Below, one piece after another: positions 1-64,000 of a stretch of 64,000 nt of DNA. The notes under the pieces were generated by a model. It made no database searches and was not told the DNA's origin. It was given only the letters and a program-made list of their open reading frames with translations. Position 1 is the first letter of the stretch, and every line of letters starts with the position of its first letter. The position numbers and the translations under genes were made by a program. The stretch is from a virus: the IMG/VR virus record IMGVR_UViG_3300040751_002535. One strand, given 5' to 3'.

Positions 1-2
1 CA

Positions 3-1346
3 GAAGAGAACCGTGTACGACACATGGACTATGGTGTGCAGTTTAACAAGTTGATGTATGAGCGTTTGATTACAGGCGGAGACATTACATTGTTCTCTCC
101 TGCAGATGTTCCAGGGTTGTACGAAGCATTTTTTGCAGATCAAGACAAGTTCCGCGAGCTGTATGAAACAGCAGAACGTAATACAAGACTACGCAAGAAA
201 ACAGTTAAAGCAAGTGATTTGTTTAGTGCATTTATGGAAGAACGTAAAAACACAGGTCGTATCTATTTGCAGAACGTAGACAATGCAAACGATCACGGCG
301 CCTTCCTTCCAGAGCTTGCACCCATTAGACAATCAAACTTGTGCGCAGAGATTGACTTACCAACAAAACCACTAAAGGATCTAAATGATCCTGAAGGCGA
401 GATTAGTCTATGCACACTCAGCGCAATCAACTGGGGCAACATTCGTACTCCAGCAGACTTTGAGCGTGTGTGTCGTTTAGCAGTACGTGGACTAGATGCA
501 CTACTAAGCTATCAGAACTATCCAATCCTAGCAGCACAGTTATCTACAGAGAAGCGCCGTCCTTTAGGTGTTGGCATTATTAACTTTGCATACTGGTTGG
601 CCAAGCACGACTTAACATATCAAAACATCGATGCAGATGGACTTGCACTTGTAGACGAATGGGCAGAAGCATGGAGTTACTACTTAATCAAAGCTAGTGC
701 CGATTTAGCAACAGAGTTTGGTGCACCAAGTGGTAACATGGAAACAAAGTATGGACACGGTATTACACCTAACCAAACATACAAGAAAGACCTAGACGAG
801 TTGATTCCACATGTTGAGCGTATGGATTGGGATACACTTAGAGCACAGCTAAAAGACACAGGCATTCGTAACAGTACATTGATGGCACTTATGCCAAGTG
901 AAACAAGTGCGCAGATTGCCAATGCTACAAACGGTATTGAACCGCCACGTAGTCTTATCAGTGTTAAACAATCCAAGCATGGTGTACTAAAACAAGTTGT
1001 ACCAGAGTTCAAGCGTCTAAAGAACAAGTACGACTTGCTATGGGATCAACAGTCGCCAGAAGGTTACTTAAAGATCATGGCTGTACTACAGAAGTATATT
1101 GATCAAGGCATTAGTATTAACACAAGTTACAATCCAATCTTCTTTGATGACGAAAAGATTCCAATGAGTACAATGCTACAACACATGTTGATGTTCTACA
1201 AGTATGGTGGCAAACAGTTGTATTATTTCAATACCAATGACGGCCAAGGCGAACTTGATATTACCAAACTAATGGGCGATCAAGCATTACCAGAACTAGA
1301 GCAAGCAACAATCGATGAAGAAGATTGCGAAAGTTGCACAATATAA
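3..1346 (+). CDS. nrdA: Ribonucleotide reductase class Ia alpha subunit, 5'-truncated by the window edge
   Basis: SNLCAEI catalytic motif, MPSETSAQIANATNGIEP, C-terminal CESC pair; frame open from the window start. Confidence 0.97.
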   Translation, partial: EENRVRHMDYGVQFNKLMYERLITGGDITLFSPADVPGLYEAFFADQDKFRELYETAERNTRLRKKTVKASDLFSAFMEERKNTGRIYLQNVDNANDHGAFLPELAPIRQSNLCAEIDLPTKPLKDLNDPEGEISLCTLSAINWGNIRTPADFERVCRLAVRGLDALLSYQNYPILAAQLSTEKRRPLGVGIINFAYWLAKHDLTYQNIDADGLALVDEWAEAWSYYLIKASADLATEFGAPSGNMETKYGHGITPNQTYKKDLDELIPHVERMDWDTLRAQLKDTGIRNSTLMALMPSETSAQIANATNGIEPPRSLISVKQSKHGVLKQVVPEFKRLKNKYDLLWDQQSPEGYLKIMAVLQKYIDQGISINTSYNPIFFDDEKIPMSTMLQHMLMFYKYGGKQLYYFNTNDGQGELDITKLMGDQALPELEQATIDEEDCESCTI

Positions 1347-1409
1347 AACTTGACATGCTTGTAATAGTATGCTACAAACACAGCGAAACAACCATTAAGG
1401 AACACACAC

Positions 1410-2537
1410 ATGAGCGTTTTTAACACAGCAAACAAAGCAGACCACACCAAGGTCACTGCATTTTTAGATCCAACAGGTGGTCCAACTATTCAGCGTTATG
1501 ATACGCTGAAGTATAAAAGTTTTGACAGTCTAACTGATAAACAGCTTGGATTCTTTTGGCGTCCTGAAGAAGTTGATATCTATCAAGATGCTAAAGACTT
1601 TAAAGCGCTCAGTGAACACGAGCGACACATCTTTACTAGTAACCTCAAGCGTCAGATCCTACTAGACAGTGTACAAGGTCGTGCACCAGTAGAAGCATTT
1701 GCTCCTATTGTAAGTTTGCCAGAGATTGAAAACTGGATCCAAACATGGACATTCTCAGAGACTATTCACTCACGTAGCTACACACATATTATTCGCAACG
1801 TATACAGCAACCCTAGTAAAATCTTTGACGAGATGATGGACATTGATGAGATTGTAGATTGTGCTGGAGATATTTCAAAGTATTACGACGACTTGATTGA
1901 GATGAGCAGTTGGTACAACTTGTTAGGCGAAGGAAAGCATAAAGTTAACGGTAAGACTATTAATGTTGATCTTTATGAACTAAAGAAACTACTATGGCTT
2001 ACACTAATGAGTGTTAACATTCTCGAAGGTGTTCGTTTCTATGTGAGTTTTGCATGTAGTTGGGCGTTTGCTGAAATGAAACAAATGGAAGGCAATGCCA
2101 AGATCATTAAGTTGATTGCACGTGACGAGAACTTGCACCTAGCAAGTACACAAATGTTGTTGAAGATTCTTAAAACAGATGATCCTGTGTTTGAACAGAT
2201 TGCAAAAGAAACAGAACAAGAATGTATCGATATGTTTGTTGATGCAGTTGATCAAGAAAAAGCCTGGGCAGAGTATTTGTTCAAAGACGGATCTATGATT
2301 GGACTTAACACAGCACTACTGAGTGATTACATTGAATGGATTTGCACACGCAGAATGACCAATGTTAATCTAAAGTCACCATACAGTGTAAAAAGCAATC
2401 CTCTACCATGGACACAGAAATGGATCTCAGGTGCTGATGTGCAAGTGGCTCCACAAGAAACAGAGATTACAAGTTATGTATCAGGTGGCACAAAACAAGA
2501 TGTAAGCACAGATACATTTAAAGGATTTTCGTTATGA
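1410..2537 (+). CDS. nrdB: Ribonucleotide reductase class Ia beta subunit
   Basis: FFWRPEEV, ETIHSRSY (radical Tyr), EGVRFYVSF, DENLH and APQE motifs. Confidence 0.97.
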   Translation: MSVFNTANKADHTKVTAFLDPTGGPTIQRYDTLKYKSFDSLTDKQLGFFWRPEEVDIYQDAKDFKALSEHERHIFTSNLKRQILLDSVQGRAPVEAFAPIVSLPEIENWIQTWTFSETIHSRSYTHIIRNVYSNPSKIFDEMMDIDEIVDCAGDISKYYDDLIEMSSWYNLLGEGKHKVNGKTINVDLYELKKLLWLTLMSVNILEGVRFYVSFACSWAFAEMKQMEGNAKIIKLIARDENLHLASTQMLLKILKTDDPVFEQIAKETEQECIDMFVDAVDQEKAWAEYLFKDGSMIGLNTALLSDYIEWICTRRMTNVNLKSPYSVKSNPLPWTQKWISGADVQVAPQETEITSYVSGGTKQDVSTDTFKGFSL

Positions 2538-2785
2538 TTATGATTTGGGGTAAACCACAATGTCCTTTCTGTGACAAAGCAAAACGTTTGTTAGACTCAC
2601 GAGAGATTGCATATGAGTACAAGCAACTTGGTGTGGACTTTGAACGTGAAGATGTTCTTGCAGAGTTTCCAGAAGCACGAACGTTCCCCCAGATTGTTAT
2701 CAACGGATTAAAAATAGGCGGGTATGAACAACTTGGAACATACTTGGAAGAAACAGGCTACAACGGAACAGGAATGACACTATGA
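2534..2785 (+). CDS. Glutaredoxin (NrdC-like)
   Basis: CPFC active site, RTFPQI and IGGY motifs; coupled to nrdB. Confidence 0.92.
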   Translation: MIMIWGKPQCPFCDKAKRLLDSREIAYEYKQLGVDFEREDVLAEFPEARTFPQIVINGLKIGGYEQLGTYLEETGYNGTGMTL

Positions 2786-3072
2786 TTATTGAAGCACCAT
2801 ACAAAGCAACAGACACAGTAACTATTAGAACTACAGCAGGCGAAGAGATTGTAGGTAGATTTGTAGAAGAAGATGGTAACCATATTAAAATAACCAAGCC
2901 ACTTGCACTACAAGCAAGTCAGCAAGGCATTGGGCTAGGGCCGTGGGTGTTTACTGTAGATCCTGCCAGCACCATTAAACTAAATAAAAGTGCAATAGTA
3001 TTTGTACACAAGACAGAAAAAGATATGGCCAGTCAGTATGTACAAGCAACAACAGGATTAGCAGTAGCTTAG
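2782..3072 (+). CDS. Hypothetical protein, possibly Sm/SH3-like beta-barrel
   Basis: Overlaps the previous stop; TTAGEEIVG-type beta-rich pattern. Confidence 0.55.
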   Translation: MIIEAPYKATDTVTIRTTAGEEIVGRFVEEDGNHIKITKPLALQASQQGIGLGPWVFTVDPASTIKLNKSAIVFVHKTEKDMASQYVQATTGLAVA

Positions 3073-3080
3073 GAGTATAG

Positions 3081-3482
3081 ATGCCAGGATTAGCATACAA
3101 AGACGGAAAAAGCAGTGTTGCTTGCACCGATGGTGTTAGAGGATCGGTTTGTCGAACAGTAACTAGAGGAGATCCTCCGGTAACTGTACCTGTTGCGTGG
3201 AACTGGAATGTAGATACTACACAATCTAGTAATGCTGGCAGCGGGAATGTATTTGCTAATGGCATAGGTGTTGTTAGAAAAGACGATGTTATGAAAAGTC
3301 ATCCGCACGGAGATCCTTGTACAGCAAGTCCTGTAAATCATTCGCCGCCACTGGATACTTATTCTCCAAATGTTTATGCCAATGGCAAACCAATAGGTCG
3401 AATAGGTGATCATTATGATGGTGACGGCACCTCTCAAACACACCAAATAACCTCCGGTAGTTCTAACGTTTTTGCCAACTAA
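3081..3482 (+). CDS. PAAR-like baseplate spike-tip protein (T4 gp5.4-like)
   Basis: Repeated GSxNVFAN, VYANGKPIGRIGD, His/Cys metal ligands; SD AGGAG. Confidence 0.85.
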   Translation: MPGLAYKDGKSSVACTDGVRGSVCRTVTRGDPPVTVPVAWNWNVDTTQSSNAGSGNVFANGIGVVRKDDVMKSHPHGDPCTASPVNHSPPLDTYSPNVYANGKPIGRIGDHYDGDGTSQTHQITSGSSNVFAN

Positions 3483-3494
3483 TATGATTAGGAC

Positions 3495-3523
3495 TTGACA
3501 GTCTGTTTACCTTGTGTTAATAT
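3495..3523 (+). promoter_or_regulatory. Sigma70-like promoter
   Basis: TTGACA-N17-TAATAT upstream of the gene at 3558. Confidence 0.6.
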
Positions 3524-3557
3524 AAAGCATAACAAAGGCAAATAGAAAGAGGCACTT

Positions 3558-4145
3558 ATGGAAAAGATTATTGTAACAGACTGCGATGGCGTACTACTCA
3601 ACTGGGAGTATGCTTTCTGCGCTTGGATGACACAACATGGTTATACTGAAATCGAAGATGGCAACAAAGAATACAATATTGGTAAACGATTTGGTATTAC
3701 ATTAGAAGAGGCTATCAAGCAAGTTGTAATCTTTAACGAAAGTGCAGCAATGGCATTCCTGCCAGCACTACGTGATGCACGTTATTATGTCAAACGACTA
3801 CACGAAGAGCATGGTTATGTGTTTCATTGTATTACAAGTATGAGCCTTGATCCTAATGCTAAAAAGCTACGTCAAATGAACTTGGACAAGTTGTTTGGGC
3901 CAACAGCGTTTCCAGTACTAGAGTGTTTAGACACAGGTGCAGACAAAGAGGAAGCACTTGAAAAATATCGTGACACTGGTTACTATTGGATTGAAGACAA
4001 GTTTTCAAATGCAGTTGCAGGCCAAGCAGTAGGTATGCGTCCTATCTTGATCGAACACGGTTGGAACATGAACGAAGTTTTACCAGATGGTATGAAAAAA
4101 GTCACAACTTGGAAAGAGCTTTATGGACACATTGTAGGTGACTGA
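3558..4145 (+). CDS. HAD-superfamily phosphatase/nucleotidase (T4 gp30.2-like)
   Basis: N-terminal DCDGVL and C-terminal WIEDK motifs. Confidence 0.8.
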   Translation: MEKIIVTDCDGVLLNWEYAFCAWMTQHGYTEIEDGNKEYNIGKRFGITLEEAIKQVVIFNESAAMAFLPALRDARYYVKRLHEEHGYVFHCITSMSLDPNAKKLRQMNLDKLFGPTAFPVLECLDTGADKEEALEKYRDTGYYWIEDKFSNAVAGQAVGMRPILIEHGWNMNEVLPDGMKKVTTWKELYGHIVGD

Positions 4146-4326
4146 GTTGAGTGAAATACATGACGCAATGAAAGTTGCCTTTGCAACTTACGTTAAGGAA
4201 TCAGAGAAGTTTGAACAAGAAGGTGTGAAAGTAAGTGCTGTTCGTGCTCGACAAGCTCTCAATGATTTAAAAACATTAATAACAGAGCGTCGAAAAGAAA
4301 TACAAGATCAAAAGTTAAAAACATGA
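4138..4326 (+). CDS. Small basic histone H1-like (Hc1-like) protein
   Basis: GVKVSAVRARQALNDLK...RRKEIQ resembles the GNKAAGTRARK family motif. Confidence 0.55.
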   Translation: MTELSEIHDAMKVAFATYVKESEKFEQEGVKVSAVRARQALNDLKTLITERRKEIQDQKLKT

Positions 4327-4646
4327 GCGAAAAACAATACCTGTACAATATTGCTGACAAAGTTTCTTTGTATGCACAAGCAAAGCAAAATGCCATTGAC
4401 TTCCTAGTAAAGAACGAAATAAAAGATCGCAACAGCATTCAGAACTGTTTGATTATGAGTCAAATATGGACGGCTGCACAGATAGATGATACTATCACAA
4501 TAAATGATATTATGATATATCTTGGCAACAACGAGCCTGCTGACGACGATCTTGATATAAAAGAAGTTGTGCTGGATGATGAAATGAAACATCTTACCCT
4601 CAATGAAATATTAGAAGTGGCTTTAGATTCAGATGATGGTATTTGA
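4323..4646 (+). CDS. Hypothetical protein
   Basis: Translationally coupled (ATGA overlap). Confidence 0.6.
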   Translation: MSEKQYLYNIADKVSLYAQAKQNAIDFLVKNEIKDRNSIQNCLIMSQIWTAAQIDDTITINDIMIYLGNNEPADDDLDIKEVVLDDEMKHLTLNEILEVALDSDDGI

Positions 4647-4869
4647 TATTGGTTGTGCAACTATCAATGTATGTGAAGATACTGCAAAATGTGCAGTAGA
4701 TAATATACAACATGATGATGTAGTGTTGGTTGCTGAGTTCTGTGACAAAAATAACTATGTAGTAGATGTAGTTTGTGGAGATGCAGCACAAGAGTTGATT
4801 TACTACACATTAGGTACTGAGTTAACTCAACAAGAGCTTGAAAAATATATACAAAAAGAATTCTGTTAG
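4633..4869 (+). CDS. Hypothetical protein
   Basis: Overlapping ORF in the operon. Confidence 0.55.
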   Translation: MMVFDIGCATINVCEDTAKCAVDNIQHDDVVLVAEFCDKNNYVVDVVCGDAAQELIYYTLGTELTQQELEKYIQKEFC

Positions 4870-4900
4870 CGTCAACATTTTGTAAAAGAGTAAATACATT

Positions 4901-5107
4901 ATGCTGAAGAAAATAGGACAAAATGACCTAAAAGAAGAATATAGAATATTCTTTATGGTCAAAGGTCACCTCGACGCATCACCTCAAACAGTTATGGAAT
5001 GTTATAACGGATACTTCAATCGCCTTTGGCGTGACGGAGCCGATGGTGGACCTCTTTATGAATATGATGAACAGTTTGAACACGCCTGGGAGAAAAAAGT
5101 ATGGTAA
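4901..5107 (+). CDS. Hypothetical protein
   Basis: TAAATA-N4-ATG start. Confidence 0.55.
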   Translation: MLKKIGQNDLKEEYRIFFMVKGHLDASPQTVMECYNGYFNRLWRDGADGGPLYEYDEQFEHAWEKKVW

Positions 5108-5313
5108 CCTCGAAAATAGCGCAACTTAGCGAAACAGATTTAGATTATCTAGATCAACTACTACATCGAGAGTTTTCAAAGCAGTGCAACAACAGCACAC
5201 AATGGAAAACAAAGAACAATAGCACCTATCCATACGACAACTCCAAACAACTTGTAAGATTAATGGACGCTGTTCGCAGTCAAAAAAAACTCTTGACAAT
5301 GCCCAAATGGTAG
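5101..5313 (+). CDS. Hypothetical protein
   Basis: SD GGAG; overlaps the previous gene. Confidence 0.55.
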   Translation: MVTSKIAQLSETDLDYLDQLLHREFSKQCNNSTQWKTKNNSTYPYDNSKQLVRLMDAVRSQKKLLTMPKW

Positions 5314-5323
5314 TGTATAAATA
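5293..5323 (+). promoter_or_regulatory. tmRNA promoter: sigma70-like, overlapping a T4-late-like TATAAATA
   Basis: TTGACA(5293)-N17-TATAAA(5316), which extends to TATAAATA. Confidence 0.7.
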
Positions 5324-5325
5324 GT

Positions 5326-5635
5326 ATTGTAACGTTGAAGCAATTCAAACGACATTCTGGACCCGGGGGCGGTACCCGGCGACTCCACCAAAAATACATT
5401 CTGCTTACTGTATAGCAGAAGCAACAGGCTGATAAACTGGGAATGTATTTTTGATGGGGTCGAAATAGGATCGACAGGTGTTTAATAGGGTTAGTGGAGT
5501 TACCGGGATGTAAGCGCCGTTACCGCGAACAAACATTCTAAATGCAAACGCAAATAGAGCGCCAGAAATGGCAATGGCAGCCTAAGTAAAAGGCTTCCGG
5601 GGTTAGAGGAGCCCCTAGCAACAGAATGCTCCTCA
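5326..5635 (+). ncRNA. ssrA: Permuted two-piece tmRNA, alphaproteobacterial type; outer ends approximate
   Basis: Acceptor piece ends CGACTCCACCA at 5390; self-complementary intervening segment 5391-5455; coding piece starts GGGGTCGAAATAGGATCGAC at 5456 with a G3.U pair; tag ORF 5544-5585 ANANRAPEMAMAA*. Confidence 0.93.
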
Positions 5636-5663
5636 CTGCTACACTTTAACGCAGTGTCTTTAC

Positions 5664-5692
5664 TTGACTTTACACTTTTTCCATGCTATATA
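5664..5692 (+). promoter_or_regulatory. Sigma70-like promoter
   Basis: TTGACT-N17-TATATA with extended -10 TG. Confidence 0.6.
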
Positions 5693-5719
5693 TAATACAC
5701 ACACAAAAAAGGATTTATT

Positions 5720-6082
5720 ATGAATACCTCTCCAAAGCCTATCGGTTGGGCAACAACAATCAAAACAGTATTAAGTATTCCACGTGACATGTGGGACAGC
5801 GTAATGACCATTGAAAAATCACCACTACGCAACTTAGACCCTATGGTAGCACATATGATTTTCCAGTGTCTATTCTTTATCTGGAGCGGCTTGTTTGCTG
5901 TGATGATCGGCAGCTATATGGCGTTTGGCATTAGTGCAGTATTCCATATGGTATTAATCAGTGGAGTTACAATCACAGCAGTGACATTCCGTCAAGCAGA
6001 AAACAATCCAGAATCAATCAACAAACTGCTCAAGAGCGGTAAAAAGTATAACGGCCGAGCAGCAGATGGAGAACATGTTTAA
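5720..6082 (+). CDS. Hypothetical membrane protein
   Basis: Two hydrophobic segments; SD AAGGA. Confidence 0.7.
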   Translation: MNTSPKPIGWATTIKTVLSIPRDMWDSVMTIEKSPLRNLDPMVAHMIFQCLFFIWSGLFAVMIGSYMAFGISAVFHMVLISGVTITAVTFRQAENNPESINKLLKSGKKYNGRAADGEHV

Positions 6083-6234
6083 TGTTTAAAGGACTAGCAC
6101 TATCATTTTTCGTTATAATTCTGATGTTTACAGTAGTACCTATTGGCATAACTATACTCACCTTGGGTGTAGATGAATATGCTAGTAACTGCAAGCAAGC
6201 AATTCATATGCCATGTTTTGGTTTAAGCGAATGA
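6082..6234 (+). CDS. Small membrane protein (50 aa, absent from the ORF track)
   Basis: MFKGLALSFFVIILMFTVVPIG...CKQAIHMPCFGLSE*; coupled by TAATG and ATGA overlaps. Confidence 0.6.
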   Translation: MFKGLALSFFVIILMFTVVPIGITILTLGVDEYASNCKQAIHMPCFGLSE

Positions 6235-6452
6235 AACCAAACAACAACTTTGAACTTACAGTAAGAGACATTGAAGTCATTGAATCAGCACTACGAGCAA
6301 AAGCTGGACGCAGAGGAATGGCTATTGTTCAAGGTGAAACATCGCCTCAGCTCAAAGCAGAAATGCATGAACTACAAGAACTACTAGGCAGAATACACAA
6401 TCAAAAGAATTGGTACAAGCCCAAAGACGACCGCTTTCAAGGAGGCGGATAA
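6231..6452 (+). CDS. Hypothetical protein
   Basis: ATGA overlap with the previous ORF; MKPNNNFELTVRD start. Confidence 0.6.
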   Translation: MKPNNNFELTVRDIEVIESALRAKAGRRGMAIVQGETSPQLKAEMHELQELLGRIHNQKNWYKPKDDRFQGGG

Positions 6453-6474
6453 CCATATACGAAAGGAACATGAT

Positions 6475-6915
6475 ATGGCAAGACTACTAACGACTATTGG
6501 ACTATTAATGGCAATGGCAACAAGTGCATTTGCAGAAGATGTTACACTAGAAATGTGGAACAAAGACCCAGACGACAAAAAACGCAAAATGGTGTTCTCA
6601 CAAGAGATTGTAACTATTGATGTAGGCGAAAGTGTTACTTGGTTGGCAACAGACAAAGGTCACAATGTACAAATGATTGATGGACCAGACGGTGTTAAAC
6701 TGCCAGGTAAATCAAAAGTATCAAAAGATATAACACTGTCATTTGACACACCAGGTGTCTATGTATATGTTTGTACCCCACACGCAAGTATGGGTATGAT
6801 CGGTATTGTTGTTGTCGGTGAACTTACACAAGAAGCTATTGACGCAGTGCGTGACGCAAAACTACGTGGCAAGTCAAAGAAAAAGTTTGAGGCTCTGTTA
6901 GCAGAACTACCTTGA
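6475..6915 (+). CDS. Pseudoazurin-like type-1 blue copper protein
   Basis: Signal peptide; GHNV and YVCTPHASMGM copper ligands (His, Cys, His, Met). Confidence 0.9.
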   Translation: MARLLTTIGLLMAMATSAFAEDVTLEMWNKDPDDKKRKMVFSQEIVTIDVGESVTWLATDKGHNVQMIDGPDGVKLPGKSKVSKDITLSFDTPGVYVYVCTPHASMGMIGIVVVGELTQEAIDAVRDAKLRGKSKKKFEALLAELP

Positions 6916-7124
6916 ACTGGATCGAAATAGATAAAATGCTCTACGGCATTATAGCACGACATGATGCCGTAGAGGACATGCTCAAAGAAGCTAAGACACA
7001 ATTCAAGTGGACGGATTCACAAGCACAAGCAGCACTAAAACCGTTGCTCAAACGCAACAACTTTGAAGAAGTTTTACCCAAAATCATTAAAAAGACATCA
7101 AAACGCTCGACAAAACGGAAGTAG
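6912..7124 (+). CDS. Hypothetical protein
   Basis: TTG start overlapping the previous stop. Confidence 0.5.
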   Translation: MNWIEIDKMLYGIIARHDAVEDMLKEAKTQFKWTDSQAQAALKPLLKRNNFEEVLPKIIKKTSKRSTKRK

Positions 7125-7140
7125 ATGTTATAACTATTAT

Positions 7141-7175
7141 AGTGAAAGGGCAAGTGTGGTTACTTGCCCTTTACT
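7141..7175 (+). terminator. Long hairpin before the porin gene (terminator or 5' stabiliser)
   Basis: AGTGAAAGGGCAAGT-GTGGTT-ACTTGCCCTTTACT. Confidence 0.55.
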
Positions 7176-7207
7176 ATGTATATACATATTAAAAAAGGAA
7201 CTAAAAT

Positions 7208-8002
7208 ATGCGTAATGTATTTATTACAACAGTAGCCGCTATGGCTATTTCAACAGCAGCATTTGCTGAAGACACAGCAACTCCAGTAATGGGTCCTGTT
7301 ATCTCAGGTGAAGTATCACTTGACTTTGCTGAAACAGCAAACGACAAAATTGGCGGAACAATGGGTCTTGACCTAGGTGTAGACGTAAGTGGAATGGCAA
7401 CTGTAGATTTAGACTTTAGTGCAACAGACGGCAACTCTGTAACATTAGACAACTGGACAGTTGGTACAACAATGGGTACTATAGCAATGGCATTTGGTGA
7501 TGACAATGGTGTAATGCCAGGCGCTGAAGGTGAGCAAACACTAGCAGCACCAGCAATGACTGAGTCACTACAAGTAACAACAGGTGCAGTAAGTGTAGCA
7601 GTTGGTCTTACAGACTGGACAACAGACATCACAGACGTAAGCAACATTCAAGGCGCTTACACATTGAACGTAGCAAACCTAGATGTAACAGCAGCAGCTG
7701 ACTACAACTTGGACAGTGAAAACACAGTACTAGGTGCAGGTGTAGGTGGACTAGACTTAGGCGTAGCATCACTAGGCGGCGCAATGACTTACGATGTAGA
7801 TGGTGAAACATTTGGTTTTGAAGGTGTAGCAACAACAGGTGGCTTAACAGCATACCTAAACGGTGACGACACAGATGCACTACAAAACATCGGTGGTGAG
7901 TATGAAGTAAATGTAAATGGTGCAACATTTACAGCAGGTGCAAACTATAACATCGATACAGAAGACTTTGCTCCAACAGCAAGCATTGGCTTTGCATTCT
8001 AA
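7208..8002 (+). CDS. Outer-membrane porin-like beta-barrel
   Basis: Signal peptide, alternating beta-strand pattern, acidic, C-terminal IGFAF. Confidence 0.8.
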   Translation: MRNVFITTVAAMAISTAAFAEDTATPVMGPVISGEVSLDFAETANDKIGGTMGLDLGVDVSGMATVDLDFSATDGNSVTLDNWTVGTTMGTIAMAFGDDNGVMPGAEGEQTLAAPAMTESLQVTTGAVSVAVGLTDWTTDITDVSNIQGAYTLNVANLDVTAAADYNLDSENTVLGAGVGGLDLGVASLGGAMTYDVDGETFGFEGVATTGGLTAYLNGDDTDALQNIGGEYEVNVNGATFTAGANYNIDTEDFAPTASIGFAF

Positions 8003-8028
8003 GTTAAACTAATATAAATTACGGCAAC

Positions 8029-8052
8029 AAGGGGCGTTTCGGCGCCCCTTTA
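8029..8052 (+). terminator. Rho-independent terminator
   Basis: AAGGGGCG-TTTCGG-CGCCCCTTT. Confidence 0.75.
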
Positions 8053-8059
8053 TTCTTGA

Positions 8060-8086
8060 CTAAATAATATGGGTACGTTATTTAGA
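8060..8086. promoter_or_regulatory. Inverted-repeat element with TAAATA on both strands, copy 1
   Basis: CTAAATAATATGGGTACGTTATTTAGA; near-identical copy at 8742. Confidence 0.6.
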
Positions 8087-8101
8087 CCGGAGAATTATAA
8101 A

Positions 8102-8695
8102 ATGTGGAAATGGATAGGATATATCACAGCAGTCTTGCCTTTGATTGGTGTGTTGTACGGAGGTCTTAGAATCGCCAGTGATCTACAAACTTCGCTTGAA
8201 CAGTCTATACAGACATCAGCAGATGCTCACGCAAGGATAGATTCTATTGCACAATCTCAAAAAGACATCAACAAGCAACTATTAGATTTACAGTCAATCA
8301 GTGCTGAAGTAAACGGAATTGTAGGATCATTAGAGCGTCAGAAAAATGACTCAGTCACACGTGGTCAATTGGACACATTAAGAGATCAACTCTCAGCACT
8401 GAAAGAATCAATCAGTGCTGAAGTGAACGGAATCGTAGAATCATTAGAGCGTCAGAAAAATGACTCAGTCACACGTGGACAGTTGGACACATTAAGAGAT
8501 CAAATCTACGCACTGAGAGACACACTTGAACAGATGCGTGACATGTCAAACAAAGTTTCAGATATCTACAGCAGACTTGACAAGATAGAACGTGAAGTTA
8601 ACAACACACAGATAGATGATGATAAACGCATCCACAATGCCTTGAAGGACATTGAAGAAATATTTAGACGGTTAGATAGAGCTAATATTGATTAG
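8102..8695 (+). CDS. Membrane-anchored coiled-coil protein with an internal 38-aa duplication
   Basis: N-terminal TM helix and heptad pattern; SD GGAG favours ATG 8102 over the track start 8069. Confidence 0.7.
   Translation: MWKWIGYITAVLPLIGVLYGGLRIASDLQTSLEQSIQTSADAHARIDSIAQSQKDINKQLLDLQSISAEVNGIVGSLERQKNDSVTRGQLDTLRDQLSALKESISAEVNGIVESLERQKNDSVTRGQLDTLRDQIYALRDTLEQMRDMSNKVSDIYSRLDKIEREVNNTQIDDDKRIHNALKDIEEIFRRLDRANID
8294..8516 (+). repeat. Tandem direct repeat, 114-bp period, 2 copies
   Basis: TCAATCAGTGCTGAAGT...GATCAA at 8294 and 8408; SISAEVNGIV...GQLDTLRDQ occurs twice. Confidence 0.9.
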
Positions 8696-8710
8696 GCAAA
8701 CACAACACTA

Positions 8711-8737
8711 AAAGGTCGCCTTGTGCGGCCTTTTTTT
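8711..8737 (+). terminator. Rho-independent terminator
   Basis: AAAGGTCGC-CTTGT-GCGGCC followed by a T7 tract. Confidence 0.75.
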
Positions 8738-8741
8738 ACGG

Positions 8742-8768
8742 CTAAATAATATGGGCACATTATTTAGA
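8742..8768. promoter_or_regulatory. Inverted-repeat element with TAAATA on both strands, copy 2
   Basis: CTAAATAATATGGGCACATTATTTAGA. Confidence 0.6.
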
Positions 8769-8779
8769 GGGAATCAAAA

Positions 8780-9256
8780 ATGCAAACACAAAATGAATAT
8801 GACGTAGTACTACTTAAATGCGTAGACGGCGACACAGTAGATGTAGATATCGATCTAGGATTTGGCGTATGGCTTAAAGACGAGCGTGTACGCATTATGG
8901 GCATTGACACTCCAGAGTCAAGAACATCAGACAAAGTAGAAAAAGTATTTGGCACAGCAGCTAAGAATAGACTAAAAGAACTATTAGAAAATGGCGGCAA
9001 GTTAATCACAACAGAAAACAAAAGCGGCGAAGATATGAAAGGCAAGTTTGGACGTATCCTAGGCGACTTCCGTACTCCGTCAGGAGATTTAGTAACAGAC
9101 ATTATGATCTCTGAAGGACATTGTGTAGCATACTTCGGCGGATCAAAAGAAGAAGTCCAAGGCAAACATCTGGTAAATAGAAGCAAGCTATTGCGTGAAG
9201 GTGTTGTAAGTCAAGAAGACTACGATGCCGCAGTTGCACTTATGGAAGGTAAGTAA
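8780..9256 (+). CDS. Staphylococcal-nuclease-like (thermonuclease) protein
   Basis: VDGDTVDV, RVRIMGIDTPE and GKFGRILG motifs. Confidence 0.9.
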   Translation: MQTQNEYDVVLLKCVDGDTVDVDIDLGFGVWLKDERVRIMGIDTPESRTSDKVEKVFGTAAKNRLKELLENGGKLITTENKSGEDMKGKFGRILGDFRTPSGDLVTDIMISEGHCVAYFGGSKEEVQGKHLVNRSKLLREGVVSQEDYDAAVALMEGK

Positions 9257-9492
9257 TGTCATTTAATACTAGTAGACATGCAATAAACGAAGTCAATGGA
9301 TGGGTAGCAGGAAGACTAACCAACATACGAAGGCAACTCAAAGCAACTGATCCTGAAGATCCGATGTATGAGTATCTACTAGAAAGAATAGCATACCATG
9401 AAAAGTTTATTGATGCACGTAATAGTATGATCGGCAAAGAACTACCACCTGATAAAAGGGCTGTAAAACGTCATTTAATCAACAAAGAATAG
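9256..9492 (+). CDS. Hypothetical protein
   Basis: TAATG coupling. Confidence 0.55.
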   Translation: MSFNTSRHAINEVNGWVAGRLTNIRRQLKATDPEDPMYEYLLERIAYHEKFIDARNSMIGKELPPDKRAVKRHLINKE

Positions 9493-9493
9493 G

Positions 9494-9522
9494 TTGACAT
9501 TCAACTAAACTCCTGCTATATT
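9494..9522 (+). promoter_or_regulatory. Sigma70-like promoter
   Basis: TTGACA-N17-TATATT with extended TG. Confidence 0.7.
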
Positions 9523-9555
9523 ACTTAGAGTAGAAACACTAGCAGGAGTTTTTTT

Positions 9556-9909
9556 ATGACAATGCAACTAGTTGGTCCTTATATGACTACCACTCGTTAC
9601 AATCGTAAACAGAAACAAAGCAAAAACAAAAGACTACAAAACGCACAAGCAGAACATGAGCAGTGGCTTGTAAAGATGGGTGTAGGCAAAAGCACAGCCA
9701 AACACACAAATGAGATACCAGATTATAAAACAAGTAACACAGTACCACTAAGCAACAAGATTGCAGGCCACGGTCCTGCAAAAGAATCATTGACGTATTC
9801 AGGCGAGCGTCAGTTGTTAGGTATTGCAACTATGCATAAAAGTAATATGGTACCAATCTTCGCAGATAAAAAAGAAGATGCAAAAGACATCGCAAGTATG
9901 CGTCGATAA
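9556..9909 (+). CDS. Conserved phage hypothetical protein
   Basis: GIATMHKSNMVP motif recalled from large marine myophages; SD AGGAG. Confidence 0.65.
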   Translation: MTMQLVGPYMTTTRYNRKQKQSKNKRLQNAQAEHEQWLVKMGVGKSTAKHTNEIPDYKTSNTVPLSNKIAGHGPAKESLTYSGERQLLGIATMHKSNMVPIFADKKEDAKDIASMRR

Positions 9910-9935
9910 ACAAAATCAATCATTGAGGTAAGAAC

Positions 9936-10433
9936 ATGAAGTTTTATATTATGGCAGCAGTAATGCTGATTGTAGCCAATGTGGCACAAGCACAAACTAC
10001 AAACTTGTACACAGAAGAAGACTATCCACAAGCGTATTGTATGGCGCTGAATATCTACTATGAGGCTCGTGGTAGTAACTTGGCAGATCGTGTGGCAGTA
10101 GCAGACGTGGTGCAAAATCGTGTGCGAGACACACGTTATCCTAATACTATTTGCGAAGTAGTTAAGCAAGGCAGGCAGCATCCTAGTGGTGCAATGATAC
10201 GTAACCAGTGTCAATTCAGCTGGTATTGCGATGGAAAAAACGACAGGCCACAAAATGAAGATTTATGGATTGATGCACAAATGTTAGCATATCAAATGGT
10301 GTTTGAAGACAAATATCGTGGCATCACAGAAGGTGCTACACACTATCACGCTACATATGTAAAGCCAAGCTGGGCATCGACACTACAACTAGTCGGTAGG
10401 ATAGGTGCGCACATTTTCTATCGTTGGGAATAG
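9936..10433 (+). CDS. Cell-wall hydrolase, SleB/Hydrolase_2 family
   Basis: CMALNIYYEARG, VVQNRV, CQFSWYCDG, GATHYHA and IGAHIFY motifs; signal peptide. Confidence 0.92.
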   Translation: MKFYIMAAVMLIVANVAQAQTTNLYTEEDYPQAYCMALNIYYEARGSNLADRVAVADVVQNRVRDTRYPNTICEVVKQGRQHPSGAMIRNQCQFSWYCDGKNDRPQNEDLWIDAQMLAYQMVFEDKYRGITEGATHYHATYVKPSWASTLQLVGRIGAHIFYRWE

Positions 10434-10445
10434 CATAAATATAGT

Positions 10446-12281
10446 ATGATATTTGGAATACTTGTACTCATAACGGCGCTGTCGATCAGCGCCGTTGCCA
10501 TCTACTACAGCGTTAGCGGACTAGTAGCTATTTTTGCCGCCGCCGCGGTACCTATTATGATCATGGGCGGCGTACTAGAAATAGGAAAACTTGTAACTGC
10601 GGTGTGGTTACATAGATATTGGAACCAAGCTAAATGGTGGTTAAAGAGTTATCTAACTATTGCTACAGTGATATTGATGTTTATTACAAGCATGGGTATT
10701 TTTGGATATCTCAGCAAAGCACACATTGAACAAACTGCCGCTGCCACTGAAGGTGTTGCACAACTAGAGCGTATCGATGAAGAACTTGATAGACAAGAAG
10801 CAATCATTGAGCGAGCAGAAGAACGTATACTAGAAGCAGAAGCTAGTGTAGGCGCCGGTAACGATGAAATACAAGCACAAATAGATAGAGAACAACAGCG
10901 TATTGATACAGCATATACACGCATTGAACCTGCTATTGCAGAACAGAACGCCATCATTCAAGCAGCAAGAACATTAGACAGCGAACGTACACAACCATAC
11001 GAAGAACAACTAACTGCACTTGATGAAGAACTACGTAGATTAGACATACAAGCAACACAGTACGAATCACGCATTGCACAACTGAGTGTTGATGTTAGTG
11101 CAGTAGACCCTGTGTTAGCACAAATCAACAGCATAGAAAATAGTATTGTAAAAGTTGAAGGACAACTTGCTAGTAGAGAGCGTGATCAAATAGCATCTGC
11201 ACAGCGTACCATTGGAGCAAACGCAGACGGCAATGCAGGTCCAAACACACGTAGGTCAGCAGATACATGGATAACACAGCAACGTGCTAGAATAGGCGAA
11301 CTACAAGCACAGGTAGCACAACTACGTGCTACAGCACAAAGCATAGTTGACGCAGAGCGTACACGACTAACCAACCTTGTAAGCAACATACGCAACGAGC
11401 AAACACAAGCCGTCAAAAATCGTCAACTAGAAGTATTGGCAACTATTGATCAAGTACGCAACACAGAGTCTCCTGTTATAACAAAAGCAAGAGAAGAAGT
11501 ACAAAGAATTCGTGCTGGTGCAGATGCACAGATAGCACAATCAAACACACTTATACAAAGTTTACGCAATAGTTTAACTGTAGGCAAGGATGCCGCAGTT
11601 GAAGCTACTATTGCACAACAACAAGAAAAGATAGTATTAGCAAATAATACCATTGACACACTTACAGAACAAAAGTATACTTTACAGACTGAGTATAGAA
11701 AACTAGAAGCAGAAGTAGGACCAGTAAAATACCTAGCAGAGTTTATCTACGGAGAAACAGCTGACAAGGATATACTAGAGGAAGCAGTAAGATGGGTAAT
11801 AATAACAATCATATTTGTATTCGATCCATTAGCAGTACTTCTGCTCATAGCGAGCCAAACCACATTCGAGATGCGCCGTCAGGAGTATCCTCGACAGGGA
11901 CAGGCCCAACAGGAAGAACTAAATGACAACACTAATAGATCTAATGATGGCAGGGATGATTGGAAAGACAGTTACGCCCGCAGCTACATTGCCAGAAATG
12001 ACAGAGATAATTCAACCTCATACACCAGGAATGACCACAGAACAATTGAAAGCAATGATATCGCAAGTAGAACCGTCGATGATGGAGGAATGTTGCCCGG
12101 AGGAGTTTTGGAAGAACGAAGACAAGACTTAGAAGAACGTGAACTTTACGATAACACTTACAAAGAAAATAAACAAAAATGGAAACAAGACAATCCAAAT
12201 GATACAGTAAAGTATCACAAAGAACGATATATACAAGGTAGGACAGATTATTTGCCTTGGGAAGATTATGACAAAAATTAA
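10446..12281 (+). CDS. Multi-TM long coiled-coil protein with a peptidoglycan-binding-like insert
   Basis: Three N-terminal TMs, long heptad region, QRTIGANADGNAGPNT motif, C-terminal TM with VFDPLAV. Confidence 0.7.
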   Translation: MIFGILVLITALSISAVAIYYSVSGLVAIFAAAAVPIMIMGGVLEIGKLVTAVWLHRYWNQAKWWLKSYLTIATVILMFITSMGIFGYLSKAHIEQTAAATEGVAQLERIDEELDRQEAIIERAEERILEAEASVGAGNDEIQAQIDREQQRIDTAYTRIEPAIAEQNAIIQAARTLDSERTQPYEEQLTALDEELRRLDIQATQYESRIAQLSVDVSAVDPVLAQINSIENSIVKVEGQLASRERDQIASAQRTIGANADGNAGPNTRRSADTWITQQRARIGELQAQVAQLRATAQSIVDAERTRLTNLVSNIRNEQTQAVKNRQLEVLATIDQVRNTESPVITKAREEVQRIRAGADAQIAQSNTLIQSLRNSLTVGKDAAVEATIAQQQEKIVLANNTIDTLTEQKYTLQTEYRKLEAEVGPVKYLAEFIYGETADKDILEEAVRWVIITIIFVFDPLAVLLLIASQTTFEMRRQEYPRQGQAQQEELNDNTNRSNDGRDDWKDSYARSYIARNDRDNSTSYTRNDHRTIESNDIASRTVDDGGMLPGGVLEERRQDLEERELYDNTYKENKQKWKQDNPNDTVKYHKERYIQGRTDYLPWEDYDKN

Positions 12282-12654
12282 TGTTATTACACCACCAGAT
12301 GTAATACACAATAAATCAACTTCGTTCTTATTAGTTCAGCCTAGTGTTGGAGTACGAGACCAGTTTCAAAACTTGTTGAAAAATTTTAATAGCCCAATGA
12401 ACATATACCTTTATGATCCAAAAGATGATGAAGAAAGAAAATATGACTGGCTACTTAATATATCACGCTTTGTAGATTATACAATATTAGATATTGATAA
12501 CCTAGACACAATAGAAAGAAATTTGGCTACTTATTTTGTTAGCCTACCAAATACTTTTTACTTGACAAATGACGAGGTTACACCATATAATATACTTAGC
12601 GTTAATAGAATATACAACTTAGATTGGTTGTATGATAAACTCAAAGAGGATTAA
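12268..12654 (+). CDS. Hypothetical protein
   Basis: Overlapping operonic ORF. Confidence 0.6.
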   Translation: MTKINVITPPDVIHNKSTSFLLVQPSVGVRDQFQNLLKNFNSPMNIYLYDPKDDEERKYDWLLNISRFVDYTILDIDNLDTIERNLATYFVSLPNTFYLTNDEVTPYNILSVNRIYNLDWLYDKLKED

Positions 12655-12897
12655 ATGAGTAAAAATAAACATGACGAAAAAAATGCTATCGTCTCGGGTA
12701 TGCGTGTAGAAGTACGCAATGGAGATTTTAACAAAGCATTGCGCAGATTTAAGAAAAAGATTGCCGAAGATGGTATTCTTCAAGAGCTTCGTGCTAGAGA
12801 GTTTTTCCAATCAAAAGGCACCAAAAAGCGCCTAGAGAAACAAGCAGCAATTCGTAGATATAAGAAAAAACGTATTAAAGATCAAGAAAACTTGTAG
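12655..12897 (+). CDS. rpsU: Ribosomal protein bS21
   Basis: VEVRNGDFNKALRRFKKK...GILQELRAREFF. Confidence 0.88.
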   Translation: MSKNKHDEKNAIVSGMRVEVRNGDFNKALRRFKKKIAEDGILQELRAREFFQSKGTKKRLEKQAAIRRYKKKRIKDQENL

Positions 12898-12909
12898 AAG
12901 GAATACAAA

Positions 12910-14052
12910 ATGCGCATCGAAGATGATGTTAAACTTGACTACAAGGATGTATTAATTCGTCCAAAGCGTAGTACACTTAAAAGTCGTAGTGAAGTGTCAC
13001 TAGGACGCAGAACAAAGTTTCGCAACTACGAACCACCGTTTCCACACAACATTGAAGACTACCATTATGACGGCATTCCTATTATGGCTGCTAACATGGA
13101 CGGTGTTGGTACATTTGAAATGGCCGACAAACTTGCCGAAGGCGGCATTTTTACTTGTCTTGTTAAAACGTATTCAGTAGAAGAACTTGTAGAATACTTC
13201 AATAGCGATATACCAGAGCGTACAAATAATGTTGCTATGAGTATTGGTACAAGTGATGATGACTTTCATAAGTTAGTTGATGTACAAGCAGAAGTATGTG
13301 ATCAACTAAAATATGTGTGTATGGACATTGCAAATGGCTACAGCGAACATTTTGCTGACGCGGTGCGTCGAGTACGCAAACAGTTTCCAGACTTAGTAAT
13401 CATCGCTGGAAACGTAGTAACAAGAGAAATGACGGAGGAACTTATTCTTGCTGGAGCAGATATCATTAAAGTGGGAATTGGCCCTGGTAGTGTATGCACT
13501 ACTCGCATTCAGACTGGCGTGGGGTATCCCCAACTTTCGGCAGTTATCGAATGTGCAGATGCGGCTCATGGTCTTGGCGGACATATTATTGCTGATGGCG
13601 GCTGTACCTGCCCTGGTGACGTGGCTAAGGCTTTTGCTGCCGGCGCAGACTTTGTAATGCTAGGTGGTATGCTTGCCGGACACGATGAAGGCGGTGGCGA
13701 AGTGATTACCAAGATTTATGAAACAGATGAAGTTATTAAAACAGATGATAACTTCTACGAATCAGTATACAAAGAAAAACAGTTTGTACAGTTCTATGGT
13801 ATGAGCAGTGAAAGTGCAAACGACAAACATTTTGGTGGACTGAAGGATTATCGTTCATCAGAAGGACGCACAGTGCTTGTGCCTTATAGAGGTGCTGTAG
13901 CCAAAACGGTACAGGACATTCTAGGAGGTGTGCGTAGTACTTGCACATATGCAGGTGCTAAAACAATCAAGCAACTGCCTAAGTGTGCAACATTTATTCG
14001 TTGTACACAAACACACAATTCGATCTATGAAGGATCGACAATTGGTAAATAA
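12910..14052 (+). CDS. guaC: GMP reductase
   Basis: [45 protein letters not shown]. Confidence 0.95.
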
Positions 14053-14055
14053 ACT

Positions 14056-14109
14056 GGATGCCAAAAATGGATCCAATACATATCTTGCTTTATAAGGAGA
14101 AATGAAATG
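14056..14109 (+). promoter_or_regulatory. ROSE-like RNA thermometer in the sHsp 5'UTR
   Basis: UCUUGCU (14083-14089) can pair with SD AGGAGA (14095-14100) with a bulged G; upstream hairpin; TAAATA at 14046. Confidence 0.6.
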
Positions 14110-14583
14110 ACAAGATTAACAACACTAGACTTACCCCAACTTCACCGTGCCACTGTAGGCTTTGATAGAATGTTTGATGAAATGAATCGAGCATTTGAAA
14201 ATACAAAGAGCACAGGTTACCCACCATACAACGTAGTAGAAATCAACGAAGACGAGTACATGATCTCGTTGGCAGTTGCTGGGTTTGGTATGGACAACTT
14301 AGACATCACATTGGAAAAGAATGTGCTGACTGTTGAAGGTACTGCTCCAAAAGGAGACGAGGAAGTGAACTATCTACACAAAGGAATCGGCGGACGCAAC
14401 TTCCGTAGACAGTTTACATTAGCCGAGCATATTGAAGTAGAAGATGCTACATTGGAACTTGGTATGCTTAATATTCATTTGGTACGCAATGTGCCAGAAG
14501 CACAAAAACCAAAGAAGATTGCTATCAAACAGTTTGACACTGTTGATGCTTATGAAGCAGCAATCGACGGAAAAGCAGGCTAA
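14107..14583 (+). CDS. Small heat-shock protein (Hsp20/IbpA family)
   Basis: VGFDR, YPPYN, LAVAGF, YLHKGI and GMLNIHL motifs. Confidence 0.95.
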   Translation: MTRLTTLDLPQLHRATVGFDRMFDEMNRAFENTKSTGYPPYNVVEINEDEYMISLAVAGFGMDNLDITLEKNVLTVEGTAPKGDEEVNYLHKGIGGRNFRRQFTLAEHIEVEDATLELGMLNIHLVRNVPEAQKPKKIAIKQFDTVDAYEAAIDGKAG

Positions 14584-14590
14584 CAGTCTA

Positions 14591-14617
14591 GGGGGAGTGA
14601 AATATCTCCCCCATTTT
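14591..14617 (+). terminator. Rho-independent terminator-like hairpin
   Basis: GGGGGAG-TGAAATAT-CTCCCCC-ATTTT. Confidence 0.65.
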
Positions 14618-14631
14618 ACTAGGAGATAAAA

Positions 14632-14931
14632 ATGAGCGCAGATGTAAAACTAGATGAACGAATTAAAATTGATTTTAATGAACCAAAGAAATATAAAGTA
14701 ATATTTTTAAATGACGATACTACTCCTATGGAGTTTGTTATTGATGTATTAGTTAATATTTTTAAACATACACCAGATAGTGCTATGCAAATAACCATGC
14801 AAGTACACGAAGAAGGCAGTGGTGTTGTTGGTGTGTATTCACACGAAGTTGCTGAAATGAAAACAACTGAAACAGTAATCCTATCACGAAATCACGGATT
14901 TCATTTACAAATCAAGTTAGAGGAAGAATGA
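14632..14931 (+). CDS. clpS: ClpS N-end-rule adaptor
   Basis: YKVIFLNDDTTPMEFVI, VHEEGSGVVGVY. Confidence 0.93.
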   Translation: MSADVKLDERIKIDFNEPKKYKVIFLNDDTTPMEFVIDVLVNIFKHTPDSAMQITMQVHEEGSGVVGVYSHEVAEMKTTETVILSRNHGFHLQIKLEEE

Positions 14932-15467
14932 GCAAACTTAAAGAACTTACCTGGGCTAATCACCAGAAAGCAGAACGTACAGAACATGCCCGCAAACTGC
15001 TACACGGCATGACACCAGAAGAGTATCATAGATATTTGTACAATCAATATGTAATGTATGCTGTGCTGGAAAGCCAAGCAAAAACATATGGCGTATTAGA
15101 AGGCATTGAAGATATTGCAAGAGCAGATGCAATCCGTGCAGACGTTGAAGAACTAGAAACTGCACATGGTATTGAACGCAACGGAGACTTGCTGTGTCAA
15201 GTTGTTGCAGACTATACAGACTATTGTATGCACATGAAAGACCGAGAAGAGTTTCTAGCACACTTGTATGTACGTCACTTTGGTGATATGTATGGCGGCC
15301 AAATGATTAAAAAGCGTAATCCAGGCAGCGGCAAGATGTATGAGTTTAATAATGTAGAAGAACTAAAAACTACAGTACGTGCTATGCTTACAGACGACAT
15401 GGCAGATGAAGCAAACACATGTTTTGAGTTTGCAATGCAACTATTTGAGGAGTTAGACAGTGAGTGA
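14928..15467 (+). CDS. Heme oxygenase
   Basis: LKELTWANHQKAE proximal His; AHLYVRHFGDMYGGQMI distal helix. Confidence 0.9.
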   Translation: MSKLKELTWANHQKAERTEHARKLLHGMTPEEYHRYLYNQYVMYAVLESQAKTYGVLEGIEDIARADAIRADVEELETAHGIERNGDLLCQVVADYTDYCMHMKDREEFLAHLYVRHFGDMYGGQMIKKRNPGSGKMYEFNNVEELKTTVRAMLTDDMADEANTCFEFAMQLFEELDSE

Positions 15468-16146
15468 AGTTTGGGATACACTGATTAAAATACAAGATAG
15501 ATTGATCGAACGTTTTGATGCAACTGGTCAAGAATACAACGAAATAGGCATGGATAGATTTAATCAACCAGGTTGGATCAACCGTGTATGGACCAGTGAG
15601 AACTATCGTAGAGCCCACATTGACGTAGTTGATGCACGAGACAGCAAAGGTTTGTGGATGATGCATTGCTGTGTGTTTCCTCACTTGGACAATGACGGTC
15701 CTATCTTTGGATTAGATGTTATTGCAGGTAAAAACAAAATCACAGGTTACTTCCATGATTACTCTCCAACGTCTTTGGAGTATCATGAAATGATTGAAGC
15801 ATTCGGAGATGAAGTAGCAAAACTAGAATGGCGCAAGCCACGTGAATTACCAGAATGGGCAAAGGCTATATTTACTGAACATATGGTTGCAGCAGGTAAT
15901 GTAAACAGCACTGAAGAACTAGAACAACTTGTGGAACTAAGTTTTGACAGTATTGACAACTATTTAGAATACATTGGTTCCTACAACGGAACAGGTAAAG
16001 AAGAAGCAGGCAAAGCAGCACAAAATCGTTATGCACATTATCAAAAACAAAATCCACATACTCCTAAAACAATGACCAGTTTAGGACTTGACGAAGAGGA
16101 TGTAAGAGTATTCGTACAAGAATGTTTATTTCCTGATATCGAATAA
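15460..16146 (+). CDS. Ferredoxin-dependent bilin reductase (PcyA/PcyX-like)
   Basis: MMHCCVFP, PIFGLDV, RELPEWAKAIF and QKQNPHT motifs; coupled to heme oxygenase. Confidence 0.88.
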   Translation: MSEVWDTLIKIQDRLIERFDATGQEYNEIGMDRFNQPGWINRVWTSENYRRAHIDVVDARDSKGLWMMHCCVFPHLDNDGPIFGLDVIAGKNKITGYFHDYSPTSLEYHEMIEAFGDEVAKLEWRKPRELPEWAKAIFTEHMVAAGNVNSTEELEQLVELSFDSIDNYLEYIGSYNGTGKEEAGKAAQNRYAHYQKQNPHTPKTMTSLGLDEEDVRVFVQECLFPDIE

Positions 16147-16168
16147 ATACATTACTTAGGAGTTAAAA

Positions 16169-17239
16169 ATGCGTTATAAAGACCTTGTAGAATACGAAGA
16201 CTTAGGACAAGAAAAAGAACAGATTATATCAACTATTTCTGGACTGAGTGCAGACAATCAAGACGAAGCAAACTTGTTGGATAGAATTTGGAAAATCCTC
16301 AACAGTGGAACTATTAGTACAAACATTGATAACGCATTTGATATTCCTCTACAAGACGAAAACATGGGCGACAAAGAAAAACTATTAATTCGTCAAGACA
16401 TGACAAAGATCTTTAGCACCATTGAAAGCGATTATAAAACAATGGACACATTGCTCAAGCGTTTAGAGCAAGGCGGCGCAGTAGATATTGGTGCATTATC
16501 AAAACCACTAAACACGTTTAGCGCAGTGTTTGGTGACGAAGTTGGATCAGCAGCATTTAGAAAACTAGCAGCATATGGAGTTGGTAAAAAACAAAAAGGT
16601 CCAGGTGAATATGGATTGGCTTGCTTATCAAACAAAGTACGACTAGCAGCAGGCGAAGGTGACCTTGAGATTGACGGCATTGGCAAAGTAGAACTCAAAG
16701 CAGCAATGAGTTCAAGTGGTGGGCGTATTGGTTATGGCGGCGGATCACAAAAAGCCAAACGTGCAGTGCTAGAAAAGTATAAAGAAAAGCTACCAACTGT
16801 TATTGGTGCTATTGGTGCTAAAGGTGGCAGTTTAGGACTAGGTCCATTTATGCAAGCATTGAACACAGACTTGCCAACAAGCGAGCCTAACAATCAAAAG
16901 ATTAGAAAATCATTGATGCTGGATTTGTTGCAAATGGACATGGAAAACTATGCTGGTCCTATTGCAGACAAAGTTGCAACAACTGAAGATGCAAGTCAAG
17001 TTGAACTTACATATCTAGCACAAAACTTTGAATGGTACAAAAACAGAGACAACTTTGATGCACTATTGCTAATGAGTATTCCAAATCAAAAAACTGCAAT
17101 GCTTCGCAATGCAAATGATCTAGCAGCGTTTAGACAAGGTGGACATGCTGGCGGACTTGCTATTAGTATTATTCCTACACAAGCTGGCGCAGGTAGAGAA
17201 CAGTGGGCACAGCTTACACTTAATAAAGCAATGATATAA
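16169..17239 (+). CDS. Late protein with PD-(D/E)xK-like nuclease motif, possibly virion-packaged
   Basis: GPGE...GDLEIDGIGKVELK; N-terminal MRYKDLVE; TAAATA upstream. Confidence 0.55.
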   Translation: MRYKDLVEYEDLGQEKEQIISTISGLSADNQDEANLLDRIWKILNSGTISTNIDNAFDIPLQDENMGDKEKLLIRQDMTKIFSTIESDYKTMDTLLKRLEQGGAVDIGALSKPLNTFSAVFGDEVGSAAFRKLAAYGVGKKQKGPGEYGLACLSNKVRLAAGEGDLEIDGIGKVELKAAMSSSGGRIGYGGGSQKAKRAVLEKYKEKLPTVIGAIGAKGGSLGLGPFMQALNTDLPTSEPNNQKIRKSLMLDLLQMDMENYAGPIADKVATTEDASQVELTYLAQNFEWYKNRDNFDALLLMSIPNQKTAMLRNANDLAAFRQGGHAGGLAISIIPTQAGAGREQWAQLTLNKAMI

Positions 17240-17254
17240 CAGGTAAATATAAGT

Positions 17255-17728
17255 ATGCGCAATACTTTTATCATATCAATGAGTTGGTTGTTTATAAGTA
17301 GCTCAATAGTTTCAGCTGATTTAGTACATGAATTCAAATCGCCAGCATTTAGTGGGACTGGATACAGTGCCCATATGCTAAGTCAAGAACAGCTCACATT
17401 TAATCGACGTAAGGACATTGATGATAAGGCGCAGCGTGAAGCTGATCGTTTAGAGCGTGAGCTAGAAAACACAGTTCTCAACAAGTTTATACGTAATCTT
17501 GAGTCACGTATATATGCAACACTCTCTAAGCAAATGGTGGACAATATGTTTGCAGCATGTGGAGAAGAAGATCAACCAGCATGTGCTAACACTGGCACAA
17601 CTGAAGTTGAAGGTGCTACGATTACATGGACCAAAGATGAAACTGATGGTAGTATCACACTTGTTATAGACGGCCCAGATGGCTATACAGAGATTACTAT
17701 TCCAGGCGCTGGGGAGTTTAACTTTTGA
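17255..17728 (+). CDS. csgF: Curli assembly protein CsgF-like
   Basis: Signal peptide then DLVHEFKSPAFSG, and F..NLESRIYATLSKQ. Confidence 0.82.
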   Translation: MRNTFIISMSWLFISSSIVSADLVHEFKSPAFSGTGYSAHMLSQEQLTFNRRKDIDDKAQREADRLERELENTVLNKFIRNLESRIYATLSKQMVDNMFAACGEEDQPACANTGTTEVEGATITWTKDETDGSITLVIDGPDGYTEITIPGAGEFNF

Positions 17729-18510
17729 AGTATCTATCTTTCATAGCAGTATTATTCCTTGCTGGATGTGCAAGCATGGGTCAAGTTCCTAAAACGCTAC
17801 AACAACCAGCAAAACTACAATCCAATCCAATGGTAGAAGAACTAAATGATCTAAAGCCATTAAATGGTCCAGTGATGACAGTAGGATTATATAGTTTTAC
17901 TGACAAAACTGGGCAGCGTAAACCAGCAGACAATGTTGCTAACCTATCTAGTGCAGTAACACAAGGTGCAGAAGTTTGGGTAATAGATGCACTATTACAA
18001 GCAGGTGAAGGTACTTGGTTTGAAGTAGTAGAACGTTCGGGCATGGACAATATAATCCGTGAAAGACAGCTGATACGCAACACTAGAGAAAACTACGAAA
18101 AAGAAAATGCAACTCCTCTAGCACCAATGAAGTTTGCAGGCATACTTATCGAAGGTGGCATTGTAGGATATGATAGTAATGTGACCACAGGCGGCAATGG
18201 TGCTATGTATTTGGGCATCGGAACAGCAGCAGAGTATAGAGTTGACACAGTAACCGTAGCAATGCGTTTGGTCAGTGTTAGCACAGGTAGAGTGTTAGTA
18301 AGTGTAGCAGCAGAAAAATCAATAGCAAGTTATAGACAAGGTGCTAATGCATTTAAGTTCTTAGAGTTAGGCACAGAAGTTTTAGAGATTGAAACAGGAT
18401 ATAGTGTTAACGAACCAACCAACTATGCAGTTCGTGAAGCTATTGAAGCAGCAGTAATAGAATTAATCTATCAAGGTGCAGATCAAAACTTATGGCAATT
18501 CAAAGAATGA
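17725..18510 (+). CDS. csgG: Curli secretion channel lipoprotein CsgG-like
   Basis: Lipobox LAGC; FTDKTGQRKP, SAVTQGA, WFEVVER and EGGIVGYDSN motifs. Confidence 0.93.
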   Translation: MKYLSFIAVLFLAGCASMGQVPKTLQQPAKLQSNPMVEELNDLKPLNGPVMTVGLYSFTDKTGQRKPADNVANLSSAVTQGAEVWVIDALLQAGEGTWFEVVERSGMDNIIRERQLIRNTRENYEKENATPLAPMKFAGILIEGGIVGYDSNVTTGGNGAMYLGIGTAAEYRVDTVTVAMRLVSVSTGRVLVSVAAEKSIASYRQGANAFKFLELGTEVLEIETGYSVNEPTNYAVREAIEAAVIELIYQGADQNLWQFKE

Positions 18511-18785
18511 TTATAGCGTTTTATTTTTGCTAGTAATGTTTCTCGTTTAATACCCAATCGTCGAGCAGCATGTGTACGATTTCCGTTAGATTCAGTTAGT
18601 GCCTTTGAAATCTTATCTATTACAAAGTCATCTACCTCATTGTGCAAACAATATTCAGTTTGATCATTGTTCGTTTCAGCTCCTACTTCGCCCCAAAGTT
18701 CATCAAATGTTTCCCAAAAGGCCTGCTGTTCTTTGTGTGTTTGTTCTGCTTTTTTAAGTGCTTTCATGATTAATCTTAATTCCAT
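18483..18785 (-). CDS. Fis-family helix-turn-helix protein
   Basis: ALTESNGNRTHAARRLGIKRETLLAKIKRY (HTH_8 pattern). Confidence 0.8.
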   Translation of the reverse strand: MELRLIMKALKKAEQTHKEQQAFWETFDELWGEVGAETNNDQTEYCLHNEVDDFVIDKISKALTESNGNRTHAARRLGIKRETLLAKIKRYNHSLNCHKF

Positions 18786-18802
18786 TATGTATGCCTTTTA
18801 CT

Positions 18803-18860
18803 GTAAATATATTTACACTAAATATAAGTGTATTTATAGAAGTGAAGGTTCATATAAATA
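18803..18860. promoter_or_regulatory. Divergent late-promoter region with several TAAATA boxes and a palindrome
   Basis: Palindrome GTAAATATATTTAC and further TAAATA boxes between the fis-like and curlin genes. Confidence 0.5.
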
Positions 18861-18896
18861 CAGGTAGAAGATATTATTTTCTTCTGGAGGGCAGAT

Positions 18897-19655
18897 ATGA
18901 AAGCATATTCTATATTATTAGCTATGGCATTAAGCATTACGGTGTTTTCAGTACGAGCTAACGAGATATACATAACACAAATCGGTGACACACTGGATTT
19001 AGACATAACACAGGACGGTCTTGACAACGAGTTTGGTGACAGTACTACTGATGCTGGACTCTACGGAGATAGTATGGTTTTTAGTATTACACAAACTGGA
19101 GACTATAACACCATAGACGCTATTATTGCAGGCGACAGCTACACAGGAACTTGGCAGTTTACTGGCAACAGCAACAATGTCGACTTACTTTGTAATAGTT
19201 CTGCTACTACAGGCGGCGGCAACTGTGATAATGTACAACTTGATATCACTACAACAGGTGACTCAAATACGTTTGACTTCAAAATAGGTGAAACCAACGA
19301 TGCTGGTAATGCTACTATAACATTTACTGTTGATGGCGATGGCAACCTAGTTGATATGGACTTGGATGGTACTGATGCTAACATCACTGTCACAATAGAT
19401 AACAGTGCAAATACAGCTGTCGCAGGACAAACTATTACAAGTGCTACTGATTCAACACTAACTGCTAACTCACCGGGCAATATTATTGACTTATCCATAA
19501 GTGGCGATGGCGACAGCTTAGGACACACTGTAACACTAGATATCACCGGAGGAGCAAATATCTATACGATTACACAAAGTGGTATCTATGACAACTTAGT
19601 AGATATTACTTCAACTGGGGACGGAAACACAGTTGATATTACGCAATCCGACTAA
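18897..19655 (+). CDS. Curlin-repeat protein (CsgA/CsgB-like)
   Basis: Signal peptide; repeated xITQxGxxN / xTGDxN units. Confidence 0.8.
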   Translation: MKAYSILLAMALSITVFSVRANEIYITQIGDTLDLDITQDGLDNEFGDSTTDAGLYGDSMVFSITQTGDYNTIDAIIAGDSYTGTWQFTGNSNNVDLLCNSSATTGGGNCDNVQLDITTTGDSNTFDFKIGETNDAGNATITFTVDGDGNLVDMDLDGTDANITVTIDNSANTAVAGQTITSATDSTLTANSPGNIIDLSISGDGDSLGHTVTLDITGGANIYTITQSGIYDNLVDITSTGDGNTVDITQSD

Positions 19656-20763
19656 ACTTTTATGTATAATATTCTTTGCGCTGGCATTTGCAGATATGGC
19701 CAATGCAGTTCCTATTGGCGAGATTGCCGAATCTAAAGGCTCGAGTACAATCAAGCGAGACAAAGAAGCATACACAGGCGAAGTAGGGCTTGGATTACAA
19801 ATGAACGATAATGTTGTAACAGGCAAAGGCAGACTAAGATTAGACTTTATAGACGATACTAGAGTTGATGTAACAGAAAACTCACGTATGACTATTGATG
19901 AATTTATATATGACCCTGCTACACAAAAAGGTGCATTGTCAATGAAAGCAACACTAGGTGCAGTGAGATATGCTAGTGGACAAATAGCAAAAAATAGTAG
20001 ACAAAGAGTAAACATACGCACACCCAGTGCAACCATCAACGTGCGTGGCACAGACTTTATGATGATTGTAGACGAGATCGGCGGCAGTATGGTCACACTA
20101 TTGCCCAGTTGTGATATGAGTGGTGCTTGTGTAATAGGTGAGATTGAAGTAGAATCAGATGCTGGCACAGTTATAATGAATCAAGCATATCAAACTACCG
20201 TTGTAGCACATGCCGGAGCAACACCAGCTAGACCAGTAATACTAGATCTCCCAGAAGATATGCTGAACTCAATGTTGATTGTTCGTAAAGTAAGTCCGTA
20301 TACAGAGGAAATAGAAAAACAGTATCCAGTCACTAACTTACTAGATATTGACTTCTTAAAGTTTGATGAACTTGATAAAGATCCACTTATTGAAAGTATC
20401 AAAAATATATGGGTCACAGATTTAGACAACACCACATACTTAGATGAAGAGTTTTATGATGCAATGGCAAGACAGCTTGCTGAAATATTAGCACAATGGT
20501 TTGATGAACTTACTATACAAAATGCAGCATTTTTTGAAGAAAAGTTTTTTGGGTTAGACCCAGAAACAAATATTTTTTATGATGAAGAATATCCATACTA
20601 TCTGTTAAGCAGAGCAGAAGGTGACCAACACTTTTTTCGCCTAAGGTTGGGCCAGGGTTATAGTTATAGTGTGGATATGGCACAAGGAGGATTTTATACT
20701 TATGGATATTTGGTGGGCGTCGGCGGTGACAACACTATTACTATTAATCAACACGACTACTAG
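19633..20763 (+). CDS. FecR-domain secreted/periplasmic protein
   Basis: D.VVTG.GR.RL.FIDDT.V and IRTPSATINVRGTDF FecR signature. Confidence 0.85.
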   Translation: MILRNPTKLLCIIFFALAFADMANAVPIGEIAESKGSSTIKRDKEAYTGEVGLGLQMNDNVVTGKGRLRLDFIDDTRVDVTENSRMTIDEFIYDPATQKGALSMKATLGAVRYASGQIAKNSRQRVNIRTPSATINVRGTDFMMIVDEIGGSMVTLLPSCDMSGACVIGEIEVESDAGTVIMNQAYQTTVVAHAGATPARPVILDLPEDMLNSMLIVRKVSPYTEEIEKQYPVTNLLDIDFLKFDELDKDPLIESIKNIWVTDLDNTTYLDEEFYDAMARQLAEILAQWFDELTIQNAAFFEEKFFGLDPETNIFYDEEYPYYLLSRAEGDQHFFRLRLGQGYSYSVDMAQGGFYTYGYLVGVGGDNTITINQHDY

Positions 20764-21535
20764 TAATGCAAATGAAATTTATATGTACCAAGTTGGTGAC
20801 AACAATGCGTTAACCATCTTGCAAGAAGGCGACGATAATTATATCAGTGGAATACCTGGTTCGACTAAAGGTATTGAAGGTGATGGTAATACGGTTAATA
20901 TGGTACAAAAAGGTCAGTATCATGGCGTCCAAGGAATGTTAGACGGCGACAGCAATAACATGGATTTCTATCAAGGCGGCGGCGGCGATAGTGGAATGAT
21001 TACTGCCAGCGTTACTGGTGATAATAACGACTTGGTAATATGGCAGGGCAAACTCGAAGACGGAACCATAGACACAACAGAAGCAGGCGACCACACCTCA
21101 TATAGTGTTATTATGGGTGACAATAATAACATGGAAGTATACCAAACAGACCACGCCACTAACTGTTGTAATAGTGCCCACTCTGTAAGTAATGTTATTG
21201 TAGGTGATAACAATCACACAAAGACTATTCAACGTGGAAATGGCGGACACTATTTAGACACTTATACGTTTGGTAATGACAATTCTATCGATGTATTACA
21301 ACGAGGAAGCCAAGAATCGCACTATGGTGATATAGATTTGTATGGAGATGACCATACTGTTAATACTCAACAAAAAGACCAAGGTGCGCACAGTATAACA
21401 CTTGACCTAACAAACTCGGGCGGAGCATACAGTGTTAATACATTACAAGAAGGTGCCACAGATCAAACATACAGCCTTATAGGTTCTTGCACAAATCCAA
21501 ACGGTTGTGTTGTAAATGTTGAGCAGCATAATTAA
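20702..21535 (+). CDS. Second curlin-repeat protein
   Basis: NEIYMYQVGDNN, LQEGDDN and further QxG repeats; SD GGAGGA favours ATG 20702 over the track start 20669. Confidence 0.78.
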   Translation: MDIWWASAVTTLLLLINTTTSNANEIYMYQVGDNNALTILQEGDDNYISGIPGSTKGIEGDGNTVNMVQKGQYHGVQGMLDGDSNNMDFYQGGGGDSGMITASVTGDNNDLVIWQGKLEDGTIDTTEAGDHTSYSVIMGDNNNMEVYQTDHATNCCNSAHSVSNVIVGDNNHTKTIQRGNGGHYLDTYTFGNDNSIDVLQRGSQESHYGDIDLYGDDHTVNTQQKDQGAHSITLDLTNSGGAYSVNTLQEGATDQTYSLIGSCTNPNGCVVNVEQHN

Positions 21536-21547
21536 AGGAAAAGCACA

Positions 21548-21886
21548 ATGCTATTAGAAGCACTAACAATTAGTTTAGGTCTTAGTACCCATATCGGATT
21601 TGATGAAAAATACAATGCCTTTCATCCACACCTACGATATACACATGAAAACTTTATTACAGGTACATATTATAACAGCTTAGAAAATTTAAGCGTATAT
21701 GCAGGATCTAGACAAGAATATAATAATTTTGGGATTGAAACTGCAATTGTAACAGGCTACAACAACTTAATTACTCCTTATGTTAGAGCCACGTATGACT
21801 TAGGCAAAACAAGAATCTTTATAGCACCAGGCATAGAAACTAAGGATATCGGCATAGTTTTAGGAATAGAGATTATGCTTAAATAA
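21548..21886 (+). CDS. Small outer-membrane beta-barrel-like protein (PagP-like)
   Basis: H...YN.FHP...YYNS...SVYAG...TGY pattern. Confidence 0.45.
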   Translation: MLLEALTISLGLSTHIGFDEKYNAFHPHLRYTHENFITGTYYNSLENLSVYAGSRQEYNNFGIETAIVTGYNNLITPYVRATYDLGKTRIFIAPGIETKDIGIVLGIEIMLK

Positions 21887-21940
21887 ATATGTAGTCAACA
21901 GCGTGAGGGCGCAACTGGCACCAATACAAGAGGGTAAAAA

Positions 21941-23794
21941 ATGAAAAAAATAATAATAAGCAGCACCTTAGCTGTACTTTTATGTACAACTGCAATAGCA
22001 GATACAAGTAGTATGAACTCAAGTGTAACAGGAATGGGTATACTTGAAAACGATTACGTAAAAGCCGGCGTTAACGGCACAAGTGGAACATTCGGCTCAG
22101 GCGGAGGTACTCGTCCAGGACTACAGTTTGATAGTACAGGTACCGGAACATTTCCAGCAGATTCAGCGCAAGGCGACTACCTAACACCAGGTTCACCGTT
22201 TGATGGTTTTGCTATCAAGATCGATGGTACAAATAGTAAAAACAACAACAGTGGTTCAAACGCATGGACAGATGCTGATGGTTTAACAGATACCACAGAT
22301 GGATTTGTATGGACAGGCACAAATTCAGCACACAGTGGTTGGGAAATAGAAAACACTTATAGTTTAGGTGCTACAGCAGAACATGTTGAGATTGGCACAG
22401 ACATTACTGCTGGAAGTGATGCAACTGATGTATACTTCGGACGTTTTATTGATCCAGATGCTATGCCAGAAACAGGCGACACCAGTGCTACAGACAACGT
22501 GCTAGGTTATGGCGTCATTCCAGATAGTAATGTAGCATTTGCTGAAGCAACAGTTTCACGCTATGCGTTAGGATTGTATTCAACAGATAGTAATGTAGAT
22601 GCTGGTATTAGTAGTTGGAGTACAGAAGCAGATGCGTATACAGAAAATACTGTAGATGGTGATGGATCAAACACAAACACAGGAGACAATACTATTGGTC
22701 TTACTTGGCATTGGACAGGTGTTAGTACAGGTGACATATTAGAAGCAAACTATGCTTACATCTTTGGACCAAGTGCTTTTGATGCTGCGGATTCTGCTAT
22801 TACAGCAGGTGCCGGCGGCGGCGCTGATGTTAGTTCGTGGGGAACACTAGAAGATGTTGGTAGTGCTACAGACGCAGCAAGCGGTCCAACTGTGGTAGGA
22901 ACAGGCACAAGTAGTGTTACAAGTCACACAAGTACAACAGCAGATGGCGTACAAACTATTGCTAGAGAAAAAGCAACAGCAACTTGGGACATTTATAGTG
23001 ACGCTACATTAGGTACAGCAACTACAACAGTTGAAACACTAGATCCGTTTGTAGGACGTATGGATCAAGCAAGCCAAATGTTAACACTAGCTCCTCACAG
23101 AGGTGTTGGTATTGCAGAAGGATTTAGTGCAGGACGTATTAGTCACGACATGGGTAATGGGTATGATGCTGAGTCAAACGTATTTGGCCTAGGCCACACT
23201 ACTACAACTGAGGATCTTCTATCAGTTGGGTTAGGCATTAATCGTATAACAACTGACATAACTGGTTCTGATAGCACAGGAAATATGTCAACTACTGTAT
23301 TAAGTTTCGGTGCAAGCAAGCACATTGACGATCGTGATATGACAGTAAGTGGCACAGTAAATGCTTCGAATACAGACTTATCATACACTAGAACAATAGG
23401 CGACTTTGCCGCAGCAGGCTCAACTACATCAACTGACCGATGGGGTACACTTACAATAGAAAAGTCAACTGGTACAGTTCGTCCATTTGCTGGTTACACA
23501 TTAGGCAGAAATAGTCACGAAGCATTTACAGAAACAGGCGATGTTCAATCAGCATTACTAGATGCAGGTACTAGCGACACATATCGTTATGCTACAATTG
23601 GTGTTAATATTGATACAGGTAGTTTAAATGCAAGTTTTGCTAGAGACTTTGATGATGCACAAACAACCCGCATAGGACTAGGTTTAAATCGTGCTGTTAA
23701 TGAAACTATCGGTATTGAAGCAGGTGTTAACAGAGTTATAGCAGGTGATAATACAAGTACCACTCTGAACGCAGGACTTACTTGGAAGTTCTAA
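21941..23794 (+). CDS. Autotransporter-like outer-membrane protein
   Basis: Signal peptide, G/T/S/D-rich passenger region, C-terminal barrel strands ending LTWKF. Confidence 0.7.
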   Translation: MKKIIISSTLAVLLCTTAIADTSSMNSSVTGMGILENDYVKAGVNGTSGTFGSGGGTRPGLQFDSTGTGTFPADSAQGDYLTPGSPFDGFAIKIDGTNSKNNNSGSNAWTDADGLTDTTDGFVWTGTNSAHSGWEIENTYSLGATAEHVEIGTDITAGSDATDVYFGRFIDPDAMPETGDTSATDNVLGYGVIPDSNVAFAEATVSRYALGLYSTDSNVDAGISSWSTEADAYTENTVDGDGSNTNTGDNTIGLTWHWTGVSTGDILEANYAYIFGPSAFDAADSAITAGAGGGADVSSWGTLEDVGSATDAASGPTVVGTGTSSVTSHTSTTADGVQTIAREKATATWDIYSDATLGTATTTVETLDPFVGRMDQASQMLTLAPHRGVGIAEGFSAGRISHDMGNGYDAESNVFGLGHTTTTEDLLSVGLGINRITTDITGSDSTGNMSTTVLSFGASKHIDDRDMTVSGTVNASNTDLSYTRTIGDFAAAGSTTSTDRWGTLTIEKSTGTVRPFAGYTLGRNSHEAFTETGDVQSALLDAGTSDTYRYATIGVNIDTGSLNASFARDFDDAQTTRIGLGLNRAVNETIGIEAGVNRVIAGDNTSTTLNAGLTWKF

Positions 23795-23840
23795 AATAAA
23801 TACTGTTAGCAAGAGGGTAGATTGCTAGGAGGTAGGGCAA

Positions 23841-24323
23841 ATGATCGATCCATTCACAGCCGTTGCAGCAGCAACCACGGCATTTAATACCGTTAAGAAA
23901 TTCGTACATGCAGGACAAGATTTTGAAAACTGTATGGGACAAATGAGCAAGTGGTACACTAATGTATCTGATTTCCGTAAAGGTCAGCAGATGCAAAAGA
24001 ATCAACCAGTATTTAGAAAACTACTAGCCTCAGGCTCAGTCGAAGAAGAAGCACTCAATCTACTAATCCACGATAAGAAGGTTAGAGAAATGGAGAAAGA
24101 GTTACAGGAAATGCTTAACGCTCGATTTGGTTATAAAACCTGGGATGAACTTAAACAACTTCAGCGTAAGATCCGCGCAGACAGACAGAAGCAAATATAC
24201 GATGCTGCTGAACGCAGGCAATCGTTTATAAACACTGTTATGCTTTTTCTATTACTAGGAGCAATGATTTGCACAGTAGCAGGAATATTTTATTTTATAG
24301 CATTAGCAAAAGGAATGCTTTAA
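23841..24323 (+). CDS. Conserved phage protein with C-terminal TM
   Basis: MIDPFTAVAAATTAFN start; SD AGGAGGT. Confidence 0.65.
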   Translation: MIDPFTAVAAATTAFNTVKKFVHAGQDFENCMGQMSKWYTNVSDFRKGQQMQKNQPVFRKLLASGSVEEEALNLLIHDKKVREMEKELQEMLNARFGYKTWDELKQLQRKIRADRQKQIYDAAERRQSFINTVMLFLLLGAMICTVAGIFYFIALAKGML

Positions 24324-24545
24324 ATGATACATGCGTTTATACTAATCGTTCTTATAGCCGACAAACAAGAACCTAGTCCTATGTATTTTAGAAGTATTGA
24401 TGTGTGCCAATATTACGCAGCACGAATACCTAGACAGTATGGTAACTATGGAAACAAATACGAAGTACCTGCTGAACATAGAGTCACAGCATATTGTAAA
24501 CCTAAAAAAGTTAATCCGCAAACTACAGTAGTATATGATAGGTAA
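24324..24545 (+). CDS. Small protein with two Cys
   Basis: Hydrophobic N-terminus, F.S...C and AYCKP. Confidence 0.55.
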   Translation: MIHAFILIVLIADKQEPSPMYFRSIDVCQYYAARIPRQYGNYGNKYEVPAEHRVTAYCKPKKVNPQTTVVYDR

Positions 24546-24553
24546 ATATTGTT

Positions 24554-24880
24554 ATGAAATGGATAAGCGAATGGTTGTTCAAAGAACATATAGAAAATAT
24601 GGTGGAGGAAAAGTTTCAGGAGAAATTGCTTGAAACCTACCTTCGCCAGCGCCAACAAGAACACAAAGCAAGAATTGCCCGAGTCAGAGAAACCCTTGAT
24701 AATAAAACATCAAGGGTTTCGAAAGAAGAACAACCCAAACTACAATCCAGTAGTAGAGTACGAACGGGGAGTGAAGAATCCAAACTATCGACCTCGCCCG
24801 ATCAAGCCGCAATAGCAAAAGCAGCAAAAACAGCAGAGCTAGATGCAATGCGAGCAAAACTAATGGGAAAGAAAAAATGA
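24554..24880 (+). CDS. Hypothetical protein
   Basis: TAAATA-N5-ATG start. Confidence 0.55.
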   Translation: MKWISEWLFKEHIENMVEEKFQEKLLETYLRQRQQEHKARIARVRETLDNKTSRVSKEEQPKLQSSSRVRTGSEESKLSTSPDQAAIAKAAKTAELDAMRAKLMGKKK

Positions 24881-25320
24881 ACAACAAATTCAGTATAGGT
24901 GTTGTTGTAGCAATAGTATTACAAGTCAGTGGATTTGTATGGTGGATAGCACAGCAATCACAAACAATAGATACATTAAAAGCAGAAATGTCAGAACTTA
25001 CAGCAAGGACTGAAGTTGAGAAAGAAGTTACATTAATTAACGATGTAGCACAACTTAAAAAAGACATTCAAGAACTAAGTGATAAAACACTAGAAGCAGT
25101 ACTAGAAACAAACAAACGCATTGATGGCTTAGGTGCACATGTTGACAGTCAAGATATTCGTATTAATGATACCTTTAGAACACAAATGGAAGAGTTCGAA
25201 ACTACAGTACAAAACACTTTCAATGTAGTTGAAGGTTGGATTGACGAAATCGACGAAGATATTGCAGAACTTGACAAAAAGTTAAGTGACAGAATTAGAG
25301 ATATAAAAGAAGAAAAATAA
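24877..25320 (+). CDS. Membrane-anchored coiled-coil protein
   Basis: N-terminal TM followed by heptad repeats. Confidence 0.65.
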   Translation: MNNKFSIGVVVAIVLQVSGFVWWIAQQSQTIDTLKAEMSELTARTEVEKEVTLINDVAQLKKDIQELSDKTLEAVLETNKRIDGLGAHVDSQDIRINDTFRTQMEEFETTVQNTFNVVEGWIDEIDEDIAELDKKLSDRIRDIKEEK

Positions 25321-27365
25321 TGAGAAAAATACTATTTTCACCTTTATGGAGTATACTATTACTAGGCATACTTGCATGGGTGTATAGTATTAATCCGCCT
25401 TTCTTAGAAAGTATAAAACTAAGATATTTCGATACACTTATTGTCAATCAACAACCTGTTGAAAACAACATTTACACAGTAAACATCGATGAACCGAGTT
25501 TAGAGGCATACGGACAATGGCCGTGGCCGAGAGGTGATTATGCTGCCCTTATAGAGGATTTGTATGCCAGAGGCGCTGGACTTGTGGTGTTTAATGTGTT
25601 GATGTCGGAAGAAGACAGAAGCGGACAAGATGCAATACTAGCAGAAACAATGCAGCAACTACCTGTTATAGTTACAATGCTGGGTGCAGAGGAGAATAAA
25701 AATGAAGCGATCAATCCTGGTGCTACTATTGTTAATAGCGATTACATTGGGACCATTCCTAGTGTTCCTGGTATTATTGCTAATGTTCCTGATGTGGAAT
25801 TCTCAGCAGTAGGCAGTGGTATCACCAACAGTTGGGCAGAGATTGATGGCGTAACAAGACGCATACCTCTTGTGGTAGAGTCTGGCGGAACACTGTATCC
25901 AAATGTTACAATGGAAGTGTTACGTGTTATTGCAGGCGATCCCTCGTTTCAAATAAAACTATCTCCTATGGGCGTAGACAAACTACGCATACCACAGTTT
26001 GGTGTAATACAAACAAGCCCCACAGGCGAAGTATGGATAGACTGGAGTCAGCGTAGTAAAAGCGTGAGCGCAGTAGACTTGCCAGATGACTTTGAAGGTG
26101 CTATAGTGTTTGTAGGACCAACAGCAGCAGGGCTTACACAGCCTCTAGCAACAGCAGCAGGAAGTGTATTTCCACACGAAGTACAAGCAGCAATGCTAGG
26201 CACAGTGTTTAACGAATCTAATATATCAAGACAACCAGACGCAGAAGCGTGGGCAGAACTAGCAGCTCTAGTTATAGCCGGCTTACTGTTAATCATCCTC
26301 GCCCGTTGGACATACGTAGGCATAGCCTTCTTTGTGCTGTCCGTGGGTGGAGGTGTTTATTTTAGTTACTATATGTTTGCTACACAAAACCTGTTGATTG
26401 ATGGATTTATACCAGCAGCGTTTTTATTGTTGGTAGGTGTCAAGCGTTATGTAATCAAGTTTGTAGATGAGTTTTTACAAAAGAACGCAATCAAGAAACA
26501 GTTTGCTGGCTATGCTTCACCTACAGTGGTTAAACTACTACAGGAAAATCCTGACCTTATTAAGAAAGGTTCTAAAAAAGAAGTTTCGATTGTGTTCTCA
26601 GACCTGCGTGGCTTTACACCATTAGGTGAGAGCTTTGGCGATGATGTCGGCGGACTTACAAAAATAATGAATGGTTATATGGATGCTATTACTGAACCTG
26701 TGCTAGACGCAGACGGAATGATTATCAAGTATATAGGCGATGCAAGTATGCACATACACAATGCACCCATAGATGATCCTAACCACGCTAAGACAGCAGT
26801 ACAGTGTGGCTTAGACATGCTTAAAGCAGTGGAGAAGTTTAATGAAGAAGTTATTATACCTGATGGTCGTCCTGCTGTTGGTATGGGCGCTGGCATCAAC
26901 ACAGGGTTGGGATACCTTGGTGAGATGGGAAGTACTAAACGTCATTCATATGATGTCCTTGGAGACGCTGTAAGCACCGCCGCCAGAGTAGAAAGCAAGT
27001 GTAAAGAGTACGGATGCTTATTACTTGTAGGCGAAGCAACTTATGAAGCAACAAAGGATGACTTCTTCTATCTTAAAGTAGATGACTTACAAGTAAAAGG
27101 CAAGAGTGTTGGATTGAGCATTTATACAGTGCTCGATAATGTAAAAGATACATGGAAAATTACACAAAAACATCACAAAGATATGCATGGACTATATCAG
27201 ATGCAACTGTTTGATGAAGCCATTGAACAATGTAAAATAATACGTAGATCGTTTGATGGCCAAATGGAAGGCTATTACGATATGTGGATTGAACGCTGTG
27301 AGTATATGAAAACACAAGACCTACCACCGGATTGGAATGGAATTTTTGTTGCGACAAGTAAATAA
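25320..27365 (+). CDS. CHASE2-domain class III adenylate/guanylate cyclase
   Basis: GQWPWPR and DGVTRRIPL (CHASE2), three TMs, FSDLRGFT, KYIGDA, YDVLGDAVSTAARVE, VKGK. Confidence 0.93.
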   Translation: MRKILFSPLWSILLLGILAWVYSINPPFLESIKLRYFDTLIVNQQPVENNIYTVNIDEPSLEAYGQWPWPRGDYAALIEDLYARGAGLVVFNVLMSEEDRSGQDAILAETMQQLPVIVTMLGAEENKNEAINPGATIVNSDYIGTIPSVPGIIANVPDVEFSAVGSGITNSWAEIDGVTRRIPLVVESGGTLYPNVTMEVLRVIAGDPSFQIKLSPMGVDKLRIPQFGVIQTSPTGEVWIDWSQRSKSVSAVDLPDDFEGAIVFVGPTAAGLTQPLATAAGSVFPHEVQAAMLGTVFNESNISRQPDAEAWAELAALVIAGLLLIILARWTYVGIAFFVLSVGGGVYFSYYMFATQNLLIDGFIPAAFLLLVGVKRYVIKFVDEFLQKNAIKKQFAGYASPTVVKLLQENPDLIKKGSKKEVSIVFSDLRGFTPLGESFGDDVGGLTKIMNGYMDAITEPVLDADGMIIKYIGDASMHIHNAPIDDPNHAKTAVQCGLDMLKAVEKFNEEVIIPDGRPAVGMGAGINTGLGYLGEMGSTKRHSYDVLGDAVSTAARVESKCKEYGCLLLVGEATYEATKDDFFYLKVDDLQVKGKSVGLSIYTVLDNVKDTWKITQKHHKDMHGLYQMQLFDEAIEQCKIIRRSFDGQMEGYYDMWIERCEYMKTQDLPPDWNGIFVATSK

Positions 27366-27368
27366 CAT

Positions 27369-28019
27369 ATGTTCAACTATATAAAAAATCTTTTCGGCAG
27401 CAACACTGAATACAAAGGCCAGGACATTGAAGATATCAATGTAATATGGCTGCACGGCGCTAACCAAACCAGTTTGAGTTTTAAGTACCTACAAACAAAG
27501 ACACAGTTCTCAAAAGAGATTATGGTTAACTATTCAAGCATGGATAGATTTTATGACAACTTGGATATGATAACAGAGCAGTGTCAAAATAGAGGACCGC
27601 ACTTTGTTGTAGGACACAGCATGGGCGGGTTGTATGCACTACATCTTACCAAATATCTACGTGTAGTAGGTGGCGTTAGTATTAGCACACCGTTTAGAGG
27701 TAGTAGCACAGCAGACTGGGCAAAGTATGTTGTACCAAGTTATCCATTGTTTAGGGATATTGGACGTAAGAGCGATCCTATCAAAAAAGCACATGAGATA
27801 GAATTAGATATACCTTGGACACAAATAGTAAGTACAACAGGATCAGTGCCTTATCACAATGGCCCTAATGACGGTGTTGTTACACTTGCTTCAATGACAC
27901 ACAGAACAGACATGGAACTAGTAGAGGTAGCACATACACACTACGAAACTATGTGTTCTGATCAAGTTGCTGAGATTGTTGCTGAACGCTATTCTCGTGC
28001 TTTAACAACAGTGCGTTAA
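27369..28019 (+). CDS. Alpha/beta hydrolase (lipase/esterase)
   Basis: WLHG, GHSMGG nucleophile elbow, STPFRGS, NDGVV. Confidence 0.85.
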   Translation: MFNYIKNLFGSNTEYKGQDIEDINVIWLHGANQTSLSFKYLQTKTQFSKEIMVNYSSMDRFYDNLDMITEQCQNRGPHFVVGHSMGGLYALHLTKYLRVVGGVSISTPFRGSSTADWAKYVVPSYPLFRDIGRKSDPIKKAHEIELDIPWTQIVSTTGSVPYHNGPNDGVVTLASMTHRTDMELVEVAHTHYETMCSDQVAEIVAERYSRALTTVR

Positions 28020-28203
28020 CTTGGTCAGTTTTTATTAACCATCCACTTTCGTTTACTATAAACACATCGCCTGGTTTATACAACGGATGATCCTTATTAC
28101 CAGGATTTCCTTGCCTATCTAATCCCATTACTTCTCCAGGCCAATCGCCTTCTATACAAAAGTTATCACCGGCTTGCATTATATTATAATCCATCCACAT
28201 CAT
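27949..28203 (-). CDS. Hypothetical protein
   Basis: Coupled to the upstream minus-strand ORF. Confidence 0.5.
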   Translation of the reverse strand: MMWMDYNIMQAGDNFCIEGDWPGEVMGLDRQGNPGNKDHPLYKPGDVFIVNESGWLIKTDQVNALLLKHENSVQQQSQQLDQNT

Positions 28204-28472
28204 TGTACTTTCTCCACTGGTTTTACATGAGTATACTTTAATGCAAATAAAGTTGCGTGTCTTGAATCATCAATGTCTACATATATATCACAGCGGCAGT
28301 ATACATCTCCGGGCAAACTTGTACTGCTACTACGCAAAAGTTTCCATTCCCAGTTGTTTTCTTCTACTGTACGATAAAGATCGTCGCCAAGTTCACGCCT
28401 AATCCATATGTTCTCCATATCAGTATTGGCATGTGTCCACTTGTATTCGCATTGTCCTAAATAGTATCTCAT
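28200..28472 (-). CDS. Hypothetical protein
   Basis: C-terminal ATLFALKY motif. Confidence 0.55.
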   Translation of the reverse strand: MRYYLGQCEYKWTHANTDMENIWIRRELGDDLYRTVEENNWEWKLLRSSSTSLPGDVYCRCDIYVDIDDSRHATLFALKYTHVKPVEKVQ

Positions 28473-28480
28473 AAAAATAC

Positions 28481-28861
28481 TTAGTTATTGCGTGAAGTTC
28501 TTTTCTTTAGTTCTGGTTTATTTGGGTCTTCTTTCGGTGCAGGCTTGCCAGTTGAGTTAAATGTTTCGCTGCGGCTTTGATATTTTACAACTGCTTCGTC
28601 TAAGAACGCTTGTTGTTCTGGATTAAGCGCACCTCTATGCTCTAACACCATGCTCAACTTACTGTTAAGTCTAATCATGTCATTGTCTAGCATACGCACA
28701 CGGTCAACAAGACGTATAAGTGTACCCATGCTTTGTCCAATAACTGGATCAATAGTTTCTGTTACCCACTTCCAGATAAAGAAGATGAAATATCCCATGC
28801 CAAACGCAGCAATGACTGGAAAGCCAAAGTCTTTGATTGCAGTTGAAATATCAAACTCCAT
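28481..28861 (-). CDS. Small membrane protein, GFP-motif (YvrJ/holin-like)
   Basis: FGFPVIAA TM then coiled coil; paralogous to the gene at 29046. Confidence 0.65.
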   Translation of the reverse strand: MEFDISTAIKDFGFPVIAAFGMGYFIFFIWKWVTETIDPVIGQSMGTLIRLVDRVRMLDNDMIRLNSKLSMVLEHRGALNPEQQAFLDEAVVKYQSRSETFNSTGKPAPKEDPNKPELKKRTSRNN

Positions 28862-29077
28862 TTACTCTCCGAACATACCGATCAAGTCTGGCCCAAAACT
28901 ACTTGCCGCCCATCCTACAGCTAACATAGCAACTACTCCTAAAAACAGCCATTTCATTTTGAAATCATCAACTGACATTTTTATTGCTACTAGTTCATTT
29001 CCTAGTATACGCAACTGGATTTCCATTTTACCTTTGTCGTCTACATTAGTCTCTTCTGGCATCATCTTTTCCTTCAT
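28862..29077 (-). CDS. Small membrane protein
   Basis: LRILGNEL followed by a TM helix. Confidence 0.55.
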   Translation of the reverse strand: MKEKMMPEETNVDDKGKMEIQLRILGNELVAIKMSVDDFKMKWLFLGVVAMLAVGWAASSFGPDLIGMFGE

Positions 29078-29324
29078 TTGCTGCTATTCTATCAATGTTG
29101 GGCTTAACTCCAAGTGCATAACTTAACAGTGCATCTATCTTAACTAGGTCGTTGTTCATAGTTTGCACACGATTGTCAAGCGAGCCAATAATGCCGTTGA
29201 GTGTTTTTACACTGTCTTCAACACCGCTTAATATAAATCTAAGTGTTAAGAAAACAAAGTAGCCGGCAGCTAATGCTCCTGCAATAGGAAATCCTACTTC
29301 GCTTGCTAAAGTTAAAAAATCCAT
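29046..29324 (-). CDS. Small membrane protein, GFP-motif (YvrJ/holin-like)
   Basis: VGFPIAGA TM and LDNRVQTMNNDLVKI; ATG 29324 preferred over the track start 29339. Confidence 0.65.
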   Translation of the reverse strand: MDFLTLASEVGFPIAGALAAGYFVFLTLRFILSGVEDSVKTLNGIIGSLDNRVQTMNNDLVKIDALLSYALGVKPNIDRIAANEGKDDARRD

Positions 29325-29363
29325 AAAGTGCGCCCTCACGCTCTGCTATTACACATGTATTTA

Positions 29364-30287
29364 TTAAAAAGGACCCAAAGAGTTTGTCGGCATTATGAAA
29401 TCAACATCGAGTATTTTTAATATATCTTTAACGTCTTTTAGTGTTAACAACGGCTCAACACCGCTGTGAAATCCTGAAATTGGACAGGGCTTTACGCCGT
29501 CATTGTACTCTTTGATTATAGTATGTGCTATCTGCTTGGGCGTTTGTTTTTCCTTCAATAGCTGATGTCTCCATATAGTTGAATATGTGATCGGCTCATC
29601 TGGGTCAGTTGATCGTTGTCTTAATTTAAGTTCAAATAAATCATAAAGAATAAACTCAGCTGGACTTGTTTCGGGTAATAGTGCAGTTTCAGCAAACCAA
29701 CAGTAAAAGTTTATATCACTTTTAAAATATTTTACCAAACGTTTTGCAACATGGGTTTTAAATATATAGGGTGTGACATTTGGTCTTAGTTTTAGATGAT
29801 GTCCAGGATATATCAATCCTAGTCGTTCACAACTGAGCTTTGTCCATTCAGTTACACCTTTGAGGGTCCAGTTTCCGTGAGCATTGCAAGACGGCGTATC
29901 ATCAATGTTATAAGGACGAAAGAAAAAGTTTTTACTATCTAGTATTAAATATTCTTCTGTTTTTATAACAGAATGTCCTAATATTTTCAACATCTGTTGT
30001 CCGACCCAACCACCTAGTTCTAGTTCATAATCCAAGTGCTGAGGAATATTTTTAGGCCAGAACTTACTAGCAGGATATGTAACCACACTAAACTTGTAAA
30101 GCAAAGTCTCATTAATATTAGTGTTAAACCATTCTAACCATTCATTGTATTTTTTGTCACTTTCATTGTGAACAATCACTATACGACATGGCTCTAAAAA
30201 TGCACTAATACTACGGCACATCATTTCAAACTTCCATTTGTCGTGTTGGCATGTAACTACAAATAATGTTCTTTTCAAGGTTGACAT
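29364..30287 (-). CDS. Putative GT-A-fold glycosyltransferase-like protein
   Basis: GWVGQQMLK and YLILDSKNFF motifs. Confidence 0.55.
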   Translation of the reverse strand: MSTLKRTLFVVTCQHDKWKFEMMCRSISAFLEPCRIVIVHNESDKKYNEWLEWFNTNINETLLYKFSVVTYPASKFWPKNIPQHLDYELELGGWVGQQMLKILGHSVIKTEEYLILDSKNFFFRPYNIDDTPSCNAHGNWTLKGVTEWTKLSCERLGLIYPGHHLKLRPNVTPYIFKTHVAKRLVKYFKSDINFYCWFAETALLPETSPAEFILYDLFELKLRQRSTDPDEPITYSTIWRHQLLKEKQTPKQIAHTIIKEYNDGVKPCPISGFHSGVEPLLTLKDVKDILKILDVDFIMPTNSLGPF

Positions 30288-30309
30288 TCCTTTTAACTTG
30301 TTGTATATT
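30281..30309 (+). promoter_or_regulatory. Sigma70-like promoter
   Basis: TTGACA-N17-TATATT. Confidence 0.7.
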
Positions 30310-30339
30310 TAACTAAAGGCAATCAGGAGGAATCAAAGA

Positions 30340-31065
30340 ATGGCAACTACAGAAGAAAAAACAGAACTAGTTGAAACACTCAAAGGCCCACGCTATTATC
30401 GTATCCGACTTTGGGGATATGGCGGCGAAGCTGCCTACATGAATATTAACAAAGAAACATATGATTTTTGGAAGCCAGTCACAGAAGAACACGGTGACAG
30501 TGATCTTGTAAATTATGCAGTCAATGACGACCCAGAAGATTATGATTTTGATAATATTGAAGTAGTTCCGCCTGAGGCAGACTTCCTCACTGAAGAAGAT
30601 TACAAATATCCGTGGTACGAAGCACCAGGCGAGTTTTGTCATCAGAACGGTGTGGAGTTTGGATCCGCTCGCATAGATGTAGAAGAAGTTGACAGCGATG
30701 ATTACATGTCAAATCATGTTGCCGAAGTAGTAGAAGGTGGCGACCTCAACGAACTGCTTGACAAAGTTGAGGAAGAATCAAACTTCGAGATTGAACCAAA
30801 AGACTGGGGCGAAGCAGAACTGTATAGCAAAGAAGGCGATTATGTTATGCAGTTTTACAGCAGTGAAAAAGGCACGTTCTTTGATGGCATTATTGAAACT
30901 GTCGGCGAGTTTGATATTAAAAAACTAAAAGCAGTAATCAATGAGTACCCTAACGGTGAAGACATTGTAGATGGATTGTTGTATGACGGTGTTGATATTG
31001 AAAATCAAGGCGGCGACACTAATGGAAAAGGTTACTATGCAAGTGTTTGGAGTAATGTGAAATGA
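30340..31065 (+). CDS. Highly acidic hypothetical protein
   Basis: D/E-rich throughout; strong SD AGGAGG. Confidence 0.7.
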   Translation: MATTEEKTELVETLKGPRYYRIRLWGYGGEAAYMNINKETYDFWKPVTEEHGDSDLVNYAVNDDPEDYDFDNIEVVPPEADFLTEEDYKYPWYEAPGEFCHQNGVEFGSARIDVEEVDSDDYMSNHVAEVVEGGDLNELLDKVEEESNFEIEPKDWGEAELYSKEGDYVMQFYSSEKGTFFDGIIETVGEFDIKKLKAVINEYPNGEDIVDGLLYDGVDIENQGGDTNGKGYYASVWSNVK

Positions 31066-31277
31066 ATAATTTTGAAAAGCCAGCAAAGATTGACTGGAGT
31101 CTACACGCTACTATCAATCAACCCTATCGCACACATTCTTTGTTATGGGAACAAATAGATTCGATTGCAATCATTGATACTCAAGATCAACTTGAAGAGT
31201 CTATCCGGAATATGGACGAGTTTCCTGATGCAGTTGAAATGTTAAATACTATTGGAGTTAAAACTAATGGTAAATAG
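31062..31277 (+). CDS. Hypothetical protein
   Basis: ATGA overlap. Confidence 0.55.
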   Translation: MNNFEKPAKIDWSLHATINQPYRTHSLLWEQIDSIAIIDTQDQLEESIRNMDEFPDAVEMLNTIGVKTNGK

Positions 31278-31455
31278 ACTAACATACAACGCAGATGAAA
31301 TATTTCAAGACATTGACGGAGATCCGGACAATGTGAATATGACAATACCACCTGAGATTATGGAATCTCAAGGATGGAAAGAAGGAGACACATTGAAGTT
31401 TGTGATAGAGAACGGTACAATCGTTATTACTAAGGTAGATAATGGCGAAAAGTGA
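31267..31455 (+). CDS. AbrB/MazE-like swapped-hairpin protein
   Basis: [21 protein letters not shown] pattern. Confidence 0.6.
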
Positions 31456-31660
31456 TGACACAATAGAAGTAGAAGGTAGTATTATAGATGTACTACCAAA
31501 CCAGATGTTTAAAGTAGAACTTGAAAATGGACATATTGTAACTTGTTATACAGGTGGCAAAATGCGGCGCTTTAGGATTAGACTAGTTCTAGGCGACAAG
31601 GTAAAGATTGAAATGACACCATACGATCTAGACAAAGGTCGAATCACATTTAGAATCTAG
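31442..31660 (+). CDS. infA: Translation initiation factor IF-1
   Basis: [12 protein letters not shown]...[14 protein letters not shown]...GKMR...[13 protein letters not shown]. Confidence 0.96.
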
Positions 31661-31661
31661 G

Positions 31662-31690
31662 TTGACAAGCGTCCGGTGATGTGTTATATT
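31662..31690 (+). promoter_or_regulatory. Sigma70-like promoter
   Basis: TTGACA-N17-TATATT. Confidence 0.7.
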
Positions 31691-31721
31691 ATATATAAGT
31701 TAACAAACTTAGGGCAATACT

Positions 31722-32153
31722 ATGATAACAGTAACAGGCGGCAAACCCAAGCAACGTAGATATGTAGAGAGTATGGTACAGTTTTGTATCGATACTCTAA
31801 TGCCACGTATGCGTACACTCGAAATAGAAGTAAAACTATGCTCACCAAAAGGTGCCATGGGCTACTGCTTAGAACTTGACACTAATAGAGAGTTTGAGAT
31901 TGAAGTTGATCGCACATTGTCTTATCGTAAAATGCTAGAAACTGTAGCACACGAAATGGTGCATGTAAAACAGTATGCAAGACGTGAACTGCATCCTTCT
32001 AGACACACTTGGTGTGGTAAAACATACAATCCTGAGAAAGTAAGCTACTGGGATCTTCCTTGGGAGATCGAAGCACACGGACGAGAAACTGGATTGTTTG
32101 TACGCTGGGCAGAAAAAGAACGTGTTGCTCACTTAAAATGGACACAACTATAG
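31722..32153 (+). CDS. Zincin-like metallopeptidase-domain protein
   Basis: AHEMVHVKQ (HExxH) and PWEIEA. Confidence 0.75.
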   Translation: MITVTGGKPKQRRYVESMVQFCIDTLMPRMRTLEIEVKLCSPKGAMGYCLELDTNREFEIEVDRTLSYRKMLETVAHEMVHVKQYARRELHPSRHTWCGKTYNPEKVSYWDLPWEIEAHGRETGLFVRWAEKERVAHLKWTQL

Positions 32154-32211
32154 GTTGACGTTAAATCAAAATACACTATATTAATACTAAGGCAAAACAG
32201 AAAGGTACCAC

Positions 32212-32718
32212 ATGTCACAACGTGTAAACAACTTTAAAGGCGGCATCCAATCAGGTACAACTGCATTAGATGCAGATAGTTCCAAACTTGATAAACAACT
32301 TAAAGAATCTAGAGATAATATTCGAGTACCTGATCTTAAGATGATCAAACAGTTTTCTTATGAAGATAAAATAAAATATGTTGGCGACAACTGTTTTGGA
32401 TTTGCACCAGATGGCGGCGCATGGTTCAAAGGCGACAAACTAGTAGCAGTATTTGAAGCCAAGAAACAAGGACTTGGCGGCAATGCATACGAACGTTGGT
32501 GGGACAATGCTTGTACAGCAAAACATATTAATCCAGATGTAGTATATGTAACATTTTGCAGCGGCCCGGGCTCTGCACAAGGACAATGTTTAGATAATCT
32601 CCGGCGCAAAGCAAACATTATGTTAGGCGAAAACTTCAAGTTTTATATGTCACCCGAAGGCTTTACATTTGATCAAGTTAGTGCTATAATGCAAGAAACA
32701 TTGGAAGGAACGTTATGA
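32212..32718 (+). CDS. EcoRI/MunI-like PD-(D/E)xK restriction endonuclease
   Basis: FAPDGG, FEAKKQG and GNAYER parallel EcoRI PDGG, EAKHQG and GNAIER. Confidence 0.65.
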   Translation: MSQRVNNFKGGIQSGTTALDADSSKLDKQLKESRDNIRVPDLKMIKQFSYEDKIKYVGDNCFGFAPDGGAWFKGDKLVAVFEAKKQGLGGNAYERWWDNACTAKHINPDVVYVTFCSGPGSAQGQCLDNLRRKANIMLGENFKFYMSPEGFTFDQVSAIMQETLEGTL

Positions 32719-33653
32719 AACCATTATACATGTGGGCAGGCGGAAAAAACAAAATGATACCCAAATATTTGGATAACCCAGGTATTCCAACTAGTGGCTA
32801 CGACACATTTGTTGAGCCATTTTTTGGTGGCGGAGCAATGACTATTTGGGTATATGAAAACTGTCCGGATGTAAAAAGGTTTGTTATCAATGATGTTAAA
32901 GAAGAACTAGTTGGTATTTACAACGCTATTAAAAATGATGTTGATAACTTTATTAAACGTATGGATGCACTCGAAGCACAATATATTCCTTTAGATAAAG
33001 CCAAACGCAAAGAATGGTTTTACAATCTTCGTACACCATATGCAACCAATGTACACAACTGGACTACTACAGAAGAAAGTGCTACACTTTACTTCCTAAT
33101 GAAAACAGCATTTAATGGTATTTGGCAAACTACCAAACGTGCAAATGGTAGATTTGATACACCATTTGGATTAGGTAATCAAAAGACAACAGTGTATGAC
33201 AAAGAAAATGTAATAGAATGGCATACATTTTTACAGAAAGTAGATGTTTATTGTGGAGACTGGAAAGTGGCAAGCGATGCAGTAGCAGGCGAACGTGCGT
33301 TTTTCTTTTATGATCCGCCATATAGAGATAGCTTTACAAGTTATGGTGAAGGATTTACAGATGCAGATCATCAAACTTTAATCGAGTATTGTGTACAAAA
33401 AGATCTACAAGGCGATATTGTATTTTATTGTAATAGAGATGATGCACAAGACGGATTCTTTGATACACACAAAGCACATTTGAACGATAGTTACTTTGAT
33501 ATAAAATATACAGCTGGACGTAGAGCTACTGAAAAAGACGAAGATGGCAACGACACTCGTACAGCAAAAGCAGCCAAAGAGATACTATTGCATTCAACAA
33601 TAGTAAAATCTGCTGATGTATTTGCCAATGGATTATGTGAAGTAGTTGGTTGA
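32715..33653 (+). CDS. D12-class (Dam-like) DNA N6-adenine methyltransferase
   Basis: WAGGK, EPFFGGG, INDV, FNG and YDPPY motifs. Confidence 0.9.
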   Translation: MKPLYMWAGGKNKMIPKYLDNPGIPTSGYDTFVEPFFGGGAMTIWVYENCPDVKRFVINDVKEELVGIYNAIKNDVDNFIKRMDALEAQYIPLDKAKRKEWFYNLRTPYATNVHNWTTTEESATLYFLMKTAFNGIWQTTKRANGRFDTPFGLGNQKTTVYDKENVIEWHTFLQKVDVYCGDWKVASDAVAGERAFFFYDPPYRDSFTSYGEGFTDADHQTLIEYCVQKDLQGDIVFYCNRDDAQDGFFDTHKAHLNDSYFDIKYTAGRRATEKDEDGNDTRTAKAAKEILLHSTIVKSADVFANGLCEVVG

Positions 33654-33678
33654 CAAGTGTGTGCCTGTATGCTATAAA
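33650..33678 (+). promoter_or_regulatory. Sigma70-like promoter
   Basis: TTGACA-N17-TATAAA with extended TG. Confidence 0.7.
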
Positions 33679-33710
33679 AGTGTATAGGCACAAACACACA
33701 GAGGCACACC

Positions 33711-34457
33711 ATGTTCGCAGAAGTTAAAAACGGATACGTACACAAGGACGCAGTTCCAATGAAAACTGTTAAACTTACAGAAGCACTTGCTGTCGCATAT
33801 GCAGCTTACCGTATCAACAACAACACTTATACCAAAGACACTCGTCGCTTTAGCTGTGACGAAAACAAGACACAGTTTGACAACAAGAGTCTTGTGCGTT
33901 ACTATTGGGAAAAGAAGCTGGATACCGCAGACGCAAAGTATCTTCCTACAGACTTTGAAATGTTCGAACCTACTGAAGAAGACTATGCAAGTGTGCAAGA
34001 AGCACTCAAGTGGATGAAACGTTATGTGATGCTTGGACTAGGCGAGCTAGACAGCTTCAAAGCAGACATGGTAAAAGAACTGTCGCAAGATGAAGTGCCA
34101 TTCAAAGGCATGGGTCGTATTGCTTTTGCTCCAGAGTTTATTGCTCGCGATCAACACGAAAGCAATCTTAAGAAAGAGATCCGTGTAGAGTATCGCGACA
34201 GCAAACATCTAGGTGCAGAGAAAGATAGTGTAGAAGCAGTGATTGCTATCCTTGACAAGCGTTACAGCGCACAGTGGGAGAGCTACAACTACACTGCGGT
34301 TACTACAGAAGGTAACCTAGTGAGCTTTATGAACAAGTTTGCATACGATGTAGGTGCTATGCTACGTTGTAAGGCTAAGGTAAAAGCACAGACTAAGAAC
34401 AAGTTGTTCGAAGCAAACGAAACTCGTCTAAACTATGTAAGACTCTATAAGGTATAA
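33711..34457 (+). CDS. Hypothetical protein with possible C-terminal OB-fold
   Basis: Beta-rich C-terminus ending ETRLNYVR. Confidence 0.6.
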   Translation: MFAEVKNGYVHKDAVPMKTVKLTEALAVAYAAYRINNNTYTKDTRRFSCDENKTQFDNKSLVRYYWEKKLDTADAKYLPTDFEMFEPTEEDYASVQEALKWMKRYVMLGLGELDSFKADMVKELSQDEVPFKGMGRIAFAPEFIARDQHESNLKKEIRVEYRDSKHLGAEKDSVEAVIAILDKRYSAQWESYNYTAVTTEGNLVSFMNKFAYDVGAMLRCKAKVKAQTKNKLFEANETRLNYVRLYKV

Positions 34458-34478
34458 AAATATGAAGGACGATTACTA

Positions 34479-34691
34479 ATGGATTTTTTTACAGCGGCAC
34501 ACGGTATTCTATTACTAACAGCAGTGGTTTTTACTGTATTCGGTGCCTACGTTGGTCGTAGATCTCAAACAGAAGAGATTGTAGAAGCTACACTTGATAG
34601 CTTGATCGAAGATGGTTATATTAAAACAGAAGGCCGCGGTGCCAACATGGAAATCATTAGATGGCAAGAATGGTGCAACAAAAATGATTAA
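34479..34691 (+). CDS. Small membrane protein
   Basis: N-terminal TM; SD AAGGA. Confidence 0.55.
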   Translation: MDFFTAAHGILLLTAVVFTVFGAYVGRRSQTEEIVEATLDSLIEDGYIKTEGRGANMEIIRWQEWCNKND

Positions 34692-35280
34692 ACTGCAAGG
34701 TAAACTTCCTCGTAGGGTGTATCTAGCCTGTAGTGGTGGTGTTGACAGCATGGCTGCACTAGACTTTCTAAGACGCAATCACGATGTACATGTACTACAT
34801 TTTGATCACGGAACCGAACATGGTCGACAAGCAAAGGAGTTTGTAGAACAATACTGTATGCGTAGAGGTATTCCTATTACCACAGGCGAAATACATGGTA
34901 CAGTACCTCCGGGTCCTAGCAGAGAAGAATGGTGGAGAGAACAGCGTTATGCTTTCCTCGACAAGTTTTCTGGAAACACCATTATTACTTGTCATCACTT
35001 GGATGATTGTGTGGAAACTTGGGTGTGGAGCAGTATGCATGGCACAGGCAAATGGATCCCGTATCGTCGAAACTATGTAGTACGACCGTTTCGTCTCACT
35101 CGCAAAAGAGATTTAGAAATGTGGTGTCGTTTAAACAATGTACCGTGGATTGAGGATGACAGTAATGAAGATATCCATTATACTCGTAACTATATTCGAC
35201 ATGAAATGATGCCAAACGTATTAAGAGTTAATCCAGGTATTCATAAAACTATTGCAAAAAAGGTTAAGGAAGATGAGTAA
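34684..35280 (+). CDS. tilS: TilS-like PP-loop ATPase (tRNA-Ile lysidine synthase, catalytic domain only)
   Basis: ACSGGVDSM, HHLDD..ET, RPF and DDSN...YTRNYIR; ATG 34684 preferred over the track start 34612. Confidence 0.85.
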   Translation: MIKLQGKLPRRVYLACSGGVDSMAALDFLRRNHDVHVLHFDHGTEHGRQAKEFVEQYCMRRGIPITTGEIHGTVPPGPSREEWWREQRYAFLDKFSGNTIITCHHLDDCVETWVWSSMHGTGKWIPYRRNYVVRPFRLTRKRDLEMWCRLNNVPWIEDDSNEDIHYTRNYIRHEMMPNVLRVNPGIHKTIAKKVKEDE

Positions 35281-35283
35281 AAG

Positions 35284-35490
35284 TTGTGGAGAAGAAGCGT
35301 GTACGCAGTAATGGTATGTCTTGACGGCAAAGATGATTGGATTTATGTTACGAAACAAACAGAGCATTGCTGGGACTTACAGCCCGAACTGTTTGAAGAT
35401 GCACATGAAGCAATGGAGTTTGCACAAAGATTTCAACTCCCAGATAAACCTGAAAACGTAATGGTGGTAGATTATTATGAAGATCCATAA
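35284..35490 (+). CDS. Hypothetical protein
   Basis: ORF in the operon; start uncertain. Confidence 0.5.
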   Translation: MWRRSVYAVMVCLDGKDDWIYVTKQTEHCWDLQPELFEDAHEAMEFAQRFQLPDKPENVMVVDYYEDP

Positions 35491-35538
35491 GGTTATCGCA
35501 AACGAGTAAATACAAGTCATAACATAGGGAGTACTAAT

Positions 35539-35748
35539 ATGGCACGACATGACTATATGGGCTTTTCAGAAACGCTCGAAGAAGACGACTATGGACTTAT
35601 TATAGACAAGAATGGAAATATAAAAGGCATCTGGGTGCCAAAACATTTGGAAGATGTAGAACAGCTTCCTTCAAGTATTGTACATGCTTGTAAACTTTAT
35701 TTTGATGTTGACCCAAATGACGAAAGCAACTATCAAACATTACATTAG
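35539..35748 (+). CDS. Hypothetical protein
   Basis: TAAATA upstream; SD GGGAG. Confidence 0.55.
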   Translation: MARHDYMGFSETLEEDDYGLIIDKNGNIKGIWVPKHLEDVEQLPSSIVHACKLYFDVDPNDESNYQTLH

Positions 35749-35756
35749 AGGTTTTA

Positions 35757-35996
35757 ATGACACCACAAGAAATAGCTGAATACAAACAGCGTTGGATGAG
35801 CACAGGAAATACCAATCCTGTGCGACTTCACAGTGACTTGGATACACAAGGTAAAACTTGGTGTAGAAGGAACTTGGAGAGACATCAATGGAGCATGACA
35901 ACATGGACAGATGTTTACGAACATACTTTCTTTTTTGAAAGCAAAGAACATGCATTACAGTTCGAACAACAATGGCCAAGATTTATCAATCAATAG
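35757..35996 (+). CDS. Hypothetical protein
   Basis: SD GAGG. Confidence 0.6.
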   Translation: MTPQEIAEYKQRWMSTGNTNPVRLHSDLDTQGKTWCRRNLERHQWSMTTWTDVYEHTFFFESKEHALQFEQQWPRFINQ

Positions 35997-36025
35997 TTGA
36001 CAAATATAAAAATAAAAGTTATAAT
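35997..36025 (+). promoter_or_regulatory. Consensus sigma70-like promoter
   Basis: TTGACA-N17-TATAAT. Confidence 0.75.
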
Positions 36026-36054
36026 GATTAGTAATAACAAGGAGTGCATTCCAT

Positions 36055-36342
36055 ATGGAAGAAAACTTAACTAAGACAGAAGCAGTCGGTAGATTAATCA
36101 GCTTGGCCAAAGAAGTTGAGATTAGAGATCCTATTGACTGGAAGAGAATGAAGGTAACCGAAGAGCAAGTATTTGAAGTAATGGCAGCAAATGTCATTGA
36201 TCAACTTTTTAGTATACCAGAAGACCATCGAACAACAGTAGCAATGGCTACTATGACAAAGTTACTTGTAGAAAACTTTGTATTATCAACTAAACTAGCA
36301 GAAGAAAGAGAAAAAAATGCCATTAGTACCAATCGTAGTTGA
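36055..36342 (+). CDS. Hypothetical protein
   Basis: SD AAGGAG. Confidence 0.6.
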
Positions 36343-36934
36343 ATCAGAAGCAAAAGGCGAACGTTCATACGACATTTACAGCCGTTTGATGAAAGACCGT
36401 ATTATTATGTTAAACGGTGTAGTAGAAGACAACATGGCTAACTTGATTGTAGCACAGATGTTGTATCTTGAAAGCGTTAATCCTGACAAAGACATTAACT
36501 TGTATATCAACTCGCCGGGCGGTGCCGTAACAGCAGGACTTGCTATTTACGACACTATGCAGTTTATCAAATGTGATGTGCGTACTATTGTAATGGGTCA
36601 GGCATGTAGTATGGGTAGTTTCCTTGCACAAGCAGGTACAGCAGGAAAACGTACTGTACTGCCAGAGTCACGCACAATGATCCATAGAGTGTCAAGTGGC
36701 ACACGAGGAACCAGCGGAAGTGTACACGTACAAGAACTACAGTTTGAAGATGCAAAACGAGCATACGAAGAGTCGCAAAAGATCAACAAGCGCCTTACAG
36801 AGCTTTATGTTAAGCATAACACCGCCGGTAAGCAGTACGACGAACTATTTGAAACTATGAAGTTTGATACATTCCTTACAGCACAAGAAGCTGTTGAACA
36901 CGGACTTGCTGATAAGGTAGTTGAGCATAGATGA
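36317..36934 (+). CDS. clpP: Clp protease proteolytic subunit
   Basis: [23 protein letters not shown] (Ser), MIH (His). Confidence 0.95.
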
Positions 36935-37554
36935 AGTTTAGCTGTCCAATAGATTTTCATTTACCAACACAGAAGTTGCATGATATCTATTGGAATGAGT
37001 TTGGATACAAGCTCGATGACAGAACACTTTACAAAGACGACAAAAGAATAATGCCAGTGGTTACAGGATTTTTAATCACTGGCAAAGACATCAAATGGCC
37101 AGTGCAATCATTGTTGGATGCTCTTGATATTGAGTTACAAACTGCTAGACTATTTGTAACCAATCCACACTGTAAGTTACAGATACACAAAGATTGTTTA
37201 GCTCAATCAAAAGAACTTCGTTCGTGGGCTATTAATATTCCTATTGCAAACTGCGACTTGGGTATAAATGAATGGTTTGAAGATCACAACAACGACTTTG
37301 GTACAGAGCAGTTTGCACCAGGCGGCAGTTCTATAATGCCAGAATACTTTGACAACAACTACATTGTAAGTGAGTCAATGGTGTTAAATAGCATACAACT
37401 GATTAAAACAGATGTATTTCACAGAAGCAACAACACAGGCAATGATAACCGTAGAGTTGTTTTAAGTTTAAGAGGAAAGCCCGATGTAACTTGGGCAGAT
37501 ATATTGGAGAAAGTAAATGTCTACAACAGAAGACGTGCAGAAGACAATAGCTGA
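36931..37554 (+). CDS. Cupin/2OG-Fe(II) oxygenase-like protein
   Basis: HKD...H...RVVLSLR. Confidence 0.55.
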
Positions 37555-37867
37555 TTTAAAAGGTGTGCCCACACGTCAAGAACTACTTGACCTATTAGGT
37601 GACGAAATAGTAAATGTAACATTTGACAAACTCAGCGGCGATGAGCGTACTATGAAGTGTACACTTATACCCAGCATGTTACCAGCAGCACAGCGTGAAG
37701 ACAAACTAAGTCAAACTAAGATACGCAACTTGGAAGACAAGGTGTTTGTGGTATGGGCTATAGATATTGAGCCTAATGCTTGGCGTAGCTTCCGTTATGA
37801 CAGGGTTAAAAAGGTTGAAGTTGATTTTCTGTTTGGCAACGGAACCGAGGATGGAGCAAACTACTAA
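37517..37867 (+). CDS. WYL_2/SH3-like beta-barrel protein
   Basis: VTFDKLSGDERTMKCTL...WRSFRYD. Confidence 0.7.
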   Translation: MSTTEDVQKTIADLKGVPTRQELLDLLGDEIVNVTFDKLSGDERTMKCTLIPSMLPAAQREDKLSQTKIRNLEDKVFVVWAIDIEPNAWRSFRYDRVKKVEVDFLFGNGTEDGANY

Positions 37868-38403
37868 TGTTAAATCCTGTAAAACTTGACTACGACTTTG
37901 ACGTATTTTTAAATGCCGACTACAGTGTACACGAAGGCAGTTGTATTGCACACCAAGTACATGAGCTACAGGATGTTCACGAAGAACACGGTGGCTTTCC
38001 AGACAGTTACGAACGCAGCAACACATTGATTAGACAGTTGTGGTTTGACGAAACGCAAGTGGACTACAAAGAGTTTGAACGCCAGTTGGGCATTGAAGTT
38101 GTAACAGTTAGCACAGTACTACAACCACCCGGTAATGTTATTCCTATTCACAGAGATACATTCTTCCAAATCAACAAACGTTATCCGGATGATACACGTT
38201 TAAAGGTTCGTGCTAATATGTACTTGCAAGATTGGAAAGTTGGACATCTTATACAATATCAAGAGCATGATAAAACTTGGCACAACAGCACACATTGGAG
38301 TGCAGGAGATGGATATATTTGGGATCACAACCATTTGCATCTAAGTGCCAATGCTGGAATGGCTGACAAATACACTCTACAAATCTCAGGTTTTTTAAAA
38401 TAA
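37867..38403 (+). CDS. Cupin/2OG-Fe(II) oxygenase-like protein
   Basis: PPGNVIPIHRD...HLSANAG...KYTLQISG. Confidence 0.6.
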   Translation: MLNPVKLDYDFDVFLNADYSVHEGSCIAHQVHELQDVHEEHGGFPDSYERSNTLIRQLWFDETQVDYKEFERQLGIEVVTVSTVLQPPGNVIPIHRDTFFQINKRYPDDTRLKVRANMYLQDWKVGHLIQYQEHDKTWHNSTHWSAGDGYIWDHNHLHLSANAGMADKYTLQISGFLK

Positions 38404-38407
38404 TAGG

Positions 38408-38436
38408 TTGACATCTTATTAAGAGTAATGTATATT
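38408..38436 (+). promoter_or_regulatory. Sigma70-like promoter
   Basis: TTGACA-N17-TATATT. Confidence 0.7.
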
Positions 38437-38468
38437 ATAAATATAGGCACACAGAGAAAGGCACTATC

Positions 38469-38969
38469 ATGAAAAACTTATTACTTGCTACAACTATTGC
38501 TATTGTAACTTCATCTGCTGCGGTAGCTGATGTTGTAAGAGCACGTATTACACATGTTGAACCACGCTACGAAACAGTTTACAATAATGTACCCACAACA
38601 CAATGTCAAGACGTTGAAGTTCCGGTTTATGGACGCACAGGCGGCGGTGCTACAGGTGGTGATGTACTAGGTGGTATGATCATTGGTGGATTGCTTGGCA
38701 AAGGTGCTACTGGTAAGGATGATGGCGCAGCTATTGGCGCTATTCTCGGAGGTATGGTAGCAGCTGACAACAACAACGGTCGAAGAGTTATCACAGGATA
38801 TCAGATTCAACGTCAGTGCAACGAAGTGTATGAAACACGTCAAGTACGCCAGATAAAAAACTATCTTATTAGGTTTGAATGGAACGGCCATTACGGACAA
38901 GCATACACATACAACAACTATCGTGTAGGTGATCGTATTGATGCAACTGTTAGTGTAACAGCAAACTAA
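38469..38969 (+). CDS. Glycine-zipper 2TM exported protein (YcfJ-like)
   Basis: Signal peptide, GGMIIGGLLG...GAAIGAILGG, flanking Cys pair. Confidence 0.8.
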   Translation: MKNLLLATTIAIVTSSAAVADVVRARITHVEPRYETVYNNVPTTQCQDVEVPVYGRTGGGATGGDVLGGMIIGGLLGKGATGKDDGAAIGAILGGMVAADNNNGRRVITGYQIQRQCNEVYETRQVRQIKNYLIRFEWNGHYGQAYTYNNYRVGDRIDATVSVTAN

Positions 38970-39181
38970 TGAGTAGTTTTAAAATAGATGAAATGCTGGA
39001 GTTGTTGTACAAGATTGACAGTCGCTTGGATATCATTGAAAAATATCTTCACTTTGAAGATGAAGAAGTTGCAAGTATTCTAGATGAACTTATACAAGAA
39101 GAGCAAGACAACATAAACTCTAAACCAAAACTTGTTATTGTTGAGAATGATAAGATTGTAGAGTTTCCAACGAACGACTAA
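38969..39181 (+). CDS. Hypothetical protein
   Basis: TAATG coupling. Confidence 0.5.
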   Translation: MSSFKIDEMLELLYKIDSRLDIIEKYLHFEDEEVASILDELIQEEQDNINSKPKLVIVENDKIVEFPTND

Positions 39182-39932
39182 GACAGTTACGTTTGTTGTT
39201 GTCTAGCCCAAAAAGAACACAGTCGCTCTGAGTTAGATTGTGTTCTTCACAAAGTTTTATTTGATTGATCCTATATTTTTGAAATATCCAATCACTTGTA
39301 AACTTGTTCATTAGGTCAAGATGTAAAAGCATACTTGAATGATTTAGATAAAAATGTTTGTTTGTGACACTTGCAGGTGATGAATATGGCTCAGTTGTAT
39401 ACACAACTCCACATCTTATATGTCCTGTGTTGAATGCTTTGCTAAAACTAAATGCTACATGAGTAATGCAAGAATGTGTTAGATCAAGTTTACCCAAACT
39501 CACACCTGCTAAACAAGCATCAACAAATACATCTATACCCCATTTTATACAATGCTGGATAATATCATTCCAATCTTTGTGCGGATTACCTGTGGCAGCA
39601 AATGGATAGCTTATGATAAGTCTACTACCAAACGGAATATCTTTGTAGTTGGATATTGGAATACCAATATCCTTATGATAACTGTATTCTCCGTTTAGCA
39701 CATAACACCGTTCTCTATACACTTCGTTGAATGCTTCAGTTACACCAGCAGTTACATAACCGTATTTGAATGAGTCTAGACCAACTAATCTAAATGTGGT
39801 ATTTTTAATCCATTCTCGATGCTGTTTTACAAAAACTTGCGGCGCATATATTTTATTTAGATGTATCTCTCTAGCATTAATAAACTCTTTGATTGAGTTA
39901 TCATGTATAGGTATTGCTTTACTACTAAACAT
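39135..39932 (-). CDS. PLP-dependent transferase-like protein (fold type I)
   Basis: ISYPFAATGN, VFVDAC and FSFSKAF (PLP Lys) followed by R.G. Confidence 0.65.
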   Translation of the reverse strand: MFSSKAIPIHDNSIKEFINAREIHLNKIYAPQVFVKQHREWIKNTTFRLVGLDSFKYGYVTAGVTEAFNEVYRERCYVLNGEYSYHKDIGIPISNYKDIPFGSRLIISYPFAATGNPHKDWNDIIQHCIKWGIDVFVDACLAGVSLGKLDLTHSCITHVAFSFSKAFNTGHIRCGVVYTTEPYSSPASVTNKHFYLNHSSMLLHLDLMNKFTSDWIFQKYRINQIKLCEEHNLTQSDCVLFGLDNNKRNCLSRSLETLQSYHSQQ

Positions 39933-40641
39933 CTACCACCTGCGCTTTGAAAAAGTTAAAGAACCCTGTGAGTGTTAATCTTACATTCTCACCAGCATCC
40001 TTGTCTACCCTAGTTATACCATGTACTACGTTCTTGTTTATCAACACAAGTCTATTGGGTTTGGGTGCTACAAAATAGCCCATGCCGTGTTCAATCAACC
40101 CTTTTTGTTTTTCTGCTTGCTCAAACATTTCCAATGTGCCTGTATTACGATACGTATCTTGTTGTTTAGTACCTGGTAACTTGCGCATGATTTGTTTGTA
40201 TTCTACACTGTCTTTGGGTAACACCAACAACATACTGTCCCAGTTGATTTGCCAATGTTTGTGCAAGTAATAACTGTAAGTTACCCCGCCCATATCTGTA
40301 TGCCACGGATTTTTACTGCCTACAGGGTAACCATGACATCGCATAGCAATGTCTGTGTAGCCTGCTGTATAATCTTGAGCTTCTTCGCTGTCTGCAAATG
40401 TCTTTATAGCATCTGCCCATATGTCGTAGTTGTCGTTAAATGGCGCATCTCGGAGAAAGCGTTTGCTGGCTTTGTAGTTTGCACCATCGGTAATATGCCA
40501 ATATTTGTCGTCAGTCTGACTCTGTGTCCATTCGTCACACTGCACTTGATTGAACAATCTATCCCAACTCTCTTGTGGCAAGAAATCATCTACCACAAGC
40601 ACTTCGGGTGTTTTCATTACAACTTTATACATATGTTTCAC
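39925..40641 (-). CDS. 2OG-Fe(II) oxygenase (prolyl-hydroxylase-like)
   Basis: VDDFLP, WHTD, PKPNRLV, HGIT and RLTLTGF motifs. Confidence 0.8.
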   Translation of the reverse strand: MKHMYKVVMKTPEVLVVDDFLPQESWDRLFNQVQCDEWTQSQTDDKYWHITDGANYKASKRFLRDAPFNDNYDIWADAIKTFADSEEAQDYTAGYTDIAMRCHGYPVGSKNPWHTDMGGVTYSYYLHKHWQINWDSMLLVLPKDSVEYKQIMRKLPGTKQQDTYRNTGTLEMFEQAEKQKGLIEHGMGYFVAPKPNRLVLINKNVVHGITRVDKDAGENVRLTLTGFFNFFKAQVVDV

Positions 40642-41623
40642 ATTTGCCTTCTCTAGTTAAATCTAATGTTACACAATGCAATCCACCATCCCAAAAGAAC
40701 TTGTGTCTAAAGTCAAAAGGAACCATTTCCACACCATGCTTTTTAAGTTGTGCTGCTACACCTGCATCGTATCCATTTGTAATAACCAACTCTGGCGATA
40801 CACTAACAACATTAACATCAAATATAGTTTCGTCTACATGTCCAATCCAGCTGTCTAACCATGTTGCTACATTTTTAGCACGTAATGGTTGCATACTTGC
40901 TTGCCAAAACTGTTCTGGAACGTTTTGCTTGGGTACTTGTATATAGTCCCAATGCTTGAGTTCGTCTGGTATCATTTCAGGTAACCAACACATAAGCAGC
41001 CCTGGTTTGATTAATGCTATTTTGCCATCAGCATGTCCGCTTTCGTGTAGTTGTATCCATTTAGCATCTATTTCATTCTTCATCCAATCTAGCCCTGCAT
41101 AGGTACCTCTACCAAACTGCCTTGTCATTGGATAACTGGTATCGTTGTATGGTGCAGTGTGTATCAGTGTGTCTCCGCATTTGAGTATGTTAGCAGCGTG
41201 ATACAGCGGAGTGCCTTCGTGTGCTACATAAGGTTGATAGAAACTTCCTAGCGTAGGAGTTGGCATAGCATTGTATTTTCTATCTAAACCAAATACGATA
41301 TCGTTGTAGTGCTCACGCTCGTAAAACCTATTAGGATCTCCTCCTATAGTGCCTACAACCTGATCACCGTATACAACATGCATATCACGTGGACACACAG
41401 CAGGATAACGGAAGTCGCCTTTGTATTCACATTTTGGTCTGTGTACTTTTACATCATAACTTTCAAATAACTCAGTTAACTTTACAAAGTCTTCTTCTGA
41501 TTCTTCAAAAATACGTTGTAGTCCGTTGCGAAACTCTATATCTTCTATGTGTGCTATATCATTTGGATCGTATACACGCCCAACAATGATTTCTTTTAGG
41601 GGATCCCATTCTGTCCATATCAT
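40625..41623 (-). CDS. Amidinotransferase (glycine/inosamine-phosphate amidinotransferase family)
   Basis: EWDPLKEIIVG, CPRD, HADG and GGLHCVTLD; TAAATA-N5-ATG start. Confidence 0.85.
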   Translation of the reverse strand: MIWTEWDPLKEIIVGRVYDPNDIAHIEDIEFRNGLQRIFEESEEDFVKLTELFESYDVKVHRPKCEYKGDFRYPAVCPRDMHVVYGDQVVGTIGGDPNRFYEREHYNDIVFGLDRKYNAMPTPTLGSFYQPYVAHEGTPLYHAANILKCGDTLIHTAPYNDTSYPMTRQFGRGTYAGLDWMKNEIDAKWIQLHESGHADGKIALIKPGLLMCWLPEMIPDELKHWDYIQVPKQNVPEQFWQASMQPLRAKNVATWLDSWIGHVDETIFDVNVVSVSPELVITNGYDAGVAAQLKKHGVEMVPFDFRHKFFWDGGLHCVTLDLTREGKCETYV

Positions 41624-41655
41624 AATATTATTTACAAAAAACTTGCATTCAGCGG

Positions 41656-41684
41656 TTGACTTCTGGTAAATAGACTGCTATATT
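41656..41684 (+). promoter_or_regulatory. Sigma70-like promoter of the tRNA cluster
   Basis: TTGACT-N17-TATATT. Confidence 0.7.
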
Positions 41685-41743
41685 ATACAAGTAAGCAGAG
41701 ACACTTACAACGCTATTTGAAAATTAAGTTTTGTTATTATGAG

Positions 41744-41833
41744 GGGCAGCTGGCTGAGTGGTCGAAAGCACCGGTCTACTAAACCGACGAGGGTGAAAGT
41801 CCTCCCAGGGTTCGAATCCCTGGCTGCCCGCCA
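41744..41833 (+). tRNA. tRNA-Ser(ACT)
   Basis: Acceptor GGGCAGC/GCTGCCC, G73, encoded CCA, long variable arm, loop CT-ACT-AA (41778-41780), TTCGAAT. Confidence 0.85.
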
Positions 41834-41846
41834 TAATAACAAACAT

Positions 41847-41931
41847 GCAGGTGCGATACAGTTGGAGAGGTATGCTGGTCTCCAAAACCAGTGCGTTAGC
41901 TCAGCGAGTTCGAATCTCGCCACCTGTGCCA
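41847..41931 (+). tRNA. tRNA-Trp(CCA) with extended variable region
   Basis: CTGGT-CTCCAAA-ACCAG anticodon arm, GCGAG-TTCGAAT-CTCGC T arm, G73-CCA. Confidence 0.82.
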
Positions 41932-41938
41932 AAACAAT

Positions 41939-42012
41939 GCGGGTATCGTATAATGGTATTATTACAGATTTCCAATCTGAAGACAGGAGTTCGATTCTCC
42001 TTACCCGCTCCA
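41939..42012 (+). tRNA. tRNA-Gly(TCC)
   Basis: GCGGGTA/TACCCGC acceptor, U73-CCA, TT-TCC-AA loop. Confidence 0.92.
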
Positions 42013-42018
42013 AATAAC

Positions 42019-42094
42019 GCTCCTATAGCTCAGTTGGTAGAGCAACTGATTTGTAATCAGTAGGTCCGCGGTTCGAGTCCGTGTAGGAGCACCA
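42019..42094 (+). tRNA. tRNA-Thr(TGT)
   Basis: GCTCCTA/TAGGAGC acceptor, TT-TGT-AA loop, ACCA end. Confidence 0.95.
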
Positions 42095-42098
42095 CTAT

Positions 42099-42174
42099 TC
42101 TTCCTTAGCTCAGTTGGTAGAGCAATTGACTGTTAATCAATTTGTCGCTGGTTCGAGCCCAGCAGGAAGAGCCA
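42099..42174 (+). tRNA. tRNA-Asn(GTT)
   Basis: TCTTCCT/AGGAAGA acceptor, CT-GTT-AA loop, GCCA end. Confidence 0.95.
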
Positions 42175-42184
42175 ATATAATATA

Positions 42185-42268
42185 GCCCTGGTGGTGGAAT
42201 GGTAGACACGCAGGTTTTAGGTACCTGTGCTTTACGGCGTGAGAGTTCGAGTCTCTCCCAGGGCACCA
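42185..42268 (+). tRNA. tRNA-Leu(TAG)
   Basis: GCCCTGG/CCAGGGC acceptor, TT-TAG-GT loop, long variable arm, ACCA end. Confidence 0.95.
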
Positions 42269-42285
42269 AATATAAAGGGACGTAA

Positions 42286-42513
42286 ATGTTCACAAACGAG
42301 TTTGATCATGACTTAACAACTATTACAATAATAGATGAAACAGGTGAACACAGTGATTTGATTATTGATGCATTTGATGATGTAGTATACATACGTCAGT
42401 ACGATGAAGACTGGGATACTGATACTATACTTGAAATAACAACAGATATGTTCAACGATTTAATCAATGCTATTCATTCGACAGAAGGGTCGTTTCGTAC
42501 AGTTAATAAATAG
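42286..42513 (+). CDS. Hypothetical protein
   Basis: SD-like AGGGA; acidic. Confidence 0.6.
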   Translation: MFTNEFDHDLTTITIIDETGEHSDLIIDAFDDVVYIRQYDEDWDTDTILEITTDMFNDLINAIHSTEGSFRTVNK

Positions 42514-42517
42514 TTTT

Positions 42518-42679
42518 ATGTTTACAGCAGTTAAAGAAACTATTTGGCATCTAACTTGTATTAAGTGTAAAAACTGGTTTACATATGCAACCATGGAGGA
42601 TAAAATGTGTATTGACAGATATAACTTTCATTGTCCGCATTGTGGGTCAAAAGGACGTTGTGCAATAGATGACAAATAA
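42518..42679 (+). CDS. Small zinc-ribbon protein
   Basis: CIKC...CPHC; TAAATA-N5-ATG at 42518. Confidence 0.6.
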   Translation: MFTAVKETIWHLTCIKCKNWFTYATMEDKMCIDRYNFHCPHCGSKGRCAIDDK

Positions 42680-43148
42680 CGAAGACATTCTAGTCTTTGA
42701 TTATGATTTTGATAAGTCAGCATTACTTGATTTTTGGAATCAGAATCAAGACAACTCTCAACCCTATACAGACAAACGTTTTGGCAAGTTTGTAATGAAC
42801 AACTGGCGCATTCTCAACGACATCGAGTTGGAGTATGCAGACAAACTAAACAAATATTTTGATATAGATACTTTACCCAAGTTTTATATTTTAAAAGCCA
42901 ATACAAAACTACTTCCACATATAGACTATGATACAACGTGCAGCATCAACTTTTTATTAAGTGATGGAGCTGCTCCTGTACGATTTGGTGACAATGAATA
43001 TTATTATCGTACAGCATTATTAAACACAACTCGTAAACATTCTGTTGACAAACACCCTGCTGACCGTTTACTGTTTAAACTGAGTGTTAAATATGAAAGT
43101 TTTGACAGTGTGAAGCAAAAGATACTAAATACTATATCAAGGAGTTAA
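42669..43148 (+). CDS. Cupin/2OG-Fe(II) oxygenase-like protein
   Basis: LLPHID...SINF...HSV...RLLFKLS. Confidence 0.55.
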   Translation: MTNNEDILVFDYDFDKSALLDFWNQNQDNSQPYTDKRFGKFVMNNWRILNDIELEYADKLNKYFDIDTLPKFYILKANTKLLPHIDYDTTCSINFLLSDGAAPVRFGDNEYYYRTALLNTTRKHSVDKHPADRLLFKLSVKYESFDSVKQKILNTISRS

Positions 43149-43149
43149 T

Positions 43150-43908
43150 ATGGGTGGTAAGGTATTTGATGGCACTAGTGATTTTGATCACAATGCTATA
43201 GAACAACTATTAGATGATGTGAACAATAAAGTTCTCAAAGGAACAGGCATTGAATGTATTCCAGTCGGTAGTGCTGCTACTCCTACACCCGGCAAACGTT
43301 CAGGTGACTTAGATGTTATTGTGGATGAAAATGCTGTTATTAGTTTTTTCAACAGTAAAAATGTCAAAGAAGCAAAACAAGCACTCAGTGATTATATTGC
43401 AAAAGCTGGATACAACACAAAGGTTATTGGCACAAACGTACACGTACAAATGCCGCTTGGTACAGAAAGTCATCAGCTGGATATTATGGTTGTTTCTGAT
43501 GCAGCAAACACTGCCAAGTTTCACACACATGATATTCCTCAAGGGTCTCCGTATAAAGGTATTCACAAACAACTTGCAATAAGCAAGATTGCAAAAGTGA
43601 AAGGCTTGTTGTGGAGTGCGTGGAAAGGCTTGTTCAAACGCAACGAGCAAGGCAAAGCCGGTGAATTTATTACAAATGATCTCAACGAAATAGCAAAAAT
43701 ACTATTAGGTGATAATCGTAGTGCAGCAGACTTGGGCAGTTTAGAAAGCATACTTGCTACAATGCCACAGAACGTGCAAGACAAACTAATGGCAGAATTA
43801 GAACAAGACAGAAACTGGGGTCCTAAGACAGAAAGTGTTATCACACTAGCTGATAAAAACCACAATCGTATTGTTGAACTAATGAATAGATTGGCCGACA
43901 GTAGATGA
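43150..43908 (+). CDS. Pol-beta-superfamily nucleotidyltransferase
   Basis: VGSA...SGDLDV and QLDIM catalytic aspartates; TAAATA at 43126. Confidence 0.7.
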   Translation: MGGKVFDGTSDFDHNAIEQLLDDVNNKVLKGTGIECIPVGSAATPTPGKRSGDLDVIVDENAVISFFNSKNVKEAKQALSDYIAKAGYNTKVIGTNVHVQMPLGTESHQLDIMVVSDAANTAKFHTHDIPQGSPYKGIHKQLAISKIAKVKGLLWSAWKGLFKRNEQGKAGEFITNDLNEIAKILLGDNRSAADLGSLESILATMPQNVQDKLMAELEQDRNWGPKTESVITLADKNHNRIVELMNRLADSR

Positions 43909-45038
43909 GATACAGTGAATTTAAACTAGTAGAAGCAAAGCAACTTGGTCGTGCATTCAACCACCTCGAAGACTTGGTTTTCTTTTATGGCAGTGACGGA
44001 ACTATTGAAGCACTAGAGCATTTAAAAGATGTTGCTACTGATAGCGGCAGTCAAAGTATACGTATGAAGTGGGACGGCAATCCTCAAATCTATTGGGGAC
44101 GTGAGCGTAAAGGTGGACCACTTATACTTGCTGGCCACAATGCGTGGAGCAAGGGTGTAGCTGCTACTAGTGAAGAAGAAGTAGCAGACTTTATATCCAA
44201 CAAAAGTGGCAATCCTAAAACACCAGAAGAAAAAGCAGCAAGAAGTCAGTTTGCACAGAAGTTTGCAAGCATGTATGATTACTTTGATAGAGCTACTCCA
44301 AAAGACTTTGAAGGATTTGTATATGCTGATGGATTGTTTTTAGATCCACCTCAAGAGAAAGATGGAGTGTACACATTCTGTCCAAATCCAAAATCACAAA
44401 CTTGTTATCATGTACGTGCAAACAGCGAACTAGGCAAACGAATTGATAGAGCAACTATAATGGTGGTTGGACATGCGTTCTTTCCAAAGTTTGGTATGCC
44501 AGATAGTGAGCAACAACCAATGCAAGACTTTAGTATGTTTGACAACGATCCTAGTATTGTTGTGCTGGGACCAGTTTACAACGACAAACCAGTACAAGTT
44601 GATACAAGTGCTATCGATGCTGTAGAAAACTTTGTTTCACAAAACAAACAAGCCATTGATGGATTTTTAGCAGGTGTCCCGGGACTTGCAGATTTAAAAA
44701 ATATCATTTACACATATGTTAATCAGACTGCTAAAGCCAAACGCTTGGATAGCTTGAGTGCTGAAGATTTTTCAAACTGGTTACAAAACAGCAAAGTAAG
44801 CACAGGAAAGCAAGCAAAGATCGCCGAGTTGGATTTACAGTTTAAGGGTGCTACTAGTGCTATTTTTGAACTAGTAAAAATGATACAACGTATGAAAGAT
44901 GAAGTTATTGATCAAATAGAAGGTGAACAAGGCGACATTTGGGACACCAATGGTGAAGGTCGTGTACGCTATGCAGACCCTAATAAAAAGTTCGGCAACG
45001 TAAAACTTGTTCCAAGAAAAAGGTGGACCCCAGCATGA
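43905..45038 (+). CDS. RNA/DNA-ligase-like nucleotidyltransferase (KWDG family)
   Basis: HLEDL, MKWDGNP (motif I), EGRV and KLVPR; N-terminal MRYSEFKLVE. Confidence 0.6.
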   Translation: MRYSEFKLVEAKQLGRAFNHLEDLVFFYGSDGTIEALEHLKDVATDSGSQSIRMKWDGNPQIYWGRERKGGPLILAGHNAWSKGVAATSEEEVADFISNKSGNPKTPEEKAARSQFAQKFASMYDYFDRATPKDFEGFVYADGLFLDPPQEKDGVYTFCPNPKSQTCYHVRANSELGKRIDRATIMVVGHAFFPKFGMPDSEQQPMQDFSMFDNDPSIVVLGPVYNDKPVQVDTSAIDAVENFVSQNKQAIDGFLAGVPGLADLKNIIYTYVNQTAKAKRLDSLSAEDFSNWLQNSKVSTGKQAKIAELDLQFKGATSAIFELVKMIQRMKDEVIDQIEGEQGDIWDTNGEGRVRYADPNKKFGNVKLVPRKRWTPA

Positions 45039-45622
45039 GACTAAGACAACTATTTGAAGCACCTGGCGAAACAGTAGGACTTATATTTGGAAGATTCAAT
45101 CCTCCACACAAAGGTCACAAAAATGCATGGGAAATGGCCAGTCGAGAAACACACTGGTATGTAGGCACTAATCAAAGCACAGTTGGTCCTAAAGATCCAT
45201 TGCCTGCACAAGCAAAAGTTGTTGCAATGGAAACTATTTGGCCTGAAGTAAAAGGACATATTGTATTCAGTCAAAGTTGGCTAACACTTGCTAGTGAGCT
45301 ATATGCAAAGCATCCTGATGCTACATTAAAACTTTACACAGACGAAGCATGGGTTCCTAAAACTATACAGCAGTATAATGGTGCAGAAGGCCCGCACGGT
45401 AGTTACAACTTCAAAGACATAGAATGGGTAAAGCCGCCAAGACTTGCAAGTGCAACAGATCTACGTGCAGCAGTGTTAAATGATGATCCAGAAGCATTTG
45501 GCAAAGCAGCAGGAGTTCCTGCTGATACTGTAGTTGATATTCCAGGCGAGAATGTAACATTCTTTGAACTAGTTAAAAAGTATTTAGATCCACATCGCGA
45601 AAAACTTCTTGCTAAAAAATAA
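45035..45622 (+). CDS. HIGH-superfamily cytidylyl/adenylyltransferase
   Basis: FGRFNPPHKGH, KDPL and SATDLR; ATG 45035 (ATGA overlap) gives MRLRQLFE. Confidence 0.8.
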   Translation: MRLRQLFEAPGETVGLIFGRFNPPHKGHKNAWEMASRETHWYVGTNQSTVGPKDPLPAQAKVVAMETIWPEVKGHIVFSQSWLTLASELYAKHPDATLKLYTDEAWVPKTIQQYNGAEGPHGSYNFKDIEWVKPPRLASATDLRAAVLNDDPEAFGKAAGVPADTVVDIPGENVTFFELVKKYLDPHREKLLAKK

Positions 45623-45643
45623 AATCTATAGTATACTATAACA

Positions 45644-46834
45644 ATGTACAAATGTTATTTCCTATTGGACGAGATTCTAGAATCTCCGTATGAGCCAATC
45701 TCTATAAAGTTGCCTGGTTCAAGGCTTCACTCAATGCCGCTGGACTATCTGCTAGGACATTTTGACGATTTTAACTACAGAAACTTTTTTCATATAAGTC
45801 GAATAGAACTATTAGATACACAGACACCAAAGTTTATTGTTAATGTAATACATATGCCCAACTGGGTAGATACAAATCTATCAAAAGATGGCATTGATTT
45901 ATTAAAAAATGATCCTAATGTTTATTTGTGCTTGATAACTACATTAGAATGTGTATTAGATACAAAGGCACTAGCAAATGAGTTAAACAGTAAAGAAATA
46001 CCATTACACAAAGTTGTTGTTATGACTAGTAATATGCAGGCTCACGGAAATAAACTGGATGGTGTAAACTATATTTGTGTTAACTTTTGGGAAAGTATTA
46101 CTAGGCTTCATCATCAGACGTTGCCCGATATTAGTGTAACTACACCTAAGCAACTTTCAATAAATACAGCAGAAAAAAAGTTTTTGTGTTTGAATAGGAA
46201 TATAAAGCCTCATCGTATATGGCTAATGTACAGCCTATTGCGTAGTGATATAATCAAAGAAGGACATGTAAGTTTTAACCTTCCTAGTGTCGATCGTAGA
46301 GCATTTTATGTGTGTGCTAGATCGCATCATACACTAAAACGTATTCCTGAATCTCTACACGATGATTATAAGATGGCATTGGTTAGAGAAATGTATAATC
46401 GTAAACTAGATCCATTGCACAATCACCATGTAATAAACTATAACTCTAGTATCAAGTCTTACTACAATGACAGTTTGTTGAGTGTAATAACCGAAAGCGA
46501 TACTAGTCTTAACTTTATTACAGAAAAAACTTACAAGGCTATAATGAATCTTCATCCGTTTTTTATTGTTGGCAATCCTGATCAACATGCATTACTTCGA
46601 GCTAGAGGCTATCATACTTTTGAAGATTTGTTTGGAGTTGATCAGATTACCAACTATGCAGAAGCATCGAAAATGTGGAAACACATCGGTAGTAAAAATA
46701 TAGATGTATTAAAACAAAACATCAAGAAAAAATATTTAGATAAATTAATACATAACCAGCAGTTATTTCTTTCAAGGAAGATTAGTTGGAACGATATAAC
46801 AAATAATCTTATAACAGCAGTAGGTGATACTTGA
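45644..46834 (+). CDS. Glycosyltransferase-like protein (GT-B/GT10-like C-terminus)
   Basis: KKFLCLNR..KPHR and VITES...FITEKTYKAI...PF...G...LRARGYHTF. Confidence 0.55.
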   Translation: MYKCYFLLDEILESPYEPISIKLPGSRLHSMPLDYLLGHFDDFNYRNFFHISRIELLDTQTPKFIVNVIHMPNWVDTNLSKDGIDLLKNDPNVYLCLITTLECVLDTKALANELNSKEIPLHKVVVMTSNMQAHGNKLDGVNYICVNFWESITRLHHQTLPDISVTTPKQLSINTAEKKFLCLNRNIKPHRIWLMYSLLRSDIIKEGHVSFNLPSVDRRAFYVCARSHHTLKRIPESLHDDYKMALVREMYNRKLDPLHNHHVINYNSSIKSYYNDSLLSVITESDTSLNFITEKTYKAIMNLHPFFIVGNPDQHALLRARGYHTFEDLFGVDQITNYAEASKMWKHIGSKNIDVLKQNIKKKYLDKLIHNQQLFLSRKISWNDITNNLITAVGDT

Positions 46835-48042
46835 CCCAAGATTTTAAAAAACATTTTTGCATGGCGCCATGGACACACATGAGCGTATGGCAAAACGGTG
46901 ATGCATATCCTTGTTGTATATACCACTGGGATATGCCTATTGGTAACATCAACGAAGCTGGGTTTAAAGGTGCATGGAACAGTGAAAAGATGCGTGACTT
47001 GCGTATGCGTATGTTAAACAACGAACCAAGCGAAGGATGCAAAAAGTGTATCAACTATGACGACCAAGGTATTATCAGTTATAGACACAAGTTCAATACC
47101 GAATACGATCATCATTACAACTTAGTAGAAACAACCAGCGACGACGGCAGTGTAGAACAAATGAACCTTGCTTACTTTGATGTAAGGTTTAGTAATCTAT
47201 GCAACATGAAATGCCGTAGTTGTGGTCCACATTTCAGCAGCAAGTGGGCAGAAGATATTTCAGGTAAGCCCGAAGTTGTAGAAATCAATCATCCAGAAAT
47301 GTGGGACGAGATTGAAGAAATGTTGCCCACTATAGAAGAAGTTTATTTTACTGGCGGCGAAAGCCTGTTTATGGAGCAGCATTATAGGCTGCTGGATATG
47401 CTTATAGAGCGTGGACTCAAACCGAGATTAACATACAACAGCAATGCTAGTAGATTGAGCCTCAAAGGCAAACACATAAAAGATTACTGGCAGCACTTTG
47501 ATAAAATATTCTTTTGTGTGAGTTGTGATCAAATAGGCATCAAAGCTGAATACACACGGGCTGGACAAAAGTGGAGTACAGTATTTGATAACTTGTGCTG
47601 GATACGTGATAACTTTGAACACAGCTATGACAAGGGTGTAGTTATACAACCTAATCCAACTATCAGTGTATTGAACATATTAGATTTGCGTAAGATTATC
47701 AACTTCTTGTTTGAACACAATATACCCACTGACTACGATATCAATCTCAGCAACTTGCTAGTTGGACCTGACTGGCTTAGTATTACAATACTACCTGATC
47801 ACATAAAACAACTGGCTAAAGAAAACATAATATTATTAAAAGAAGATATTGATAAGTTGAATATGTATCCACAACGTAAAGAGTTTTTGCACACAGGACT
47901 AGACAATATCATAAACTTCATGTATAGTAAAGATGACAGTCATCTGATTCCTGCATTTAGGAATGAAATGCAGAAAATAGATTTAAAACGTGGTGAAAAC
48001 TTTCTCAACGTATTTCCAGAACTAAAGGACTTGTATGTCTAA
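46831..48042 (+). CDS. Radical SAM enzyme with N-terminal twitch/SPASM-like domain (rSAM-1)
   Basis: FCMAPW...PCC, CKKC, CNMKCRSC, FTGGE. Confidence 0.9.
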   Translation: MTQDFKKHFCMAPWTHMSVWQNGDAYPCCIYHWDMPIGNINEAGFKGAWNSEKMRDLRMRMLNNEPSEGCKKCINYDDQGIISYRHKFNTEYDHHYNLVETTSDDGSVEQMNLAYFDVRFSNLCNMKCRSCGPHFSSKWAEDISGKPEVVEINHPEMWDEIEEMLPTIEEVYFTGGESLFMEQHYRLLDMLIERGLKPRLTYNSNASRLSLKGKHIKDYWQHFDKIFFCVSCDQIGIKAEYTRAGQKWSTVFDNLCWIRDNFEHSYDKGVVIQPNPTISVLNILDLRKIINFLFEHNIPTDYDINLSNLLVGPDWLSITILPDHIKQLAKENIILLKEDIDKLNMYPQRKEFLHTGLDNIINFMYSKDDSHLIPAFRNEMQKIDLKRGENFLNVFPELKDLYV

Positions 48043-49243
48043 ACAACTTAAAAACAGCAAACACTTTTGTATGATGCCGTGGACGCATATGCATTTGTGG
48101 CCTGCTGGCACAACATATCCTTGCTGTATGAGTGATCCAGAGTTTCCTATTGGAAATACACAAGAGCAGAGTTTGCAAGAAATATGGAACGGCAAAGAAC
48201 TACGCAATATACGTATGAACATGCTACAGGACAAGCCAAGCAAAGAATGTAGACGTTGCTACGAACTAGAAGAAAACGGCATGAGTACATTGCGTACCGG
48301 TAGTATTGGAAACTATGCACACCATTGGGACAAAGTTGAAGCAACCAGCGATGATGGTAGTGCAGGCGATGTTAACATGGCATATATGGACATACGCTTT
48401 AGTAATCTTTGCAATCTTAAATGTCGCAGTTGTGGTCCACAGTTTAGCAGCAGTTGGTTTGAAGATCACAAAGTAACACACGGTGATCCAGGACATCCTA
48501 AGATACTCCAAGTACGTGATGAAATGAAAAGTTTTATGGACGAGCTTGATCCGTTGTTGGAAAGTGTAGAACGTGTGTACTGGGCCGGCGGAGAACCGCT
48601 TATTACCAAAGAGCATTACAACATACTTGACAAATGGATTGCTATGGGCAAACGTGATGTTAGTATGGATTATACTACAAACTTTACACAAATGTATTAC
48701 AAAAAGAAAACAGCATTTGATTATTGGAATAAGTTTGAAAATGTTAGAGTAGCTGGTAGTTTAGATGCCAATCATGCTAGAGGTGAATACTTGCGTAAAA
48801 ATATGGTGTGGAGTGAAGTTGTACAAAACAGACGCACAATGATAGAACAATGCCCACATGTGTATTTTGAACTAACACCTACTGTGAGTGTGTACAACGT
48901 GCTTAACCTGCCTGACTTTCACAAGGAATGGATTGAAGAAGGATTGTTAGAGCCTTCTAATATACGTATCAACATATTGTTGGATCCTACATATATGCGT
49001 TTGAGTATATTGCCTCCGTGGATTAAATCTAAAGTTGCTGAAAGATATTCAGAACATATTGCATACCTAAAGCAGTTTGATAATATTGCAGGTGTCATAA
49101 ACGATTATGAAAGTATTTTAAACTTTATGGAAAAAGACCGCACAAACGAAATAAAAATGTTTAAGTTTAAAACACAACGTATAGACACTCTAAGACAGGA
49201 AAACTTGTTAGATGTGTTTCCCGAACTGGAGGGTATTTGGTAA
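48035..49243 (+). CDS. Radical SAM enzyme with N-terminal twitch/SPASM-like domain (rSAM-2)
   Basis: FCMMPW...PCC, CRRC, CNLKCRSC, AGGEP. Confidence 0.9.
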   Translation: MSKQLKNSKHFCMMPWTHMHLWPAGTTYPCCMSDPEFPIGNTQEQSLQEIWNGKELRNIRMNMLQDKPSKECRRCYELEENGMSTLRTGSIGNYAHHWDKVEATSDDGSAGDVNMAYMDIRFSNLCNLKCRSCGPQFSSSWFEDHKVTHGDPGHPKILQVRDEMKSFMDELDPLLESVERVYWAGGEPLITKEHYNILDKWIAMGKRDVSMDYTTNFTQMYYKKKTAFDYWNKFENVRVAGSLDANHARGEYLRKNMVWSEVVQNRRTMIEQCPHVYFELTPTVSVYNVLNLPDFHKEWIEEGLLEPSNIRINILLDPTYMRLSILPPWIKSKVAERYSEHIAYLKQFDNIAGVINDYESILNFMEKDRTNEIKMFKFKTQRIDTLRQENLLDVFPELEGIW

Positions 49244-51411
49244 TGGGATTTTTTGAAAAAAGAGATATTGATCCAAACAGAGAAATGCCTATAAAGCCAA
49301 CGGGTACATTAGCCGAAGATAAACACACTGCTACACTTGCTGCTATTGCAAAGTACAGCAAACCTGTACAAAAAGGTTTAGAAAATCTTGAAATAGAATA
49401 CAAAGTTAATAGACAGACTAGACTGTGTATGTGTTTGTTGCCAGAATGGGATCCTAGTTTTCCACCTTACAATACAGCAAAACTTGCTAGTGCTGTAAAA
49501 CGTGCAGGTTATGCTTGTAAAAGTTTTGATATAAATGTAGAAGCATACAATAGATTTCACAATGAAAAATGGCCTATTGATTTTGATCCTTGGGATCCAC
49601 TACGTGACTGGCACTGGCTTGAAGAACATTATTACAAAGATATTCACCCACATCTAAAACCTATACTAGATGAAAAGATCGATGAGATAGTTGAGTTTGC
49701 ACCAGATGTGGTTGGGTTTACATTGTACTATTGCAACGAAGCGCCTACAAAGTATGTAGCAGAACAACTGAAAAAGCGTATGCCAAATGTTCTAATCATG
49801 GTGGGCGGCCCTAGTACTCATGCTAGTTATTACAAGGGCGATGATTTATTTGATTATGTAGTAAACGGCGAAGGTGAACAACCATTATTGCTTGCACTAG
49901 AAAGCATAGAAAAAAAGCAAGGTGTTCAATACAACGAAAAAGAAAAAAGTATGATTATCCGGCAGCCTGAAAATCAGCGCTATAATCTAAGTACGTTGCC
50001 ACTGCCTGACTACAGCGATTTTGACTTTAGCAAGTATAAGTTTCCAAATGGTGCGCTATGTGAAATATCAAGAGGCTGTATTGCCAAGTGTACGTTCTGC
50101 GAAGAAACACACTTTTGGAAATATAGGCAGCGTAATGCACTTAGCACACTCGATGAGATTGAACATATGTACTATGAACATGGTACTAATGTATTTTGGT
50201 TTATTGATAGTTTGGTAAATGGTAATCTAAATGAACTGCGTGGATTTGTAAAAGGAGTTGCCGAAAAAGGACTAGAGATACATTGGACTGGTTATTGTAG
50301 ATGTGATGGTAGAATGGATGCTGAATACTACAAAGATCTAAAAGCAGGCGGATGCGAAGTTCTTAACTATGGTATTGAAAGCGGCAGTCAAGTTGTACTA
50401 GATGCTATGGATAAAAAAGTTACTGTACCAGAAATGGAAGCCAACTTTAGAGATGGCTATGCAGCTGGCATTGATGCAATGACCAACTGGATTGTAGGCT
50501 ATCCTAACGAAGGACATAAAGAACTTGAAGACACTCTTACTTTTATGTATAGAGTACGCAATCAAGGACTTATTGCAATCAGTCAAGGTACAGGATTTAG
50601 TGTAGGTGTAGACACCATTGTAGGACAAAACTTTGACAAGTTTAATCTGTCACCGTTTTACTATTACGATCATTGGATTACAAAAGATTATAAAATGAGT
50701 ATTGTACACAAACTCATACGTATGAAAACTTTTAGTATTTTTACAGACTTACTAAAAACAGAAAAAGTTTGCAGCAAGCCAACTCGTCCTAACTTGGCCA
50801 AGTTTCATTATGATATCAAGTTTGATAATCCTGATAACGAGTTTGATATTGAATACGATTATGATGACTTTGATTATAATATTATCAAGCCAGGCATTAG
50901 TAACTTTGCTGATAGTTTGGTAAATGAGATTTGGCCATTTTTAAGAATAGTATGGCGCACAAAAGGTGCATATAAACTACATTTAAAGTTCCGCAAAGAA
51001 TGGGAATATGAAGAATGGGGAGAGCGTAATGCTGCTCCATTGGATGCTGACTATATATTTGAAATAACAGATGATGGCAAATGGACTGCTGACTTTAAAT
51101 GGAAATATCAACAAGACGAATACAGTGATTGGGAAGACAAGTACTGGATTGAAAATGGTGCAATGCAAATGAGTCCAGATCCTTCGAGCCCTGTTTGGAG
51201 TATTATGGATTTCACCCGAGATAATAGCAATGCAGTTATTAGAGCACGTAAACTTGCATGGAAAGGTGATGCAGAGAAAAAGTCTAAAGATCCTTATAAT
51301 GCTTATGATTTTAAAAAGTTTAAGCAAGACGAAAAAGACTTTATAAGTGTACGTAATATAGACTTTAGTTTTGAATATGAATGGCAGGGCAAAGGAGACT
51401 GGAGTGAGTAA
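49243..51411 (+). CDS. Cobalamin-binding (class B) radical SAM enzyme (rSAM-3)
   Basis: PDVVGFT and VGGP...GEGE B12 domain; SRGCIAKCTFC; GIESGSQ.VL..M.K; IVGYP.E. Confidence 0.9.
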   Translation: MGFFEKRDIDPNREMPIKPTGTLAEDKHTATLAAIAKYSKPVQKGLENLEIEYKVNRQTRLCMCLLPEWDPSFPPYNTAKLASAVKRAGYACKSFDINVEAYNRFHNEKWPIDFDPWDPLRDWHWLEEHYYKDIHPHLKPILDEKIDEIVEFAPDVVGFTLYYCNEAPTKYVAEQLKKRMPNVLIMVGGPSTHASYYKGDDLFDYVVNGEGEQPLLLALESIEKKQGVQYNEKEKSMIIRQPENQRYNLSTLPLPDYSDFDFSKYKFPNGALCEISRGCIAKCTFCEETHFWKYRQRNALSTLDEIEHMYYEHGTNVFWFIDSLVNGNLNELRGFVKGVAEKGLEIHWTGYCRCDGRMDAEYYKDLKAGGCEVLNYGIESGSQVVLDAMDKKVTVPEMEANFRDGYAAGIDAMTNWIVGYPNEGHKELEDTLTFMYRVRNQGLIAISQGTGFSVGVDTIVGQNFDKFNLSPFYYYDHWITKDYKMSIVHKLIRMKTFSIFTDLLKTEKVCSKPTRPNLAKFHYDIKFDNPDNEFDIEYDYDDFDYNIIKPGISNFADSLVNEIWPFLRIVWRTKGAYKLHLKFRKEWEYEEWGERNAAPLDADYIFEITDDGKWTADFKWKYQQDEYSDWEDKYWIENGAMQMSPDPSSPVWSIMDFTRDNSNAVIRARKLAWKGDAEKKSKDPYNAYDFKKFKQDEKDFISVRNIDFSFEYEWQGKGDWSE

Positions 51412-52612
51412 TACATATTGCGTATACCCGTTTATAAACGTACACACTAACACCGATGGTAGATGTAAACTATGCTGCCATGTGTACAGTGAAGACTATA
51501 TTCAAGTAGATGGCAAAGATGCTGTACTAGGTAAAACTGACTGGTGGAACATTTGGAACGGGCAATACATGCTGGATGTTCGTGCAAAGATGCTGGCCGG
51601 TGGCAAAGTTAAAGAATGCAATCGCTGCTACGAACACGAAGAAAAAGGTTTAGAAAGCAGCAGACAATGGGCCAACAAAACATATCGTGCATCTGTAACA
51701 CACGGCAACCCTACACACTTAGAACTACGATTGGGCAACCATTGTAACCTAAAATGCAATAGTTGTTGGAGTGTGAGCAGTGATCAGATTTACAAAGAAC
51801 GTAAGAAGATACTTGCTAAAGAGTCTGTACCTAAGTGGTTAGATGACCAATGGCAACACGAGATTAAAAGTGTAGAGGAACACGATTGGGCATGGTACGA
51901 GACTCAGGAGTTTCGTGACTTTGTAGATCAAGTTGCACCTACATTAGAACGACTGTACATGACAGGTGGTGAGCCTACACTGATACAAGCAAATCAGTAT
52001 GTATTGGACAAACTAGTAGAAGCTGGTAATACAAAATGTCATGTAGCATGGACAACCAATATGACTACATGGCCAGAAGGGTTTTATGACAAACTAGATT
52101 TTTTTGACACTAGTGAAATACAGATGAGCATCGACGGTTATGGTGATCATAACATGTACATACGCTATCCAACTGATTGGAACAAGGTAGAAGAAAACTT
52201 TGACAAAGCAATGCGGTTGCCTGAAAAAGTACAACTAAAGATTTACTTTGTGTATCAAGCATGGAATGTGTTTGATGTTGACAAACTAATACGTTGGCTA
52301 GAACAAAAGCAAACAAGGCGTGTGGACTTTGTTCCTATTTTCTTAGAACATCCTGATCAACTGCACAGTTGTGTATGGCCTAGAGAACTACAGCATAATA
52401 TCATTGGAAAACTAATGATGCTGGATACAAAGCTACACCAAGATGCTGTTCAAAGAATCATTAACTACACACAGAATACTAATAAATATTCAGCAGAGAA
52501 CCTCATGAGAATGAAACAGTTCATTAGTATCAATGATAGATATCGCAAGTATAAGTTTGCAGATATTTTTCCATTACTAAATGACATATTGGAAACAGAA
52601 TGCAAGAAATAA
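51404..52612 (+). CDS. Radical SAM enzyme with N-terminal twitch/SPASM-like domain (rSAM-4)
   Basis: YCVYPF...LCC, CNRC, CNLKCNSC, TGGEP; GTG 51404 preferred over the track start 51371. Confidence 0.9.
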   Translation: MSNTYCVYPFINVHTNTDGRCKLCCHVYSEDYIQVDGKDAVLGKTDWWNIWNGQYMLDVRAKMLAGGKVKECNRCYEHEEKGLESSRQWANKTYRASVTHGNPTHLELRLGNHCNLKCNSCWSVSSDQIYKERKKILAKESVPKWLDDQWQHEIKSVEEHDWAWYETQEFRDFVDQVAPTLERLYMTGGEPTLIQANQYVLDKLVEAGNTKCHVAWTTNMTTWPEGFYDKLDFFDTSEIQMSIDGYGDHNMYIRYPTDWNKVEENFDKAMRLPEKVQLKIYFVYQAWNVFDVDKLIRWLEQKQTRRVDFVPIFLEHPDQLHSCVWPRELQHNIIGKLMMLDTKLHQDAVQRIINYTQNTNKYSAENLMRMKQFISINDRYRKYKFADIFPLLNDILETECKK

Positions 52613-53592
52613 AAGCTATTTTACCAGCTAAAGACAAATGGGTAAGCCTAGTATGGCAAGTCAACGATTGGTGCAACTTTCGTTGTACATATTGCAGCGA
52701 ATGGAACTGGGCAGGACGTAATAAAAACGATACAGATATTCCGTTGATTGTTGATACACTTGAGCGTATTATGTTACATTATAAAGCCAAAGGTTACAAG
52801 TATTTTAAACTGTATCTCAGCGGAGGCGAACCTACATTTTGGAAGGCACTTATTCCTGTTGTAGAAAAGTTTAGAGAACATGCAGAATGGCCTGGCAGTT
52901 GTGTAGGTATCAACACCAACTTTAGTAAGCCACTAAGCTGGTGGAAGGATCATCATCACTTGTTTGAAGATGTTGTTGCTAGTTATCATGCAGAATGGAG
53001 CAAAGACGACAAGTACATGGATGTTTACAAGTTCTTACAAGATAAGAAAAACTATTTGTGTAGTCGTATTATGATGCATCACGATCATTTTGAACAGTGT
53101 ATGGCATTTGGCGACAGAATAAAAAATGAGTGTGACAACTATATGATTGAGTATGCACCAGTCTATGACGAGTTACGTCCTAGCACAGATCCGTATCATT
53201 ATGACGAACCGTGGCAGATGGAGTTTTTTCAAACTAATAGTACAGTACAACAGCAGAGTATTCCTATAAAAAAAGATCCTAGTTATGCTTGGGCAAAAGT
53301 ACAATACGAAGATGATACTATAGAACCTATTGATACAAACGGCATCATTACAAACGGTAAAAACTTCTTTAAAGGTTGGTTGTGCAATATACACGAAAGT
53401 TTGCACATTCATCCTAATGGTAAAATACAACAAGCAAGTTGTGGAGTAGGACCAGTTGTTGGAAATATTGTACAAGGCGAGTTTAATACTACAATGAGTG
53501 AAGGAGTGTGGTGTCCTAAATCACATTGTCATTGTGCAGCAGACTTTAATATTAGTAAAGCAAGGCCAGAATATGCAAAACAAATTAGATAA
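52600..53592 (+). CDS. Radical SAM enzyme with C-terminal Cys cluster (rSAM-5)
   Basis: CNFRCTYC, SGGEP, GWLC...SC...CPKSHCHCAAD. Confidence 0.9.
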   Translation: MQEIKAILPAKDKWVSLVWQVNDWCNFRCTYCSEWNWAGRNKNDTDIPLIVDTLERIMLHYKAKGYKYFKLYLSGGEPTFWKALIPVVEKFREHAEWPGSCVGINTNFSKPLSWWKDHHHLFEDVVASYHAEWSKDDKYMDVYKFLQDKKNYLCSRIMMHHDHFEQCMAFGDRIKNECDNYMIEYAPVYDELRPSTDPYHYDEPWQMEFFQTNSTVQQQSIPIKKDPSYAWAKVQYEDDTIEPIDTNGIITNGKNFFKGWLCNIHESLHIHPNGKIQQASCGVGPVVGNIVQGEFNTTMSEGVWCPKSHCHCAADFNISKARPEYAKQIR

Positions 53593-54910
53593 ACTACCAA
53601 AAAACTTTTGTTACTTTAGTATGCAAGGATACAGCACACATTCGCATGGACGTACTAGACCATGTTGTTTTAGTAGAGTAGAAACTAATGCATACATGCC
53701 AGGTGTTGATGTAGATTCAGTTCCTTATTGGAAGGAACATCATAACTGGAATAGTCCTGATCTTGAAGATTTTATCAACGATCCAAAAGCCAAAGAAATA
53801 CGCAAGCAACTACTAAATGACGAAGTTCCAGACGGATGTCGTAGTTGTTTCGAACTTGAAGATCAAGGCATACGCAGTTTTAGACAAACATGGAATGAAA
53901 TATACGAAGATCAAATAGACACAACTTTAAAGCATGTTGATAATGAAGGACATTTAGATGCACAGGCTGTTACGTACTTGGATATCAGTTTGGGAAATAT
54001 TTGTAACCTAAAGTGTAGAAGTTGCAATCCGTGGGCAAGTCATCGATGGATAGAAGAAGGACCTACAGTGCCACACACTGATTGGGATGACACAGCATAT
54101 ATGATTGCCAAAATGAGCAGTGACAAGCCTTGGTTTATTAAAGCATTTGCTGAAGGATTTTTTGATGAAGTACTGCCTAATGTAAAAGTTATTAACTTTA
54201 TTGGTGGCGAACCGTTAGTGGTTGAAGAACATTATGCTTGGTTAGAACACATAGTAGACCAAGGTTGGAGTAAGGATATTGAGCTCCATTATAATACTAA
54301 TGGTACAACTATACCCGATAGACTATTAGCTATCTGGGATAAGTTTAAAGGTGTTATATTAAGTTTGAGTATAGATGCTATAGGTGATCTTGCATACTAT
54401 GTTAGACATCCTACCAAATGGAAAATAATAGAAAAGAATACAAAAAAACTAGCAGAGTTTAGTCGCACACGCAAAGGTGTTCTTGTGCATACACACGTTA
54501 CACTTAGTTTGCTAAACTTGCATGACTTGCCCAACTTGTTGGATTGGTGCAAACACCAATATGATACGTGGCACTATGAATGGGATTGGGGCAACTATGG
54601 TTATCAAAACTGTCTGCCGCATTTTAACATTGTAGATTTTCCACGTCACTTGAATATACGAAACTTACCCGAAGATCGCAAAGTGTTGATGAACAAAATG
54701 TTGGAAGAGCAACATCTCAAATACAAAAATGCCAAGTTGCCGGATTGGGAGCAGTGGGCAGTTGAAAACATTATCAACTTAAAAAATATTCTAAATCAGC
54801 CACAAGATGAAACAGACTGGAAACACTTTATTGATAATACCAATGCTAGTGACAAGTTTAGAAAACTCGACATTGTTGAATATATTCCGTGGATGGAGAA
54901 ATATTTTTGA
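53573..54910 (+). CDS. Radical SAM enzyme with N-terminal twitch/SPASM-like domain (rSAM-6)
   Basis: FCYF...RPCC, CRSC, CNLKCRSC, IGGEP; ATG 53573 preferred over the track start 53498. Confidence 0.9.
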   Translation: MQNKLDKLPKNFCYFSMQGYSTHSHGRTRPCCFSRVETNAYMPGVDVDSVPYWKEHHNWNSPDLEDFINDPKAKEIRKQLLNDEVPDGCRSCFELEDQGIRSFRQTWNEIYEDQIDTTLKHVDNEGHLDAQAVTYLDISLGNICNLKCRSCNPWASHRWIEEGPTVPHTDWDDTAYMIAKMSSDKPWFIKAFAEGFFDEVLPNVKVINFIGGEPLVVEEHYAWLEHIVDQGWSKDIELHYNTNGTTIPDRLLAIWDKFKGVILSLSIDAIGDLAYYVRHPTKWKIIEKNTKKLAEFSRTRKGVLVHTHVTLSLLNLHDLPNLLDWCKHQYDTWHYEWDWGNYGYQNCLPHFNIVDFPRHLNIRNLPEDRKVLMNKMLEEQHLKYKNAKLPDWEQWAVENIINLKNILNQPQDETDWKHFIDNTNASDKFRKLDIVEYIPWMEKYF

Positions 54911-55497
54911 AACTAGTAAGTTTTGGCGATGAACTAACTATAACTAAAAATAACCATGTTGACTTGTTGGCAAAGCAACTGGGCATGTCTGTGGTGAACA
55001 AAGGACTGGAAGATACCAGCAATGAAAGAATATTCAACGATGTTGTAAAGTTTATATGTGAAAACAACACAAGTGAATATTTTTTTTTAATAGGCTGGAC
55101 ATCGCAGGCAAGGCAAGATATATTCTGGAAGGATGAATACTTTACGTATCGTCCTGACAAACGTGTGTACAATGATAACACTATTAATGGAATGCACAGA
55201 GGAGATGAAATATTATTCAATCCTATATTAAATTCTGGACAATGGGCTACTATGGCATTGTCCTTACAACAAACATTTGAGTTTCATGATTGTAAATATT
55301 TTATGTACAATACACAAGATTGTATTCATATTAGTGATTACAATGCAAAAAATATTAAAAGTTTAAAAACAACAAACTATCATAATCCGTTGAATAAAAG
55401 CAGTAGTATGAAATACTATTTAGAACAACAAAGTTTACAATCGCACACTTGGGCAGATTTTCTTTATCGTAAAATAAATGCAGGAGGTGTGCTTTGA
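54889..55497 (+). CDS. SGNH-hydrolase-like protein, degenerate
   Basis: FGDELT, SNERI and IGWTS..R. Confidence 0.5.
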   Translation: MDGEIFLKLVSFGDELTITKNNHVDLLAKQLGMSVVNKGLEDTSNERIFNDVVKFICENNTSEYFFLIGWTSQARQDIFWKDEYFTYRPDKRVYNDNTINGMHRGDEILFNPILNSGQWATMALSLQQTFEFHDCKYFMYNTQDCIHISDYNAKNIKSLKTTNYHNPLNKSSSMKYYLEQQSLQSHTWADFLYRKINAGGVL

Positions 55498-56225
55498 AAT
55501 ATCTAGTTGCATTTGGATGTAGTCATACCAATGGCAGCATGTTAGACGGAAAAAACAGTGCCAGTGAATACAATGTGCGCAACGGGTTTCCAGCTATGCT
55601 TGCAAAGCGTCATGGATATGAGCTGATTAATATAAGCAAACCCGGTGGCAGCAATCAACACATATTTCGTACAGTATTAGACTTTGTAAATAATCATATG
55701 GAAGACCAATATGATTATTTGTTTTTAATAAACTGGTCGGGTGCTAATAGAATAGAACTACGCTATCCTGAAAAGAATGATCTACACAACTATGTACATT
55801 ATGGAGATCATCTTGACTTTAAAAGTGTTCCATTTACTGTAGGTATTAAACCTAGTATCTATACATATAAACCTATTGTGCATTTAATCAAATACATTCC
55901 TTATTTGTTTGATGACAATATGATGTTTGATAAATGGGCAACTTATGCTTACAGTTTGCAATGTATTCTAAAGAAAAATAATATACAATATCTAATGAGC
56001 AACACATGTGAAGGACTAAAATCAACAGAATACAATGCTAATGTTATAAACAAGTTGGATACATTACACTATCCACATATCAGCAGCGAAAAAGATGCAA
56101 TGGTTACATGGTTGTTGAATCAAGGTGTTAAAAAAACACCTTGTTGGCATTTTAGAGAAGATGGACATGCATTGTGGGCAGATAGATTAGAAACATATCT
56201 CAAGGAGCTAGGGTATGTTGAATAG
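55494..56225 (+). CDS. SGNH-hydrolase-like protein
   Basis: FGCSHTNG, GGSN..IFR, INWS...R and HF..DGH..WA. Confidence 0.65.
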   Translation: MKYLVAFGCSHTNGSMLDGKNSASEYNVRNGFPAMLAKRHGYELINISKPGGSNQHIFRTVLDFVNNHMEDQYDYLFLINWSGANRIELRYPEKNDLHNYVHYGDHLDFKSVPFTVGIKPSIYTYKPIVHLIKYIPYLFDDNMMFDKWATYAYSLQCILKKNNIQYLMSNTCEGLKSTEYNANVINKLDTLHYPHISSEKDAMVTWLLNQGVKKTPCWHFREDGHALWADRLETYLKELGYVE

Positions 56226-57204
56226 AAATATAGTAAGCAAAAACTTTAGATATCGTAGTAATGAGTTTAACTTTCGATTGGGCTTTCCTGAAGAAAAAAC
56301 TGTAAAAATAGGATCATTATACACTCGTATTGATTATTGGAAAAATGTTTACTTCAATCTCTTAAAACTCAAACCATTTGATAATATAATGTTCTATATG
56401 AATCAAAGTGGATTTGATACATTTGCAATGATATTGGCTGCTACCGAACTTGATTTAAACATAGTTTCATCAAATCCTGATTTACTAATACACACACTTC
56501 CTGATACAACACTAGATACCAAAGGATTTAATAAGCATCGAAACTATAGTTATCATGATTTGTCAGATCATAAGTTTGACAGTGTTGTAGAATATACACA
56601 AACAGGAACTTCAACAATACTAGGTAAGACAAAAATACCAACAATAACTATACACGGAAATGTTCTGCACACAAAATATGATATTCAACCTGAGCTAATT
56701 ATAGACTTTATGCTGCCGGCATTGATGAATGATGCTGTTGAAACACACACCTGCCTAGGATTCAATGATGTCGTCGAAGGTATGCATCGGATATTAAAAG
56801 TTGTGCAAATGCAAGGCATCAACTGTGTTCTTGTGCCATCTATTGAAACTTGCTATAGTTTTGTTGAAGTAGCATTGTTAAAAAGTATTAACATTAATAA
56901 CTTGCGCATCAACTGTTGGGACAATGGCCTTATAACACCTGTTGTTAATCCTGAAACTATCAACTACAACGATCTCGATGACTTGCCCAGTAAATATCGC
57001 ATCAAAGGAAAAATATTAAGAGATGTCACCGAAGATAAAATATATTTTCAGTTTGTAAAGCCTGTTGATAAAAGTATAGCCAAAATAAAAGTTTCTGCTA
57101 TGAATGCCGAAGTCAAACGTAGAACAGGAAAAAAAATAAGCAAGTGGGCATATGCACAAGGGCCCGATGACGAAACATTAATTTTGTTTAGGAATCTAGA
57201 ATGA
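56215..57204 (+). CDS. Hypothetical protein, possibly a degenerate AMP-binding fold
   Basis: Operonic ORF; only a weak YTQTGTS motif. Confidence 0.5.
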   Translation: MLNRNIVSKNFRYRSNEFNFRLGFPEEKTVKIGSLYTRIDYWKNVYFNLLKLKPFDNIMFYMNQSGFDTFAMILAATELDLNIVSSNPDLLIHTLPDTTLDTKGFNKHRNYSYHDLSDHKFDSVVEYTQTGTSTILGKTKIPTITIHGNVLHTKYDIQPELIIDFMLPALMNDAVETHTCLGFNDVVEGMHRILKVVQMQGINCVLVPSIETCYSFVEVALLKSININNLRINCWDNGLITPVVNPETINYNDLDDLPSKYRIKGKILRDVTEDKIYFQFVKPVDKSIAKIKVSAMNAEVKRRTGKKISKWAYAQGPDDETLILFRNLE

Positions 57205-58004
57205 TTAAAATAATCTACAATGACGGATGTAGTTTAGGTGCCGGCGCAGAACACAAGAGTTGGGAAATGTTGCCCGAAGGTGAGGAAATCTGTGATAGTA
57301 CTTGGACAGATATTATTAAAACCAAATATTACCCAAATGCTAAAAAAATAACCAAAGCCACAACTGGCTCAAGCAATCGAGGCATACGCAGACGAACTAT
57401 ACACAATGTACTAGAACTATTAGAAACATACAAATCTGATGAAATACTAGTGTTTATAATGTGGACTAGTTTTTATAGACGAGAGTTTTTATTATCTAAT
57501 CCTAAACTTGACAGAGGAAATAAGTATTTTACACTATTACCCAGTGACACTGCTAGAGGATTAAAATCTCCTACAGGAAAACTAGTAAACAGTGACGAAC
57601 GTAGAACTATATTAAAAGACAATCATTTAGATATAATTGCTGATGAAATCTATACACATCATAACAAGCCTCTAAATCACTTATATGAATCATTAGCAGA
57701 TGTTGAAGCAACTAATATGTTTTTAAAGTTGCATAGTATAAGAAGTGTACAATGTTTTGGATTTGGATCTGATGTCAACCCTAATCTAGTATTAGATTTA
57801 GATGACGTATACACAAACTCAATAGTTAAACGAGTATTAAAATATAATATATATTATATTCCTACTTCACCTCCTCAAGGATTTTATGAGTACTCTGTTG
57901 GACAGCATTTCGAACTTGGCCCTGGTTTACATCCTTTGGAATCAGCACATAGAGCTTGGGCTAATATTATTCCAAGACATTTTAGGTTGACACCTGAAAA
58001 GTAG
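57201..58004 (+). CDS. SGNH-hydrolase-like protein
   Basis: DGCSLGAG, GSSNRGIRR, MWTS..RRE and HPLESAH..WA. Confidence 0.65.
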   Translation: MIKIIYNDGCSLGAGAEHKSWEMLPEGEEICDSTWTDIIKTKYYPNAKKITKATTGSSNRGIRRRTIHNVLELLETYKSDEILVFIMWTSFYRREFLLSNPKLDRGNKYFTLLPSDTARGLKSPTGKLVNSDERRTILKDNHLDIIADEIYTHHNKPLNHLYESLADVEATNMFLKLHSIRSVQCFGFGSDVNPNLVLDLDDVYTNSIVKRVLKYNIYYIPTSPPQGFYEYSVGQHFELGPGLHPLESAHRAWANIIPRHFRLTPEK

Positions 58005-58015
58005 TATGCTATATT
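57987..58015 (+). promoter_or_regulatory. Sigma70-like promoter
   Basis: TTGACA-N17-TATATT with extended TG. Confidence 0.7.
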
Positions 58016-58041
58016 GGTAATATAAACAAGAGGGCAATGTT

Positions 58042-59361
58042 ATGAGAACACAACCACAAGATGTAATCAAAAAACTTGAAGCAGACAACAGTCGCCTTGC
58101 TAAAGAAGCAGTATTGCTAGAAGCAATGGAAGAAGGACTAGACGAGTTCTTTGAAGGTGTACGCATGGCACTCGATGCTCTTGTTACTTTTGGTGTTAAG
58201 CAAGTACCTGAGCGTTCAGACATACTAACCGGACAAGGTCTTTCGTGGCCAGTGTTCAAAGAGCTTGCTGACAAACTTGCTAATCGTGAACTAACAGGAC
58301 ATGCGGCACGTGATGCTATTGAACTTGCAATGGGCATTGCTACCACAGAACAGTGGAATGGGTTTTATCGTCGTATCTTAATCAAAGATTTACGATGCGG
58401 AATGAGCGAAAAGACTGTTAACAAAGTTGCTAAACAGTTTCCACAATATGCTGTTCCTGTATTTACTTGCGCTCTTGCTCATGATAGTGCCAAGCACGAA
58501 AAGAAGATGACTGGTGTAAAGCAGATTGAAATCAAACTGGATGGCGTGCGTGTTATCACAATCATTCGTGGCAACAAAGTAGAAATGTTTAGTCGTAACG
58601 GAAAACAGTTTCACAACTTTGGACATATTATCAAAGAACTGGAAACAGTACTAAAAACTAATCCTGCACCTTATGACTTGATGTTGGATGGAGAAGTAAT
58701 GAGTGCTAACTTCCAAGACCTTATGAAGCAAGTACATCGCAAGGAAAGTGTAGAAGCAAACGATGCTGTATTGCATTTGTTTGACTTAGCACCTCTAGCA
58801 GATTTTCAAAACGGTGGCTGGACAAAACCACAAGCATTTAGAAGTGCCGCAGTTAAAGCATGGGTAAACCAGCATACAGATATCTTACAGCACGTTACAG
58901 CGTTGGATTGGGAAGAAGTTAACCTAGACACACCAAAAGGTGAAGCTCGCTTTGTAGAGCTTAATAAGGCGGCTGTAGACGGGGGATACGAAGGTGTAAT
59001 GATCAAAGACGTTGATGCACCATATGAATGTAAGCGTACACACGCTTGGCTCAAAGCCAAGCCTTTTATTGAAGTAACATTGGAGGTAGTAGATGTCGAA
59101 GAAGGAACAGGACGAAACAAAGGACGCCTTGGAGCGTTGGTATGCGCTGGAGAAGACGATGGACGAATGGTCCAAGTCAACTGCGGAAGTGGGTTTAGTG
59201 ACGCTAATCGTGATGATTTTTGGAATAGCCGTAGCAGTCTTATTGGCCAGCTTGTAGAAGTAAGAGCAGACGCTCTTACACAAAATCAAGACGGCACATA
59301 CAGTTTGCGCTTCCCACGCTTTAAAACATTCCGTGGATTCGAAGTCGGCGAAAAATTATGA
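58042..59361 (+). CDS. ATP-dependent DNA ligase
   Basis: KLDGVR, LDGE, EGVMIK, WLKAKP and SLRFPRF motifs. Confidence 0.95.
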   Translation: MRTQPQDVIKKLEADNSRLAKEAVLLEAMEEGLDEFFEGVRMALDALVTFGVKQVPERSDILTGQGLSWPVFKELADKLANRELTGHAARDAIELAMGIATTEQWNGFYRRILIKDLRCGMSEKTVNKVAKQFPQYAVPVFTCALAHDSAKHEKKMTGVKQIEIKLDGVRVITIIRGNKVEMFSRNGKQFHNFGHIIKELETVLKTNPAPYDLMLDGEVMSANFQDLMKQVHRKESVEANDAVLHLFDLAPLADFQNGGWTKPQAFRSAAVKAWVNQHTDILQHVTALDWEEVNLDTPKGEARFVELNKAAVDGGYEGVMIKDVDAPYECKRTHAWLKAKPFIEVTLEVVDVEEGTGRNKGRLGALVCAGEDDGRMVQVNCGSGFSDANRDDFWNSRSSLIGQLVEVRADALTQNQDGTYSLRFPRFKTFRGFEVGEKL

Positions 59362-59377
59362 TAAAGGAGAACGAACA

Positions 59378-59602
59378 ATGGCATATGTAACAGTTGATGT
59401 AGAGTTAAACGAGTTCAATGACGAAGAGATTGTATACGAACTTAAAGCCCGCGGATATTACGTGCAGAAAGAATCATTCGAATTTAACAAACTAGACAAG
59501 TATGATCTTGATTTCATGCTAGACTTGGTTGACAAGAACAACACAGACTTGTATACTAATAGAGTAAGAGATAAACTTTATAACCTAAGGCACGGATTAT
59601 GA
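59378..59602 (+). CDS. Hypothetical protein
   Basis: SD AAGGAG before MAYVTVDV. Confidence 0.55.
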   Translation: MAYVTVDVELNEFNDEEIVYELKARGYYVQKESFEFNKLDKYDLDFMLDLVDKNNTDLYTNRVRDKLYNLRHGL

Positions 59603-60045
59603 ACATACAACACGAACCACTGTTTGATACAGCAAAGGTAGAAAAGATTTACTCAGAAAAAGATGGTGTAGATGTAAAGTACGTTTGTACCTCTGCTACT
59701 AACGAACATGCCGCACAGGCCGCTGACATCTTCTATCGTGAGATACCGCATCCAGAATTTGGCAATCGTTACTTTGGTATATTCCGCGCTACTGGGTATG
59801 GTGCTGCGTTAGAGCCTCAAATCATGATCACAAATGCTGATGTTGTAGAGTCATTTGTGTTTGGTATGATTGAAGGTCCTAATGGTTGGGAGTATTCACA
59901 GCATAGACATGACTATCGTATTGTAGGCGATTGTGCCGTTGATGGCGGTCGATCATACTTTAAACGTGCGGGTGATTTGAGTGTGCCTACTAAGTTTATG
60001 AAAATTGTTAATGGTGAGTTTGTAGATGAAAAGCAAGATCTCTAA
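59599..60045 (+). CDS. Hypothetical protein
   Basis: HDY...VDGGRSY motif; ATGA overlap. Confidence 0.6.
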   Translation: MNIQHEPLFDTAKVEKIYSEKDGVDVKYVCTSATNEHAAQAADIFYREIPHPEFGNRYFGIFRATGYGAALEPQIMITNADVVESFVFGMIEGPNGWEYSQHRHDYRIVGDCAVDGGRSYFKRAGDLSVPTKFMKIVNGEFVDEKQDL

Positions 60046-60119
60046 AGATGACAGCAAAAAACTTGTGCGTGGCAGATCAACTACACTCCTATCAATATTG
60101 AGGAACTAAGGATTGTATA

Positions 60120-60272
60120 ATGTCCAAGAATGTACGCAGGCCTCAGGCACCCAAGAGGCGCAACTTTGAAGCAAAGGCGGTAAGGGATCCACAAGGTCCC
60201 TTCCGTCCGCAAGTGATCAAGAATAAGATCAAAAAGAAACCCAAGTACAATAAGATTGAGTGGGACGAATAA
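60120..60272 (+). CDS. Small basic protein, ArfA-like (50 aa, absent from the ORF track)
   Basis: MSKNVRRPQAPKRRNFEAKAVRDPQGPFRPQVIKNKIKKKPKYNKIEWDE*; SD AAGGA. Confidence 0.55.
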   Translation: MSKNVRRPQAPKRRNFEAKAVRDPQGPFRPQVIKNKIKKKPKYNKIEWDE

Positions 60273-60273
60273 A

Positions 60274-60486
60274 ATGAAACGCAAATACGACCTTCCAAAA
60301 AAATATGAATTAGATAACGAAACAGTAGATCAGATGGCTATTCACAGTCTTAAAGAACACTACAACTATACTGTAGAAGACATGGACAACTTTGTGCTGC
60401 ATCAAAAAGGACATCCAGATGACTATGAACGCAACATAGAACTAAAAAGTGCTTTCAAAATAGTTCTTGACTATTACGGAGAATAA
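60274..60486 (+). CDS. Hypothetical protein
   Basis: Starts immediately after the previous stop. Confidence 0.55.
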   Translation: MKRKYDLPKKYELDNETVDQMAIHSLKEHYNYTVEDMDNFVLHQKGHPDDYERNIELKSAFKIVLDYYGE

Positions 60487-60521
60487 CTGTATATTAGTTT
60501 TAAACCAAGTAAGAGGCACAC

Positions 60522-60722
60522 ATGGCAAAGTATGGACCAAAAGTTTTTCCTAGTGACATTATTAATACTAAAAAACATTGGGCAATAGGCACAATTTGGA
60601 ACGCCGAAGGCTCAAAAGGCATATATAATATTGAAATGGTGGACAAAGGCTTTACATGTGATTGCCCAGCATTTAAAAAGTGCAAGCACATTAAACAAGT
60701 AGAGGAAGCATTCAATGGCTAA
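60522..60722 (+). CDS. SWIM zinc-finger protein
   Basis: FTCDCPAF..CKHI. Confidence 0.75.
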   Translation: MAKYGPKVFPSDIINTKKHWAIGTIWNAEGSKGIYNIEMVDKGFTCDCPAFKKCKHIKQVEEAFNG

Positions 60723-61914
60723 AGCAAACAAAGCAGCAGCAAAACCTAAGAAAAAAACAGTACGGGCAGTGCGCCGAGGCGCCAATATGATGCCATTGAT
60801 GCCAACAAAAGGATTAACTTGGAATAAGGCCAAGTACTACACACATTATGAAGTAGAATCAAAGGAGTGGCTAACAACTGTTAAAACATACATTAAAAAT
60901 CATTACGACAAGAAGGTTGTTAGTTCAATCAACCGGCTACCAGATTGGAAAGTTGGTGGGAAAAGTCATTGGACTTGTGCGGCGTATTGTTTAGATAATT
61001 ATCCAGAGATTGTTCCGCCAGCATACAGTGAAGGACTAAACAAGTGGATTCTTGAACTTGCCGAAGAAGGCGCTGCTCTTGTAGAAGAAAAGAAGGCAGA
61101 AGAAAAAACCAAAAAGAATGTATATGTTCCTAGTATACAAGAACGTATTACAGAACAGGCACAAGAGGCTTGTGATGCAATCGAAGAATGGCTTGAAGGA
61201 TTTATCACCAACAAGAAAAATTTTGATCCAAAGGGTTTTGACTTTACTGCACACTTTGCTAAAATGAAAGTGTCGCAAGCCCATGCCCGCAAGATCAAAG
61301 GGTATTACGCAGGCGAACTTGCTGAAGCACAGTTGATTCAAAAGTTGCCTACTCCTGGCGAAATCAATCGTGAGAAGGACGAACACAAAGCTGACATGCT
61401 ACAGCAGCTACGCGAAGGCTACAGCCATCTAACTAAAAAGGATGCAGCAACATACTTGGAAGCACTAGAGACGCTACACGGCGCTTGTGACCTTGTTATA
61501 GACGCTGCTAAAGCCACACGCAAGCCGCGTACAAAAAAGGCGCCAAGCAAAGAAAAATTGGTTGCTAAGTTGAAGTATCTTGAGCGTGATGATAAACTAC
61601 AGCTAGTTAGTGTAAACCCATTGGATGTATTGGATGCCAAAGAAGTTTGGGTGTACAACACAAAGACACGCAAACTTGGCAAATATATTGCAGACGATCA
61701 TGCTACAATACAAGTGAAAGGCACAACGCTGTTGCACTATGATGAAAAGAACAGTGTACAAAAAACATTACGCAAGCCAGACGAAACTCTTAAATCATTT
61801 AAAAAAGCCGGTAAGGTGCAACTACGCAAGTTTATGGATGAGATTAAAACAACTGATATCAAACTCAACGGACGTTTAAATAGTGATACTATTATTCTAA
61901 AATGTACACAATAA
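60715..61914 (+). CDS. Conserved large-myophage hypothetical protein
   Basis: WVYNTKTRKLG, VKGTTL, KTLRKP and NGRLN motifs. Confidence 0.7.
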   Translation: MAKANKAAAKPKKKTVRAVRRGANMMPLMPTKGLTWNKAKYYTHYEVESKEWLTTVKTYIKNHYDKKVVSSINRLPDWKVGGKSHWTCAAYCLDNYPEIVPPAYSEGLNKWILELAEEGAALVEEKKAEEKTKKNVYVPSIQERITEQAQEACDAIEEWLEGFITNKKNFDPKGFDFTAHFAKMKVSQAHARKIKGYYAGELAEAQLIQKLPTPGEINREKDEHKADMLQQLREGYSHLTKKDAATYLEALETLHGACDLVIDAAKATRKPRTKKAPSKEKLVAKLKYLERDDKLQLVSVNPLDVLDAKEVWVYNTKTRKLGKYIADDHATIQVKGTTLLHYDEKNSVQKTLRKPDETLKSFKKAGKVQLRKFMDEIKTTDIKLNGRLNSDTIILKCTQ

Positions 61915-61922
61915 ATAAGTAT

Positions 61923-62222
61923 ATGAATAATAAGAATAGAATTGAAAAACAAGTAGCACGTTGGGACTTATATGCAAAAATAGCCCCAACGTTTTTTTTA
62001 GTTGTAGCAACAATAGCACTTACCTACGGTATAACAAGTTTTGATACACTGTTTAATATAGGAATGGTGCTATTTGCGTTTACTGCGGTAACTTGGTGGT
62101 TCTGGACTATTTTTACAATACGATATATTATTAACATAATGTCAGTGGCAACACAGGACTTGATAGATGTTAAACAAGATCTTAAAGAGATCAGAGAGGA
62201 GTACGTAGATGACTCCAAGTAG
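61923..62222 (+). CDS. Membrane protein (2 TM + coiled coil)
   Basis: TAAATA-N5-ATG start; VTWWFWT. Confidence 0.6.
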   Translation: MNNKNRIEKQVARWDLYAKIAPTFFLVVATIALTYGITSFDTLFNIGMVLFAFTAVTWWFWTIFTIRYIINIMSVATQDLIDVKQDLKEIREEYVDDSK

Positions 62223-62688
62223 AATAGTAATACTTAATATAATAAGCGGGCTGAGTTTGGCAACATGCATTATATTTGGTGTAACATACATGAGTTTCAA
62301 AAACGCCAATGTATTCCAAGATATAAAGATTGAAATAATAAATAACCCTGTTACCGGAAGTAGTGATATTGAATTTTCAATGATAGGATACAAGAGATAT
62401 GAGTGCAACAGTACACGAATATACGGAGTTGCATATGCAGAAGACGGCAGTCATTCACACCAGTTAGATGCTTTTACAAGACAGTATACACGCAACGTGC
62501 GTCCGGGCGAAATAGTGCCAAACACGTGGAGTATGGAACGACCTGCAGATATGGACCACAATGCTCGCTATAGAGTAACTATGTACGGAGACTTTGTTTG
62601 CAATCACTGGGTATTCAAAGTTCCTAAAACAGCAGAGTATAGTAATATATTATTAATTGTAGAACCAGTTGACAATAACACAGAATAG
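62209..62688 (+). CDS. Membrane-anchored exported protein with two further Cys
   Basis: N-terminal TM; SD GAGGAG. Confidence 0.6.
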   Translation: MTPSRIVILNIISGLSLATCIIFGVTYMSFKNANVFQDIKIEIINNPVTGSSDIEFSMIGYKRYECNSTRIYGVAYAEDGSHSHQLDAFTRQYTRNVRPGEIVPNTWSMERPADMDHNARYRVTMYGDFVCNHWVFKVPKTAEYSNILLIVEPVDNNTE

Positions 62689-62770
62689 TAGTATTATAAG
62701 TAATACAGTGGACTAAGTGTTCGACCCACTTTAAATATTCCGCACACTCCATTAACAAAGGAGTATACTA
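62669..62770 (+). promoter_or_regulatory. Promoter plus structured, riboswitch-like leader of queD
   Basis: TTGACA-N17-TATTAT; AGTGG/CCACT stem; ACACTCC can pair with either loop AGTGT or SD GGAGT. Confidence 0.45.
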
Positions 62771-63223
62771 ATGGCTTATTATTCGACTAAAACATACGGA
62801 CACCAAATTGGCTTATCAGCAGTGTTCCGTCAACCACATGCAGATCATTCACACTGCAAATTCTTACATGGCTATAGCTTGGGTTTCAGGTTCACATTTG
62901 GCTGTGAAGAACTAGACAACAAAAACTGGGCAGTAGACTTTGGTGGCCTCAAACCTCTCAAAGCATGGCTTGAAGATACATTTGATCACAAGACAGTCAT
63001 TGACAGAGATGATCCGTTCTTGTACAAGTTTGCAGAGCTTGAAAACATGGGCTTGTGTGAAATCACAGTGCTAGACGGAGTTGGTGCAGAGAAGTTCGCA
63101 TATCATGCTTGGCGTTTTGCCGACAAACTGATACGTGAAGCAACAGACAATCGTTGCTGGTGTGCAGAAGTAGAATGTTCAGAGCATGGAGCAAACAGTG
63201 CAATCTACAAAGCAGTGGACTGA
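62771..63223 (+). CDS. queD: 6-carboxy-5,6,7,8-tetrahydropterin synthase (QueD/PTPS)
   Basis: HSHCKFLHGY, VDFGGLK, FDH and GAEKFA motifs. Confidence 0.88.
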   Translation: MAYYSTKTYGHQIGLSAVFRQPHADHSHCKFLHGYSLGFRFTFGCEELDNKNWAVDFGGLKPLKAWLEDTFDHKTVIDRDDPFLYKFAELENMGLCEITVLDGVGAEKFAYHAWRFADKLIREATDNRCWCAEVECSEHGANSAIYKAVD

Positions 63224-64000
63224 GACTAAAGCAGAACGCAAAGCAAGGAAGGCCCGCGACAAAGCGGGTCTGCCTGTTGTTCCTGTACCAAACCCTAATG
63301 TTGAAACAATATCAACTCCTAAAAGATATGTAGCGTGTCTAAAATGGGGTGACAAATATTCTGCTGAGTACGTAAACAAGTTATACAATATGGTGGATAG
63401 GAATATCACTATTGATTATGAGTTTGTATGCTTTACAGAAAACACAACAGGATTGAACAAAAATATCACAACCTATCCACTGCCAAAAATAAGAGCCGAT
63501 GGTTGGTGGTACAAACCTATGTTTGTTGGTGCAGACTTGCCAATAAAAGGAACACTGTTATTTTTAGATTTAGATGTTGTAGTTTTTAAAAACATTGACA
63601 AGCTGTTTACACATCAACCTAATAGATTTTGTATCATACGTGACTTCAATCGTAGTCAACGCAAAGATTGGAACCGTATGAACAGTAGTGTGTTTAGAAT
63701 AAACATTGGAGCATACGATAATATTTGGCAGCAATTCAAACAAAATCCTCTGGCGCACATGCAACGATTGCGTGGAGATCAAGATTGGATGTTTAAACAC
63801 ATTACTGATCATCAATTCTGGCCTGACGAATGGATAATGAGTTACAAGTGGGAAATGAGAGACAGGAGAGATCTCAAACTTGATCCTGTAAGAAAACGTA
63901 ACTTTGTAATAGACGCACCACCTAAAATAGATCCTAATACATGTATTGCTGTATTTCACGGAGAACCAAATCCAGAAGATGCAAATGACAGTTGGGTAAA
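63186..64000 (+). CDS. GT-A-fold glycosyltransferase, 3'-truncated by the window edge (absent from the ORF track)
   Basis: CLKWGDKYSAEYVNKLYNMV, FVCFT, FLDLDVV (DxD), NSSVF, GDQDW, VFHGEPNP. Confidence 0.8.
   Translation, partial: MEQTVQSTKQWTETKAERKARKARDKAGLPVVPVPNPNVETISTPKRYVACLKWGDKYSAEYVNKLYNMVDRNITIDYEFVCFTENTTGLNKNITTYPLPKIRADGWWYKPMFVGADLPIKGTLLFLDLDVVVFKNIDKLFTHQPNRFCIIRDFNRSQRKDWNRMNSSVFRINIGAYDNIWQQFKQNPLAHMQRLRGDQDWMFKHITDHQFWPDEWIMSYKWEMRDRRDLKLDPVRKRNFVIDAPPKIDPNTCIAVFHGEPNPEDANDSWV

Follow-up and report, generated by a model that had tools for sequence, protein, structure and literature searches.

Why would a T4-like phage carry curli secretion genes, with a FecR-domain gene set among them and a CHASE2 adenylate cyclase downstream, and do these genes work as one system? 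The question is raised by a window of 64,000 nucleotides from an uncultured estuarine T4-like phage (IMG/VR record IMGVR_UViG_3300040751_002535), in which an earlier note had read positions 17255-28019 as a candidate trans-envelope sensing system. The region is best explained as a copy of a viral cassette of T8SS, FecR and adenylate cyclase in which two bacterial modules would have been fused in viruses and a cue from the state of a fibre would be passed on as cAMP. We put the probability of this reading at roughly 55%; the signalling step through FecR to cAMP is plausible.

The plus strand encodes, in order, CsgF, CsgG, curlin 1, FecR, curlin 2, a PagP-like protein, an autotransporter, four small ORFs, the cyclase and a hydrolase. 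Every gene in the earlier note's list, from csgF through the cyclase and hydrolase, was found in its place. All of them are co-oriented as that note had said, but it overlooked a minus-strand gene for a Fis-type HTH protein.

The curli genes are recognizable by homology. csgF (17255..17728; PF10614, E 4e-11) encodes an accessory protein of the T8SS that carries a signal peptide, and its mature N-terminus, DLVHEFKSPAFSG, is similar to the CsgF plug peptide; CsgF homologues were found in 38 viral ORFs. The start of csgG (17725..18510; PF03783, E 1e-50; lipobox LAGC) overlaps the csgF stop, and its product, the outer-membrane curli secretion channel lipoprotein, is 46-48% identical to CsgG of phages Melnitz and HTVC008M. 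The secreted product of cur1 (18897..19655) has a signal peptide, begins in its mature form with NEIYITQIGD and contains repeated xIxQxGxxN units; its Curlin_rpt score is marginal (20.8 bits) and its NCBIfam matches to CsgA/CsgB are weak, but hhalign aligns it to the cur2 family with 99.6% probability. The second secreted curlin-repeat protein, cur2 (~20702-21535; Curlin_rpt, E 2.5e-6), has an uncertain start codon (GTG 20669 or ATG 20702) and two Cys within its conserved C-terminus. Its family profile matches the curlin repeat protein of PDB 8c50 (E 3e-8), and it evolves faster than cur1 (dN/dS 0.19-0.37). As the earlier note had observed, csgE, csgC and csgD are missing: a domain search of the region's ORFs found none of the three, and CsgE was also not found in five related phage records.

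The fecR gene (19633..20763; PF04773, E 2e-8) starts with TTG and overlaps cur1 by 23 nt and cur2 by ~60 nt. Its product, a periplasmic FecR-domain protein with a predicted signal peptide, consists in the AF2 model of a beta domain (residues 29-200), an acidic, conserved linker modelled with low confidence (217-270), a helix (272-301) and a C-terminal beta domain (307-373), ending in GVGGxNxIxIxQ. The predicted fold resembles the C-terminal cell-surface signalling domain of PupR (6ovk_R, Z 15.1). Homology to the bacterial FecR neighbours ends at about residue 200, and the linker, helix and beta tail are phage-specific. The resemblance of the tail to the cur1 C-terminus (P 0.004; hhalign probability 8%) is only suggestive of a curlin-like tail, which the hhalign value does not support statistically.

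The cyclase gene (25320..27365) encodes a CHASE2 domain (PF05226, E 4e-38) and a class III catalytic domain (PF00211, Guanylate_cyc, E 2e-18). Hydropathy predicts a first TM segment, a periplasmic CHASE2 domain (~23-305), three TM segments (~309-374) and a cytoplasmic cyclase domain (416-596), followed by a conserved 80 aa C-terminal extension. Alignment to solved cyclases gives the catalytic set D428, D474, K470, D545 and R556, with S552 at the Asn position, so that the VSTAARVE motif does carry Ser where Asn is usual, as had been pointed out. A motif census found Ser at this transition-state position in 53 of 54 viral copies, HTVC008M keeping Asn; the other five residues (both metal Asp, the Lys, the Asp and the Arg) are invariant. 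Since the Lys/Asp pair is typical of ATP-specific cyclases, the substrate is read as ATP and the product is probably cAMP. The substitution means that the predicted activity may be low or altered. The catalytic domain is the best-conserved part of the protein, above CHASE2, and the gene has a dN/dS of about 0.10-0.14.

Around these genes lie others of narrower distribution. The Fis/NtrC-type HTH_8 DNA-binding protein (100 aa; 18483..18785, minus strand; PF02954, E 1.8e-10; NCBIfam matches to Fis and the NtrC C-terminus) occurs in 17 of the 38 related cassettes and is oppositely oriented in every one. b112 (21548..21886; 112 aa) occurs in 20 of 38, and in two loci lies 5' of csgF. The earlier note's label of small barrel is over-specific for it, although it does match phrog_3600, annotated PagP (E 1.2e-10), with a weak PagP lead from Atlas; the alignment shows invariant H15, H26-P27-H28 and R30, and no signal peptide is recognizable. 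at617 (21941..23794; 617 aa; 18 of 38 cassettes) was without match in Pfam, NCBIfam and PHROG. Its AF2 model and Foldseek bear out the description as autotransporter-like, of type Va: a signal peptide and a poorly modelled Thr/Ser/Gly/Asp-rich passenger (~residues 21-315) precede a predicted 12-strand barrel (318-615) that matches NalP (E 4.5e-8, TM 0.66) and the EstA, Hbp, EspP and BrkA translocators, with WKF at the C-terminus and F as the final residue. Among the four small ORFs (p160, p73, p108 and p147; 23841..25320), characterized by hydropathy and PHROG matches, one TM segment each is predicted in p160, at the C-terminus, and p147, at the N-terminus before a coiled coil; the N-terminus of p73 is hydrophobic over a short stretch, p108 is charged, and the match of p147 to Rz-like spanins is weak (E 7e-4). 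Both p160 and p73 are absent from some relatives, contigs from three runs joining 23805 to 24553. Finally, abh (27369..28019; 14 of 38 cassettes) encodes a cytoplasmic alpha/beta hydrolase with the nucleophile elbow GHSMGG (Abhydrolase_6, E 7e-7). The earlier note's term lipase goes too far, the best PDB lipase match having an E of ~0.2; PDB and NCBIfam gave no significant match. As a block, the autotransporter, PagP-like and hydrolase genes are lineage-specific.

Apparent late-type promoters accompany these genes. The TAAATA boxes reported upstream of genes are there: all 10 plus-strand sites between 16000 and 28100 are intergenic or at gene junctions, and 8 lie within ~60 nt 5' of a start codon, namely those of p356, csgF (11 nt), cur1, at617 (two sites, ~57-61 nt), p160, p108 and abh (10 nt). 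Two boxes, TATAAATA at 18853-18860 (plus strand, 37 nt 5' of cur1) and at 18831-18838 (minus strand, belonging to the HTH gene), form a divergent pair. They match the established T4 late promoter consensus TATAAATA and, on that basis, would act as late promoters. Purifying selection acts on every module gene (dN/dS 0.06-0.44). Near-identical contigs were found in metatranscriptome libraries of three studies, though contigs from RNA libraries cannot prove transcription.

How constant is the association? Two phages, Pelagibacter phage HTVC008M (KC465899 7562-13807) and Methylophilales phage Melnitz (MZ577097 50731-56876), have annotations of the six-gene core, csgF-csgG-curlin-fecR-curlin-cyclase, with the same genes in the same order at 33-53% identity; together with other published phages these confirm the statement that csgF, csgG and curlin genes occur in marine myophages. 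A viral T8SS cluster with conserved FecR and adenylate cyclase, globally distributed and with metatranscriptome matches, was reported by Wittmers et al. 2022 (PMC9599517). Thus the core is already known, and the linkage is not the fresh candidate it had been taken for. The synteny of csgG, FecR and CHASE2 across phages, set beforehand as a test, was found in every relative with enough sequence: csgG and fecR are present in 32/32 cyclase-anchored viral loci with at least 8 kb of upstream DNA, and the cyclase in 9/9 csgG-anchored loci with 10 kb of downstream DNA. The order is identical in all 34 six-gene loci, with cyclase identities of 48-96%, and fecR lies between two curlin genes with overlapping frames in every relative, phages of SAR11 and OM43 included. 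The two modules are nevertheless separable. In one relative, L003, whose phage backbone is nearly identical, the stretch from csgF to at617 was swapped and the cyclase retained, and podovirus cassettes often lack the cyclase (PMC9599517).

The cassette shares parts with several known systems. Like the pelagiphage and OM43 phage clusters (PMC9599517, PMC7029224, PMC9004378), it belongs to a T4-like myophage, where it occupies a variable region, and lacks CsgE, CsgC and CsgD. What sets it apart from them is an insertion separating curlin 2 from the cyclase (the autotransporter, the PagP-like protein and the four small ORFs for membrane or coiled-coil proteins), together with the hydrolase 3' of the cyclase and the antisense Fis-type HTH gene. 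The three papers mention none of these; in them the CHASE2 domain goes unnamed and FecR is taken as an iron regulator. The CsgG lipoprotein channel, CsgF and curlin-repeat subunits exported through Sec are common to the cassette and the curli system of E. coli and Salmonella (csgBAC-csgDEFG); it departs from that system in lacking CsgE, CsgC/H and CsgD, in its apparent late-type promoters and in its curlins, which are 250-280 aa long, repeat irregularly and lack the Gly-rich N22 leader.

The FecR protein has the periplasmic fold of the FecIRA type, but it carries a signal peptide only, lacking both the TM anchor and the cytoplasmic anti-sigma domain. As the region encodes neither an ECF sigma factor nor a TonB-dependent transducer, the protein is not a regulator of the iron-citrate type. 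Residues 25-119 of the model also superpose on the N-terminal periplasmic anchoring domain of MpIBP, from the retention module of LapA/MpIBP-type RTX adhesins (PDB 5ix9; bioRxiv 10.1101/198937; Z 7.0, 73/76 residues, rmsd 2.2 A), a Z that unrelated beta sandwiches can reach. A flexible stretch comes after the folded domain, which is also the case in LapA, and FecR-headed cadherin/RTX giants neighbour alphaproteobacterial CHASE2 cyclases, but the phage lacks the T1SS, LapG and LapD. The resemblance in the model bears on how FecR might work, not on family membership.

The closest parallels to the FecR/CHASE2 pair are bacterial. The nearest cellular relatives of the phage cyclase are mostly alphaproteobacterial CHASE2 cyclases. 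Among 80 of their loci a FecR-domain gene is nearby in 28 and csg genes in none, which points to the fusion with T8SS as virus-specific. That FecR often adjoins CHASE2 cyclases in bacteria, as the earlier note had stated, is thereby upheld. In Burkholderia contaminans, a biofilm-regulating operon likewise encodes a secreted LysM-FecR protein (COG4254) directly 5' of a CHASE2 kinase (PMC5192318); this pair differs in its histidine kinase/response regulator output and the LysM on FecR, in place of the linker, helix and beta tail specific to the phage protein. In S. meliloti, the NsrA - CyaK/CyaD1/CyaD2 - Clr pathway leads from an outer-membrane protein through inner-membrane CHASE2 adenylate cyclases of the same family to cAMP (Tian 2012; Garnerone 2018; PMC7529298; PMC13001267). 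[quoted passage not shown] Unlike the phage cassette, that system has no T8SS or curlins, responds to a plant or ribosomal protein signal, and uses the host's Clr as receptor.

These parallels suggest how the cassette might operate. By homology, CsgG would form an outer-membrane channel capped by CsgF, through which the Sec-exported curlin-repeat subunits of cur1 and cur2 would yield a curli-like beta-solenoid fibre on the infected cell. The genes would be expressed late, from T4-late-type (T)ATAAATA boxes. Periplasmic FecR, paired with the inner-membrane CHASE2 receptor as its partner or co-sensor, would convert a periplasmic or envelope cue to cAMP. That cue may be the condition of the fibre or secretion system that the phage itself encodes, since fecR is translationally nested between the curlins in every relative and its tail may resemble a curlin C-terminus. 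The cAMP would presumably act on host receptors, as no cNMP-binding domain was found in the related phage records searched. The invariant order, purifying selection, catalytic-domain conservation, the bacterial FecR/CHASE2 pair, the promoter-like boxes and the S. meliloti precedent argue for this explanation. Against it count the Ser for Asn, the separable modules and the lack of a phage cNMP-binding domain in those records. A FecR-CHASE2 interaction has been demonstrated in no organism, SMc02177 is dispensable for plant-signal perception, and Melnitz-infected cells did not clump (Buchholz et al. 2022, PMC9004378).

Could the two modules simply share a variable island, the T8SS making fibres or a pore and the FecR/cyclase pair raising cAMP for host takeover in answer to a cue other than curli? 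The bacterial FecR/CHASE2 loci, always without csg genes, fit this, as do viral curli regions in which FecR and the cyclase are sometimes missing, podoviruses often having a histidine kinase instead (PMC9599517). So does the 96% identical cyclase of L003 beside a csgF-to-fecR block of 52-70% identity, and the region falls within the "hypervariable region" of Zaragoza-Solas et al. (PMC7029224). Chance co-location would not, however, preserve one gene order in 34 of 34 loci, with fecR nested in overlapping frames, across several host groups and a cyclase identity range of 48-96%, and independence is thus unlikely.

Still less favoured is a repurposed CsgG/CsgF pore, acting as a pinholin or secretin for lysis timing or as an import channel, with the cyclase as timer and no fibre. 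The missing CsgE and CsgC, the late-type boxes and the faint spanin similarity of p147 would suit it, and a pore was proposed for Melnitz, where clumping was not seen (PMC9004378). That proposal assumed that csgA and csgB were missing, yet two curlin-repeat genes with signal peptides are conserved under purifying selection in all relatives, and an outer-membrane pore alone would not depolarise the inner membrane. We also consider it very doubtful that the cyclase is a dead or re-purposed pseudo-enzyme, serving as receptor or scaffold with no cNMP signal. The Ser at the transition-state-stabilising position in nearly all viral copies speaks for this, and the equivalent N1025S change in mammalian adenylyl cyclase lowers kcat by one to two orders of magnitude. 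An inactive enzyme, however, would not have retained the metal Asp pair, the Lys/Asp substrate pair and the Arg so long, nor a dN/dS of about 0.1 with the catalytic domain conserved above CHASE2, and HTVC008M keeps the Asn.

To prior work on the cassette this analysis adds its strict synteny, the identity of the CHASE2 domain, the conserved Asn to Ser change and a lineage-specific block. As judged from gene content, the FecR/CHASE2 pair occurs alone in bacteria and its fusion with T8SS is specific to viruses. The autotransporter, PagP-like protein, small membrane proteins, hydrolase and Fis-type HTH protein would be lineage-specific additions to a surface-remodelling island. The earlier note had proposed a relay that senses superinfection, aggregates cells or times lysis; the gain to the phage may be control of superinfection, aggregation of cells or the timing of late events.

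The phage from which the window derives is uncultured and has been seen in estuary metagenomes. Besides the cassette, the window encodes ribonucleotide reductase, DNA ligase, heme oxygenase and bilin reductase. The components listed in the earlier note were located on the plus strand at 17255-28019, in the order csgF (PF10614, E 4e-11, exceeding the curated cut-off), csgG (PF03783, E 1e-50, 172 bits; an outer-membrane lipoprotein channel with lipobox LAGC), cur1 (a 252-aa curlin-repeat protein with a signal peptide), fecR (a 376-aa FecR-domain protein), cur2 (a second curlin-repeat protein, Curlin_rpt E 2.5e-6, also with a signal peptide), b112 (112 aa), at617 (617 aa), four small ORFs (p160, p73, p108 and p147), a 681-aa protein combining CHASE2 with a class III cyclase domain (PF00211, E 2e-18), and abh (a 216-aa alpha/beta hydrolase). 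One gene had been overlooked: a 100-aa Fis/NtrC-type HTH_8 protein (PF02954, E 1.8e-10) is encoded on the minus strand at 18483-18785, in the gap between csgG and cur1. By hydropathy, CsgF, CsgG, both curlins, FecR and at617 begin with signal-type hydrophobic segments. A megablast search of the whole region against GenBank phages gave no match; relatives there are found at the protein level only.

By homology and predicted fold, the cassette encodes a type VIII (curli) secretion system (T8SS), in which the CsgG channel, CsgF and two secreted CsgA/CsgB-like curlin-repeat subunits are all recognized. The curlin assignment of cur1 and cur2 is solid because the cur2 family profile matches a solved curlin-repeat protein (PDB 8c50, E 3e-8) and the cur1 and cur2 families align with each other by hhalign (probability 99.6%). 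The CsgE adaptor and the CsgC/H chaperone had no Pfam match among the ORFs of the region, and a search for CsgE (PF10627) in five related phage records, of which one is 100% complete and the others may be fragments, was negative (E. coli control positive). CsgE and CsgC/H are accessory in some bacterial curli systems, so that their absence does not exclude a T8SS. In one 135-kb viral contig (L045, 1991-2765), the cassette is intact apart from cur1, which is split into two 143-aa ORFs that overlap, either by a frameshift or through an assembly error.

The core of the cassette is already known. A "curli operon" of pelagimyophages was reported (Zaragoza-Solas et al. 2020, PMC7029224), and for the curli genes of the Melnitz phages a pore that times lysis was proposed (Buchholz et al. 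2022, PMC9004378). FecR and adenylate cyclase were recognized as conserved virus-specific members of a cluster that occurred at every one of the 65 GOV2 stations, was also seen in metatranscriptomes, and has podovirus and myovirus versions of shared origin (Wittmers et al. 2022, PMC9599517). CHASE2, an autotransporter, PagP and a hydrolase are not mentioned in these three papers, and the literature search returned no paper combining phage, CHASE2 and curli. New here are the reading of CHASE2 and FecR as a sensor pair with bacterial relatives, the conserved Asn-to-Ser site of the cyclase, and the extra outer-membrane cargo.

The earlier note had proposed that a surface amyloid or solenoid signals through FecR to a CHASE2 cyclase, and had made the proposal depend on finding the cyclase and FecR with csg genes in relatives. 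The proposal stands on this point since csgG, fecR and the cyclase do occur together. CsgG and the cyclase were detected by tblastn in Pelagibacter phage HTVC008M and in four Melnitz phages of OM43; the GenBank order in these phages is CsgF, CsgG, curlin, FecR (hypothetical in HTVC008M), curlin or hypothetical, cyclase. The cyclase is encoded in 60 IMG/VR loci, at identities that span a wide range (48-98%). All 32 cyclase loci with at least 8 kb upstream have csgG and fecR, the gene order is identical in 34 of 34 loci that have the six core genes, and the cyclase is present in 9 of 9 csgG-anchored loci with 10 kb downstream; many of the loci are near-duplicates, so these counts are not independent.

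The related virus IMGVR_UViG_3300022921_001235 has the same backbone as window 13400-33000, with 96-100% protein identity in its flanks (hemO, pcyX, p356, cyclase, abh and beyond). In its csgF-to-at617 block identity drops to 52-70%, and no cur2 was detected. This difference shows that the surface block has been exchanged between phages that are otherwise near-identical, in a cassette swap whose breakpoints lie close to the starts of csgF and of the cyclase. Such an exchange matches the pattern expected of surface genes under diversifying selection. The borders of the cassette have also been rearranged around the same neighbors. Homologues of the small ORFs m84 and m126 (phrog_18771) lie just downstream of the cassette on the minus strand (27949-28861); in many relatives (L035-L048) they lie directly upstream of csgF on the same strand as it, as does m126 in Melnitz and HTVC008M.

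Ten TAAATA sites are found on the plus strand between 16000 and 28100, and all ten are intergenic or at gene junctions. Eight of them precede a start codon by no more than about 60 nt (p356, csgF, cur1, at617 with two, p160, p108 and abh), a zone that makes up about 8% of the region. Divergent TATAAATA boxes at 18831-18838 (minus strand) and 18853-18860 (plus strand) serve the HTH gene and cur1, respectively. TAAATA is informative only through where it lies with respect to gene starts; over the whole window the full TATAAATA octamer shows no enrichment (4 observed vs 6.6 expected), and neither sigma-70 promoters (45 vs 44.6 expected) nor intrinsic terminators (11 vs 8.7 expected) are enriched in the region. 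Because TATAAATA is the established T4 late promoter, we infer late expression of the cassette. Contigs of 300-750 nt with few differences from the window, from metatranscriptome libraries of three studies, cover csgF, fecR, at617 and the cyclase. The RNA-library contigs together cover most of the region, carry no information on strand, ends or level, and may include DNA carry-over; this cover fits transcription and agrees with the metatranscriptome hits of Wittmers et al.

The HTH protein could be a cassette-associated regulator. Its homologues are present in 17 of 38 related cassettes, in opposite orientation in all of them, and are located either in the csgG-cur1 gap or upstream of csgF depending on the lineage. 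In the same 38 cassettes, b112 was found in 20, at617 in 18, abh in 14 and p160 in 13. In metatranscriptome contigs of three runs, position 23805 is joined directly to 24553, skipping p160 and p73. These two small membrane-protein genes are therefore absent in some close relatives and represent an insertion/deletion polymorphism.

Homology and predicted fold also identify the cyclase as a CHASE2 receptor cyclase with an ATP-type site. CHASE2 (PF05226, E 4e-38) spans residues 19-323 and lies between hydrophobic segments at 4-22 and ~309-374; by hydropathy, one transmembrane segment before CHASE2 and a hydrophobic block of ~65 residues after it give the usual topology of CHASE2 receptors. The motifs FSD(428)LRGFT, K470-YIG-D474 and YD(545)VLGDAVSTAAR(556)VE align to those of solved class III cyclases, which assigns D428 and D474 as the metal-binding Asp residues and K470 and D545 as an ATP-type substrate pair, and R556 as the transition-state Arg. 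The transition-state Asn (xVNxAAR) is replaced by S552. The earlier note had seen Ser in place of the usual Asn in VSTAARVE, and this substitution turns out to be common to 53 of 54 viral copies; Asn is retained in the wider-family consensus. The two metal Asp, the Lys/Asp pair and the Arg are invariant in the viral family, except that the lone copy with Asn has Ser at the Asp position (its motif is that of HTVC008M in alignment A1). Conservation within the protein is highest in the catalytic domain, and comparison of the cyclase with six relatives gives a dN/dS of 0.10-0.14. This would fit a functional enzyme that carries an unusual residue better than one in decay.

Bacterial-length relatives of the cyclase, found with HMMER among 1.8 billion representatives at 30-36% identity, share its 80-aa C-terminal extension. 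The best 80 cellular loci in species-representative genomes are mostly from Alphaproteobacteria, including Bradyrhizobium, Methylobacterium, Rhodospirillales and roseobacters. When the flanks of these 80 loci were searched with an HMM built from phage FecR proteins and iterated once, a FecR-like ORF was found beside the CHASE2 cyclase in 28, within 3 kb in 22 of them. HMMs for CsgF, CsgG, both curlins, b112, at617 and abh had no match in the same flanks. FecR and CHASE2 therefore constitute a self-standing bacterial gene pair whose union with a T8SS is virus-specific, in agreement with Wittmers et al. (2022, PMC9599517). No NCBIfam matched the cyclase, at617, b112 or abh.

Parallel systems are known in bacteria. 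In Burkholderia, a LysM-FecR protein and a CHASE2 histidine kinase belong to a biofilm operon (PMC5192318). [quoted passage not shown] The S. meliloti pathway provides an experimental precedent for a signal that passes from the outer membrane to a CHASE2 cyclase. Several alphaproteobacterial loci encode, beside the cyclase, proteins of 1200-2000 aa that begin with a FecR domain and continue with cadherin, Big_9 and VWA domains and RTX repeats. These giants are found in Methylobacterium, Bradyrhizobium, Tardiphaga, Roseobacter and Roseovarius (L064, 6018-9698; L067, 5311-9861; L072, 3784-9861; L068, 2713-6633; L086, 5400-9632, minus strand; L075, 2-2263, minus strand; L114, 1307-6574). They look like T1SS adhesins that would keep their N-terminal FecR domain in the periplasm. 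A surface fiber with a periplasmic FecR-type foot, next to a CHASE2 sensor, may thus be a general theme; no description of the adhesin-cyclase pairing was found in the literature searched.

The phage FecR is, by homology and predicted fold, a periplasmic FecR-domain protein. The domain is recognized by PF04773 (E 2e-8), and residues 56-214 superpose on the cell-surface signaling domain of PupR (6ovk_R, Z 15.1). AlphaFold2 with a family alignment modeled a beta domain at 29-200 with confidence (pLDDT 85-90), left a conserved acidic segment at 217-270 (LDIDFLxFDELDxD) unmodeled, and placed a helix at 272-301 followed by a small beta domain at 307-373. Residues 25-119 also superpose on 5ix9 (Z 7.0, 73/76 residues), the N-terminal periplasmic anchoring domain of a Marinomonas RTX adhesin and the template for the LapA retention module (bioRxiv 10.1101/198937). 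FecIRA systems have a FecR with an N-terminal cytoplasmic anti-sigma domain and transmembrane anchor, an ECF sigma factor and a transducer. In the phage FecR a cleavable-type signal peptide directly precedes the FecR domain, leaving no anti-sigma domain, and the ORFs of the region gave no match to a sigma factor or to a TonB-dependent receptor domain. The literature reading of FecR as an iron regulator was rejected on these grounds. A public protein record begins FecR at Met22 and loses the signal peptide; within 19633-19698, a TTG start at 19633 restores one like that of all homologues.

Similarity to the bacterial FecR neighbors stops at about residue 200, so the remaining tail is phage-specific. 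It ends in an invariant xIxIxQ strand, as do both curlins. An end-to-end alignment of the trimmed FecR C-terminus with the final 47 residues of cur1 has P 0.004 and an hhalign probability of only 8% (reversed control P 0.46). When the whole FecR and cur1 families were compared by hhalign, the signal peptides alone were aligned, and an Atlas search with FecR 300-376 gave no usable match. A curlin-like tail of FecR is a lead, not a finding.

The remaining genes are accessory. The product of at617 is identified by its predicted fold as a type Va autotransporter with a signal peptide, a passenger, a 12-strand barrel and an aromatic end. AlphaFold2 modeled the barrel in the C-terminal half (318-615, pLDDT ~88, ending in WKF) and left the passenger unmodeled. 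In Foldseek the barrel resembles the translocators of NalP (E 4.5e-8, TM 0.66), EstA, Hbp, EspP and BrkA; at617 has no match in Pfam (Autotransporter beta-domain), NCBIfam or PHROG. b112 matches phrog_3600, annotated as PagP, with E 1.2e-10 over its C-terminal third, and gave a weak Atlas lead to PagP (0.91, 154 shared features). At 112 aa it lacks a signal peptide, a Pfam PF07017 match and a PDB sequence match (family profile, E up to 10). The "lipase" of the earlier note could not be maintained for abh; its nucleophile elbow alone resembles PDB lipases, with an E of ~0.2. p147 (24877-25320) lies directly upstream of the cyclase start and overlaps it. It has an N-terminal transmembrane segment, a coiled coil and a weak Rz-like i-spanin match (phrog_13, E 7e-4), and no homologue was found among the related loci.

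The preferred reading, given a probability of roughly 0.55, is a coupled sensor and fiber. The cassette would be expressed late, the curlins would form a fiber, FecR would be the partner of CHASE2, the state of the fiber or of its secretion would be the cue, and the resulting cAMP would act on host receptors. No cNMP-binding domain (PF00027) was found in five related phage records, one 100% complete and the others possibly fragments. It is rather unlikely that the T8SS and the cyclase serve two independent functions; FecR and CHASE2 occur apart from csg genes in bacteria, and in the phages the two sets keep together in one order. A pore or lysis role without fibers, akin to the Melnitz proposal, is very unlikely for a system in which two predicted curlins accompany CsgG and CsgF. 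Inactivity of the cyclase, which lacks the transition-state Asn, is just as improbable, and the constraint on its catalytic domain speaks against it.

The coupled reading can be extended by making FecR a trans-envelope tether that turns the curli fiber into a sensor, an idea that is itself unlikely. The N-terminal FecR-fold domain, which at 25-119 resembles the periplasmic retention module of LapA/MpIBP adhesins, would remain periplasmic and in touch with CHASE2, the conserved acidic linker (217-270) would pass through the CsgG channel, and the C-terminal beta tail (GVGGxNxIxIxQ) would dock on, or nucleate, the cur1/cur2 fiber outside. Load on the fiber, its contact with another cell or a superinfecting phage, or a jam in secretion would then raise cAMP in the infected cell. 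If true, the tether would also account for the FecR-headed cadherin/RTX adhesins beside alphaproteobacterial CHASE2 cyclases, and adhesin-coupled cAMP signaling would be a general, undescribed principle.

The cassette is carried by very abundant ocean phages and gives infected cells a surface structure that their hosts do not encode. The gain specific to this window is smaller: the cassette can take on additional outer-membrane cargo, here an autotransporter and a PagP-like protein, and is itself swapped as a block between near-identical phages. Should the envelope be read by the FecR/CHASE2 cyclase, the phage would have built an outside-in signaling pathway, monitoring the host surface during late infection and answering with a second messenger. 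A first testable hypothesis would then also be available on the ligand or partner of CHASE2 domains and of the FecR/CHASE2 pairs that are widespread in bacteria.
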